A stretch of DNA of 61,458 bases, filler included, from Hausera hauseri (Eukaryota), in the NCBI GenBank assembly GCA_046269625.1. It is 10 parts of 10 records of this genome, joined end to end, with 100 filler letters (N's around TTAATTAATTAA, not from the genome) between each part and the next. Parts side by side here need not be neighbours in the genome. Positions count along the whole stretch, not along the records: positions 45,855 to 52,856 come from JBJURY010044444.1; positions 52,957 to 61,458 come from JBJURY010619886.1; 8 more parts are not named here. One strand, written 5' to 3'. The first letter of the stretch is position 1. Each line of letters opens with the position of its first letter. The notes under the pieces are model-generated. The model saw only the letters and a list, made by a program, of their open reading frames with translations. It was not told the origin of the DNA and did no database searches. The translations under genes and the position numbers were made by a program. Of the stretch, positions 1 through 61,458 are shown one piece after another.

Positions 1-78
1 GATGCACTTTCAATCAGTGCACAATTCAAGTGTGTATTGATTATCGATCGGTGTGCAGGAGCACTTTTTCACTTTACT

Positions 79-392
79 GGAGGTGGGACCGAAAGCACAT
101 TTTCTCACTACTGACCGTCGTTCCTGGAACCAACCATCATTTTCCATGCACGTCGTACTTTCTCAACAATGGCAGTGCATTGCCAAGGATCCTTATACAC
201 CCTACATGGTCAGACAGTCATTATCTTAATCCTACATACAGAACTCTGTCGTTCATCCCCCTCCTACCAGTGCAGTTTCTGCAGGAGCTTAATAGAGTTG
301 ACGAAATCTTCGAATCAAATGATCCGTACAAGAGAGCACAAAATTTCCTTCTGAAAATAACAGACCCAATGCTTAAGATTGTCGATGCATAA
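79..392 (+). pseudogene. Ty3/Gypsy Gag N-terminal remnant
   Basis: FPCTSYFLNNGS...LLPVQF...DEIFESNDPYKRAQNFLLKITDPM aligns by eye with the Gag of the element at 16970-17950 (FPNCTGFFIDNQGS...LLPNNI...IEIFQLPDPYSQLSNAVLKIAEPSM). It is preceded by a TGG PBS-like motif at about 78. Confidence 0.6.
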
Positions 393-1116
393 GTATCATC
401 TAATGATCTTGAGGAAGCTAACGACTATACAGAGTGTATTAATGCTAATGAGTTCATCGAAATCCTTACTGACAACCATGTACAGCCAACTGACTTTTCC
501 TCACTTAACCTTGCGTCGTCAGCTAATAGCTCAATCGATTCTCGTGACGGTAGTGGCATTCAACACTTCACCTATCAGGTCATCTGTGTAGTTCAAACTG
601 CCGATCAGATTTATCAGGGGAACAAAAGCAAGTTCAAATGGTACGGTTGCCGTCCACGAATATATCAAACAAACTATTTACTAATGTTCAAATAACAGCC
701 AATCAGAATATTCCAACAAAAGTTCAACAGATGACTTTGAGCCATAAGTCATCCCTTTGACACAGTCTACTATTGAACCTGATTCTTTACAATCTCCAAA
801 TGAGCAATTTTCTGATTCCAATCTTGGTGTTGGGAATAATCTAACTTATTTACCACCAATGCCACCTCCAGCGTGGCCTCTTTCCGATGGGTCAGCCGTG
901 GCTGTTCCAGCTAGCATTTCTCCATACCAGATTCAACAATTTCAGAAACATCGTCAACCAAATAGTCTTCAAGCTCGGTTTCAAAGGTTTCAAATGCCGG
1001 CTACTCGTGCTTAAATTAATTTCATCGGTCAGCAACGGCAACAGCATCTGCAAGAGGAAGAGTGCTGGTACCCTGAAGATAAACGGTGGATCCCTCCAGA
1101 CAACATTTACTTTGCC

Positions 1117-1150
1117 AAAGGGGTGATGTGGCGCCCATAGTGGCCCACCT
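1117..1150 (+). mobile_element. Possible polypurine tract plus start of 3' LTR (AAAGGGGTGA-TGTGGCGCC)
   Basis: A purine run is followed directly by TG, downstream of the gag remnant. Confidence 0.35.
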
Positions 1151-1727
1151 AAAACTGACAAAAAATATTTGTAAATTATAGTGATTTTTTAAATTAGTGA
1201 TTAAAAAGAAGTGGGTAACACAACAAACCATAAACGTATATATAAGACAATTGAAAACAGCAAACCACAAATGTGCACAGAATGCGGCATGTCTTATTTC
1301 GACAACAAACCTAAAAACGTAAATACAAAAAGTGACAAACAGGAGATCAATTGATAGAACAACAAACCACAGATGTGTCTGGAATGTATGACAGTATGTC
1401 GATCTCTGAAAATTTGTATTTTATAATTCTGTATATGGTGTGAACAAACACTATGTGAACGTTTTGTGAGTTGTACATCAACCTTGTATCAATTAAATAT
1501 TAGCAAACATTCTGTATATATGACTTCTCTTCTTTTATTTTATTGTCGAGCCTCCATGATGGGCATTTTTATTATACTGATTGTCTGTAAATCGATTGTG
1601 ACCCTATTTTACAAATAATTTTGCGGCCGTTATAAAGATGCGGATGTTGCCCGAATTATAAATTATCCGAATTATAAATTGAAATAAAATTTAGAAATCA
1701 AATTAGTTAGTCAAGAGACTTAATTAT

Positions 1728-1883
1728 GAATGAATGTAAAGTTGGATTTTGAAATTTGATTGACGTCTTTCATATTGGACATTAGATTTAAGAATTCGAT
1801 TGACGTCATACAATTAGATTTGAAAATTCGAATGAATGTAAAATTGGATTTTGAAATTCGATTGACGTCATTCATATTGGACA
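1728..1883 (+). repeat. Imperfect direct repeat, ~55-bp copies with ~102-bp period
   Basis: GAATGAATGTAAA(G/A)TTGGATTTTGAAATT(T/C)GATTGACGTC(T/A)TTCATATTGGACA at ~1728 and ~1830, with a partial copy between. Confidence 0.85.
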
Positions 1884-3989
1884 GATAAATATAAATACGC
1901 GAAGATATCTGTAAAAACAACCAATAAAACCCATAAACGAAATAAACTTCGAAATATTGTAACAGAAACTTTCTCAAGAACTACCAGACGTTATAGTTAG
2001 ATTACTGTTAGGTTATGGTCGATAATAATTGCAACATATAATAATCAATTTTAGCTTATAAGAATAGTTGCGAAAAAGAAATTCCTTATTTGTTGACTGA
2101 ATCAAGAACTCCGATAATCTGTACCATCAAAGTTCAATTGGGAACATAAAAACTATAATTTACGACCAAATTTTGAAAATTGAATCTGTTTAAACGAAGA
2201 AATCGGATATCGAATGGCAGAATCACAGATGCATGGTAATGATCAATTACGGGAGTCAAACGGTAAATAATATTAATGCTATATTTATTGCTGGTGATAA
2301 AATAATGAGGGTTGATTCGGATTATAATAATGATGCCGCTGGTTGTATTTTTCTTTTTGATCTTTTTATAATTGTATTTGTGTTGTGAAAATAAATTTTG
2401 TAAAGAATAATTAAAATCATTCGGATAGAGATATGAAAGAGTCCTCTATCTAATATCCGATCTTGGTATTACTCCTAGAAGGTCTTTATTAGAAAAGAAT
2501 TGACTACGATGGATACTATGATTAGTGAGAAACGAGAGGAATGTAAAGATCCAAATGTTATGTCAGAATCTACATAACTGATAACGAGGATTCTACATGA
2601 TTCACTTTATTAGGCTGAAGTTCCCGAGAAATCAGATACTGGTGGTTCGGATGGATTCTTAGTGTAATCGGTTTGCCAGCCAATTAGAATATTTTTCCTT
2701 TCATTATAAGTTAACTTATTAGTATTGTATCATATGTTGTCAGAGACCCACATATATAATAATTTATGTAAACATAAGGAATTTATACTTAGTAATAAAA
2801 ATTTATATTGAATAAACCCTTTGGATAAAGTTACTTGCGCTAGTAATAATTTTATGACTATCATATTTAAATTAGCCGAAAGTTCTTGATACTAAAGTTA
2901 ATTAACAAATTTTATACGAAAAAGATGTTATCTGGTCACAGATGGTGAAGATAGTGTTCGTAAACACATGAATGATAATTCCCTTTTATTATTAGTACAA
3001 TTCGAATCAAGACAATCATTAAGTAAAGGGTAAAAGAATTAAATTGTTACAATAAAGAAAACGAAATTGAATGCCGACAATAATATAAGAAGGAAAAGAA
3101 ATTTCATATAATATTGATTTGATAAAAATTAAGATACATATATACATTACCACAGATGACTTAACATCGAGGTTTAAGAACTTAATAAAAGTAATTATTA
3201 GTCTTATTCGCAAGATTACTTATGTTGGTGGGTGAATGAACATCAAGGATTGATTTGTGTCAAAAGAGAATGAAGGTGATGAGCATATTCATAACTCTGG
3301 AAAGTCGAAATATGGAGACGTTTCCTCCGTATAATACGAATCTAGTAAAAAATAGAACTGAGTTAGTTAGATGATGACAAGTTTGGTAACAATTAACTGA
3401 AGATTGAATTGGGTTTTCTCAAACATGGTAACCAAATATAAATGAATTTCATTAACCTATATTCAAACGTTTATGAATGTCGAAATAGATTGTACAATAC
3501 CTAATTAATATTATAGACCTATATTATCATAATTCTTATCGAGAATCAAGAACATGCGTAATGTTGATTACCAAAGAGTATGCGTAATGTTGATTACCAA
3601 CTGTTCAGGGGGAGTACTTGATCACTGATGGATCCCATAAAGCTCTTAGAAATTACAGAAATTCACGCACGTATAAAGGAACAATTAAATAATCAAAGAG
3701 AAGAGTGAAATATACGGGACGATTGAAACTCATAATAGACCTTCAGATCGAAAATTAATTGACCTTTAGATTAAAACCCCAATACAGCTTTATAGATCGA
3801 GGACTTATGGATAAGAAGTAGAAAAAAATATAAATGTCCCAACGTGAAAATACAAATGTCCCAACGAATTTTATATGTAGATACACATTAAGGTTGAAAT
3901 AATACCCCTGTGTCTAACATATTCAAACACCTGAAGCCTTAAGAAATGCTGTTATCAATGTACAGAATGAAGACAATTTACGCTTCCTT

Positions 3990-4089
3990 NNNNNNNNNNN
4001 NNNNNNNNNNNNNNNNNNNNNNNNNNNNNNNNNTTAATTAATTAANNNNNNNNNNNNNNNNNNNNNNNNNNNNNNNNNNNNNNNNNNNN
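3990..4089. other. Artificial contig linker (44N-TTAATTAATTAA-44N); identical linkers at 10714-10813, 15614-15713, 20471-20570, 29119-29218, 36128-36227, 40805-40904, 45755-45854, 52857-52956
   Basis: The same 100-bp N-padded spacer with stops in all six frames occurs nine times; the flanking sequences are unrelated. Confidence 0.98.
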
Positions 4090-4617
4090 ACCGGCAGAGT
4101 CGTCTCCCTGACGGCTGCGCGAGGCAGAGGCTCGCCGGGCTTCGCTACGATCCTTTTCCCTTCCGTTGTCGAATTTTTGGAGGTTTCTGGCATCTGTTTT
4201 TGTGGTATATCTTGTGGCATCTGGTTGGTTCTGTCGTTTTTGTTTTTGGAATGCTTTTGTTCCGACATAGACATCTTGTTTGTTTTCGAAGATTACTTTT
4301 TTGAAGATCACTGTTAATCCTTGAACTGTGGATTTAAACAAATGTATTAAATCCACAGATCTTGATTGTTTTTGTAAAAAGAATTTTTGTTTGATGAATC
4401 CGTGAATTTTGAGAAATTTGTGAATTTTGAATTGTTATAAAATTTCACGGGAAAAAAAGTTTTTTAAAGATTTATTTTCTGATTTTATTTTAATTTGAGA
4501 AATTTTAATTTTTTAAATTTTGTATTTTTTGTATATTAACGTATTTTGGGATCTTTTGAAAATTGTTATTTGAGATAAGATTTTACGAAAAAAAGATTTT
4601 TAAATTTGTGATTTTAT

Positions 4618-5112
4618 TTAGTATTTTGTAAGGTGGAACCTTACAGGCTCCATTGGCTGGTCTGCCATTTCTTCAATGTCTCTAGCAATACGCGTCAACT
4701 CCTTCATCATTTGAACCACCGCGTTTGGTCCTCTGTACAGAGGCGTATCTTCATTTTCGTATACCTTCGCCAACAAACAGAAGGACATAAGTTCATGAAT
4801 ATTAATTTCAGTTGAGATTGATCTACCGTTCTGTGGATTACATGTGTATACCGGTTTGAGTATTGCTTCAAATTCGCAGTAGATGACTACCTGGACACGG
4901 ATAGTTTTTTTATACTCCCGGAATTTCATATTATCTTCATCGGGAAATTCAAATCCCGGATTGGGTGAATCCGTTATTATATAGTATCCCATATTGGGTG
5001 AATTCGTGATTATTTTTATCCCGAAAATGTCACATGAGGTATTATGAAAAATGTATTTCAAACAAAAATAATTTTTATTAGTGTTTTTAAAAATGTCTTT
5101 GGCCGATGGCAA
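4618..5112 (-). pseudogene. Maverick/Polinton protein-primed DNA polymerase B, N-terminal fragment
   Basis: MKFREYKKTIRVQVVIYCEFEAILKP...HELMSFC...LYRGPNAV...QPMEP matches the KF..Y.K...P.VIYADFE.IL.P / YRG.DA / PM motifs upstream of the exonuclease in Maverick pPolB. Confidence 0.75.
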
Positions 5113-5211
5113 TCATTCAGTCGACACATACATTGCGCTGCTCAAAGTTAAGTATTTAATTAAATTACATGAAGTTACAAATATTTCAGGAAACTGTTAA
5201 TAAAATGAAAG

Positions 5212-5427
5212 ATACAACTCGAAACAAGCGCCAAATCGGCGAACACCATTTCTCATAGCACCTCACCAAAAAGCTAATTAATTATTGCAGTTGTGGCGAA
5301 TGTGTAAAATAAACTAAGTTTCCATCCCAATAACAAACAAATGAATGTAACAAAACTAATAAAAATACAAAAAATGTTCTTATCATTAGTATTAGTGAAT
5401 AATGATTTTGATTATGTAAAAAACCAA
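5212..5427 (+). repeat. ~215-bp direct repeat, copy 1 (copy 2 at 7737-7966)
   Basis: ATACAACTCGAAACAAGCGCCAAATCGGCGAACACCATTT...GATTATGTAAAAA is near-identical at both positions. Confidence 0.93.
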
Positions 5428-6439
5428 AATACGTTTTTGGACCTTTAAATTGATGGGATATAGGTTTTTCTACATCCACAATTGTCACTTCGTTATCGAA
5501 AGAATGAAGTTTTGAGAATCCATTTTTAGTTAATGTTTTGGTTTGAAATGTGCTTCATTATATAGTTGTATAGTGAACACGACAGAAGTTACCTTTGAAC
5601 ATAATGTAATAAATTTTTGTCAATATAATCTACGATGTAAACTATGAGCATATTATGTAATAATCATGTTGGACTGAGTATGTAACATAATAAACACTAT
5701 ACATAACTAAAACCTTTTCACTTAATAAATAACGTTGGACTATGACAATACAACGAAAATCACAAAGTACATAATGAACAATCAATAAAACATTCTAGTA
5801 AATAATGTGCAAGCTATCATCCATTTTAACCTACTAAAATCAAACAAGATGCAATTGACATTAATTGTCATGTATTGACATTATTTATCATATATTGATA
5901 TTATTTATCATGATTCCGAAAACAGTAACATTATTAACAATTATATTTTGTGGAAAACCAATTAGCTAAATTCCACTCGATTTTTATAATGAACGTATAG
6001 AAACAATTCAATTAGTGACTTCAAGAATTTCACTAATTGATTTATCAAATCCTACTAATGCGTGATACATTGAAGTCTGGAAAATCAAATAACAAATTCC
6101 AGAATTTCAATAACCGAAATTCCAGAACAACCAATTAAACTTCGAAAATTGTCAAGCAGTATATAAATCACTGTTACAATCGGGAAATAACCATAACAAT
6201 TTCCACTAAATTCAAATTTTGTTACTACACAGTTTTACGGCAAAAGTTATAGTCAGGAATCATGCAAATATCTTTTTGTACGATTTACCACGGAAGATTA
6301 AATGTTACCACGAACAAGGACGACATTAATACCATTGAATTCAATCAGAATTTTGGACCGAATTAGAATCTGTTGCTATTATCGGAAGATAGGATATACT
6401 TAGACTATCAAGAACAGTCGATATAAAGGATGGAATACA

Positions 6440-7380
6440 CTACAATACCATCCTCAATGGTTGTCCACACCCCATTCTGGCAGCAAACCTGCGGAAACAG
6501 GCATTTGACACCATTAACAACACCCATCACCTTGGATCAAAAGCCACAGCTCGCCTATTAAGCAGTAGAGTTTGTTGACCTATCATGCTAAGCGACATAA
6601 AGCGATGGACAAAAGAATGTTCGCTTTGCCAACAGTATAAAATCAACAAGATTATACAACTACCTATCCTACACTATTCTACTGGCTCACGGTTTGAAAC
6701 CATCCACATGGATATAGTAGGATCACTTCCCGAATGTAACGGATATCAGAACATCGTAACCATTCTTGACCGGAAAATAAGATGACCCGAAGCCATTCCA
6801 ATCCGCCAAATAACAACGCAAAGCGTTGTGGCTATATTGTTAAATACATGTATTTCTCGGTTTGGAGTACCTAAAACATGATAACAGATCAAGGTACCAA
6901 ATTCGAATCAACCATGTTTAACCAATTAAGGAAATGGCTTGGTTCAAAGCACACATACATCGCCCTATCACTCGCAGGCGAATGGTTTGATCGAACGATT
7001 TAATCGTACAATCAAATCATTCCCACGAATCCTAAGCTACGACAACAAGAACTGGCTAGATGCATTACCCGTTTTGCTATTAGGGTGGAGAAACACTCCA
7101 AACACTAGCACTGATGCCTCTCCGGCACAACTATTATTTGGTGCCCACCTCAATGAAAAAGTAATCTTCATTGCCGTTCTCAACTAAGCTCGGAAGCATT
7201 TCCTGTTAATAGACACGAACCCCATATTCCACAACAATCACAAAAAACCACTCATGTCCTAGAACCTACAAGATACATCCTTTGTCTGGCTCAAAAGCCA
7301 ACAAAGACAACGCCAAAATAATACGCGACAATGATGAACATATAGTCCACTTGTCGAATGTAAAACCCGCGTAGACAAGC
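6440..7380 (+). pseudogene. Ty3/Gypsy integrase (HHCC + DDE), disrupted
   Basis: HHLGSKAT...WTKECSLCQQYK, RFETIHMDIVGSLP, SRFGVP, TDQG, TSPYHSQANGLIERFNRTIK, SPAQLLFG; contains stops and frameshifts. Confidence 0.92.
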
Positions 7381-7736
7381 TTCGAGAAAACTACGAGAAA
7401 ATTGATTCATTCAATATGGACACTCCCATAGTATATAACCCAACCGCGGTCCAAACTGAAACACATTACCCCAACGCCCGTACTTCCGGAAACGGAACGT
7501 ACGACAATACGCAACCAAACCCCTACCGCAGCGGTATCGAGTCGCATCAGGAGTGCATTTAATATACCCCGACTTCATTGAAACCCTACAGTAACAAAAA
7601 GCAAATGCTTGGTTACACGTAGAGTAAACACCGTACCAAATCGGGTGAGGATCAAACCCACAGTGCCAAAACCGACATTCACTAATGCCATTTTTAATAT
7701 GCAACGAGTACGCTGCATGCAACCAAGCAATGCGCA

Positions 7737-7966
7737 ATACAACTCGAAACAAGCGCCAAATCGGCGAACACCATTTTTCATAGCACCTCACCAAAAAGCT
7801 AATTAATTATTTCAGTTGTTGCGAATAAATGTGTAAAATGAACTAAGCTTCCATCCCAATAACAAAGAAATGAATGTAACAAAACTAATAAAAATACAAA
7901 AAACGTTCTTATTATTAGTATTAGTGACTAATGGTTTTGAGACAAACTTGATTATGTAAAAACCAT
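7737..7966 (+). repeat. ~215-230-bp direct repeat, copy 2
   Basis: Matches 5212-5427 with small indels. Confidence 0.93.
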
Positions 7967-9159
7967 TGGATTTTACATACTGCTAAAAAGTATAAATTTA
8001 TTTTAATTAAATACTCAAAATTTTAACAGATATTGAGAAATTATTGATTCAGAAAATAAAAACTATAGAAATTAAGATAAAATTAATTACTACGAAAAAT
8101 CAATTTCCGGTTTGAAAATTATTGGTTAGCACTGCACGCTCATTGAGAAATCATGCAATATTTTAATTCATTAGTTTCATTTTAATTTAACTTAAGATCT
8201 GACAAAACTGTCATGTAATGACTAAAGAGCTATTATTAGACAAAACGTACTGGTCCCAGATCCCATAATTTTATGCCTTTTTCTTAACCCACTGAGGATC
8301 GGGACAAATTTTACTATACATACATGTCTTTTAGAGGACAATGATATTGTAGGATTTGTTTAACGTTATTTATTTAACGTTCTAATATTTCGATCTTACT
8401 AAGATCTTCGCCAGAGCACATCGGTCGAGCAGATATTTCGACACGAACTTGGACAAGGCTTTACCAAATAACAACATCCAATAGAACAAATGATTCTGTC
8501 TAAAACGTCTTCATTTGTGATATTACCTATTGATAGTTGTATATCTACATATACCTCGAGTACAACAAATTGTATGTGAGATTCAAAAAGATGAGTAGAT
8601 ATCGCTTAGTTCGTGTCGAAATATCTGTCCGACTGATATAATCATTATAAAACTGTTCACAGTTGTTTGATGTAACTATCGAACACCCAGGGCGAATATA
8701 GACCCGTTTACCCCTTACTGTACTATTACAGAACCGTAGATATATGTGACAGTGTACATTCATTATCTTAGACCGTGTAAATGGACCAAGATGATTCTTG
8801 TGCATTGCAAAAAATAGGATACGGACACTGGGTTGAATTATTACACCGAACACAAATACGTGTCATTGGTAATTGCGTAATATTTCATCATTCATGGCAT
8901 TAATTCTCATCATGTATGCGTGAAATGCAGCACATGAGATATTGAAAACATTGCTAACTAAAAAAGAAAAAATAAATACAAATTGAAATACAATAAAAGT
9001 AAAACAACTTCTTTTATTGAAAGATTACATGTCTCATTTATCGTAACTTATTAGTTTATATCACTACTTTGACGGTCTCAATAGTCACCTTACTCAGTTA
9101 TAAATATTTATTCTCAACACTACTACAAATCAAATGGAACAGTACATTAGAAATGAGAT

Positions 9160-10570
9160 TCAAAAATTGCCTAATGCCACAATGATTGGACATCTACTAT
9201 TGTCTATTATTGTCATGCGGACATCCAATATTGTCAGGTACCATCGCCAATCATTCCATTTCCAATCATTCACCAATTCAATTTTCTGCCGATTTTTTAT
9301 ATTATATTTCCACTGTTTTTCCGAATACTGTTTGTCCTTTTCGAAATCATTCATAGCCGATGTTCGAAGATCGGTATTAATTTGATATATGACTGAGTTG
9401 AATTGTCCGGTGGATTTTCTGAACTTTCAATCCATGACGTATAGCCTGCTGAAGAAATTGATAGTAAACAACATACTTTATCCGATTTTCTAAATGAGGA
9501 AATAGTTTTTTCATTTTTCCTTTGCTGTTTCCGAGCACTAGTTGATTCTGGAAGGAATGGAAGTTGATCATGCTCTGGACGCAAGTTTTTTGGATACTCT
9601 ACATCTACGTCAAATATATAGCCAATAGATGAAGTGGGACTGATGTTTAAAATATCTCTTTCCATATCACCGGTCCATGTCCACTGAAAATCCCCATATG
9701 GTAAATAATGTAACATGCCCACCCATACAAATTATTTGCGTCCAAATAAGTTATGAATGATGAATCATTATTTTTGTCGTAATCGGTTTCCATGTACGAT
9801 GGACAGCCTGGCACAATCCTCCACGAATTCCTCTCCAGCATAAGTATCATATCATAATCCTTTATAATTTCCAACTTCCCTCGGGTCTTCTGTAACATGG
9901 CACTCCAGGCCATTCCAAGTGCTGTAAAATAATGCGCTGGATCAACTTTGTGTAATGACATCGTTACATCATGGAATCTTTCAAATATGTCGGTGAGCAG
10001 TAGAACGTCGGTTTTTAAGTACACATCGCTGTACTTACCGAGATTCCGACATGGAAACGCACGCCATACGTTTTCAGCATGTTGGTAATCTTCGTCGGAA
10101 ATATCTGATTGATAAAGTATACTGGAAAGGCATTGTTTCGGTGGGAGTATTGTTTGTTCCAACATATCCCGCCCTGTAATGTACTCATATGGAAATATGC
10201 CTTTTCTCTTGACCAAATTGAACTGGTGGTTATCGGGAAATTGTTTTCTGGTTTCAATAAATCTATCTAGTGGTAGGTTCTTGGCTAATTTATCGAGATT
10301 GCTGCTCATGAATTTAAAACTATCGATAAATCGTAACTCCATCTGTCACACACGTTTCGTAAACGTTATATCTTTCTTGATTGTGGGTTATAACGGTTAT
10401 CCGTCCTTCTGATTCACCGAGTTCCCTAATGAAAAAATGTGAGTTATAACCCGACAAATTGTGAAAAATAACTGGAATAAACCGGACTCGTTTGCATCTC
10501 AAGTATTTTCCTGAATAATGACAATGATCGTGTACTTTGTAATTGTCATCGCTGAACGGATTCTGATAAT
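9160..10570 (-). pseudogene. Maverick/Polinton protein-primed DNA polymerase B (exonuclease/palm region), frameshifted and internally deleted
   Basis: VHDHCHYSGKY, IPVIFHNLSGY, LRFIDSFKFMSSNLDKL, RKGIFPYEY, YLKTDVLLLTDIFE, YLDANNLYGWA, LPYGDF, GYIFDVDVEYP, NDFEKD. Confidence 0.93.
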
Positions 10571-10813
10571 GGCTCTTTAGAGTCTTGCATTTTTATAAAT
10601 ATTGTACATAAAAAATAGCAAAACGTGCGAAAGCAGTCGAATAAAACGACTGAAAAAAACGTAAGAACAACAACAAAGTAGTTGAGATAACATTTATTAT
10701 GTTCTTTTGAGTCNNNNNNNNNNNNNNNNNNNNNNNNNNNNNNNNNNNNNNNNNNNNTTAATTAATTAANNNNNNNNNNNNNNNNNNNNNNNNNNNNNNN
10801 NNNNNNNNNNNNN

Positions 10814-11220
10814 TTGTCATCGACGGTTTATTTCCGGAAGCCGCGAAACAATCGGACTTCAACAACCTGTTCACGAAGATTGCACGACACTGTGGCGTAA
10901 CGGTTATTTTCATTACGCAAAACATGCTCCATCAGGGCGGACAGCATCGAACAAGAAATCTAAACGTACACTATTTGGTGTTGTTCAAAAAACCCAGTGA
11001 TCAGACTATTATTGATTATGTTGCACGACAAGAATTTCCTCACAACCGAGCCTGCTTGATAGATGCATATCATGATTCTGCGACCGAGCAACACGGATAC
11101 TTGTTCACTGACTTTACACAACAGTGTCCCGATAACATGCGTATACGAACAGACATTTTTAATCAGAAATGTGGTGTATTTGTTTATAAACAAATTCGAA
11201 AATCAACGATATGTTTATGA
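10814..11220 (+). CDS. Maverick/Polinton packaging ATPase, C-terminal part (5'-truncated by contig end)
   Basis: LFTKIARHCGVTVIFITQN...RTRNLNVHYLVLFKKPSD...HGYLFTDF...RIRTDIF are typical A32-like ATPase motifs of Mavericks. Confidence 0.88.
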
Positions 11221-11442
11221 TAAAAATGAAGAATTTCTGAAAAACAATTGTTAAACGTAAACCTACCAAGCCTGTGTCCGGCATGAAACATGCATCAAAG
11301 CAAACCGCCTCTACAGTCAAGCGATTAATCAATTCTGTGCTTCGAACAACAAAATCATAAGCTAGACGCAAATTACCAACACAGTGACAACGGTTATAAA
11401 CAACTACGTCTCATCAGCATCAATACGTCCAAAAAGAAAAAA

Positions 11443-11766
11443 ATGCAATTCAAACGTTCTCAAACGTACTTTGTTGCTTTGCTCAAAGCACCTAGGAGAC
11501 CTAAGCGAAACATGCTGCGATCATTCTCACAATTTTTTGTGGACAGTTTGATGGTAATTTTGTACAATATCGTTGTGGGTCACGTTGAGACTGGTAGTGG
11601 GAAGCAGAATTTACTAAAGTATGGAAAATGACTTATTGGCCTTGCCAACGCTCGTAGTAAACGACTGAAACGAGAGGTCATGTACCAGCAAGACGGCGGA
11701 TTCCTTGGTACAATTCTACCGGTTGTCACATCATTACTGTGTGGACTCATTGGTGGAACAGTTTAG
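11443..11766 (+). pseudogene. Small basic Maverick protein with C-terminal QQDGGFLGTILP hydrophobic tail (core/PW-like), one internal stop
   Basis: Reading through TGA at 11629 gives ...KREVMYQQDGGFLGTILPVVTSLLCGL; it lies between the ATPase and the integrase. Confidence 0.6.
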
Positions 11767-11908
11767 TATAAACAATGATGGTAAATATATGGTGATTTGC
11801 GATATGGGTCATGATTTTCATCATTTTGCCCCAGTTTACCAAATCTTTCATTTACGTTTCGTTCTAATTGTTGTAATGCAAGCAAAACCGACACCATCGA
11901 CGACAACG

Positions 11909-12885
11909 ATGGACGGTGTGTGGTTCAACCCGCGTCATCCCGTCGGGTATACTGACGTCGACAAACTGGCAAAGACTGTCAAACAGACTCGGCAACAGAC
12001 CCATACAGCCTATACAAACCGATAGGAAGGCGGTTTCCAACTCGTCCATACCGTGCTGCCGGTATAAATAACGTTTGGGAAATAGATCTGGTGGGTATCG
12101 GTACGTGCTGACATGCATTGATGTGTTTAGTCGTTTTGCACGTGCAATTGCCGTGAAATCTAAATCCGGCAAAGAGATTGCCGACGCTGTTCAGACACTG
12201 ATGCAACAAAAATAACAACCGAAGCATTTACAAATGGATTTGGGTAAGGAATTCTACAACGCCCACGTTGCAGCGGTCTTCAAACGGTTCGGTGTAAACC
12301 ATTATTCGGTGTTTTCCCAATACAAGGCTGCACTTGTTGAACAATTTAATCGAATATTGCGTGGTCGCCTAATCAAATTCTTTACGAAGCAATGTAACAA
12401 TCGTTCGGCAGATGTACTGCCGGATATTATTCATGCATACAATCATTCGACACACGTGGCATCAATGGATTACGACCGGTTGACGTAATCAATGATTTGG
12501 ACATGTGGCTTTATCAAAACCGAACCCAACGACAACAGACAATTAAACGCCCAAAATATAAAATCGGTGCTTATGTACGTTTTTCGAAAATAAGTACGAC
12601 ACCATTCATTAAAATTTTAACGAGAATTGGAGCGGCGAAGTTTTCCGCATTTTGACAATCAACACAAAACAAACAATTGTCATGTACGTTTTAGAGGATG
12701 GAAACGGTGAGGAAATACGCGGTAAATTCTACGAACAGGAACTGCAGATACTGCCCAAGAAACCCGATGTATATCGTATTCAGGAAATTCTACGTTCATG
12801 CGACAAAGGTTCAAATAAACAATATATCGTCAAGTGGCACGGAAACACTACACCAAAGTGGATTTTTGCACCGCAAATTGAGTGA
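11909..12885 (+). pseudogene. Maverick c-integrase with C-terminal chromodomain-like region, frameshifted
   Basis: WFNPRHPVGY, WEIDLV, PKHLQMDLGKEFYN, KAALVEQFNRILR, YNHSTH, GKFYEQELQ, QYIVKWHG. Confidence 0.9.
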
Positions 12886-13939
12886 TGAGCATTTATTTGG
12901 TATTTGATTGTAACAGATCATTATCGTACATGTCGATGACAATGACAATACCACTAAACAGTTTACCATACACTTCGACCAACCGGTCGATTTACGCCAC
13001 GGAAACTGGGAAGTGGCTTTGACGGAATTCACACTTACATTTTCACCAATGACAATACATCAGAACAGTGGTATTTACTTTACCCGACAAGAAACGAACC
13101 TTATTTCAAGTCTTTTGCGGACAATCCGACACAATAACCGATATATTCTTCGCAATTATTCACGAGAAAATTTTTCGGTTTGTGCTCATTTTGCAAACTG
13201 CCGTATGAAACTAGTGCATCGAATTCCCATGGAAATGCAGTTTATTTCTATAGCTGATGCTCAGGCTTGGGATTTTCAATCATTCAATGTACATTCAAAA
13301 CGTCTATGGCTCGGTGGACATGTGATAATTGGTGAAAAATTGGACCTTTTATCCTATGCAGAATCCAATATTATAGTAAAGTAGACTAAGTCAAAATCAG
13401 TCTTCCGCTCATGTATTATACCACACGATTTACTAATGGAAACGGAACTGGAATTGTGTGAATACATCAAGAAAATGGCTACATTAGCCGTAAAGACATG
13501 TGAAATAAACGCATATGGTCATATTTCGATTACACTCCATGACAATGTTACATATTTTGCCTTTGATGAATTACTGGCTCAGAATCTGGGTTTTTCACAA
13601 CGCGAATTCTATCAAAACATTGTTGGACAATCTATTGTTGCCAAAAAGAAACCATAACTCTGGAGCATTTCACCGAATCAACATTTTAACGGACTTAACC
13701 GAATCCGTACTCGTTGGTGGAGAACGTAAACAGCCACTGGCTTCTATCGAACTGGATTCTGACACGTGCAAACATCGGGTGAAACTGTTCGCGTTAATAT
13801 GCTCAGACCCATGTACTCATCATTGTCTCACAATATTGTGCACAGTATTTCCGTGTATATGCATGATGAATTCTTGGAACCCATTAAATTTCTGTTTGGG
13901 TCAACAACACATTTGACGTTACATTTTCGACGTCGATAA
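12885..13939 (+). pseudogene. Maverick minor capsid (penton/PX)-like ORF 1, frameshifted
   Basis: N-terminal NTTKQFTIHFDQPVDLRHGNWEVALTEF and C-terminal LTLHFRR motifs; ESVLVGG core. Confidence 0.7.
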
Positions 13940-13996
13940 CGTCGATAATAAACAAAGTGCTTCATCATCATCATCATCGAGATCATAAGTATTTAC

Positions 13997-14723
13997 ATGG
14001 TGTTGTCGAGCAACAGTTGGCCGACGACTCGTCCAAACAAATCCGCCAGTGAATACGTTGTAGATTGGAACAATCCTTTGGATTTATATGGAAAATGGGA
14101 GGTTGCACTGACGGAATTTAACTTTCCATACGGACCGGTGACATTGAAAGGTAGTATGAAAATAACGTACAAGACTGGTACTGAAACCAAAATACATTCT
14201 TGTCCTTTGACACTTATTAACAATAACACATCTCTGTCAATACTTTTCTTCAAATCAGAAGTACAAGACGATATTTAAAGTCTCCGGGTCAGATGCAAAT
14301 GGGTACATTAAACTTGAACTTGCTAAGGATATTGTCGACATTTCATTGGACAAAGCTGTGGTCATGGTATTGGGTTTTGAGAAACAGCGGTTTGAGGCAT
14401 CGACGGCGGCACATGTTGCAACACTTAAACCCAAACTGAAAATTGGACTAAGTCAAATGTACATTTACATGAACGTCACTGAACCGATTTTGGTCGGTGG
14501 AGTACGTGTACCGCTACTCCGTGCAATTTATCCAGAAAGCAGCAAGTATACTGCTGGCAACAATGACACTGTCAAGCTCGATAATCCAATGTACCTACCT
14601 GGAGCATTTACATCTATAAACAATGTTGAAGTGAATATCCGATGTGACGCGGACTACCTTATTGAATTTCCGTACGGTACCACAACCAGTCTAACTCTTC
14701 ATTTCCGTCGAATCCACGATTGA
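13997..14723 (+). pseudogene. Maverick minor capsid (penton/PX)-like ORF 2
   Basis: LSSNS...NKSASEYVVDWNNPLDLYGKWEVALTEF...MYIYMNVTEPILVGGVRVPLLR...PMYLP...TSLTLHFRR. Confidence 0.78.
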
Positions 14724-14775
14724 TTCTGAAATCATTTCCATTTACAGTAAACCCCAGCAAGGCGGTGAACTGCCA

Positions 14776-14892
14776 TATTTCGTTGGTAAACAGTATGGCT
14801 CTGGATGGCTGCGTACATTGGCACATTTAGCATTTCCGGTGCTGAAGCGTATTGGAGCCGTGGCAGCAAAAACAGCGCAGGATGTACTATAA
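14776..14892 (+). pseudogene. Small Maverick core/membrane-active protein remnant (GSG followed by an amphipathic helix)
   Basis: YFVGKQYGSGWLRTLAHLAFPVLKRIGAVAAK lies between the minor and major capsid genes. Confidence 0.5.
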
Positions 14893-15085
14893 GAAAACAA
14901 ATCGATTTTACCATCATTGAAGGAACACGCCTTGTCAGAAATAAAAAGCGATGCATCTGAAGTCGTTGAATCAGTCAAAACAATTCGCTGGTAGTTGCTT
15001 GGGATATCGTGGTAGATCAGCTAGCTTTTGAACTATAAAGAAACGTTGTCGTTGTACGATTTTCGGTTAACTGACTGGCAGACAA

Positions 15086-15613
15086 ATGGCATCTGCGAAA
15101 TTTAAATTGTGTATAGTCGACAAAACCGCACCATAAGTTGTTATTGAAAATGCAACATTTGAAGAAATCTACCCAGTTGATTCCGTTTCAACTGACAATA
15201 ACATTGACATTCAATTCAACATTACGGCATCAGACAATGAATACCTGGATTTGAACGATACGCTACCCTATGTAAAAGTCATTGTTAAAAAGGATACATC
15301 AACGGTTCTCGCTTCAACAAACACTGTCACACCGGCCAATTACCTTATCCTCATACTGTTCCAGGAGGCTTCACTGACTCTAAACAGTGTCAAAATCGAA
15401 GGCAATACCAGTCTATACAGTATCAAAGCACTCATTAAAACAGCTCTGAATTACAGTGCTGACACGAAAACGACTCATTTGACGAAAACCATCGGATATG
15501 ACGCCACTGCAGCAAACCGCCAGGCATGGGTGGCAAAATCAAAAGCCCTTACCATGTGTGGACCGCTGTACTTTGACTTTTTCGATCAGCCGAAATACCT
15601 ACTGCCCGGTGTT
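15086..15613 (+). pseudogene. Maverick major capsid protein (PY/hexon-like), N-terminal part
   Basis: FEEIYPV...IQFNITASDNEYLDLNDTL.YVKV...PANY..LFQEASLTLN...FFDQPKYLLPGV; truncated by contig end. Confidence 0.8.
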
Positions 15614-16209
15614 NNNNNNNNNNNNNNNNNNNNNNNNNNNNNNNNNNNNNNNNNNNNTTAATTAATTAANNNNNNNNNNNNNNNNNNNNNNNNNNNNNNN
15701 NNNNNNNNNNNNNGCGGATAAACTGTACTACCGCACGCAATCAAAATCAGAATATTTGAAGAAGCACAAGGATCTTTCGCTACAAGCTAAATAAATGGCT
15801 ACAGAATTCAATAAATTAACAGGTAAAAGCCTTGCAAATAGGGTTAACAAGCGTTGACAAGATTTAAAGGCATACGCGGAAAATGAAAAGAATTCAGAAG
15901 ATATTCCACCAATAACAGCATCAGTTGATGAAGAAACCAGCAATGTTGTTGGTTCTAAAATTACTGCATTGGAATTAAACACGGCTCAACCAACAGATGA
16001 ACCATTAAGTACGACTGATACAAAAGCAGATGATAACGCGCCCCTTAATGACAATTTACCAAACAAAGCCACTGACGGTTCTGATCTTTCGAATGTTGTA
16101 GATGAATATGCTCAGCGATTGGCTCTTCTGAATAAGAGAAATCATCCATTGAAAAAAGACTACAAAGAAATTACGAAAAGTCTTTATTGGAATAATCTAC
16201 TTACCAAAG

Positions 16210-16620
16210 TTGAAAAACTCAAAGAAGGCGGAGGAAAAACAGAATATTTTGGCAACAAGTAATATTGATGCTAAAAATGCTAGTGATGAAACAAGTTCAC
16301 ATTTTGCCGCCGAAAATGGCCATGTTGAGGTGTATCAGTATTTGTTTGAATGTAATGCAAACATCAATCATACGTCAGAAGGCGGAAGAACTGTACTGAT
16401 GAAGGCTAGGCGAGCAGGCAATTTAGAGGTTGTTAAACTCCTTGTTAAAAGAGGTGCAAATTTCGATCTATTAACTGATCAAAGAGATCACAAAGCTCTT
16501 AGTTTGGCATGTTCTAACGGACATTGTAAGGTCGTCGAATATTTGCTTAAAGTCAGTGCTAGTCCAAGAATTAAATGGGAAGATAACTGTTCCGTTCTTA
16601 CCGAAGCATTACGAAGCGGA
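16210..16620 (+). pseudogene. Ankyrin-repeat fragment resembling mask/ANKHD1/ANKRD17
   Basis: HTSEGGRTVLMKARRAGNLEVVKLL...DHKALSLACSNGHCKVVEYLL...DNCSVLTEALRSG resembles ANKHD1 HESEGGRTPLMKAARAGH...DHTVVSLACAGGHLAVVELLL...DGSTMLIEAAKGG. It is intronless and cut off at ~16620. Confidence 0.75.
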
Positions 16621-16969
16621 CTTTCCGGGAAACTCGACCACCTTGCATTTTGGTGTCCACCTCGCCGGGGCGAAAGTCCCGACCGTCAACCCTGCGCCGG
16701 GCAGTCGCACGGCGCCTTTCGCATCGGCGCCACATCACGCTCCCAGGCGCATCACTCCTTCCCCTTCTATTTTTTTCTTCAATAATACCCACATTTACAC
16801 AACCACTACATTACATCCACACATTCCTACCCTTCGGACGTCCATTTCTTTTTTACTCAATTTTTCCAATTTTTATCTCACCCATAACTGCACTATCATA
16901 CCTCTCACCGGAACCCTGCCATCTTTCTCAAGCCACATTTGCCTCCAAATACATCTCCGTATCGGTGGT

Positions 16970-17950
16970 GGCACGAACTCTTCGCCAACTATTGACACTA
17001 CGGATAAAACCACCACGAAACTAATACCTGTTATATTGCTCCAAAAACCCACTCTTAAATTTGCTAGCAACCTTTCATCCATTGCCTTTTCCGCTCCTTT
17101 CCCTAATTGCACCGGATTCTTCATTGACAACCAAGGCTCTAGCAAAACTTGGTTGCAATTCCACCAGCTTTGGCTGCAGGCAAATAACATTAACGATTCT
17201 TTACCTAGGGCGCATAATGTTCTTTTCCTACTGCCTAATAACATCAAGACCCGCATTTATAACATCATCGAAATCTTTCAACTTCCAGACCCATATTCGC
17301 AACTTTCTAACGCAGTCCTAAAGATCGCGGAACCTTCCATGGACACGATTATACAACGTTTCTTTCATGACAACGTGATAGGCACCGCAAGGGCCGTCAG
17401 AATTCTTACGTACATCCTTAGCACATCTACATACTCTCGACGTCACCAAAGAACACAACCCAGACCTCCTACGCTTTTATTTCCTCAATGCACTACCTAT
17501 CCAAATCCGGGTCCTACTTACCGTGGTGGACGACTACACGCTGCTTGAGAATTTGGCCGAATTAGCCGATAGGACACATGATGTCCTACACGTAAATTCT
17601 TCACCAGTCGTTTCAGCAGCAGTTGCCGCTAACGATAATACATCCATAGAACAACAAGTTAATCAACTACGTGCTGAAAACATTGCACTACATGCAACAA
17701 TCAACAACATTAATAATAAATTGAACGAATTGTCTCTGTCCCACCGAAAGAGTTTTGCCCCTGACCGCGCCCGTTCTGCGTCTAAAAACCGCTCACCATC
17801 GCTACACGGGTTCGTCGTTCTGCTATTACCACAGCAGATTTAACACTAGTGATCAAAAGTGCTGCCTAGGGTGCAAGTTTTGTAATAAGAATTTTTCCTC
17901 GGACACCGTTATTTGCATCTCCCATGCAAGGTTCAAAAATCTAACATGAA
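16970..17950 (+). pseudogene. Gypsy Gag (frameshifted)
   Basis: DPYSQLSNAVLK, LAELADR, coiled coil, CYYHSRF..C..C. Confidence 0.75.
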
Positions 17951-18099
17951 TGACGGATGTATTGCCTTTCCTTATAATAGTCGTCCTAATTTGCCCTTTC
18001 AAAATAACTAAGTTCGCCGCCAGCAGTCACGGTAAACTCAGGCAATGGCACTACTTCACATTCTCCACGCCGATACGTCTCTTTTGCTGTATTTACTTT

Positions 18100-18420
18100 A
18101 AAGGCTGCAATCAATGCTCCTACAACGCAATTTGTTGACTTTTTCATTGATACAGGTGCAGCGATTTCCTTATTATCACAAACCTTTTCCGTGCAAAATT
18201 CTCCATTCAAACTTAAGCCCTTATACACTGCTTCAGGCCAACCGCTGCACATTTCTGGCATGACTAAACTGTCTTTCACTTTACCAAACTTTCTTTCACC
18301 CTTCCACTGGACGTTCACAGTCGCTAACGTCCAGACGGCAATTCTAGGGTCAGACTTTTTTTCACACTATAACTTACTGGTTGATTGCAGTCAACGATGT
18401 TTGAGGAACGGCACCACTGG
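18100..18420 (+). pseudogene. Retrotransposon aspartic protease
   Basis: FFIDTGAAISLL...WTFTVANVQTAILGSDFFSHYNLLVD. Confidence 0.85.
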
Positions 18421-18839
18421 CGACATTTCTGGACATGGAAATAGCATTTCGACTACCGCGCAGTCGACCGGAATGCGGACGTCAATCTTAAAATGGTCAA
18501 CAAATGATTCGATTTTTATAACGATAATTCCATTCGTAAATTTTTAAATAATAATACTGACATTCGATCGAAGTTCAATGTCGATAACTGGGTACTACCA
18601 CCAACGCAAACTCATTAGACGAAAATACCTCATCCAACACCATTTTCAATTCAACCATCTTACACCAAATACCACTTAACCGCACATCACCTAACAACTC
18701 ACAAATTGCATCTGCTACTACTCAAGCCGTTTCATCACTTCTACCGAATCTTTCACAGTTACCTACAACTTTACAACAGTTCGTCAACACATGATGTCCA
18801 CGCGTACTTAAAAAAGACCGTACCTTTTCTCCCGCAAAC

Positions 18840-20470
18840 AGCACTTTACACCATATAGTTACGCAGGTCAACGTCCAATACGCCAGAAAGTACGGCCTCT
18901 GTAACCTCGCTGTAGGCAGGCCGTAGAAGCCGAATTTCTTGAGCTAGAAAGTTCCCGCATAGTACGCCGTTCCAAATCTCCTTGGTCATCACCTTTACAC
19001 GTTGTACAAAAACGGACGGTACTTTTAGACCTTGCGGTGACTACCGACAGCTGAATAACTTGATTATCATGGATGCATACCCTTTACCACTCATCAAGGA
19101 TATTTTGCATCGTCTCAATTCAACCATTATCTATTCAGCCATTGATTTAGTTAAACATACCATTAAATACCGGTAGTACCCGACGACATTGAAAAAACCA
19201 TAGTAACTACTCATTTTGGCCTCTATGAATATCCATTTATGCCATTCGGTTTGCGGAATGCCGCCCAAACTTTTCAGTGGCACATTGATTCAATTCTTTT
19301 CGATTTCCCGTTTGCACACCCTTATATCGATGATATTCTAACCGTTTCATCTTCGGCCAAACAACATGAAGAACACCTTCGCGCAATATTCCAACGTCTT
19401 AACCACCATAATCTCCAAGTCAATTTCGACAAATGCCATTTCTTCAAAAAGCGCTTTAAGTTTTTAGGCCACGTTATTTCACCAGACGGTCATTCTCCCC
19501 AACCAAACCGAGTCGAAGCTCTTAAAAATATCCAGTTGCCACGTACAACCACCGAAATGTGCAGTTTCCTTGGCACACTACACTTTGTACATAAATATGT
19601 ACCATATTGCTCCGAATTGACAGCACCATTCGCACATCTAAGCGGCGGCGAAAAACATCAGCCAATCCAGTGGACACCTGAATTGGTTGACAAATTTGAT
19701 AAGCTATGCGAAGGAATTAAGACAGTCGATATTCTCGTTTTCCCCAAGCCTGATGCAGAACTTATCCTTACTACAGATGCGTCAACCACTGCAGTAGGCG
19801 CTGTGCTCCACCAGATCTACAAGGGAGAAAATCAACCACTAGAATTTTTCTCTCGCAAGCTAACATCCCCTAAAACCAGATTTCCAACGTTCGATCGAGA
19901 ACTATTAGCCATCGTTCTCGCTTTAAAGCATTTCTCCCACCTACTTGTCGCTCGTCGTTTTACCATACAGACTGATCACAAGCCTTTGCTAAACATCATG
20001 ACTATGAAACATCCTTCCTCACGCCAAGAACGACAAATATCATATCTGTCGACATTCAACTTTGACATAAAACATATTAACGGTGTCAATAATTTGGTTG
20101 CCGATTTTTTATCTAGGACGATAGGTTTGATTAATTTTTCACCAATCTTCTCTCAAGTACAACTACAACAAAACCAGCCACCTCCGGACATGCTTAAATC
20201 TTTCCGATCTTACAACATCATTGACGGTGTTGCTTTAGACACTTCCAAACCAGGTCATTCCGTAATAATTCTTGCACCACCTTTACAACGGCAAGCGTTT
20301 AACAGTGTACACTCACTGCATCATCCTGGCGCTAATGCAACTCTTCGCTTACTCCACCGGCAAGTAATATGGCCGACCATGCGTTCTGATGTTCAAGCGT
20401 GGGTTAAGGAGTGTGTGGCTTGCCAGAAATTTAAAATCACCAAACATTTGAAGCCACCACTTTATCATTT
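18840..20470 (+). pseudogene. Gypsy Pol: reverse transcriptase, RNase H and integrase zinc finger
   Basis: ORF 19239-20470 is intact over the RT C-half and RNase H; the 5' RT part is frameshifted. Confidence 0.95.
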
Positions 20471-20570
20471 NNNNNNNNNNNNNNNNNNNNNNNNNNNNNN
20501 NNNNNNNNNNNNNNTTAATTAATTAANNNNNNNNNNNNNNNNNNNNNNNNNNNNNNNNNNNNNNNNNNNN

Positions 20571-20735
20571 CAAAAAAGATTGTTGATATTGGATTAACAA
20601 AAATATCTAACTCTCCTTATTCACCAGACATATCACCATCTGATTGTTATCTCTTCTCGTCCGTTGAAAAATACCCTCAGATATAAAGTGTATCATGACG
20701 TCTGTACAATTCGAAATGATATACTATCGTTGCTC
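20571..20735 (+). pseudogene. Mariner transposase C-terminal fragment
   Basis: PYSPDISPSDCYLFSSVEKY (YSPDLAPSD motif). Confidence 0.75.
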
Positions 20736-21191
20736 AACTCCAAAGATCGGATGTTCCTATATTTGTTAATAACTTATTTACGTCATATAATTTGATAAAG
20801 AGTATAACTATTCCTGATGTGGATGCAGATCGACCATAGAAAAGCGCAACTGCATTTTTATAAAAAATCAGTATTATTATGAGATTTGTTTTCACAATTT
20901 GAGAAATAATTGGCATGATAAACCTCAACAAAAAGTACAAATTGTGCGACATACGGTCGTGCATTGTCTTGGATGAAAAACAATTTGGTATTATCACCAA
21001 GTAATTGTCGTCCTTTCTGTTGAATATCAATGAGTAATTGACTGACTTGTTAGCAGTATTTTTCAACATTTAAGCTTTCATTGAATTGCAACACTCGCAT
21101 GGAAATGAGGCCTTTATAATCCCAAAACAGTGGCAAGATGCTTCTGGATCGTAAGCGTTTGTTTAACAGAAGAAGCACGATCTACGTTTCA

Positions 21192-21515
21192 TCAATTGTA
21201 ATTAGTTTGTGAACTGTGAACCCTTAATGCTTTGTTTTCTTCGTTGAGATAATGTGGTAGCCATTTATTTATTCTGCATGATTTCCCCATTTCATGTAAT
21301 TGGTTAACGATTGTTTTTTGATCTACGTTCAATACTGATGCCATTTGACGACTTGTTACATGCGGATTTTTATGTAATTGGTTTCTTATTTTATTATCGA
21401 TAGACAAGGATGGTCTACCCACCTTTGCCTTGTCTTTGCTCTTAATTTCATCATTACTGAATTTGTTGAACCAATTTCTGCACGTTCTTTCCTTTAATGT
21501 GTTCTTTCCCAGGAC
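21192..21515 (-). pseudogene. Mariner transposase N-terminal fragment
   Basis: RNWFNKF...GRPS...NPHVTSRQMASVLNVDQKTIVNQLHEMGK...KWLPHYL (HTH plus WVPHEL-like motif). Confidence 0.85.
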
Positions 21516-21518
21516 TTC

Positions 21519-22763
21519 GTAAATGAGACTTTATAAAAAGCACGCGCATGATATGACTGTTGTGAACAGCTGACAGAAATTTCATGACATTTACTTTGTT
21601 GGGTTAGAAATTACAGCGTCTTTTGTGTTTGAATAAAATTGTTCCCGGCGATTTTTTAATATGGATGAATATGTGGAACAGAGGATATGTATCAAGTTTT
21701 GTCTAAAATATGGAATTTCTTGTTCTGATGCATTGAAAATGTTACAAAAAATATTACGGCTATGAATGTTCATCAAGATCACAAGTTTTTAAGTGGTCTA
21801 AATCATTTGTTGAGGGTCGTGAAGCAGTCGAAAACGAGCCTCGTTTACGAAGGCCATCAACCTCAACTAATGATGATAACATCAACAAAATCAAGGAGCT
21901 TGTACTTTCCAATTGTCGATTGACTCAAAGAGGCCTCGTAGACAGTGTTGGTATATCAAAAGGATCAATACAAATAATTTTGAAGGACCATTTGGAATTG
22001 TCTCGCGTGTCTTCTCGTCTTGTTCCAAAAGCTTTGAATGTGTTTGAAAAACAACGTCGTATTCAAGTGGCTGAATAAATGCTTTCTATGACTGATGCTT
22101 ATCTGCAATGCATAAATACTGGCGATGAAACTTTGATCTATGTTTATGACTTAGAAACAGCTCAACAATCCAGTGAATATCGTGCTGCAGGTGAACCGAA
22201 ACTGTAAAAAGCACCTCGAAGCAAGTCATAAATCAATGTCATATTGACTGTTTCCTTGACTACAGTCAACTACCGTGGCGTTATCCACAAAGAGTTCCTT
22301 CCAACTGGCCAAACAGTCAGCAAAGAATATTATTTAGGCCTTTTGCGTCGTTTACATGAGTCAATTCGTAAAAAACGACCAGAATTATTGCAAAACAATT
22401 CATGGTTTGTGCATGACGATAACGCACCATCCCATACAGCCGTAATTATTCGTCAGTATTTCATGAAAAATCAAGTGAATGTCGTACCTCAAGCACCGTA
22501 TTCGCCAGTTATGGCTCGGTAGAAATTACCACTTCGTGGATATCGATTTGAGTTAATAGAAGCCATCCAAGAGAATTTGTTGGCCGCTTTGCAGGCTATA
22601 TCGGAAGCTGCGTATAATAACTGTTTCAAAGACTGGAAAAAACGTTGGAATAAGTATATTCAAGTGGGCGGGGATTACTTTGAAGGAGATAGAATAAATT
22701 TGGATGAATAAAATATTTTCTGTGCTTTATTTAATCAGTCTCATTACTTTTTGTCCACAGTAG
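21519..22763 (+). mobile_element. Mariner (DD34D) element with transposase pseudogene at 21661-22711
   Basis: MDEYVEQRICIKFC..., TGDET, HDDNAPSHT, PYSP, GDYFEGD. The right TIR AGTCTCATTACTTTTTGTCCACAGTAG is followed by TA; the left TIR is truncated (AATGAGACT). Confidence 0.92.
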
Positions 22764-23146
22764 TATGTAGTGCCGTAGGACTGAGTCGGCACTCCAATTT
22801 TTAATTTTTCATTATGTGCTTGATTTCCCGTCTCCAGTAGCATGTTTTAGGATAATGAAGGATGTCCCAAATGGCCTTTTTTGATCGAAACAGCTTAGTG
22901 CCGGAAGCTCAACAGTCGTCCGGCACCAAATATGCTGCGTGTTTGACTAATCGGTGTATTTACTGTTTCAAACTTCAATGTAATTTTCTAGATTGCATTA
23001 GTATAGATATTAATTACAGTGTGTCGCTTACTCCGTATACCATTGGGTGAAAGAGACAAGCTTCATAAAATTAATAACTTAATCCAATGTCAATTTCACT
23101 GAAATTATTTTGATGGCCTGGGTTCTTTTCAGTTACCTAAAGGTGT

Positions 23147-24410
23147 ACTGAATTGTCGACCACGTTACCTATTAATTGGGGCAGCTGCTGAAATTAGCTT
23201 TTTATTGTGATGATTTTTGAATGAGTAAAAATTTCGCGTTTTTAGTGAATTTTTGAATATTATGGATACCTCAATGGAAAGGAGAGGTGAGATTAAAGGT
23301 TTGTATTAATGAAATATGGGTGGACGTGAAATATCGACACGTTTGGGAATTCCACAGTCAGTAGTTGCCAGGCTAATTCAAAAGTTCAAAACTTCAGGCT
23401 CCATGGCAGTTAATCGGGTTGGTAAATGTGAACGAAAGGAAAAGTGTTATTAATCCTCGTTTAACTGCAATCCAGATTCAAAATGAACTGTCATGCCACC
23501 CATAAGTATCTCCTCGAACAATTCGTTGTCTTATTGTCATATGGTCGACGTGCAAGGGTCTCTGTTAAAAAGCAGTTTTTGACTAAAATCCAGGTTACAA
23601 ATCGATTGAAATGGGCAAGGGCGTTTTCTGGTTTTGATGAAGAATATTATCTTCACAGATGAAACAGCTAGAGAGCTCAAAATGTGTGATACTCGTTATG
23701 TAAGAAAATCATCTGATGAACCCCTAACAACTGCACATATCCACCAGACTGTGAAACACCCGTTAAAAGTTATGTTTTTCTTGGTTTGGTCCAGGACGTC
23801 TACATGTTTGTGATGGAACTGTTAATTCGATGCAGTACATTGAAATGATAAGAAATCGGTTAATCCCTCAGGCCCATGAATGTTAGGTGATGGCGATGGT
23901 TGGTTTGTACAGCAAGATAATGCCCCATGCCATGTCTCAAAAGTTACCAAGAGTTTCATTCATGAATCAGACATCAGAGTCCTCTCCTGGCCCAGTCTAT
24001 CACCTGATATGAACCCGATTGAAAATTTCTGGTCAATTTTGAAGACAAAAGTTGCCAACAGGAATCCATGATCTTATCTCTGCAACCATTAATATTTGGT
24101 TCCATGATCAGGATATTGCAGAACTGTGTAAAAAGCTCATTAAATGTATGCCACGTCGCATTGATGAACTACTGTCAGAAAAGAGTAAACACACATCATA
24201 CTAGCTACAATTGACTCTTTTTATTGTTTCTCATTACTCATTCTATTTAATTACCAATAAACGAATAATGTTTCGTGTTGTTTGGAGTTTTGACTTTTAG
24301 TGCATTTTTATTAAAAATTAATTTTTCCGAATCTGTATTTCTATATGTGATGTTACTGAGCAATATTAACAGTACTGAAGTCAACTGAATTGTCGACCAT
24401 TTTACCTGTG
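23147..24410 (+). mobile_element. Tc1-like (DD34E) element with transposase pseudogene at 23262-24204
   Basis: IFTDET, TVKHPLKVM, QQDNAPCH, SPDMNPIENFW; right end ...TTTACCTGTG then TA. Confidence 0.9.
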
Positions 24411-24502
24411 TAAAATAATCGTAGAAGGTTTTCAGACATTTACAATAATTGTTCTAAATTGGTTATTTATGATCGGTCTCTGAAAATCAGCAAAATTTGT
24501 AG

Positions 24503-24865
24503 TATTGCCAAAATGCTTGACAAAGTACTGCAAGTATGTGACGCAGATCGATTGGCATTACATTGTCACGACACTAACGGTAAAGGCATTGCTAACATAA
24601 CAAAAGGAATAGAAATGGGCGTTAAAGTTGTCGATTGTTCCATTGCTGGTCTCGGTGGCTGTCCATTTGCTGGACCTTCAGCCAGTGGAAATGTGGCGAC
24701 GGAAAAGGTCATTTATTTATTGGCTAAAATGGGATTGTTGGATAGAAACGTTAATGTTGATTCGATACTAAAGGTTTGGGTTTTTTGTCGAATGTCATAA
24801 CATTAAAGTGAAACTAGGTGGCTCAGTGGATTGCAGGGATTTTGAAGGGATTGAAAAGCAAATGA
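24503..24865 (+). CDS. HMGCL: Hydroxymethylglutaryl-CoA lyase, last two exons (24503-24773, 24818-24865); upstream exons not found in the fragment
   Basis: LALHCHDT...GVKVVDCSIAGLGGCPFAG.ASGNVATE. A 44-bp GT..AG intron gives an in-frame last exon VAQWIAGILKGLKSK*, and AATAAA follows. Confidence 0.85.
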
Positions 24866-25166
24866 GAATAGCATTTTTTAAATGACTTTTTTGGAAATAA
24901 ATGCTTTATTATTCGTTTTTTTTTTCAAAAATATAAATATGATACTTGCACAGTATTGTACTTATTTGCCACTATCTCGTATAAATAAAACTTCAAAAGC
25001 ACTGACACGGTATCGATGACATAAGAACAAAAGAAATTCGACGAAACTTGACGAAACGTATCTTCAAATTATCAATTTTTGAAGTGGTGATACTGTATAA
25101 GAGTCAAATTTTTGCATGTATGGTAAACTCCCCATAATTTTACTCATTTTCCGCTATTACATAATA

Positions 25167-28134
25167 CAGGGACTGGCAGACGAAATTTCAAAGTCTTATC
25201 AAATTGACATTTTCGCAATTGTTTCTAATTCATCCTCGTTTGAGATAATGGGTCGTATGTATGGATGGCGCATTCTTTCTTATTGGAGCGGCAAGTCATC
25301 GCCAATGGACGCGCTTGAGGTTGGACTTTCGCTCAGCTCAGTCCAATTTAACGCCAGTAACCCAGTCATAAATCAGTTTATGAAGCGATGGAGGTTGCAA
25401 GAAGTCTAAGGCAGGAAGACCCGAAGTAACCACAGAGTCTTCGACCGCAACATTATCCGTCTCAGCCGCTTCAACTCTCGTCTCACTGCGGCTGACATTG
25501 CGCGCCAGCTGTGACCCTGACGTCCTTAAACCCACTATCAGGCGTCGTCCCGTCACGAAGCCTAACATTTCCAAGAATAATCGAAAGGCAAAAGTTGAAT
25601 GGTCTAAGACGCACAATGACTGGTCACAGAAAGAGTGAAATGAGGTACTCTGGAGTATATATGTTGTTTGGCACGGACGGCACACAATGGATTCGACGTC
25701 CATCGTATTGGTCTATACAGCGACTGTTTTTTCCCTTAGTGAATTTAATTTTGTAACATTGAATAACAGTACCAAAGTTCATTGGGAGAATAAGCCCACC
25801 CCAACAGGGGCCGTACTTCTTCCAATATTGCAAACAAAAATCATCGACAAGGACTTCGGACCTGATGTTTGCAACAGTACGAAAATTATACGCGTTAAAG
25901 CCAAAACAAAATCTGCGTTTGTATATTATTGAAAATTGTCACAAGTGGAATACTGGAACGTAAATACAAATTGCTAATTGAAAGAAATTATAGATGTTCG
26001 AAAAAACCGTAAACAACAAAAGACAGAATGCAGAATGAAAGTGAAAATTTTTAGAAAAATCTATGGGTAATTAATATTTCCGTAATTCCATAACATATAT
26101 AGTCTCTTTTATTTTAAAAATTTGTACACAAAAATAAAATAGGTCGGCTAAATCGATCGTATGACAATCTTCTGCACTTATTCGATATGCATTATTTGAG
26201 TCATTTTGGGCAATTATTTGTCAAGAGATAGATATCAGAGATTACACAGTCAATATTTAAATAATTATCTCAACAGCATTCCCTGATTTTGATGAATATT
26301 GATAATTTTCTCGTTGGTCGGGACTTTGAAAATTTCTATTTCGTAATATGTTTTCTTGAAAAATTACCAAAATTGATAGGAACTGAACGGTCGAACATTA
26401 AATTACAAGTCGATACTGATAACGCTGCATTGTAATGAAGTATAGTCGTCTGGAGATATTTTGAAATATCCTTCAAAGATGGGAACATAATTTTTAGAAC
26501 TGTATGACATCAATTAGTACTAATATTGCAGCCAAAAACAAACCATAGCAATAGCAATGACCGAATGTAGGCAATCATTCGAACATTGTATAAATCAATG
26601 AAATGATTCATTAACATTTTTGTAATTTTGAGTTGTATTAAATCATTTCCGGCTATGAATTGCAGTAGAAAAACCATATACTAGTAGACACTGTGTCTGC
26701 TTTGGTTAAGTATTGTTTATCCTTATTAAGAAGACTCATTTTCATTTTATGTTGTGTTTGTTAGTGGTTAATGTCAACAAGGTTGTTTGAATTATGACTA
26801 TTCTGAATATGTTGTCGTAGATATTCGATATTTGGTCTGGGGCTAATGGAGAATTATTCCCTTTCTATTTATAGTTTTTTGTTTGATCTTCAGCAGTTAA
26901 TTCGTCAATATTGAACATTTTGGAATTAGTTTCTGTTTTCGTTTTGTATTCATCACTTGATGTTTCATTTGATTCTGATGTCATAACGTTTCCGGTTTCT
27001 CTCGTCGATGAACTTTGCTGGAAATTTCCTCGTTTGAAAATAATGGCACTGATCTTGAACAATACCGGCTGCAACTGCTGATTCCGATTTTTAATTGTAT
27101 CATTAGTAGTTATAAAACTACTAGTATGGGCCGGCGCATACTAGAAGTTTTATAACAACTATCATTTTTCCAAAACGTTCATGGCTTTGGCATAATTTGG
27201 CAAGTTTATTCGGATTTCGGATAAGGTCTTTTTGCAAAATTGGACAATCCCAAACAAGAAGGGAACTGGCAGGAAGAAGTCGGGGCGAACGGCACACCGA
27301 ACAACGGCACCGAATTGTTAACCGGTTGCCGTCAGTAGTGGCGACGCCATAACTGCAGTACCACACGTCAGGCACTCGATATAATCCGAAGTACCAAATT
27401 CCGACGATGAAACATGGGGGTGACTCCATCATGGTATGGGGCTGTGCTTCCAGCCGCAGTATTGGCCTCCTCGGGCATATCCAGGAAATTGTGGATTATT
27501 TTCTCTACGTGGACGTTCTTCAGAACACCGTGCTCCAATATTTGCTACATTTCCTCGGTTGTGGTTTCTTGTTCCAGCAGGATAATGATCCAAAACATTG
27601 CTCGAAGCACATCCAGGACTTGTACTCCCGTCACTGCGTGACTCGCCTTGATTGGCCATCGCAATCTTCGGACCTTAGCATCATCGAAGAACTCTAGGTC
27701 GATCCAGAGCGTCGTTTGGTATGGTGAAATGCGAAGAATTTCGAGGAAAAGTTTGCCAAATTGGAGGAAGAATAGAACAAGATACCCATTGATATCCTCT
27801 CAGACTCAGTGTCTCGTAGATACTAGTGTGTTATTGATGACAAGGGCTATGCCACAAAGTATTGATTGTTCTTAATAGAATTTAACTGATCGCCGTTGTT
27901 TTGATAGCTCACTATGTTTTGACTAAACTGTAAATGTGTTGTCTCTTTTTTGCAATTTGTCTGTAATAATAAATTTGATTATAACTAAGTTGAAACTTGG
28001 CTAAACGTCATGAACGGTTAATATGCCATGTGAAATTCCTCACACAGATTCTTTCAAAAATTGCCGAAAAATTCTAAAAAGCAGCATAGTTACAGCCAAA
28101 AAGCCAAAAGTTAATAGAATTTTGTTTGGTACTA
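25167..28134 (+). mobile_element. Tc1-like element split by a ~1.66-kb insertion (N-half ~25250-25704; C-half 27370-27865)
   Basis: ...KPNISKNNRKAKVEW...LFGTDGTQWIRRPS joins GTRYNPKYQIPTMKHGGDSIMVWGC...FQQDNDPKH...WPSQSSDLSIIE; degenerate TIRs at ~25167 and ~28117-28134. Confidence 0.85.
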
Positions 28135-30341
28135 TACATATAGTATTTAAATAGTGGATCCGTCATTCTATTGCCTTCGATTCTTCAGATTTTCATCCAC
28201 AGCACTTTCTGATTGTAGATGAAATGTACATGAATATTTTCATAGTTGGATGTTTGGCACCACAATGATAGTTCCTTTGTAAAAACCGTTTGTTAATATA
28301 AACTACATGTTCATTAAATATTAGGTAAATAGAGCACTCGAAACAGCTCTTTTAGCATGAGCTGAGCACGCAGTTAGATAAATATTTTTTCACAAAAAAT
28401 AATTATATTTATATTGACCGTAAAAAACAACTGTGAACTTTTTATAATTTTTCAAGTGAAACCATCCCTCCAACAAACCTGAAACCAAACACATTACAAT
28501 TCTCACAAATAACCTTTAAGGCTGTCTTCAAGATTGTCTTAAATGATAGTTGGTCACAACACTGTAATTTTTCATGTTCATCTGTTGAAAACAATACCTT
28601 TTGTTGTAACTTCGAATTATCAGAGATTACACTCCATTAAGAAATGACGTTTCCTGAATTATTGCCATTTACGAAAAGCGACTGAATAACATCCTCTACT
28701 ATCGAACAAAATGATTTTGCCATTTAAAATATTTTAAAGAACTCTGATCAAATCTAAAATTTCATAATTCGGTTGTTACGTCTGAAGAATCACATTGAAA
28801 AGCACATTGATTGAAGATACTTTCGACATTTGTCTGAACAGATTTTATTTTACGTAATTCGAATTTTTCACAGATTTTATTATCTGTCCAATAATCGATA
28901 ACTTGCAATGGGATATATGACATCGTGTGTGATATACGATATTCCATAGTTAAAAGATTGAATACTATATTCCATATGCTTGAATGATGATTGATGTATT
29001 AAGTAAAGAAGACTTTGCTCGGCAAAGTCGGAGGATCGAAGTCCTTGAGTTCATCTGCTTGGTTTTCCATCATAATTGAAATAAGTCCAAAGAGTTTTTA
29101 AAGTGTTTATTTATCCATNNNNNNNNNNNNNNNNNNNNNNNNNNNNNNNNNNNNNNNNNNNNTTAATTAATTAANNNNNNNNNNNNNNNNNNNNNNNNNN
29201 NNNNNNNNNNNNNNNNNNCTGTTTATTACTATATAGCGTCTAATAGTAGTATGTTTTAATGCCAACTTGCAATTTCTTTTAATAATTATTTTACAAGTTA
29301 CTGTAAAATATAGTTAAATCATAATTGGTAATTCTTAATTCCGTTATTAATTACTTCCTAAGTTTGGTGAACAATGTGTTATTGATTTATTACAACCGGT
29401 ATATATAATGTAAATGGCACACACACACATTGTATAGTGTAAGAAATTAAATCCTGTTTTGTATGTAACATTTATATACAACAGAACTACTTTGTTTTGC
29501 AATAGCAATGGTAGAATTAAAGGCATTACAAATAATCTTAAGAACATAGCGTTCATTTGACACGTTAAAACAAATTTCCAAACATTTCTCCAATCCATGT
29601 ATATTACATTATATCGTAGTCAACATATAAATGACTGTATTTTAATTCAATGCCACTTTTCTGAAGATGAATGAAATGCCAAAATCATGTTAGATAAAAA
29701 CATTTTTATTTAAAATGATGTATTATTTTATTCCATATTCAATGTTACAGATAGTATATTTTACAATTTTTGCAGTAAATTAATGTCAATATACAATAAA
29801 ATAAATATTTTCGGCGACAGTTTATGAGGCATTAAGGCAGATTTGATTTTTTTTCTCATATTCAAAATAATTTGCATATAATATTTGACAAAGATTTATC
29901 TACCTATTGATATAAAATTGTTTGACATTCTTGACTTTTAAATTTAGAGTGTAAAATTACAATTATACCATCCGGTGAATTATGTTTTTGACGAATTATT
30001 CAATAGTTATTTTCTATATTTTATTAAAAGTTTAAATTAAACTTGTAATAATAAAGACATCACTTGAAATTTATATATAAAATACATTTGATTAATTTTG
30101 TATTTGCGCAATTTTCATTGTCAACAACACTTAATTTAAGCAATATATTTCATGTTTGTACATTATGTTATTGACGAGTGTGAAAACTGACTCCAGAAAC
30201 ATCACTATAACATAATCAAAAGCTTTAAATGCTTCAAAATTGATCATTTAGTGGACAATATAGTTGAAAAAGAGATAAAAAAACTAAAAATTTAAAAAAT
30301 TACATATTTATTAACCAAATAAGAAATTTTATACATTAACA

Positions 30342-31748
30342 TCAAAATAAATTGCGTATGGATTGTACCTTCTGATGGCTCTCATTTAGAATATCAAAAT
30401 CGGAAAGAGCCTCCGAATAAAACGATTGCAATTCATTGAAAGTTTCAATGCATTCATTTCTCAATTCTGAACTAATTTCTTTCAGTGACTTTGAATTATG
30501 TTTTCGAAATTCACTATTTCGAATATCAATAAATAGTGCATTAATTTCCTGTGTAGTTTTCTTCACTAGTTCTTCTATAAAACACGAAACCTCTAGCATA
30601 TTTTCAATTTCCCAATATTGGTCATCATTATTTGAGTACCGAATTTTGGCCGCAGAATAAGAGCAAATTGCATTCTCTATTGCAATTTCAAAATACTGAT
30701 ATTTATGTTCATTAAGTAGGTTGACTGCATCATGAATGTTCAATGTTTTTTTCCAACGACCGTAGCTAAGAGTATCATTTATGGCACTTAAGATGCCCGG
30801 CCTTGACCTCCTAATATAGTCAATCATTTTAATTTGTAAAAGGTTAATATTCTTTTTTAATATCAAAGGATTTGATGATATTGAACAAGTAATGTTACAA
30901 TCATCAACAAAATTATTTTTGCATCGAAAACAAAACGGATAAGAGGACTTATTAGGATTCCGATTCATACACATTACTTTATCGCAATATGCGCAACTGA
31001 AACTCATTAAATTTTCATTTGTTTGCATTTCGGACCAAAGTTCGGAAAACATGTTGCTAATCACAAATATTCCTTTCATGTTTTTCATCAGTTCAGAAGA
31101 AAGAGCGTGAGATACATTACTAAGTTCTTGAGGATATTCTAGAACATGATTTAGCATAACAAAATTGATAGAGAGATCTCTTATCAAAGTTGCTACAATG
31201 AATAAATTTTCAATCTTTATACACCCGTTTATGCTACATTCGGACCTTAATATTGGCCGTTGATCATAAAATTTTTCTCCAACATCCTTCAATATGTCTC
31301 TCATTGCTTTGCATTCATTGTTTAATACGTATTGCTGAAATTCATAGATTTTGTTTCGAAAATTATTCCGACTTTGGTGACTATCTAATACATCAAACAC
31401 AGAAGAAGCATCACAAATATGCATGGTCATTGCTGTTAGATAAGCAAATTTCTCAAACGTCTTAATGACATTTCTTAAAATATTTTGACCTTTACTGTTC
31501 CAGAAGGCTGACACAAGATTCTCGCCTATTTCTCTATAGATCTTGCTACTGATACACTTATTATAATGATTAAATGTTGATATTGATTCAAATACCAATC
31601 TATCATAGGGACATGATACCTTTTCTTCAATCATTTTGTAAAAGCATTTCTCGCAAACTGAGTGTTTGCAAGGATACATAATGACATAATGCTTGGTATC
31701 ATATGTTTCAAAACAAATTCCACATTCATCATACGTAATATTCGACAT
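30342..31748 (-). CDS. Intronless RING-finger (C3HC4-like) protein, 468 aa, with a second Cys cluster and helical C-terminus
   Basis: CGIC...PCKHSVCEKC...CPYDR; uninterrupted ORF in AT-rich DNA; internal CAYC...C...CFRC. Confidence 0.85.
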   Translation of the reverse strand: MSNITYDECGICFETYDTKHYVIMYPCKHSVCEKCFYKMIEEKVSCPYDRLVFESISTFNHYNKCISSKIYREIGENLVSAFWNSKGQNILRNVIKTFEKFAYLTAMTMHICDASSVFDVLDSHQSRNNFRNKIYEFQQYVLNNECKAMRDILKDVGEKFYDQRPILRSECSINGCIKIENLFIVATLIRDLSINFVMLNHVLEYPQELSNVSHALSSELMKNMKGIFVISNMFSELWSEMQTNENLMSFSCAYCDKVMCMNRNPNKSSYPFCFRCKNNFVDDCNITCSISSNPLILKKNINLLQIKMIDYIRRSRPGILSAINDTLSYGRWKKTLNIHDAVNLLNEHKYQYFEIAIENAICSYSAAKIRYSNNDDQYWEIENMLEVSCFIEELVKKTTQEINALFIDIRNSEFRKHNSKSLKEISSELRNECIETFNELQSFYSEALSDFDILNESHQKVQSIRNLF

Positions 31749-34700
31749 GTATAAATCTGATATAGATCATATATATGCGTTGCTTAATGACAATGAATAT
31801 TTCTAATTATAATATTTTTTTATTTAATATTGGTCAACATTAATTACGATTTGTACTTGATTAGCCATCAGTATATAGTTCTTTGTGTTTCGCTAAATAA
31901 TAAAATATGAAAAATATACCATTACGTAACATTGTTTTGAAATAAAAGGAGAATCATTTGCAATTAATTTCCCTTCATTTAGGAATATTATCGGAATTTT
32001 TATCATATAAATTATTTTTGTTCCTATTCAGAAACTTATTTTATTATTGATTAAAAAGATACAGTAGTAAAACCAATATATCACTGATTAGTGATAATTT
32101 ACAATCGAAATATTGGACTTTTATCATGTTGGTACGTTTTGCTTATGTGATTCTCCGTTTTAACATTTTCTAATACAAATTTAACATAGTTAATTGCTTA
32201 ACGATATAATTTTTTCTAAATTTTAATGAAATCATGTGAATAAAATAATTAGAATGTGCATACATACAACTATTGTTTAAATCAATCAATTACTGAAGCA
32301 GAATTCTGCAAAGAAGAAAGTCATACATCACATATCATATCATAAAAACATGTATACAACAATATAAATTTAAACACAATCATTTTTGGAAATATGATTG
32401 ACACAAACAAGATGCAAGACAAAGTCAAGGATGAGGAAATGTTAGAAAATGGTAGAAAATCAAAATGGAATATTATAAATATTTGTAATTACAATTTAAA
32501 CGTTTTAGAAACAATTCATGTTTGATTGGATTGCGCAAAATTACGCTAAGAATGTTTTGGAAACCGGCAAATTTCCTGTCAACAATCAAGAATTTCTCAT
32601 GAAAGGATACATTAAAATAAAAATTTATCCCGATGGTGAAGATGTTGCTCAATATACTTATTTTGACCGTCTTTTTTCAAATTTGTAAAGAACCAAATGA
32701 TTGTCAATTAAATCTGTCACTATAAGAAAACATAGAGATTTCGTTATTAGACAAAATGGAGAAAGCGGTTGTTGGACAAAAACTTTTAACTAACCAACGA
32801 ATGGCTTGTTTTATGAGACCGATTGAAGATTGCAATATAGGAAGTGGTAATTTTAAATTTATATCACTCAAAAACTTCAACAATTATTTATCTGAAAATC
32901 ATAATAAAATGAAAATTCCATTCGAAATGATATATGAAGATAAAAGTGAAGTTGAGTAAGAAAATGCAGACATTATACGGATGCGAAAATGAAAACGTGA
33001 TATTCAACGTTCGATGAAACTGATTATTGGATATAATATTGAAGAGAGAAAATGTCTTTACGATTTATCCGAATATTTAAGCAAATAAATGACACATTCT
33101 TATTCAAATAAGCTATTGTCAGAATTAGATTTCACTTTATTTTTATTTTGTTGCTAAATTATTCAAACGATATCATCTTAATGTATTACATGAAAAATAC
33201 ACTTAGATGTATTGTCAAACAATCCATTGCTTGAAAAGTTAAAATTTCAAAAATTATTACGAATATATTTCCTGCGAGATATTGAGATTTATCATCGACA
33301 AGCCTAATCTCAATGTTTAGCAAGATATAGTAACAGCGTTAAATAAACTTTTCTAAAATATTTAAAAGTTTTTCAATGTGTTTTCAATACTTTTGAAAGT
33401 TGCACACTTGAATTGGAAAATGCTTGGAATTTTCTTTTAGTGTATTTATTAAATAAGTTTGTTACATTGGACAAAGGTTATAGTTTACATTCGTAAATTC
33501 ACTTCAAATACGTAGATTTAACAGTAAATTGATATAGTTTAGTTATGTTTTACATAGTTTGTGAAACAAGTTTATAGTTTATATTAAATTTATAGATGGT
33601 GTATAGAACATAATTTTAGAAAAGTTACATGCATTTACTGTACTATTTATTAATAATAATTTATTGTTAATACCGTGAATTCAATGCTCGGTGAAATAGG
33701 TAAATTGAGTAAAACTAATTCATTACATACGTATTTGCAAAATTCATTACCCAAAACTCATTTCATTGAACATTTTATTCAGTTTATTTCAACATACTTC
33801 ATGAAATAAAATCATGAGATTAGCATTAGATGTTCCTCTGTTTACAGCCTTTGACATACAGAACATTCGACGAAAACTTCAATCTTAATTTCACATTTCT
33901 TGAACATTATTAAATGTTATGTGATAAATATTTACAATGGATAATTTAATAAAAGTAATTCGATTGAAAACAATATCAATTTTTGGCACTATATCACTTT
34001 AAACAATCAAATAACAAATTTTTCTTTTGTGTCTGTTCCTATCTGTTTATTACTATATAGCGTCTAATAGTAGTATGTTTTAATGCCAACTTGCAATTTC
34101 TTTTAATAATTATTTTACACGTTACTGTAAAAAATAGCTAAATCATAATTGTTAATTATTAATTCCGTGATTAATTACTTCCTACGTTTGGTGAACAATG
34201 TGTTATTGATTTATTACAACCGGTATATATATATATATTGAAAATGGCACACACATACACATTGCATAGTGTAAGAAATTAAATCCTGTTTTATATGTAA
34301 AATTTATATGCAACAGTACTACTTTGTTTTGCAATAGCAATTGTAGAATTAAAGGCATTACAAATAATCTTAAGAACATCATTTTGCTTTGACACGTTAA
34401 AACAAATTTCCACACATTTCTCCAATCCCTATATATTACATTATATGGCTATCAACATATAAATGACTGCATTTTAATTCAGTGCCACTTTCCTGAAGAT
34501 GAATGATATGCCAAAATCATTCTAAATAAAAACATTTTTATTTAAAATGGTATATTATTTTATTCCAAATTCAATGTTACAGATAGCACACTTTACAATT
34601 TATGCAATAAATTAATGTCAATATACAATAAAATATTTTCGACTACAGTTTATGAGGCATTAAGGCAGATTTGATATTTTTCTCATATTCCAAATAATTT

Positions 34701-35149
34701 GCGTATAATTTTGACAAAGATTTATCTACCTATTGATATAAAATTGTTTGATATTTTTGACTTTTAAATTTAGACTGTAAAATTACATTTACACCATCCG
34801 TTGAATTATGTTTTAGATGAATTATTCAATAGTTATTTTCTATATTTTATTAAAAGTTTAAATTAAACTTGCAATGATAAAGAGATCAATTGAAATTTAT
34901 ATATAAAATGCATTTGATTAATTTGGTATTTTCTCGATTTTTATTGTCAAAAACAATTTACTTAAACAATATGTTTCATGATTAGTGCATTATGTTATTG
35001 ATCAATATGAAAAACTGACTCCACAAGCATCACGATAACATAAAGAAAAGCTTTAAATGCTTCAAAATTGATCATTTAGTGGACAAAAAGACTATAAAAT
35101 AAAAAACAAATACATTTATTAACATCATAAGAAATTTTATACATTAACG

Positions 35150-35895
35150 TCAAAATAAATTGCGTATGGATTGTATCTTCTGATGGCTCTCATTTAGAAT
35201 ATCAAAATCGGAAAGTGCTTCCGAATAAAACGATTGCAGTTCATTGAAAGTTTCAATGCATTCATTTCTCAATTCTGAACTAATTTCTTTCAATGACTTT
35301 GAATTACGTTTTCGAAATTTACTATTGCGAATATCAATAAATAGTGCATTAACTTCCTGTGTAGTTTTCTTTACTAGTTCTTCTATAAAACACGAAATCT
35401 CGAGCATATTTTCAATTTCCCAATATTGGTCATCATTATCTGAGTATCGAATTTTGGCCACAGAATAAGAGCAAATTGCATTCTCTATTGCAATTTAAAA
35501 ATACTGATATTTATGTTCATTAAGTAGATTGACTGCATCATAAATGTTCAATGTTTTCTTCCAACAACCGTGGCTACAAGTATCATTTACGGCACTTAAG
35601 ATGCCCGGCCTTGACCTCATAATATAGTCAATCATTTTAATTTGTAAAAGGTTAATATTCTTTTGTAATATCAAAGGATTTGATGATATTGAACAAGTAA
35701 TGTTACAATCATCAACAAAATTATTTTTGCATCGAAAACAAAACGGATAAGAGGACTTATTAGGATTCCCATTCATACACATTACTTTATCGCATTATGC
35801 GCAACTGAAACTCATTAAATTTTCATTTGTTTGCATTTCGGACCAAAGTTCGGAAAGCATGTTGCTAAACACAAATATTCCTTTCATGTTTTTCA
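35150..35895 (-). pseudogene. Truncated duplicate of the RING gene (3' half) with premature stops
   Basis: Near-identical to 30342-31087; GAA>TAA at ~35495 and TAT>TAA at ~35795; the 5' part is replaced by a satellite. Confidence 0.9.
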
Positions 35896-35897
35896 CA

Positions 35898-36127
35898 ATA
35901 GATTTTATATTTGTATGACTCATTACTTGTATAAATACTAGAGTTCAGTGAGCCGAGCCAGTAATGAGTCATACAAGTAATGAGTCATACAAATATAAAA
36001 TTTATATACTACTGAGCCGAGCCAGTAATGACTCATACAAATATAAAATCTATATACTACTGAGCCGAGCCAGTAATGACTCATACAAATATAAAATCTA
36101 TATACTACTGAGCCGAGCCAGTAATGA
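35898..36127. repeat. 48-bp tandem minisatellite with a preceding inverted partial unit
   Basis: Unit TGAGCCGAGCCAGTAATGACTCATACAAATATAAAATCTATATACTAC at 36013, 36061 and 36109 (partial), with a variant at ~35949; 35898-35927 is the reverse complement of part of the unit. Confidence 0.92.
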
Positions 36128-36884
36128 NNNNNNNNNNNNNNNNNNNNNNNNNNNNNNNNNNNNNNNNNNNNTTAATTAATTAANNNNNNNNNNNNNNNNN
36201 NNNNNNNNNNNNNNNNNNNNNNNNNNNACCACTAGACACTTTTGCCGGTTTCAAGCCGCGGAAGATTAAACTTGAGTTGGCAAAAAAAAAAAATATCTAC
36301 CCCAGAAGTGATCATTTCGGATAACAGAACTGACTTCGGATACGGCCTTTCAATACGACAATCGATGGAACCTTCTTCACTCTAGAACCAGTTTACAAAT
36401 CAGAATTTTCGATGTGAGAGGAGTATTTGAATCAAGTCACGCCACCAACAACGGCTGTTTGTTGTTGTGTGTTCAGTCTCCACATCGCCGAGCGTCTGCT
36501 CTTCTCGATGAGCCCTGATAAAGGCTGATGCAGTTCCAAGAAGGACTAAGGAGGAGACTAGCTGAGCTTTCCTGCTGTCCTGGTGGTGTCTAGGAGGTGG
36601 ACCAAGGTCCTCCAGGCTTTAGTGCTTCATAGAAGTGATCCATCAGTCAATTGCGACCATTTCGAGCCTTTCACCGCTAGCCGGCAGGTTTCCCTACCGT
36701 TTCCCGGAGACACGACTTGGACGTGTGAAGAGGATCTTGGCTGACACTGGATACCAGGGTCGGCTATCTATCGCTGCCCGAAGACTAACTGCGTTCTCAG
36801 CGGGTCTTTGTAAACTATGTTAGCCAGACTAATGCTAGCAACAATACAGTCATACATCTAATCCACCTGAACTGTTCTATTAGC

Positions 36885-37535
36885 CCATCATCATCCTCAT
36901 CAGTCCCATAACCAATAGTGGTCGTTGGGATACATTCAGTGACCCCCGAATGACCCTTCTCAATTCGTCTCGGTCCTTTGCAGTGTTCTGTGATGCGCTG
37001 TACGTCAGACCTGTCCATTCTTTCACATTATCCTCTCATCTTTTATTCTGTCGACCCTGTTTTCTCACCATTGCAAGATCTTTGTGTGGACCAATGGCTT
37101 GTTTTATTCTCTGTTTTCGCCATTTATGATGTGATCTTTGTAAGGTATTTCGAGGATTAGTCGATAAAATCTCATCTCTACGGTCTGGATTTTATGTTGC
37201 ATCTCTGCTCTTAGTGTGTATTTTTCACACACATACAGAAATATGGATATTACTAATGGGCGCATCAGTCCCATTTTCTTCTGAGTGACATTGTCGCATC
37301 GTATCATATGATTTTCAACCTTGTAATTGCTGTTGTTTCTTGCGCAATTCTAGATGTTATCTCTATGTTTGATCCTTCGTCTGTGATAATTGATCCTAGA
37401 TATTTGAAATTCGCAACTGCCTCAAGACTTTCTCCTTGTACTACAATGTTATTTTTCTTACTTGATTGTTGCTAGTCAATAGTTTAATTTTTTTTGCATT
37501 CATTACCATTCCGTATGCTTTGATGTTTGATCGAG
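36885..37535 (-). mobile_element. RTE-clade LINE, 3' fragment (RT C-terminus plus GAT microsatellite tail)
   Basis: FKYLGSIITDEGSNIEITSRIAQ...LVISIFLYVCE..TLRAEMQHKIQTVEMRFYRLILEIPYKDHI; ends in (GAT)n. Confidence 0.85.
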
Positions 37536-37767
37536 GCTTATCCCGTAACATTAATGAATGCCGTGGGAGAATGAAGTGTTAGTGTCTTCATTTTTCTAGG
37601 CTTCGGTTTCGTGAGTAGGACAGATACCACCTTTCTCGCATCATTTATTTCCCAGGTTTTTATCCTGGTATCCATTTCAGACTGGGTAAACTTGAGATCG
37701 GTGGCCAGAATTGAATCCGCGCCACCAGACTCAGTAACCGAGTGCATTAACCACCCGGCCACCGCAG
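37536..37767 (-). mobile_element. tRNA-derived SINE, family A copy 2
   Basis: The reverse complement matches the SINE at 38719-38947 along its whole length. Confidence 0.85.
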
Positions 37768-38718
37768 ACCACGAGGTTTGTAATAAGTCTTTTAAGTCTT
37801 CTCCATTGCTAGGCCAGAAATGTCATCGGCAAAACGTAAATTGGTTGTTGTTCTGCCAATAAGCTAATACTGTACAGAGTGCTTACGGTGAATTTTAATG
37901 TAGTTCGAAACAGTTTTAAAATCTATGTAACTTGTATAGTGCCATGCTACAGCCAACAACTCAGACGATGCTGCAAAATAAACATTTTACCGTCAACTAT
38001 TACATATAATCGACACATAGCCGAGAAAAGATATAACTGTGCTGGGTGAAATGAGCACTAAAGTGAGAAGTGATTGCACAGGAAGAGAAGAAACAATGCG
38101 AATAGAATAAAAATAGGGACATTCACAGAATTATGTAGCTTAAATGAGATGGTCTTATAAGGATCGTTGTTGCTGTATCGACACAGCTATCAGGTTACAC
38201 GAAATTTTCCTGATAGGACAACAGAAAACAGAATAGACCATACTGCGATAACACGAAAGTAAATAAGGAACTTGATTTTCAGTCACATTTAAAGCAGAAA
38301 GCGAAAACTGCCTGGATGTTATGGGAAGTGTCTTTAACACCAGTAGAGGTTGGCTGGGCTATATTTTAAAATTGTGTACTAGCAATCTTTGTTAGAAATA
38401 CACATTTCGTATGGTTACAATTTATTTCCTATATCGACATACCAATAAAGTAGTCTGTATCAGATAACACCAGAATAGTCACAGGTATTATGTACCAGCT
38501 CCACGGCCCTGGCGATTGGGAGACGGCTGACTGTCTGGGTGGATTTGTAATTGCAGTACTGGGCTTGACAATGGACCAAGCAGACATACATTATTATCCA
38601 ATAGCAGCAGGCGGGCGTCCTAACATTCGGTAAGAGGCACTTCAACATAGAACTAGTTGTCAGTCGTAGACACTTCGTGACTTTGAAAACTTCAAAACTG
38701 GATTTCTAATGACTAATG

Positions 38719-38947
38719 CTGCGGTGGTCGAGTGGTTAGTGCACTTGGCCTCTGAGTCTAGTGACGCGGGTTCAATTCCAGACCCCAGGTTCACCCAGCC
38801 TTAAAAGGGTACCAGGGTAAAACCTGGGAAATAAATGCGGCGAGAAAGGTGGTGGCGTCCCTACTCACAAAGCCGAAGCCTAGAAAAATGAAGGCACTAA
38901 CACTTCATTATCCTACGGCATATACCAATGCTATGGGAGTGGTTTTT
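38719..38947 (+). mobile_element. tRNA-derived SINE, family A copy 1, with 12-bp TSD
   Basis: A box TGGTCGAGTGG, B box GGTTCAATTCC; TSD TAATGACTAATG at 38707-38718 and 38948-38959. Confidence 0.9.
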
Positions 38948-38965
38948 TAATGACTAATGAATGAG

Positions 38966-39970
38966 CAGTGGCGCAGCGTTTACGTTCACAAATTTAGCAG
39001 AGCTAACAAAAAGCAAAAAGGAATAAATTATATAATGTTAAATTTTTAAAAAACCGAAATTAAAAAGTCTTTTAAACGACGAGAATCTTACGGTCAGTAG
39101 GGCTCTTTGGCAAAAGGGGAAATAAACGATGTTGTTAGTCTTTCTTGGCATTTTCCACCTCGCACCCGTAGCACAACGTACGCACAGGTAGTTCTTGCTA
39201 ACGTGGCCGTGTGGGGAGAGATGCGGTATTTTTGTGAAGATCGGGAAGTCCCGTAGGTCTTTCTTTTGAAGATTAGCCGCCTCCATTTAAGCCAGTGTCA
39301 GCAGATTAAGACATGGTTACAGGTCAAAGTTCAGACGAACGGGTGTGAAATTCGCATTCTTGCAGCGTTTACAATTTGTCTTGAGGGGAAAGTGTTGTTT
39401 CTATACTGTTCCATAGGAGTTACGTAGTCACTATTTCCTTCATGAATTTTAGACCAGGCGAGTACAGAGGTAAACTATTTCTTAATTTATGTAATATCAT
39501 TAAATAATTTCAAATCGTGATGAAAGCATTGGAAATTTGTTCTTCCGTTCGCATCGAGTGCTAGAGGTACGGGGTTCGAATCCCCGTGGAAGCACTTGGG
39601 ATTTTTTTCCCTGGATCTTCTAGTAATAAATTCGCCTGATCTCTGGATGGTGACATCGGATGTCCGTGTTCATTTTCGTGCACGTTAAAAATCCCTTGGC
39701 AGTTGGAAATGGAAAAAGAGTAGGACCAACGGCCGCTGTCCGGAAAAATTCTAGGAAACATCTACTCCCAGGGCAAAAATGTAAAAATGCAATACTGCCT
39801 ATTTATCAACCCTGGTTAAATAAAGATCTTATCTTATCTATCTTATCTTATCTTATCCAGTAAAATCTTTCTTTAATGCCTTAATATATGGGTAAACAGT
39901 AGTGGATAGTGACATTGGAAGATAATATAATGTGCTAATAACACTATGAAAAATTCACGCTCCGCCACTG
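38966..39970. mobile_element. Non-autonomous hAT-type DNA transposon
   Basis: 14-bp TIRs CAGTGGCG(C/G)AGCGT and a perfect 8-bp TSD TGAATGAG (38958-38965, 39971-39978). Confidence 0.88.
39556..39857 (+). mobile_element. 5'-truncated tRNA-derived SINE, family B (Nin/Deu-like core, (TCTTA)n tail), nested in the hAT element
   Basis: B box GGTTCGAATCCC, core motif TGCACGTTAAAAATCCC, tandem TCTTA tail. Confidence 0.7.
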
Positions 39971-41026
39971 TGAATGAGTTCAGTAAAGTTCAGTTTATAT
40001 AGGTGTAACAGAAATGCAGTAATGGTAGATCTTTTAAACACTTAACTACCGATCACTTAACATCAAAGGTACGTAATTTAATGCTGTCAAACTCACCTGT
40101 GGTTTTTGTAATTCTTCCATTAATTTTAAATAATCGTCGCTCAATGTACAAATTTAATCACCGCCACCTAATGACCGTTCAATTTTGGTTCAATGTTGCA
40201 CACTCATATCGGGTATTCCCGTTAATTCCAGGTGGCACATGGCAGCTGTTGCAAGCAGAGAGACATACGGAGATTGCCAATATGTGCATTAGTTCAATCT
40301 TTGTTGTTAATAGATATGTTTTCATCCTTCCCTGTTGGCTTTTGTTTGCTCAGATGGACGAATTTTTGGAGGTAATCTTGCACACCAAGTCGCTAAATTT
40401 AGTAACAATGTCTCCCGGATATCAGTTCTTTGCCCTTGTATACACATCCGGTTTAAACTGGATTCGATTTCTGATTTTGCGCTGAGAGAGGAGAGACGCA
40501 CGTTTGTATTCTTTTGACATTTATCTATAGCTATATACGATTGTCATTCATTTTGTTCATTTTCATCCACTGTTGTAGCATTCATACTAACATTTTATTG
40601 CATTTAATTTTCACTTTATAACTAGAGTGTACCATTATTTGCTTTTTAGGCTTTATATTTATAATTGTTCATTCAAAATGTTGGCATTTGCCAAGAAATG
40701 TTTATTTTGTGCTTGTGATGATTATGTAGCAACTACTTTCGTAGGTCAAAGACAGGACTGGGAGATGATTGGAGACTTCAAAGATCAGGAGACTTTGGAA
40801 CACANNNNNNNNNNNNNNNNNNNNNNNNNNNNNNNNNNNNNNNNNNNNTTAATTAATTAANNNNNNNNNNNNNNNNNNNNNNNNNNNNNNNNNNNNNNNN
40901 NNNNTATAGAGAAGGTCTGGAGAACTTGGTCACCACAGGTAAAATACCAGGAAGTAGAAGTAGTTGACAAAAAAGAAAGAAGTGTCTGGATGGTTTGCAA
41001 GAATGGCTCGGAAGTCAATCAACTGC

Positions 41027-41400
41027 AGAGATAACTGGGGACACCAGGAATCGCGAGAAATGCAGCACGGCACCTGAAGATGAGTAGCTATGGATGAGCT
41101 ACTCATTGAAAACTTTAAGACCAGACTTAAGAAACATAGCGTACTTAGAAAACTGAACAAAGTTAACTGTGCGTTTAAAGGAAACAAAATGTTGATAAAC
41201 ACGTCAGCAGTTTGTGCAGGTAATTGGGGTTGCGGTGCATTTAGAGGCGATTAAGAACTAAAAACTAGCATTCAGTTAATGGCAGCGAGCGCAGCAGGTA
41301 GAGACATTTACTATCCCACATTTGTGATGATAAATTCAACGACGAGTTACGACAGTTTCACCATGACCTCATTGAAAAAAACGTGAATATAAAAAATGTT
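41027..41400 (+). pseudogene. Poly(ADP-ribose) glycohydrolase (PARG) catalytic-domain C-terminal part, intronless
   Basis: RDNWG...VAMDE...LRKLNKVNCAF...[38 protein letters not shown] matches PARG VAIDA...RELNKAYCGF...[26 protein letters not shown].TF. Confidence 0.88.
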
Positions 41401-43720
41401 ATACCCATAGCCAAGACCTATAATAAACATATACTTTACATAGCAGTTAATCACAAATCGTTATTTCACTTCATCATCAAGAGGCAACGCAAGAAAAACC
41501 TGAACACACAAGAAAAGAAGCCCGATCCTGATGCAGTAGAAACCACGAATACTGAGTCGCAGAGAAACCTAAAATATGTCGTGATGCCTGTGAATGAACA
41601 GAAAACAAGATCAGAAGTAATAATGAAAGTAGTAGCAATTGAAGAAGTCAAGCAGAAATTACAATAAGAAAATGAGAAAACAAATGTTAAACCCAATGAC
41701 ACGGAAGAACGATTCAAAGCCGAGATACAGATACTGGAGATACGAGTGAAAGATCTCAACGATGAAATCAAAATGTAAAAAGGGAAGTGCCAAGATGCAG
41801 CAGTCAAGAACACACGTTTAAACAAAGAATTAAAATAAGAACAAGAAACAAAAGGCAAACCCAAGAACTCAACAATATATTACAAGCAGAAATATGTACA
41901 TTACAAAGCCATGTAATGCAAATAAAACACAAACCTCAAAAAGTAGCGAATTCGAAAAAAAAAACTTAAAAATGTGGTAGCAGAATTAACTAACGAACAA
42001 CACAGACACTTGAAAACTAGTGAAAATTAAAAACTGAAATAGCAGAATACAAAAATTAAATAAAAGACAGAGTAGCTAAACTTATAGAAGAGATGATGCT
42101 GAAAGACAATGAAAATCAGACATGACAACAAGAAATACTGCCGTTACTGAAAGGAAAAGAGCAATTACTTAGAGACGTACAACACAAGTTAAATAAAACA
42201 GTCGAACTGAAGATGAGTGCACAGAACTTACAAATAAGATTGATAAACTGGAAAAGGAAATGGAGATACAAGTGCCATGGAGAAGAAATAGATTGATAAA
42301 TTTAGAAATTAGAAAAGAAAATCAACTGGCTTCAAACAGAATTACACGAAGAGGAAAGATGTCATGTAAAGAATTTAGATCTGCACATCCAGGAAATAGA
42401 TGAACTGCAACAACACCAGAAAAAGAAAATGAAAAAAACATACAAAGAGAAAAGTCGATGCCGAGATTACGAGCTGGCAATGAAAATTAATATATAAAGC
42501 CAGCAATAATGACACAAGTGACGACGGTGAGCACCACCGGCAACAAGTATAAGAAACCAAACAAATGAGAAACACACCTAAGCCAACGCAGCCACAAAAC
42601 AGAAAGCAGAATGTAGTGCAAAAGAATAATAAGGTGACAGAATCTGCAAGATAACAAAATCAAGCAACAAGCAAACAGAGAGATAATCGCCAAATTGAAG
42701 CTCTGGAAACGCACGAAACAGCGGATAGTAAAGATCCGATCCAACAAACGGGAGTTACGAAACAATATGGCAGTCAGAAAAATACAAAGCATACCTGGCG
42801 GGAATCGCTAACAAATGCTGATTTGTATTGTCCGCAACATAATGAAAGTGAAAGAAATATTAGAAAGGAGATAGCAGGCACAGCAAAAAGTCATGGTTAT
42901 GAACTCGTAATTTCGAAAAGCGTTGGAAGAAAAGATTTAGATTGATTTATTTTCGCGGAAACGGGAAATTGATAGGCTTGCGATGCAGTACTATAATGTA
43001 CATTTTAGAAGATGATGAGAAAATAGTCCATTACATAAAACCAAGAAAGTCTGCATAGGAATCAGATGTTGATAAGACAGAGGCAGAATGTTTCATATCA
43101 AAGGTACTGTTTTGCTAAGATTTATTCCAAGTATATGAGAAATCGGCTACAATACACTCTTCAAAACGCTTCATGCTCAAGTTTACGTGATACAGAAAGA
43201 AACCGAAGATTATGAATAACAATGACAACCTCTTTATAGACCGGTTCAAAAACATGCTCCAAACGATACAGGAAAATATCTTGTATCATAACATTTTTTT
43301 CAATAGAGACAGGGGCAGAACAGGAGATACACCACATAAGAAGCCAGTTGGTTCAACAACAATACCAACGTCCAAAGCTATCATGATCAAACAAGAAACA
43401 ACGAAGAAGAACACAGAGACAGAAAAAAGAAATTTGAATTAATGAGAGAGTGAAAGAAAATTATCTTTTTTGTGAAGAAAGGAGCATATTGTGATAGAAT
43501 ATGGATTAAAACTGTCAGCATAACGAAACTACTAAAGCAATAAAACCCCAAACCAGTACATCAGGTCATAACAACAACCAACTGCGCATATCTGAACTTG
43601 AGTTTAGCTAAAACTTACGAGGGGCAATAAGAAGGAAGACCAAGTTGGGAAAGACACTTGCTCGCTGACATTCGGTACTGATAGACATGTTTACGACAAA
43701 GAATGTCGCCTCTCAGTTTA
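41400..43720 (+). pseudogene. Degraded coiled-coil/Gag-like region with degenerate zinc knuckle and protease remnant
   Basis: A long purine-rich E/K/Q coiled-coil coding tract; YLFCEER(G)HIVIEY at ~43462-43503 (CX2CX4HX4C with two TGT>TAT changes and a frameshift); LLADI-GTD at ~43658-43683. Confidence 0.5.
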
Positions 43721-44285
43721 TTCCACATTGGATAACAAAGTTTAAGTTTGATGTGTAAGGTTTCCACTAGGAATTTAATTCTTGGTGATAATAATTCTGA
43801 AGAAGTCGGTGAAGAATTCAGTGTGTGGATTATCGAAAGAATTGGAGTGGAATTCAAAGTCATCTATCAAATAGTTGGTTCGAAGAATCATCTGGAGCAG
43901 TTAAATTGAGATTTCTTCTTGAATTATTGTCTATTGCAATTGGCTGAAGTGAAATATTCTTGAGGAATTATTTTTTTTATGTGAAGTTCTTAGTTACGAT
44001 TACTAAGGACATCGGAATTAAAGCAATGTTTTTCAGCAAGACACAGAAAACCGTGAATACAGTTCTTATTTATTGCATAAACATAACCTGGACTAAAGTG
44101 TAAAGAGAACTGGTAAATCCGTTGGGATAAGCCATCAACTCTGTCGGACAACTTACAAGGCAGGGCAATTCAACAAATATGGTCTCCTTAATACACGCCA
44201 ACTTTTCTCTGGCGCCAAACTCATGAAGCCTGGCAGACGGAATTGCCATTTGGTGCCGATACAGTGTCTCAGTCTCTGTTTCTTT

Positions 44286-44385
44286 CTGTATGTCTTTCTG
44301 TGTCTGTCAGCTTCTCGCAGCATCTCTCTGTGTCTGTCAGCTTCTCGCAGCGTCTCTCTGTGTCTGCCAGCTTCTCGCAGCGTCT
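44286..44385 (+). repeat. ~30-bp tandem repeat x3
   Basis: TCTCTGTGTCTG(T/C)CAGCTTCTCGCAGC repeated. Confidence 0.85.
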
Positions 44386-44490
44386 TTAAAACACTTAACT
44401 TCCAATTTATAACGATAAATATCTTTATCCCATTAGTCGGTGCTGAACACGTCATCTCATCAACTCTGGAGATAACAAAGGGTCGTGTTT

Positions 44491-44676
44491 TGTAACGTTA
44501 CCTCATACTCTTGGCCTTATTTCTGCCTGTAATTGAGAAAATAAAAAACAATCTGTGTCCACTGTTTTCCACAGCGCCATACACACGTGCACCTTTCTCT
44601 GACTAAAAAAGAAAACAATCGTTGCCTCCGCTGTTTTCTACAGCGATGTACACACATTCACCTTTAAGGTATTACA
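44491..44676. mobile_element. Possible solo LTR (TGTAA...TTACA) with an internal ~70-bp duplication
   Basis: Terminal TGTAA/TTACA inverted ends; no TSD seen. Confidence 0.3.
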
Positions 44677-45594
44677 CAATTACACTCTCTCCTTCACCTC
44701 ACATATCAAATGAACAAAACCATCATCAGACGTTTATATGTTCCAATTACAAAACCAAAAATGGATGAACAGAACACAATCCAACAGTTAATACATTTAT
44801 ATTAAAAACAGCAATCAAACAGCGTCAATTTCACATACAACAATTTCTTGTCACCAGTAAGTATACATCTTTATACAACAGCAAGCAAACTAAAAATCAA
44901 ATTGGCATTCTGCGTCATTTTCGAACACAAACATGTCATGTCGACAACACATGTACATTTTTATAAAATACAGCAGCAAATTGAAAATTAAAACATCGTA
45001 CAACAGTAATTTTGAGACAGACATAGCGTCATCAATCAAATATAGATATAACAAACAGTAATTGTTAGTAATATCAATTATCTGTACTGGGTTGTTTCGC
45101 CCCTAATATCTGTGATTAACGCCACGTTTTAAATTTCACTGCTATAAAGTATCCTGCAAGATTTGTATATAAACATATATATGTTCCTGTATTATTAAAT
45201 CTGTAAGCCAAAGTCTATATGATTACCATTACTATAAAACTCTTCATCGATAAATTCATCTCTAAATCAATGTCTATAAGGATTACCACGATTACGGTTA
45301 TATCTGGCTGATGAGATATCTGGAACATGGAAATATCTTTTGTATAAAACACAGATAAATTACTTCTCAGATCTGTTTTTAAAATGTCTGAATACAATCG
45401 ATGGTACTCTCGATCACAGGATGTAACATCTTTACTATTAATTCTGGCGTCGTTGGACTGTTGAATATCTAAAGCTCATTTATTTCTTGGCTAAGACACT
45501 GTTACATCTGTCACATGTTCTACATGGTCAACTGCTCTTTCATAGGAATTAGTGTGCCTTAAATGTCACTGGATAAATTAGTTGGATTATTAAT

Positions 45595-45754
45595 AACTTA
45601 TTTGTCTTGTCTTCTCTTGTCTTTGATCCACAGTCATCGAGCGTCAGCTCTTGTTGACTTTGATGCCAATACGTGGCACTGTGCAGTTTTAATAAGCTGT
45701 TGTGGGCTGCCATATAGGATATTGTCTATGTTAGGGTTGTCAGGTAGCAGAGTC
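45595..45754 (-). mobile_element. Possible non-LTR retrotransposon 3' end
   Basis: LLPDNPNIDNILYGSPQQLIKTA is followed by a stop and a short AAGAC-type tandem tail. Confidence 0.4.
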
Positions 45755-45854
45755 NNNNNNNNNNNNNNNNNNNNNNNNNNNNNNNNNNNNNNNNNNNNTT
45801 AATTAATTAANNNNNNNNNNNNNNNNNNNNNNNNNNNNNNNNNNNNNNNNNNNN

Positions 45855-45949
45855 GCGGTAAGGAAGGACACATAGCTAGATCATGCCCTAATCCTCAAAG
45901 CGTATCATTCTCAGAGACCACTAAGGATAGCACCATAAATGACAAATAG
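45855..45949 (+). CDS. Gag CCHC zinc knuckle (partial)
   Basis: (C)GKEGHIARSCPNP at the contig start, ending at TAG 45947-45949. Confidence 0.8.
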
Positions 45950-45982
45950 GAAGGAATCTATGGAAAACGAGGGGATATAAGC

Positions 45983-48624
45983 ATGATTATCGAAATGCAA
46001 GACCTACGAAGATATATAAGAAATATGGGCCAATCGAATAATCCACAAGTAATCAAGGCCAGGAAGGAGTACGAAGAAAAGTTGCAACTAATGGAATTCT
46101 ACCATGGACTAAGAGAACCAAAAACGGAATACGAGAATGCTATAGCACGTAGGAATACTAGCATGGCCAGAAAGAGAAACATAAATCAAGCAGCGGGAAA
46201 AGGAAAGCCGACTACGTCTTCAAGTGTGGACTTGGACGCAGATACCGAGGTTGAGTCTCAAGATAAGGACAAAACAACAGACGGGGTTGAGAGCGAATTT
46301 ATTGGCCCACTAATACTCAAGATAACGAAAAATAGGGGTACAAGCCCTTCGCATAGGAGAAGGTCGGGAACTCGTTTACAGTCCCCTTTTAAAAAACATT
46401 TAGAAAAGGAGAAAGACTTCCCTATCGTTTTAAAAGATGAAACAGAGTTAAATACTCCTGTTATAACTCAAGGTGTTCGGGAAGAAATAAATATTTCAAA
46501 TATTGATGAAATTAATGTAATATGTCCATTACCACCTAGTGAGGAGGAATCAGAAGAGGGAAAACCTATTGAGTTTGGGAGGATTAGAAAATCTTGGAAA
46601 AATGCAAACGAACTAACCGAAATAAGAGACGCACTGAATGATCCCGGAAGGCTACATGAGAGACTTCATAAACTCCAGCAGATGAGCAAACAGTTGGAGA
46701 TCTCCGGAAAAGAACAACAATTCACAGAAAAGTTATATAAAAAGCTTAAACCCAGCTCTCAGAAAAAGGAAGAAAACACACCTTACGAACTCCGAGAAAC
46801 GCCGCAAGACTTGATAGAAGGTTGGCAGAATAAATTAGAACTGTGGACGAGAAGTGGGATCGATATTACAAAAAATTTGTGGAATAGAAACGAGACGTTT
46901 CTTGATTAGGTTAATCAAGCGCAAGGCCTACTGAATGCACTAAAAGACAACCCAGAACTGAAACGCGTAGGACGTAATTTAGAAGGATTAGTATATGAAA
47001 TCGAAGAAGCGATAAATTCTTATCTTCACATCAAGCCGGTACATGAACTAACTGATGCCAATTTAGAGATTTTGGGCATAGACCCAATCGATATTCCCCA
47101 GTTAATAGCAGTGTGCAAACTGATAACAAATAACCGTCAGAAATATCCAGATTTAAAAATACGTATTGAAAAAGAAAATGAAATACGAACCAAAATCAAC
47201 AACTTTAGGAGCGGTGTAGTTCACCCGGAAAGAGTAGAAGCACAGAGAATAACACGCGCCTGTCTTCTTGAATTAGATGAGTATAAAGAAGAGTTCAACT
47301 ACCTGAAACATATAATAGAATTTGTACGAGGGGCAGATCACGAACTAAAAGAAGCTCTTGGGACACTAGACGAAATAATCTACACTAAACCGGCGATAAC
47401 CAAACAAATAAGGAAGTGGACATTCTTGTTACCTTCCATAGCAGAGATAATAAATAAGAGACCAAGAGAATTCGCTATGACTGAGCCTATAATGAGACAC
47501 CAACTGGAAGAAATGTTACTAGATATCGGTACGATGGAAGATGAAGGGAAATTTCGAATTAAATTCGAATCATTTCGAGAACTCGAATTTATGAGTAGTA
47601 ATCAAAATCAAACAACAGTAACAGAGATATATAGTATGATCGAGGAAAAGGATTTCTACAAAAAGAGAAAAAAGTTAGGTGATCTTCAGCGAAGTTTAGT
47701 GAACATCCGTTGGGAAGGGATCCAGAGACTAATGCAGAAACCGTTGAAGGAAATATTATCATAGGAAATCGAAACATTAGAAGTATGTAACGATCACCGG
47801 ATCGCTTTGGCGCAAACACTACAATATTTAAGAATCCAGCAGAATGGACACCAGGTTTCGATCTACATTGCCACACCAAGCTAACGGAAATTAGGAAGGA
47901 CCTTCAGTTGACGGGCGACGAAGCCAAGTTCATAGGCAGGCTAATAGACGTAATAGATACGGACGCCGAAGTATTAAACCAAATGCATAAATTAATCATA
48001 CTATTAACAGAAATGGCAGAAATTGACGAAATAGTAGCCAAACGACTGATAAATCGAATACGTTTGGTAAAAGAAACTCGGCTGCTCTCCGAGAAAAAAC
48101 AGCGCGAACTAAACGAATTACTGAGAGAAGCAGAAGTTTACAAGAACAAGTATTCCCTCACGGAATCTGAAATGAACGACAAAACGGAATTTATACAGAG
48201 ATGGCAAAGAGACAGGATCTTAGAGATGACCAGCTATCAGGAGAAAGCCTTGATACAACCAGAAGAAATGTGCCCAGTGATAACATTAATACAACAAGCT
48301 TGCGGAAACGGAGACGGATTTAGGGTATCCATAATGAAAACATTGCAACCGCAGATAAGAGAACTACGTGAAAGAGTCCAAGTTGGTCACGCGGCATTAA
48401 TGAACTACGGGTTACCTGACGCAGATAACGATGTCGAGTGGGATGAATACCTCCAAGGTTTAAACGAGCAAAGCCAAAGAACTTCAATACAAATTCATGA
48501 GTCATCTATTGGTACCCAGAAGACGAAATTTGACGTACAAATGCTACTTGATCCTACGTTAGCTAAAAAGGAACTGAGCAGCGTACTAAAAATAAACATA
48601 AGTGAAGATAGATTAAGGACATAG
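45983..48624 (+). pseudogene. Large unknown charged/helical protein region of the retroelement (ORFs 45983-46909, 47072-47764, 47908-48624)
   Basis: Long ORFs; the first two are in frame with the zinc knuckle; no recognisable family. Confidence 0.65.
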
Positions 48625-48732
48625 ATTCCAACCTTGACTAAGCTATCCAGTGAAAACACCGCATACAGCGCGGTCCCCAAGCTCCTAATAAGAGAATACG
48701 CCAAACGATTGAGAAATAAATCGGTAGCGGAA

Positions 48733-48954
48733 ATTAAAGTGAAAGTATCATCCGAATGGATGGACGTCGAGGAATTTGAGTGCACTACCTCTACCACAGT
48801 TGCGGATATAAGACAGCGGATAATGTATAAGGATGGTAGGGAAGGAGTTAATTATCGACTCTATTTCAGGGCCAGGATATTAAACGAGTTAGAATCTTTA
48901 ATAGACGTGGGGATTATACCCCTCGAAGAAAATCGAATAATAGCAATAATTGTT
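48733..48954 (+). CDS. Ubiquitin-like domain within ORF 48634-49401
   Basis: IKVKV...EFECTTSTTVADIRQRIMYKDG....YRLYFRARILNELESLIDVGI aligns with ubiquitin IFVK...[21 protein letters not shown]....[21 protein letters not shown]; no C-terminal GG. Confidence 0.75.
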
Positions 48955-49652
48955 AGTGAGCAAATCAAAGACGAAGCTTTGAGAAGGGCAGATACAGAGA
49001 ATTGCGTTAGAAGAGTCATGGGGATTCAGGATGCCGCAATGTATTTCGAGTACTTACAGACTGATGATGACAAACTGCAATACGATAGGAACTTAGTCCC
49101 CATAAGTGAAACCTTGCTACCAATGAAATCGAAACGACTAGTCGGAACACCAAAGAAAATAAAAAAAAGGGACTATAATGCAGACCTGATTAGGGAATTG
49201 AGACAACTATCCGCACCAACCCCGAGTTCAGATAACGAAGAACTAATTGAGCTAATGAAAGATCTAATAAGGATAATCAATTATACCGGACTCCAAGGCG
49301 ACATATTAGCCGAAAAAGAAAGACTAATATATAATATAGCCCGGACGATGAAGACTTTACGATTTAAATTATCTAAAAGCGCCCTCCCGATGAAACAGTA
49401 ATTGATAGAATTCTGATAGACAATACGATGGAAGAATTATGGAAAGTCTTGATATATTTAGCAATAGGAACTAACCTATTCCGGAACAACGATTTCGACA
49501 AGACAATTGGACTAACTAGAAAAGCTGCTAGAAGGGTACCTAAAGAAATAAAATGGACTAAATTATTCGAAAAAGAGGTCAATGCAAAAGGGACTAATAA
49601 CTTAGAGCACATGATACGAAATATCTCCCCGAACAAAGGGAACGAATCCAAT

Positions 49653-51529
49653 TGGTTAATCAACTTGCTGACGATAATGATGCTAGTAAAACAGGTAGGA
49701 GCAGTCACCATATACGACTGTGACAAATTCAAGGTGGGTCAGAAATATCCCTTGATGGACTTGGAAACATGTGAGGATGAGACCCCATAAGCTCGAGACA
49801 ATAAAAAAAAAATATACACTATATCAACAGTGCGAATTAATCGTAATGGATGATACGGAGATCCAGCAGCATATTTCATTGTGGTAATATGCACGGCCAT
49901 TCTTCAATAATCAAACCAATCACACCATTGATCCCGATGAATGTGGACAGACAACACTGTTTAGGAGCCCGGATAACCGGTAAAATGGTTTGGGACGTTA
50001 TAGAATTAGAAGCCCAAAAAGGAAAGATAATTAGAGCTTACAAAGTGGCAGTAGGAAAATTAAACATGCACACCGGTTACTGCGTCGGAGCGGAATATGA
50101 CACTGGAAAAGGAAAAGAAGGAGGGGTAGTAGTCGTAGATTTTTATGAAACCGAGTTAAGATCCCTAAAGCGATGTTTCATAATGTTACCAAACTATTCA
50201 TTGAAAATCAAAAATGTCACATTCAAGATGGTGCTTGCACGTTCCAAAGTTCAGTCGTTGTATGGAGTCCACCTTCCAAGAGAGATTATAATTTCATCAA
50301 AATCAAAGAGTTAAAGTTCAATGAGACCACCGGAAAACGTTATTCAAAGAAATTACACACAAATACCAGATCAAGGGAAGACGTAATAGAACATCCCACA
50401 CCAACTATATTGATATCGGATGCGCACGGGTTAAAGTTTATTAGAAAAGATATGTTAACATGTTGTGATGTAGTTATGTATGCCACTAACTACAAAGCGT
50501 TTTTCATAGCGGAAACGGAAATCGACATGAAAACGTATGATATGAAAACATAAGATATGCGGATCGAGGATTACCTCAAAAATCGAGACGACTATTTTTA
50601 TTATAATGGACAGACCGGAATAGCGGAGCTATACCACAAGATGATAACAAATAACTGCAGATTAGATACTGAAGTCATGAGGACCAAACTGGATTTAATT
50701 TATGCCAACCCAGAATTGGCATCACCAATTATACCAGTGAAAGAAGGTGTCTTCAGGCGAGTTACCGGTGACGTCCTATTAACTTACGAATATGAAAAAA
50801 GAGATGTGCTGATAAATGTAGAAGAAAAAAGATGAATGCAAGAATTACACTTAATCTTTGAGAATATGCCAAGGCTAGCGATGCCTCTCACCAGGGTATT
50901 ACTGGCAAACTCAACCGAACCAACGATATTAAAGGAATGTAAAACGAGCTTAGGTGAACCCATGGTCCGACGCAGTGGAACCGACTGGATAAGTTTACTT
51001 AATGGAGGCGCAGCTGCAGCCCCTAGTAAGCTAACCGGGACAAATCTAATCAAAGGATTATCGAAGGATAAGTTCGAGGACACGGCCAATAAAGGAATTT
51101 ATAGACAAAAAGACAGAAGCTTTTAGGCAATTCTTATTTCCACAACAGCGAACTTATGAACTGAATAGGACCATGTCAATGGTCATGGACGACACCCGCT
51201 TTCAATCGAAACGGGAGTCGTTGCTCGGTGCTAATCACTATCAAAAAGTAACTTCAGAGATATTGTGTAAGATTTGGGGAAGATTTTTGATTTTCGGACA
51301 AGTCGCATCTGTATTCCTAGCTATTTACTTTTTAGTCCAGTTAATTAAGGCAGTAATCCAAGCCATTATAAACGGATATAAAATATTCACATTAACAGGA
51401 TTCTCCTGCAAAATTTTGACTGCAATTATCACGCCCTTTGGAAAGATACTTAAGACATACGAAGAAAATCAATGGAAAAATGACGTGGAACGCCACGTCG
51501 GGTACTATAATCGCAAACGACGAGGGTGA
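49653..51529 (+). pseudogene. Chuvirus (Jingchuvirales)-like class III fusion glycoprotein with signal peptide and TM anchor, frameshifted
   Basis: Signal WLINLLTIMMLVKQVGA|VTIYDC...LMDLETC; IFHCGNMHGHSS; GYCVGAEY...VVV; C..GAC...W; CDVVMYATNY.AFFI.E; LYHKMITNNC.L; GDV; PLTRVL; GIY.QKD; IWGRFLIFG...LIKAVIQAIINGY. The motifs follow the conserved order of chuvirus-type G proteins. Confidence 0.85.
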
Positions 51530-52124
51530 CCCTCGATTTTGTATAGACATAAAAACAAGAAAACAGTAACACGAAAGAATGGTTCAGATGATGACGAGCC
51601 TAAGGGAGAAGAAGTGAGTTCCAGAAATAATATACGCAAGATTTATTCAGTGATTAACGCGTTATTGCCCATCATACCACCAACCGCACCCGTATGCGAA
51701 GACTGCGACCAAAGATCAGTCATGCCATATAAGCCCGAGATTTACCAAAAGCCCATTGACTATGAAAACCCTACGAAAGAACGAAACATTATGGAGTACT
51801 ACGGAAAATGAATGTCATTAACCAAGGACTTACAAAAGCGACCACGGGATGTTATACTGGAAAAGAATACCTCATCACATAGAATCGAAATCAAGCATTT
51901 GAAAGGACCCGAAATTGTGTTCGATCCCAGATCCACTACCTCAAGAACCTCTCATCGGCGGTCGTGTAAATGAAATAGCTAATAGTAATTTATACCCGAG
52001 CGGAGAATTAAGACAATTAAGGGAAAATATCGTTTCGTCCCCAGAAATAACGATAAATGGACACCGAGTCTCTACTATAAAACCGCTAAAAATAGCATCT
52101 AATTGCTTCGGGACAGTAGTAGAA

Positions 52125-52470
52125 GGAAGGCCTGTTGCAAAAGTGTACATTGAAAACTGGGAAGTATATGCTTTAATCGACACAGAATCAGAAAAATTAT
52201 TTATAAAATACGAATCCATACCAACCACATTGCGAGACCAAGTATGCCCACCATGATCATCGGACCCAGGTAGCGTAGGAGCATTCGGACAAATATCGAA
52301 ACCAAAATTTAAGTGGACTCCCACCATTTATATGATGGGCCAAGCACTGCAACACGAATTTGCGATAATGGACCAGTTAACAGATGATGTAGTACTGGGT
52401 TGTGATATATTAAAACACATACCAGGTCTGGCAATCGATCTGAATAGCGGGAAACTACTAGAGCTCGGAC
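52125..52470 (+). pseudogene. Retropepsin-like aspartic protease (active site degenerate, DTE)
   Basis: GRPVAKVYIENWEVYALIDTES...HEFAIMDQLTDDVVLGCDIL. Confidence 0.8.
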
Positions 52471-53497
52471 CAATTAAGGGAACAAAAGTAATAAAAGAAG
52501 GGAAACCGGGTGAAGTATGGATTCCAGTAGATGAAGACATTCCGCCTAGGACTCAAATGTTGATTTTTGCACAGATTCGTCAAGACGAAGATTTATCAGT
52601 GTATTTTGAACCGCAAGAGAATATTCACCCAAACCTCATGTTTAGTAATTGGAGAATTTATAATATACGCAATGAACGATTTTGTTGAGTTCGTAATTTT
52701 GATACAAGGTAAAAACACACCCGATATATTACTCCTCTTTTGGATATTTTTTCTCCTTTCATAGCCAACAATTTTATTGTAAATTACCCATGAAATAAAA
52801 TGAATATCAATCTCATAACCACCTCTAGCTCCTCTTGACGTAGAATCTTTTCTGAANNNNNNNNNNNNNNNNNNNNNNNNNNNNNNNNNNNNNNNNNNNN
52901 TTAATTAATTAANNNNNNNNNNNNNNNNNNNNNNNNNNNNNNNNNNNNNNNNNNNNATTCTTATTATTGCGTAAGAAAGGTACTTGAAGGCACACCTTTT
53001 ATAGTTATAATTGTATTTTACTAAATCTAAATCGATTTTGTCAAATATCGTCATTATAGTCAAGATTTCTAATTTTATCACTACCTACTGAAACCCTTAC
53101 TTCCTTCTCGAAATCATTAAAACCGACAAACTTGCATTAGTGATTCATCATTTGCAAAATTACTGAATATTGAAGAATTTAATAGAAATCAAATAGGTGT
53201 TTATCGATAATTATCACAATACATCTGGTAATTTCGTAAATGGATTTCAGTATGTGTATCAATTTTAAGGGAAGAGAAGAGCTTTCAAGTACTTTCCAGG
53301 GGGCTTATTACGCTGTTTTAGAGAAAAGATTTTATAAGAACAACCTCTGCAGGAATGGGAGGTAGTTGAAAAGGACTGAAAACGTTTGGCGACAAAAACA
53401 AAGCAAGATAAATATTGTATGGCTGCTAGAAATATAAGAAAGCTACTCTGCCTAAAGAGGTAGTTGGGAAATGTTTTAACTGCTTCATTAAACACAC

Positions 53498-53625
53498 CTC
53501 AAAAAGTTTCGAGTACTTGTTGGGTAATCTCTCCCATGTTGTCTTCAAACGCGTCACAGAGCCATGACCCAAACCACTCAGAATGGCAAACATGGAATTG
53601 AAGTTCTTGGAATCTTTACAATGTT
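53498..53625 (-). CDS. Single exon of a RasGEF-domain protein (RAPGEF2/PDZ-GEF-like)
   Basis: [42 protein letters not shown], bounded by AG and GT. Confidence 0.82.
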
Positions 53626-55415
53626 CTAGCAAGAGAAACAATGAAAAACATCTTATCACTCATCCTTGTCTTTTTGTGCAACAACATTTTCAGAACAAAA
53701 TACAAACTGAAATTAAATTTGGACATTATTTTATATATAATATATACATTATTTTATATTTAAAACATATATATAAAAATATATAGTTTTCTCATTTCGC
53801 GGACGCAACCGCTGTAATTTTATATTGAAACTAATTTTATATTACAATCATATTCTTAGAAAATCATAAAAACATTACTAGCATAATCATATAAAATATC
53901 ATATATGCAAGCATTATTCGGGAATTTTTTTGTACCGTTGTATAAATCTATTATTATTAAATTAATTTTTCAACTAATTTATTACAAAAATCTCAAAAAT
54001 CAACAGGAAAAAATTATATAAAATTGATCATATCTGTTTCTACTGACAAATTGAACAGTAGTTTAATTTGTGAAATTACTTATAAAATTTGCAAAATTTA
54101 GCCAAAATGTAGACCTTCACTAAAATGTGTTTTTTGACTGAAATATGCAATTTTAATTTTTTATAAAAATAAATTGTTATTCCTTAGAGAGTTTATAAGG
54201 GCGGATAGTGAGGGATCGATTAGCAAAATGTTCTTACCCGATTTATTTCTGGTTATTACAATTCGGTGTCAAAATACAAAAGATAGAATTACGAGATCTG
54301 ATACAAAATATCGCATGTGTAAGTTACCGGAAATTTGAGGAGTATCTACATAAATTCCGGAATATATGTCTACTTACATTGAGGATATTCTGTAAAACTT
54401 ATTGGTTTCTGACACATGAGATCCTTTTTAAAATTCCGTAAATCTATTGCACGATATTATCCATGCAGTATTTACTTTATAAATGATAACATAATTAAAG
54501 TTGCAAAAGATAACAACACTCACTAAAACACCTGCACACGAACATAGATTTGAAGAAATTTTATTAACTTTGTTAAATTCATCAGGTTTTTCGATCACTT
54601 ATATGTTGTCTATCTTCCATCATGTTAAAAAAATTTCATAAGACATGTATGCTATCTCAAAACCGTTGATTTCATGCAAGCCAAATCTCTGTTGTACGAC
54701 AGTTTCCTAATATTAGAAAGAAATGATTATGTTCGATAAAACAGCTACGAAGATAAGCCAACAAAACATCAGAATTTGGTATAAAATAAACAAACAAATG
54801 CAACAACATTTAATCTTTCGGCAATTACCTTACTGCAAAATTAGCGATATCAAAAAAAAACCAAAAACCCGTAAACCAATTAAGTTTACCTTCATTTAAA
54901 ACAAAAAAAATTATATTTCAACTGTGCAACATCAAACTGAACTGAGAATGGGAAATTTATACTAATCACTGTCGGAATTATCCAAATCAACATCATATTC
55001 TTTCGACTGTAAAACTTCAATTTCTTGTTCTAATTCAAGAATGGCTTGTTCGATTTCATAGTTTTCCCAACCAAACTAACCCAGGTTTCCTCTAACATTT
55101 TTAGACTTTCTCCAATATATTCCCTTGTTTCCCAAATAATTCGCTGGCATGCGCTTTTGAACATATCAGATTTACAAAATCATAAAAATGTTCTCTCTCC
55201 CACCTACGGCTGCCTATTTAAGTATAGCCGAAAATACGCAGTTGTATCTGACACACACACACACTCCCCTGGTAACAAGCAAATCTCATCTGTTTGTACT
55301 TCTCCATCAATTGTAAACTGCTACTCCAATTACGAACAATTTTCCGACGAGTCTCACCGATTCGGCACAGCCAAGCCATATCAATATGACAGTTGCCAAT
55401 CGCATGCTGTTGAAC

Positions 55416-56491
55416 CTAAGACGATCCGTTACGTCCAAGGAAAAACTTATCAACAATCGCCTTTCCATTGTTCAATTTGACGTCCATATTGTCCGTTGTC
55501 AGGTCAACAATGTCATTAATTGCTGAATTGGCACAATACAATGCCTGATGACCACGTTCAGATTCTTTCACTGCATCGGCAATGCCCAATAACAATGTCA
55601 GATCTCTGTACAACTGTCGAATTTGCAATGATGAAATTGTCAATTGGCATTGGACAATTGTAAACGATTTATTTGGATTCGGTGGACAAATCAGTCCGCC
55701 ATCACCTACACCGAATAATCCACTGCATGATGCCTGCAGATATATTTTGTACGTTGATCCAACAACAGATGGTTTGATTTGCACTGCAGTTCGTGAATGT
55801 GTTGATGTCACTCCCTGAACCACTTAATACAGAAGTGCCGTACACAACAAAACTCACCGTAATTAAGTTACCATCGCCATAAAAAACTAACAATTTACGT
55901 CCACTATTCCATTGTAATTCCACACATGTTCGACAATTGTTCTCAATCCATTCATCAGGCAATGAATATTGCACACTAAACCAATGGACAGACCATCTAG
56001 ACAAATCACGAATCCATAACAACACCCAACAAAACCGCACGTTGGTCCAAACGAAAATGATGCCTTATGAACAACATCCCATTGATCATCTGTCGTGGCC
56101 ATTACATCATTTATAGTTATAGCGCAATCGTCTCGGGTTTGTGGTGCATCTTTCGTTGATAAATGCGGAATTGTAATAATCCGTAAATTGTGAATTTCAT
56201 CAACATTTCTCGTTCCTTGAATCAATCTGGAAAAATTGATAAATCCAAATGACCGATATCGTTTATCGATAAATCATACTTCCCATACAAATTGACGTCG
56301 ACAAAATATTCATTCGACAAATATTTCTCCACTCTTTCGTACGTTGTTCGCCAATTTTTGAATAAAATCATCACGATACCTGAGAAATTTAATCAAAGAA
56401 AATAATAATTTACTAAAAAACATTATTCACTAATTGAAATAAAAATTACATTTACAATGATCACCAATATTTGTAAATATCCGTATTTCAA
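55416..56491 (-). CDS. Multi-exon membrane protein, possibly DC-STAMP/sneaky/SPE-42-like (may be degenerate)
   Basis: Short GT-AG introns; KYLSNEYF.D..LY, hydrophobic segment with D..L, I.EH, VGDGG, C.PNP and RQLYR appear in DC-STAMP-like order. Confidence 0.35.
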
Positions 56492-57454
56492 CTGAATAAA
56501 AATTGTACAAAATGTCAAACACAGAAAATCCGAGAAAAATTAGACAAAAAAGCAGCCAAATAAACTATTAAAACAACATCATTAATTTGTATCTAATGAA
56601 AACAAAATAGTGTCTAATTGTAGCTTGTCAAATAAAAACGTAATATTCTGTTATAGTCCACTCCCAGACCCAATCAGTCAGATATTTTTACAATCAGACG
56701 ATTTTTTTTATTTAACAAATTTTAGTGACTTTAATATTTACCCTTCCAAATAAAACTGACAAATAATTCCTGGACATTAACATTTGTTGATACATGTACG
56801 TTGGTACTCAAAAATATAATGAAATTATAGAAGAAAAACTTTCCTAATTTATATTGGGAAAAGTATGCTAGTGTGTAAAAATTTCATAATTTCAGTATTA
56901 GTCGAAAGATCGATTTGTAACACTGGTATAACAAAATTTTCGCACTTGAAATTTTAATGCTTTTCAAGTCATAATAATGCCCTTTAGCCCGATGTAAAGT
57001 ATTGGAAAAACGTCATATAGTTTCTAGGTTCTCGCATTTTCAAAACATATTCTGCCAAAAAGTGACGTTTAACCTCTAAACTTTGGCAAAATTACAATAT
57101 TAGTTCTCTTGTAAAATTTTAAGTTAATGTAAATCGTAAATTGTTTTATAAAAACGTAAATTGTTTTATAATCTATATTCAGTTTTAAGATTAAATTATG
57201 TATGCACAAATTCATATGACTGTGTGCGTACTATATTTATAAAAAGTAGAGAGAGTTTATAAACACCCAATGTATTAGTAGTTTGTTTATTTGGGTGAAA
57301 TAAAATTGAATTAAAATTGATCAAGTAATTTGACAATGGTGTTGAATTGACTTGTTTTGTCATTAAATATTTTATGTCAAGTTGTTGATATTTACTGTGT
57401 AACGCACATTATACTACTACCTTATTTTTCATTTGTCCGTAATCAAAAATCGTT

Positions 57455-57770
57455 ATGCAAAAGTGTGAATTTTGTCGGATTTAATTAGGATTATCGGTTG
57501 GACTATTGCATAATAGTTATTTTGAGTAGTTGAGTTGTAGATGTATCTTGATGGGCAACTGTAATGGATATTCCATTTATACTGTTGACAAGGATCAGAT
57601 TGTTGAGAGGGAGAGCAACAGTAATTTAATTTTATGTTTATTAATCATTTAAATGTAGACATTTGTCCTATCATCAAATTGGGTCGACTGCACAGCAGCT
57701 CTCTTGTGTTTGTGTCAACAGACAACCATCGTAAATTGACATTGTATCATCACAAAAAGAATTATTGAGG
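57455..57770 (+). pseudogene. Atg18/WIPI N-terminal fragment (3 short exons) with premature stops
   Basis: VNFVGFN*DYR|CILMGNCNGYSIY...|...LGRLHSSSLVFVSTDNHRKLTLYHHKK resembles WIPI FNQD...G...GY...VERLFSSSLVAIVS...RKLKVCHFKK; introns are ~40 bp. Confidence 0.65.
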
Positions 57771-59547
57771 TGAAATATTGCCAAAAATGGATTCAACATT
57801 TTGCAGCCTAGTATGTTCAATTTGTTTTCACATTAAATATTTTTATTCATTTTCAGATATATTACGTGGAGTCAATTATAAGCGATATTCCTATTCAATA
57901 CCAAAATGTATGTATTACTTGAATTCTCTGGACCAACCTAGCATAAAATTGATTAAGTGTAAAACGGAAACAATTGAAGATGCTGATATTAACAACTATA
58001 TTAAGTTAGAAGAGTCGATAATTGACAGACTAAAATTTTATATGCCAAATTAAGTATTATCGGATGAAAGGAATGTTGATTGGTCCATATGTCAAGATTT
58101 TAAAAGAGCTTAGTGTTGCCGACTAGGACAAAAGCAAAATAATATAATTCAATGTGCAAAGTCTGTTGAAAGCAAACTCTCAATTTTGAAAGAGTTGAAT
58201 TCAGTTGATACGCATGCCAGCGAATTATTTGGGAAACAAGGGAATATATTGAGGAAATCAATGATTTTCAAATAATATATGAAAACATTTTGCAAACGTA
58301 CGCGTTGAATTTTCGTGAAGACTTTGCGAAATTTAATGCCTCGGTTTGGTTTTTTTTCCGATCACCACGTATATTTGATGGATATAAAAATTCATATACA
58401 GGAGAGACGAGTCTTCACTACCGTAGTAGAATCTTAGGACATGGACAACGGGGTAAATATATTTGTAGTCCCTACGTCTAAATGTGTTTTCGGAAACGAA
58501 AAATGTAAAAACTTTGCATATATAATAAAATATATATGCAACTTATGCTAGTCAAAATATTTAATGATTGACTAGGATGGAATCCGTTACAAACTTGCAA
58601 TTTCAGCATGGAAGCCATTTTAACTTGCAGCCAATTTTGATAAACAATCAACATGGTGAATACTAAGTTACAGCCAGATTTTATAAAATTCTGTTGACCG
58701 CCATTCAAATACTTCCATATTTAGTGTGTTAGTTTATACATCCTGCTCTTCGACAAAAGCTACTGCTGTTTTGGTGTCTATATGAGTGTCATTAAAATTT
58801 AGCAGGATTGTTGGACTCAATTCGTGTTATTGCTAATGGCAATGAAATAAATTACATCACAAAATTCGGGTAGGAGTTGTCACCAAATAATAGAAAGCAG
58901 TAGAAGAAAACTTGTCATTAACTTTTGGAGATGCTTTACCAGAGATTCTTATACATGTCCGATATCGGCCAAAACAATTCCGAATTATCTCAGCTTTCAA
59001 TCAATATTCTACTATAAAGCCATTTATCTCATTATTGACTAATTTGAGGAGTCTTGCGTCAACATCAAGTCTGGAAATAATTACTCTTATTTTCGACGGA
59101 CAAGGCGGAATCTATTACTGGCGGCATGTTTGTGATAACTCATTGTGCTCGACAGTTTCTTTGATATGCTTAATATGTAATATACACGCGCATTTCGCTG
59201 AATACTTAAAAAGTCAATTTTTGTTAATGCTGAACAAATGAATGTGCATAATATAACGCAGCACAGTTTATGCCAAAGTTGTGACAGATGACCGGGTAAT
59301 AATGAAACACTTTAAGTTAATATATTGTTGTTACGTTTAGAATGTTGAAGCTTTTGTAAATTATTATTCACATTAGATATTCAAATAACCCGAAAATTAA
59401 ATCTTATGATCATTGGAATTGAATATTTCGTACTATAGTTTCTTCCTCACATTCTTTCTTACATCAATTTTGTCGTTTGATGAAGTAAAAGATTTGCAAA
59501 CCGCATTCATAATGTAATTTGTCCAAACGTCAAGCAGCATATTTCAG

Positions 59548-59916
59548 AGGAATTGGACAAATGGGAACAACTGACTGTTGCCGACGCTCTTGAGCCGGTG
59601 AATTTCGAAGAAAAAGAATATGTTGTTAGACAGGGTGAAGATTTCTTTATGATTATCGAAGGTGTTGCCAAAGTCTTTCAAAAACCATCGGATTCAGATG
59701 AAGATATTGAAGTTGGAACATTGGGTCCATCGGATTATTTCGGTAATCCATCTCACGTTTGTCTGTTACTATCGGGTTTACTCAGGTGAAATTGCTCTTT
59801 TGCTGAACCGCCCTAGAGCTTCAACAGTTCAGGCTTGTGGACCATTGAAATGCGTCAAACTCGACAGAAAGCGATTTGAGCGTGTATTGGGAAGCTGTGC
59901 GGAAATCCTGAGTTAG
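59548..59916 (+). pseudogene. PRKAR1: cAMP-dependent protein kinase type I regulatory subunit, CNB-B fragment (exons 59548-59742, 59786-59916)
   Basis: [16 protein letters not shown]...GPSDYFG|[14 protein letters not shown]...[16 protein letters not shown]; 43-bp intron. It lacks the PG residues after QGE and stops early (ILS*). Confidence 0.85.
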
Positions 59917-60583
59917 GATTTTCAGAATTATCTGTTGCACTTTCTGAAATCATTTTTATCACATACAAGGCCCTAGATTTTATGCATGATTCATTGGATA
60001 ATTCATCTTCATTCATATCCAATAGTGTCACAGCTTCAGTGTTACCAGAACTGAAACTCGTAAACCCAGATGTTAGAATTTGTGAATGATTTGTTGATGA
60101 ATAATATTCTGTAGCCAGTTTCAATATTTGCAATTTAAATGATCTCGAGATAGAATTTTCTGATAGAATTCTTATGATAGAAAAAGCCTTTAAGTTCACA
60201 TTCAATTCTTTCTCTACCGAATCCCGATTTGATTCGATGAATTGGGGATTTTTAAGAGTGACTAACACTAGATTAAAGTTACTGCTTAGTTCTTTCAAAA
60301 AGCACATAACAACCCACAGATTATCTGACTCAATGGTTTGATCCAATCGATACTTTGATTTTGCCATCCATACGTTACATTTGTGCATCAAATTCATTGC
60401 TTTACTCCATTCGTTACTATTTACATTTCGAATGAAATCCTGAAATTTTGACTGTTCTACTACTCGTTGTTGATTAGATCCATAGGTGACAGGTTCGGAT
60501 TCAGAGAAGCAGAGCTTTTTAATGATTTCCATCAACTCTGTAAAATAATCTACAGCCTTGTATTGATAATACGCTCTATTCAT
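59855..60583 (-). CDS. Unknown intronless 242-aa ORF whose last ~20 codons run antisense into the PKA-R fragment
   Basis: A long ORF in AT-rich DNA with an ATG start; no family recognised. Confidence 0.5.
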
Positions 60584-61294
60584 AATTCCAGTTATCTAAC
60601 GTATTAACTGATTGTTATATTAATGAAATCTGATTTATGTCATGAACTACATTATTTTCTGTTTAGCGATAAACATGAATGTTATTATGTTTAGGAAACA
60701 TTATTTCAATTGAAAATTATATCATATTTGGTTATGTATGATCAAATTTCATTTATGTAATGGTCATTCTATTTAATTAATTGTTTTGTTATATTATCAT
60801 GTTAAAAAAGACAGGAAATCAAATATAAATACGTGATCTTAATGATACAAAAACCAGAAATTCTGATACGTTTTAACGACGATTTATCTTTATTTATCCA
60901 AATCTTGTAAGTTGATGCAATTGTATTTATTCTTAATTGTATTAGAATTATAATTTTATTCTTGAGTACGTATATTTTTGATCAAATAACTAAGTAATTA
61001 AAATGATGTAACATGCCTAGAATGAAGATAAAGCACAAAAACTGATGTAGCCTGCTGAATGGATAAACAGCTGAAGGAAGATGAGAACAGGGATACTAAA
61101 ATGGCCAGCAGAACCCTCTGCTGGTAGAAGACTATAACTGCAAAACAACATGTTTTATGTGCTCTCACTATAACAACACCTTAAGGTCAGAGCTACATCA
61201 AACTCACATTATGAGGAATATTGCTTATCATGCTGTGAGAGCAGTGTAACAAACTTAAGTCAGCTGCTGTTGTGCAAAACGGATTTTTCTTTAC

Positions 61295-61426
61295 CTTGTT
61301 TATAAGAAAGAGCAGTGACTGGGTGAGGCCACAGTGCTTCTCTGCCAAGAAACGGTACCTCCTCTCCTCCTCTTTCAGGATCTCCTGCTGGCTTTGCTTT
61401 AGGTAGATCATGTATTCACTGTTCTC
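61295..61426 (-). CDS. I-BAR/IMD exon, BAIAP2L2-like (vertebrate/teleost-like)
   Basis: 132-bp phase-0 exon ENSEYMIYLKQSQQEILKEEERRYRFLAEKHCGLTQSLLFLINK; the EEERRYRFLAEKH motif is typical of IRSp53-family BAIAP2L2; canonical splice sites. Confidence 0.72.
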
Positions 61427-61458
61427 CTGAAAACACACACACTATGAAAGTGCCAACA

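Follow-up and report, generated by a model that had tools for sequence, protein, structure and literature searches.

Can a retroelement carry its own eraser of ADP-ribose? The question is raised by one contig (40905–45754) of the window, i.e. the whole 61,458-nt stretch of DNA from Hausera hauseri that was analysed. In this contig, the first-pass annotation had read a piece of PARG running into coiled-coil, Gag and protease remnants, and it had proposed the capture of PARG by an LTR element, as a putative counter-defence or integration aid. That proposal survives in part: the PARG piece is likely RNA-derived, multi-copy and joined to a coiled coil in other copies, but the Gag and protease calls were not supported, and the PARG copy could not be connected with any reverse transcriptase (RT), integrase or LTR. 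The best explanation of the locus, held with a confidence that stops just short of even, is that it is a decayed copy from a family of retrotransposons in which PARG served as an accessory domain.

The window consists of contigs of 4.6–8.6 kb strung together by nine identical 100-nt linkers. As these linkers join separate contigs, neighbouring contigs should not be taken as neighbours in the genome. Most of them contain transposon debris. Data on copies come from a single sequencing run, X1, which is possibly the window's own source sample and possibly includes other organisms; the summed contig depths of X1 are not copy numbers. Other context for the locus was obtained from protein searches and from profiles built for this analysis. 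The features of the contig are collected in Table 1.

Table 1. Features of the PARG-bearing contig (positions along the window)
Feature	Position	Strand	Basis or remark
Whole contig (4.85 kb), PARG piece at its start	40905–45754		Truncated by repeats and linkers
End of a very-high-copy repeat that truncates the PARG gene	40905–41083	+	X1 depth; PARG alignment begins at 41084
PARG macro domain, C-terminal part with GNWGCGAF	41084–41323	+	One in-frame stop
PARG C-terminal helices, second frame	41326–41490	+	Crosses the Biomphalaria intron site (~41392–41395) uninterrupted
Linker in the frame of the PARG tail, stop-free	41491–41664	+	ORF 41302–41667
Multi-copy, decayed coiled-coil coding region (~49% A) with several stops and frameshifts	41665–42450	+	Heptads, base make-up, diverged contigs
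A-rich decayed coding region, where a capsid would sit	42560–43450	+	No Pfam, word-search, PDB or profile match
Degenerate zinc-knuckle-like site, 2 of 4 ligands intact, one frameshift	43462–43503	+	Post hoc pattern
LADxG-like site, split by a frameshift	43661–43700	+	Not recognized by copia or gypsy protease profiles
CA then TGG, primer-binding-site-like word	44247–44263	+	Pattern scan
Possible BEL/Pao integrase-end remnant	45421–45510	+	PF18701 (DUF5641), E 0.052, sub-threshold
End of a second very-high-copy repeat, closing the contig	45608–45754	-	Summed depth 959,859 in 45603–45754

The PARG piece is genuine but spans only 41084 to ~41490. It matches the Pfam macro domain PF05028 over 41084–41251 (E 7.2e-12, 45.8 bits versus a curated cut-off of 26.3), and a profile of 20 animal PARGs finds 41084–41323 (E 1.1e-32) and then, past a frameshift, the C-terminal helices (41326–~41500 in another frame, E 3e-8). 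A frameshift-aware profile alignment of the piece scores 144.9 versus a null of 14.2 (0/30 shuffles). The alignment starts at the residues VAMD, and the ~135 residues covered are the last part of the catalytic domain, from 68 residues past the expected QEE position to the domain end. The reading frame is broken by one stop and one frameshift. PARG had initially been drawn from 40905 and its start has to be moved, as the homology begins only at 41084. The summed depth in X1 is 650,987 over 40905–41066 versus 13–35 just downstream and 5–225 inside the contig, so that this stretch is a separate high-copy repeat unrelated to PARG. We take this repeat to resemble the 3' end of an RTE-type LINE. An RDNWG stretch (41027–41045) that BLAST aligned with PARG was rejected because it lies inside the repeat and requires an 8-residue gap. 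The catalytic GGG-x-QEE motif had been reported missing, and no such loop (GGG-x6-8-QEE) was indeed found in this contig or in the preceding one, the only two pattern matches being in unrelated contexts. The catalytic half, that is the QEE loop and the helical domain PF20811, is hidden by the repeat insertion and the gap, which does not establish its absence from the gene.

Among 1.84 billion representatives, the best named matches to the PARG piece are snail and bivalve PARGs, save two matches inflated by repeated domains, and identity to snail PARGs is 38–46%. In a 56-row tree, the piece sits on a long branch in one clade together with Physella, Biomphalaria and Elysia (96/92), and omitting Biomphalaria does not part it from Elysia and Physella (95/91). 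Its inclusion in a Macrostomum clade is rejected (p-AU 0.033, Macrostomum being the one flatworm genus of the tree). By these sequence comparisons, the piece groups with the PARGs of heterobranch snails. The Biomphalaria gene models P0025 and P0185 end at one same site and P0184 continues past it, while the short ORF P0186 opens with foreign residues just ahead of the next exon. These gene-model ends suggest that the Biomphalaria PARG has an intron there. Aligned with these four sequences, the PARG of the window reads through the site without an intron; relative to Biomphalaria, it therefore has the loss of a parental intron that characterizes a retrocopy, and it is likely to be RNA-derived. 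The intron-free PARG signature claimed at first holds, on the Pfam match, the animal profile and this straight read. As the PARG C-terminus is likewise intron-free in three genomic loci (L126, L131 and L176), the intron loss is informative only if the host PARG resembles that of Biomphalaria.

The PARG piece does not stand alone. In X1, 36 contigs were placed on 41086–41900, 15 of them being less than 90% alike (8 pieces listed). One copy covers the PARG motif over 41197–41321 with 20 differences in 125 nt (84% identity) and rejoins the window at 41485, its 375-nt contig leaving no space for an intron (contig and joint were paired by their equal depth, 5.2). Another covers 41198–41307 with 13 differences and a 1-nt gap (88% identity). 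As the former has no space for an intron and the latter has its own frameshift, neither is an intact intron-bearing host gene. PARG is chained to the coiled coil in two X1 contigs; in a contig of depth 8.69, the PARG tail (~41456–41520) is linked to 41666. A single-copy PARG would have told against a mobile element, and at least two other intron-free copies, 84–88% alike in the motif, were found instead. Several diverged copies of the same architecture, as a mobile family would have, are thus present in X1 (as diverged contigs and bridging joints), their dispersal being a separate matter. On the thin evidence of these contigs, the fusion of PARG and coiled coil is present in several old copies. 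A near-identical X1 contig without 41363–41770 (408 bases) was also observed and corresponds to a deletion allele or a recent duplicate.

The differences between copies suggest that this fusion probably evolved as a protein. Two 30-nt loose ends of X1 contigs (2 of the 6 listed, 21 in total) match the window at 17/30 and 18/30 positions. They contain neither gaps nor stops, and of their 9 conserved codons, 7 show synonymous differences only (a by-eye comparison of 60 nt). In the coiled coil, 13 of the 25 differences listed fall at third codon positions (p 0.04; 11/21 before an indel, p 0.056), whereas the PARG part shows no such bias (2 of the 12 listed); this tally rests on 40 listed differences out of 73, 37 of them counted. 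Up to 6 X1 contigs cover the coiled coil versus 3 for the PARG part. At the junction, the frame of the PARG tail stays open without any stop to 41664, where the A-rich coiled coil follows. About 135–145 nt of the linker are skipped or unalignable in two other X1 contigs (joints 41517>41653 and 41520>41666). In three pieces within 41707–42422, the heptad a/d positions are 54–69% hydrophobic versus 16–23% elsewhere (best of 7 registers, no null distribution). The coding strand has 37–49% A, which resembles the Burro-like element of the next contig (40%) and differs from the gypsy pol and ankyrin pieces of the window (29–31%). About 2 kb of coiled coil had been announced on this strand: the in-frame run into a heptad-rich coiled coil is retained, but its length is reduced to ~0.8 kb. 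No match to the tail (41500–45600) was found in any of 234 proteins.

Further downstream, the Gag and protease assignments of the first-pass annotation could not be upheld. A Pfam scan of the plus-strand frames gave no match to a gag, knuckle or protease family at E ≤ 0.5–1, and none of the marks of BEL/Pao (DUF1759 Gag, three knuckles, DUF1758 protease) appeared at this threshold in any plus-strand frame, with a sensitivity reduced by frameshifts. Profiles were made from copia and gypsy elements of public contigs and run with frameshifts allowed; 13 retroelement loci were inspected for them, 5 of which gave gag rows and 4 protease rows (63 other loci were left out), and the copia gag-protease profiles hold 8 and 24 sequences. 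A frameshift-aware copia gag-protease search scored 20.2 versus a null of 17.0 ± 2.3 (6/100), and fuller copia profiles scored 16.6 and 15.0 versus 16.3–16.5, while held-out copia controls reached 74–257 in 8/8 cases (intact elements, none known to be molluscan). The gypsy retropepsin profile likewise remained at chance (12.7 versus a null of 11.8, 64/300), its 6 held-out controls scoring 21–63. The gypsy capsid-type gag profile gave 17.7 versus 16.1, a test without power, as controls lacking a knuckle reach just 15–29. As for the degenerate CX2CX4HX4C knuckle, the exact motif is absent in every plus-strand frame, a loose pattern with 2 of 4 ligands finds a site in 40/40 shuffles, and a tighter pattern, fitted after the site was seen, matches only 43462 and occurs in 13/300 shuffles. 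The protease-like LADxG occurs in 10/40 shuffles when taken alone, and the protease profiles do not recognize it. The post hoc knuckle followed 90–330 nt downstream by a LADxG-like site is found jointly in 1/300 shuffles, the one test that speaks for this pair.

Other searches of this region were also negative. A word search with 42948–43520 gave 0/166 candidates at E ≤ 1, and PDB searches gave nothing better than E 0.5. Atlas features of two stop-free stretches (the read-through of 42948–43520 being left out) reach 0.82 at most. Resemblances to the Gag of copia, gypsy and BEL that had been noted by eye, as well as a minus-strand gag at 44380–43745, were not supported by further tests, and a single-sequence fold prediction with a pLDDT of 32 was disregarded. 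Beyond the sub-threshold DUF5641 remnant, no RT, RNase H, integrase, paired LTRs or target-site duplication was found in the 4.85 kb of this contig, which is cut by repeats and linkers. The contig holds 9 primer-binding-site (PBS)-like words, so the one at 44247 may have arisen by chance. The repeat that closes the contig is presumably a LINE-like tail. The association was also sought from the PARG side. No gag family was detected in 53 long PARG proteins, nor in the 37 PARG proteins scanned out of 150, and the downstream frames match none of 84 PARG loci (the best 80 of at least 184 confirmed loci and 4 viral ones). Scans of viral contigs with the PARG piece, with a copia motif and with the gypsy pol of the window gave no match. 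Long proteins combining PARG with retroelement enzymes, i.e. P0203 (Chara) and P0201 (catfish), were set aside as probable gene-model chimeras.

The closest known analogues are the giant gypsy-like LTR retrotransposons Burro/GYPSM1 of planarians, which encode BIR, MATH, BCL2, SUMO and ankyrin domains and a Smc-like coiled region in one polyprotein (PMC6431247). As in the PARG–coiled-coil fusion, a host-type domain is joined to a coiled region. However, the domains listed there do not include PARG, and the Gag of Burro is N-terminal whereas PARG and the coiled coil would here precede the knuckle. The layout of Burro, with an env between Gag and protease, occurs in the next contig but not in the PARG contig. 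That separate contig (45855–52856, plus strand) shows a knuckle tail (45857), a long helical ORF, a Monjiviricetes-type fusion glycoprotein (E 2.6e-16) and then a retroviral protease (E 0.0014), together with ubiquitin-like and dUTPase-like stretches seen by eye only. Five pieces of its ORF gave no match to the PARG contig; the protease/dUTPase piece gave one unexplained score in 16 tests (20.0 versus a null maximum of 17.9, ending at 43110).

LTR-mediated retrocopies of animals, as described by Tan et al. 2016 (PMC5131818), consist of intron-free pieces of host mRNA, possibly chimeric, in frame and in a retrotransposon context. The PARG piece is similar in that it is likely an intron-free host-mRNA piece in such a context. 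It differs in that the flanking LTR segments and microsimilar switch points of these retrocopies are not established for the window, and in that its copies do not look recent but old and constrained as protein. In bdelloid rotifers, the LTR elements Vesta and Juno and the Terminons encode coiled-coil ORFs as well as additional enzymes, namely a GDSL esterase and a DEDDy exonuclease (PMC5408684); these extras are separate ORF3s, no ADP-ribose enzyme is among them ('ADP' has no occurrence in the text consulted), and the authors saw no clear departure from neutrality. Compared with canonical metazoan PARG (PF20811 and PF05028), the window piece has the same C-terminal macro half with GNWGCGAF but is broken, cut N-terminally, devoid of the Biomphalaria intron and extended into a coiled coil rather than ending. 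None of the present tests allows the PARG unit to be assigned to copia, gypsy, BEL/Pao or Burro. Its carrier may be an LTR element, as the analogy with Burro and the weak order of knuckle and protease would suggest.

The PARG–coiled-coil unit might instead be passive cargo, the 3' part of a host PARG transcript having been template-switched, along with fragments of further host mRNAs (e.g. from a coiled-coil gene), into an LTR element and multiplied without benefit. Template-switch stitching is a known process, as PMC5131818 reports. Elsewhere in the window, a PBS-like word (16646) terminates an ankyrin piece devoid of introns and lying ahead of a gypsy gag-pol, the word at 44247 is comparable, and cargo would account for the failed gag tests. 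However, neutral drift should be even, whereas the copies are 84–88% alike in the motif and ~57–60% in the loops, a contrast that the 80% threshold itself favours. The frame is kept, differences in conserved codons are mainly synonymous (by eye, 60 nt only), the in-frame junction is common to the copies, and no repeat was found in common with the other contigs of the window. We consider this origin unlikely, though still deserving some weight.

A host gene family appears improbable. An old PARG retrogene would have gained a long coiled-coil tail and expanded as paralogues, the window copy being a pseudogene amid transposon debris. This would explain why selection is seen, why the intron is missing and why no gag/pol signal appears, and some animals do have intron-free PARG C-termini while Haliotis has more than one PARG. 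Yet canonical snail PARGs stop 92–136 residues past the motif, long mollusc PARG paralogues are extended in front of the domain and form a separate clade, and no protein found matches the tail. The higher X1 coverage of the coiled coil than of the PARG part also argues against such a family. Most doubtful is that PARG was an accessory gene of another mobile carrier (e.g. Mutator-like transposon, Polinton or integrated DNA virus). Large DNA viruses (L001, L002) encode PARG, as do group II baculoviruses according to PMC4346127, and Atlas features of 42655–42939 lean towards FAR1/AFT/ZSWIM3 types (0.80 at most, a lead only). But an Atlas score of 0.8 is reached by a third of shuffled proteins, Pfam gives no support, the viral PARGs are distant from the window copy in the tree, and neither a transposase nor a terminal inverted repeat was seen.

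For the reading that we prefer, a decayed member of a PARG-bearing retrotransposon family, the following history can be drawn. A reverse transcriptase would have switched onto a host PARG mRNA, which would have put the PARG coding sequence upstream of a coiled-coil structural protein and in frame with it, within the polyprotein of a retrotransposon. The family would then have spread while retaining PARG under selection. Its working copies would possess the catalytic loop, and their PARG might strip poly(ADP-ribose) from the nucleoprotein of the element or from the integration break, thereby blunting PARP signalling. Later, the PARG part would have been interrupted by a high-copy repeat, and further remains of transposons would have gathered downstream. 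A narrower claim, which is possible but decidedly tentative, is that of a retrotransposon lineage whose Gag-like, coiled-coil polyprotein regularly begins with a host-derived and catalytically active PARG, maintained there by purifying selection.

Both RNA and DNA viruses bear ADP-ribose erasers directed against host PARPs, according to PMC10789625 and PMC4346127. No report of a retroelement PARG was found in searches of the open-access literature, and neither PARG nor macro occurs in the main text of a paper on mollusc LTR elements (PMC6238403). If such an active lineage exists, its PARG would be the first poly(ADP-ribose) eraser encoded by a retroelement and would suggest that PARP signalling restricts retrotransposition in invertebrates; if its host is a flatworm, a snail-type PARG would also have moved between phyla on the element. 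A transposon family that keeps PARG under selection would provide evidence from nature for an effect of ADP-ribosylation on retrotransposition, as well as a testable enzyme. As cargo or as a host paralogue, the unit would be an ordinary pseudogene.

Several minor observations were made along the way. Uninterrupted PARG genes are present in three viral contigs (L001, 3041–4003; L002, 7953–9077; L004, 8001–8879), two of which are giant-virus bins, and in P0204 PARG is joined to a histone domain. Eukaryotic copia contigs (L005–L125) occur in many prokaryote genome assemblies, likely as contamination. In the window, a plus-strand region (15714–20470) carries an intron-free ankyrin-repeat piece (16153–16782), with the PBS-like word at 16646, ahead of a gypsy gag-protease-RT-integrase; this piece presumably resembles ANKHD1/Mask. 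On the minus strand, 9647–10345 encodes a piece of protein-primed DNA polymerase B (PF03175, E 1.2e-5), possibly a Polinton remnant, and a 246-codon ORF (59855–60595) with a weak match to the APC1 C-terminus (E 0.0008) and no PDB match is possibly a piece of host cDNA. Lastly, the region 29219–35381 contains direct repeats ~4.83 kb apart with 91–96% identity, and a 474-codon RING-finger ORF on the minus strand (30342–31766) starts within this repeat unit.

Follow-up and report, generated by a model that had tools for sequence, protein, structure and literature searches.

The contig at positions 45855-52856 of the window (the whole stretch of DNA that was analysed, 61,458 nucleotides from Hausera hauseri) carries what appears to be a gene for a virus-type envelope glycoprotein, placed between the gag and protease parts of a retroelement. 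This raises the question of which kind of element it derives from, and whether the arrangement is a property of that element or an accident of insertion or assembly. The reading that we favour, with a probability of roughly 0.83, is that the contig derives from a multi-copy family of Burro-like retroelements, likely of the Ty3/gypsy type, and represents a copy that is dead and truncated; in the active members of this family, Gag, cargo, Env and Pol were likely made together as one long protein. The copy very probably belongs to the broad kind of retroelement that comprises Burro and the GAG-ENV-POL errantiviruses.

Layout and coding content of the contig

The feature corresponds to one entire assembly contig, bounded by N/linker/N joints. 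The window joins ten small unrelated contigs; the adjoining ones supply no flanks for 45855-52856, and no second match to this contig is present within the rest of the window. An Rfam search of the window gave no match.

Open reading frames (ORFs) of at least 90 amino acids span 93% of the contig on the plus strand and 25% on the minus strand, and in 100 base shuffles of the contig such frames cover 2.8% on average and 13.6% at most. The coding path runs through seven frame segments, changing frame 6 times and meeting 11 stops. Along the plus strand it passes from a CCHC knuckle to an orphan cargo of ~890 codons, a helix and ubiquitin-like (Ubl) domain, a predicted signal peptide, a glycoprotein with a predicted transmembrane segment (TM) and a retropepsin, with env lying between the gag and pol parts on one strand (Table 1). 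The order given in the preliminary description, including some 900 codons of unknown coding, was accurate, as judged by ORF coverage, Pfam and the profiles of relatives.

No reverse transcriptase (RT), integrase, capsid domain or LTR was found on the 7-kb contig by Pfam, by the profiles of relatives or by sequence inspection. Because these parts are absent, the superfamily is assigned from the relatives, which share 21-38% env identity with the contig copy. No MATH, BIR or ankyrin domain was found by Pfam in the 7 kb of the contig, the rest of the element lying outside it, and no RING domain was detected on the contig.

Table 1. Features of the contig, in positions of the window
Feature	Position	Strand	Evidence
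Whole contig, read as an internal fragment of a decayed GAG-cargo-ENV-POL retroelement, 5' end cut inside the knuckle	45855..52856	+	ORF coverage; 11 stops and 6 frame changes
Gag CCHC zinc knuckle, C-terminal part	45857..45892	+	Pfam zf-CCHC E 0.0024; knuckle region of relative P0041, iE 0.0012
Orphan cargo, ~890 codons, beginning as a charged linker, the remainder mostly segments predicted as helical	45893..48564	+	Without Pfam family
Helix and ubiquitin-like module, common to relatives	48565..48951	+	Three-relative profile, iE 1.2e-8
Segment at the place of the Bcl-2-like domain of some relatives; unmatched here	48952..49655	+	Position
Putative internal signal peptide, also the first pass through the membrane, immediately ahead of the YDC motif	49656..49712	+	Hydropathy 1.8
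Envelope glycoprotein of gB/chuvirus type (class III), full length, four collinear frame pieces; predicted TM ~51278-51340	49704..51511	+	11-relative profile; PF24664; PDB gB
Presumed cytosolic tail/linker joining env to protease	51512..52127	+	Position; no relative matched
Retropepsin (catalytic motif degenerate) and start of the protease-RT spacer	52128..52628	+	Six-relative profile, iE 1.7e-19
Contig end: A-rich strand skew lost, without recognisable pol, also repeated in run X1	52689..52856	.	Composition; X1 depth

The envelope glycoprotein and its relatives

The Pfam family Monjiviricetes_fusion (PF24664) is matched by three of 14 ORF pieces (E 1e-5, 1.9e-4 and 2.6e-16), and the central env frame, read with X at stops, matches it at E 7.4e-10. 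A profile of 11 related glycoproteins is matched from position 5 to 639 of its 649 by four collinear frame pieces (49659-51511), the best reversed decoy reaching an iE of 2.1. Furthermore, all six of the glycoprotein motifs that had been named beforehand are present in the translations. Hydrophobicity along the coding path is strongest in two places, immediately ahead of the YDC motif and at 51278, and these are called as signal peptide and TM by hydropathy only. At the same hydropathy threshold, a TM is found in 10 of 10 relatives and a signal-like stretch before YDC in 7 of 10.

When the central env piece was combined with 30 relatives into a profile and compared with the PDB, herpesvirus gB occupied the top 33 of 41 rows (best E 3.4e-4). 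The predicted model of this piece has a mean pLDDT of 80.7 and contains one long central helix among beta strands. In a fold search of 48,161 chains, its four best matches are gB, with Z values of 5.6, 5.5, 5.4 and 4.4 and rmsd of 10.4, 15.4, 3.7 and 12.0 over 222, 237, 117 and 229 residues, respectively. They are followed by short coiled coils with Z of at most 3.7, and VSV G is not among the fold matches listed for the model. These Z values, modest as they are, agree with the sequence result. The proposal of a class III (gB/chuvirus-type) fusogen gene between gag and protease is borne out by PF24664 and by herpes gB as the best match of both the PDB profile and the fold comparison. No relative of the C-terminal env piece was found in viral_contigs.

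To place the element, one frame (47791-51123, with X at stops) was searched against 1.84 billion representatives. Forty-seven of the 48 matches are to env and one is to the cargo. Among 19 matches scanned for domains, PF24664 is present in 18, and a protease follows env in the same chain in 10; five of the 19 continue to RT and RNase H, four of these five also to integrase. Scanning of six cluster members showed that P0070 and P0073 run from env through protease, RT and RNase H to integrase. In P0007, and likewise in P0025, a single chain includes knuckle, env, protease, RT and integrase, P0041 is ordered as capsid, knuckle, Ubl, Bcl-2-like domain, signal peptide and env, and P0017 carries knuckles, Ubl, env and proteases.

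All seven RT-bearing relatives contain Y(I/L)DD, PFGL and TDAS motifs, which we take to be Gypsy-type, together with Gypsy-type Pfam families. The Pfam families typical of BEL/Pao elements are Peptidase_A17, DUF1758 and DUF1759; no such family was found in the 25 related proteins scanned. None of the 30 related proteins looked up has an informative name.

The retropepsin of the contig is matched by Pfam RVP at E 0.0013. Together with the spacer that follows, it fits the profile of six relatives far better than the best decoy (0.38), and five of these six source relatives have a Gypsy-type RT, in line with the Gypsy-like lineage suggested by the preliminary description. No relative of the protease was found in phages, nor in the PDB by single sequence, and Pfam gave no dUTPase match in the protease-RT spacer of the contig.

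The env tree contains 26 rows, namely the contig copy and 25 of the 47 env matches, the other 22 having been excluded for short overlap. A branch with 100/100 support parts nine stand-alone glycoproteins from 17 rows that include the contig copy and all 11 env-then-protease chains. The branch of the contig copy itself is long (2.35), and the copy is absent from every starred set that comprises half the rows or fewer.

The cargo and its place among enveloped retroelements

Upstream of env, the Gag knuckle is partial and its Pfam match lies below the cut-off. The cargo of ~890 codons that follows has no Pfam family, and its one relative, P0024, shares 35% identity over 150 amino acids at ~47995-48444. 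Within 47791-49398, the full phmmer search of 1.84 billion representatives gave this match and no other. For 46910-47761, a word index gave no relative at near or longer lengths, which is weak evidence, and there was no usable Atlas match; 45950-46906 showed no family or relative when searched against Pfam and the fetched relatives. The predicted model of one cargo part is of low confidence (pLDDT 41.5). From knuckle to env the contig copy measures ~1275 codons, versus 234-626 amino acids in six relatives. A long cargo is not unique to the contig copy, because P0031 carries at least 1366 residues ahead of env. The remaining oddity is an orphan cargo of twice the usual knuckle-to-env length and with one distant relative, and only this long stretch looks new.

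The Ubl domain is matched by Pfam at E 0.028, and among the 35 PDB matches of this region with an E of 10 or less, 34 are proteins of the ubiquitin fold, all of them weak when scored per domain. A helix-plus-Ubl profile built from P0041, P0031 and P0017 matches the contig copy (Table 1; best reversed decoy 1.9) and the held-out P0073 (1.3e-21), and the module is present in four of 70 related proteins in addition to the contig copy. The Ubl is likely an integral domain, since no C-terminal di-glycine is seen. In 48952-49655, no Bcl-2-like domain was matched by Pfam, the PDB, a four-sequence profile or hhalign; a frame change splits this region and the profile is shallow. A Bcl-2 reading of the segment, suggested by eye, is unsupported (hhalign probability <1%).

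It is conceivable, and we put it forward tentatively, that GAG-ENV-POL elements in general carry an exchangeable accessory cassette in the space from Gag to Env, with helix-plus-Ubl as its recurring core and, in this case, ~890 codons of new protein domains as its filling. Enveloped elements of the Burro-like kind would then occur outside planarians as well, perhaps in a parasitic flatworm.

Burro and GYPSM1 are giant gypsy-like planarian elements (>25 kb) with MATH, BIR and ankyrin cargo (Arkhipova and Yushenova 2019, PMC6431247). As described there, Burro has a Gag with knuckles, cargo including Ubi2/SUMO-like and BCL2-like motifs, env, protease, a dUTPase-like region and RT. Its env gives matches to mononegavirus fusion proteins and is presented there as the first to sit in one reading frame with gag on one side and pol on the other; decaying fragments are also known. 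The contig copy resembles this description in its CCHC knuckle, long cargo with Ubl, env between gag and pol, and protease with spacer. Compared by description only, it differs in that no MATH, BIR, ankyrin, RING or Bcl-2 domain was detected and that its cargo consists of orphan codons. As for the single in-frame polyprotein of Burro, the coding path is broken in the contig copy and the relatives are single chains.

The GAG-ENV-POL errantiviruses with HSV/gB-type ENV are described as multi-copy Ty3/gypsy elements of Platyhelminthes, Nematoda and Bryozoa, and a chuvirus-like glycoprotein was also found beside gypsy pol (Chary and Hayashi, PMC13524379). Section 10 of that paper argues for an ancient origin and not a recent capture, which bears on the acquisition of an RNA-virus fusogen put forward as a hypothesis in the preliminary description. 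For flatworms, the paper lists 9 rows of intact elements, which come from three free-living species; Schmidtea errantiviruses 5 and 6 measure ~17-18 kb with flanks, and the word 'ubiquitin' has no occurrence in its main text. The contig copy shares with these elements a gB-type env between gag and pol, the multi-copy state and the sequence of signal peptide, ectodomain and TM. By eye, the motif order and cysteine spacing of its env are like those of the six Schmidtea 'Platyhelminthes_C1a' rows of the same paper. Unlike the intact errantiviruses listed there, it is dead and has a long cargo. The novelty implied by the preliminary description is not supported, as the gene order was published in 2019 for Burro (PMC6431247) and has also been reported from three phyla in GAG-ENV-POL errantiviruses (PMC13524379). 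Further background is given in PMC12440569 and PMC10084718.

The literature search found no paper on this element family or its cargo, and the eLife figure supplements may be relevant to cargo of the longer Schmidtea elements (5 and 6). Sacco et al. are said to have described, in 2022 (J Gen Virol), non-canonical nematode endogenous retroviruses, with a metavirus in which env precedes pol. Env before pol is as in the contig copy; the hosts are nematodes.

The two hydrophobic passes, which are seen also in relatives, suggest that a single Gag-cargo-Env-Pol chain would make two passes through the ER membrane. At the first, the internal signal peptide would direct the glycoprotein to the lumen and be cleaved by signal peptidase; at the second, the TM would bring the chain back, leaving protease, RT and integrase on the cytosolic side, where Gag and cargo would also remain. 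The parts would then be released by the protease of the element itself. By analogy, a trimeric gB-type fusogen could let particles pass between cells, probably from soma to germ line, and the most likely targets of the Ubl module and the helical cargo would be the ubiquitin/proteasome system of the host or its control of cell death, in keeping with a proposal made for Burro.

The architecture as such adds little, given that the gene order, the fusogen class and ubiquitin-like cargo are already published. What is added is one further host lineage with an expanded Burro-like family, along with the recurrence of the helix-plus-Ubl module. The family bears on the processing of a membrane-spanning Gag-Env-Pol chain and on the role of the cargo, two questions for which a dead fragment is of little use.

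Copies, decay and alternative origins

The family is multi-copy. In X1, one run of unspecified kind that possibly represents the window's own sample and holds 38% of the sampled words, 10,911 contigs fall on all 30 bins of the stretch. Their identity is at least 99% in 567, 95-99% in 1,787, 90-95% in 4,893 and below 90% in 3,664, with 8,557 less than 95% alike. Three joints are bridged by divergent X1 records: cargo and signal peptide (49401-49699) by one with 37 other letters, TM and tail (51342-51569) by one with 39, and tail and protease (51839-52219) by one with 34. No single X1 record reaches from env as far as the protease or runs the length of the stretch. Past 52689, the A-rich skew is gone and X1 depth persists, with 15 divergent contigs at one place and 8 at another. 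A repeated non-pol end of this kind would fit a family lacking RT.

Among the 80 best-supported rows listed, differences from other copies fall at 72 distinct places on the coding path, 16 of them at third positions. This absence of a third-position excess gives no sign of selection on the contig copy, as expected of neutral decay.

The glycoprotein could, by chance, be an independent chuvirus-derived insert, or the product of an assembly chimera, inside an unrelated retroelement. Arthropod chuvirus-type glycoprotein EVEs are often near LTR fragments (PMC10084718), and no single X1 record runs across all the joints of the contig. However, the glycoprotein is on the same strand, collinear, of full length and preceded by a putative signal peptide, and the modules that flank it match the same kind of polyprotein as env does. 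Divergent copies bridge the env joints, and in the tree env groups with polyprotein-embedded envs, not with stand-alone glycoproteins. This explanation is largely refuted and very improbable. Slightly less probable still is a BEL/Pao element with a captured chuvirus glycoprotein, of the kind of Anakin, a Pao element of mosquitoes (Dezordi et al. 2020, PMC7642597). The Anakin glycoprotein, as described, belongs to the same Pfam family as the contig env, and both are chuvirus-type glycoproteins inside an LTR retrotransposon, but Anakin is BEL/Pao and the relatives of the contig copy are Gypsy-type; both the fit of the protease region to its profile and the lack of BEL/Pao-typical families in the 25 related proteins scanned argue against this origin. 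A stray viral insert and a BEL/Pao element are both made very unlikely because the profiles of relatives match the glycoprotein, protease and Ubl of the contig and these relatives continue into Ty3/gypsy-type RT, RNase H and integrase. The comparison with BEL/Pao captures in the preliminary description was a side track, as the relatives carry Gypsy-type Pol.

An unlikely alternative to a simple truncated copy, although one with some points in its favour, is a non-autonomous derivative that has neither RT nor integrase any longer, retains gag, cargo, env and protease, and is mobilised in trans. Pol-like sequence stops at ~52689 and the next 170 bases still lie under the divergent contigs counted above; moreover, P0006, P0010 and P0017 end after one or more proteases without RT, and may be broken gene calls. 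Against this, the composition flips at ~52689 as a second, inserted repeat would cause it to do, P0070, the cluster mate of P0010, does continue into RT, and low X1 depth is also found inside the element. Domestication of env or cargo by the host as a working gene has been proposed for such glycoproteins in mosquitoes (PMC7642597). It is contradicted for the contig copy, where env has 3 stops and 3 frame changes and 2 of its 16 listed differences at third positions, and has next to no probability.

Within the dead, truncated copy of a Burro-like family that we favour, programmed frameshifting and not decay could account for some of the 6 frame changes, and at 3 of the 11 stops most X1 depth reads another letter.

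Other mobile-element and possible mobile-element sequences

The Ty3/gypsy element at 16475-20470 is separate from the main element, the Burro-like copy at 45855-52856, to which no similarity could be detected in a comparison within the window. It is truncated by the contig end, and an ankyrin-repeat fragment lies immediately upstream.

Polinton/Maverick-like pieces are spread over two contigs. Their DNA polymerase B was recovered by Pfam (E 1.2e-5), while the ATPase-like and capsid-like ORFs, which have no Pfam match, were recognised by eye only.

The approximately 2 kb downstream of the PARG fragment consists of A-rich, decayed coding sequence of coiled-coil-like character. Together, the two are possibly the cargo of another retroelement.

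Additional features of the window
Feature	Position	Strand	Remarks
Polinton/Maverick-like pieces	4618-15613		decayed
Ankyrin-repeat fragment	16153-16782		
Ty3/gypsy element	16475-20470	+	protease, RT, RNase H, integrase zinc finger
Duplication, ~1.3 kb	29219-35381		copies 4.8 kb apart, 77-96% alike
RING-finger ORF	30342-31766	-	474 aa, intronless; flanked by the duplication
PARG catalytic domain fragment	41132-41341	+	contig 40905-45754; Pfam E 4.3e-21; one stop
PKA regulatory subunit fragment	59484-59916	+	short introns
APC1 C-terminal-like ORF	59855-60595	-	tail-to-tail overlap with PKA fragment

Features of the protein relatives

Several natural protein relatives of the main element (P0070, P0017 and P0015) carry multiple aspartic-protease-like domains in a single chain, together with ankyrin and C2H2 motifs. 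In P0070 there are seven such protease-like domains, some of them located after the integrase. In another relative, P0073, the module of a helix plus a ubiquitin-like domain appears by eye as a tandem pair before the envelope glycoprotein (residues 1-372), with the profile matching the second copy alone. Finally, the relative P0007 (HBK71150.1), a gypsy env-pol polyprotein, is deposited under a Flavobacteriaceae metagenome bin, which likely reflects eukaryotic contamination of that bin.
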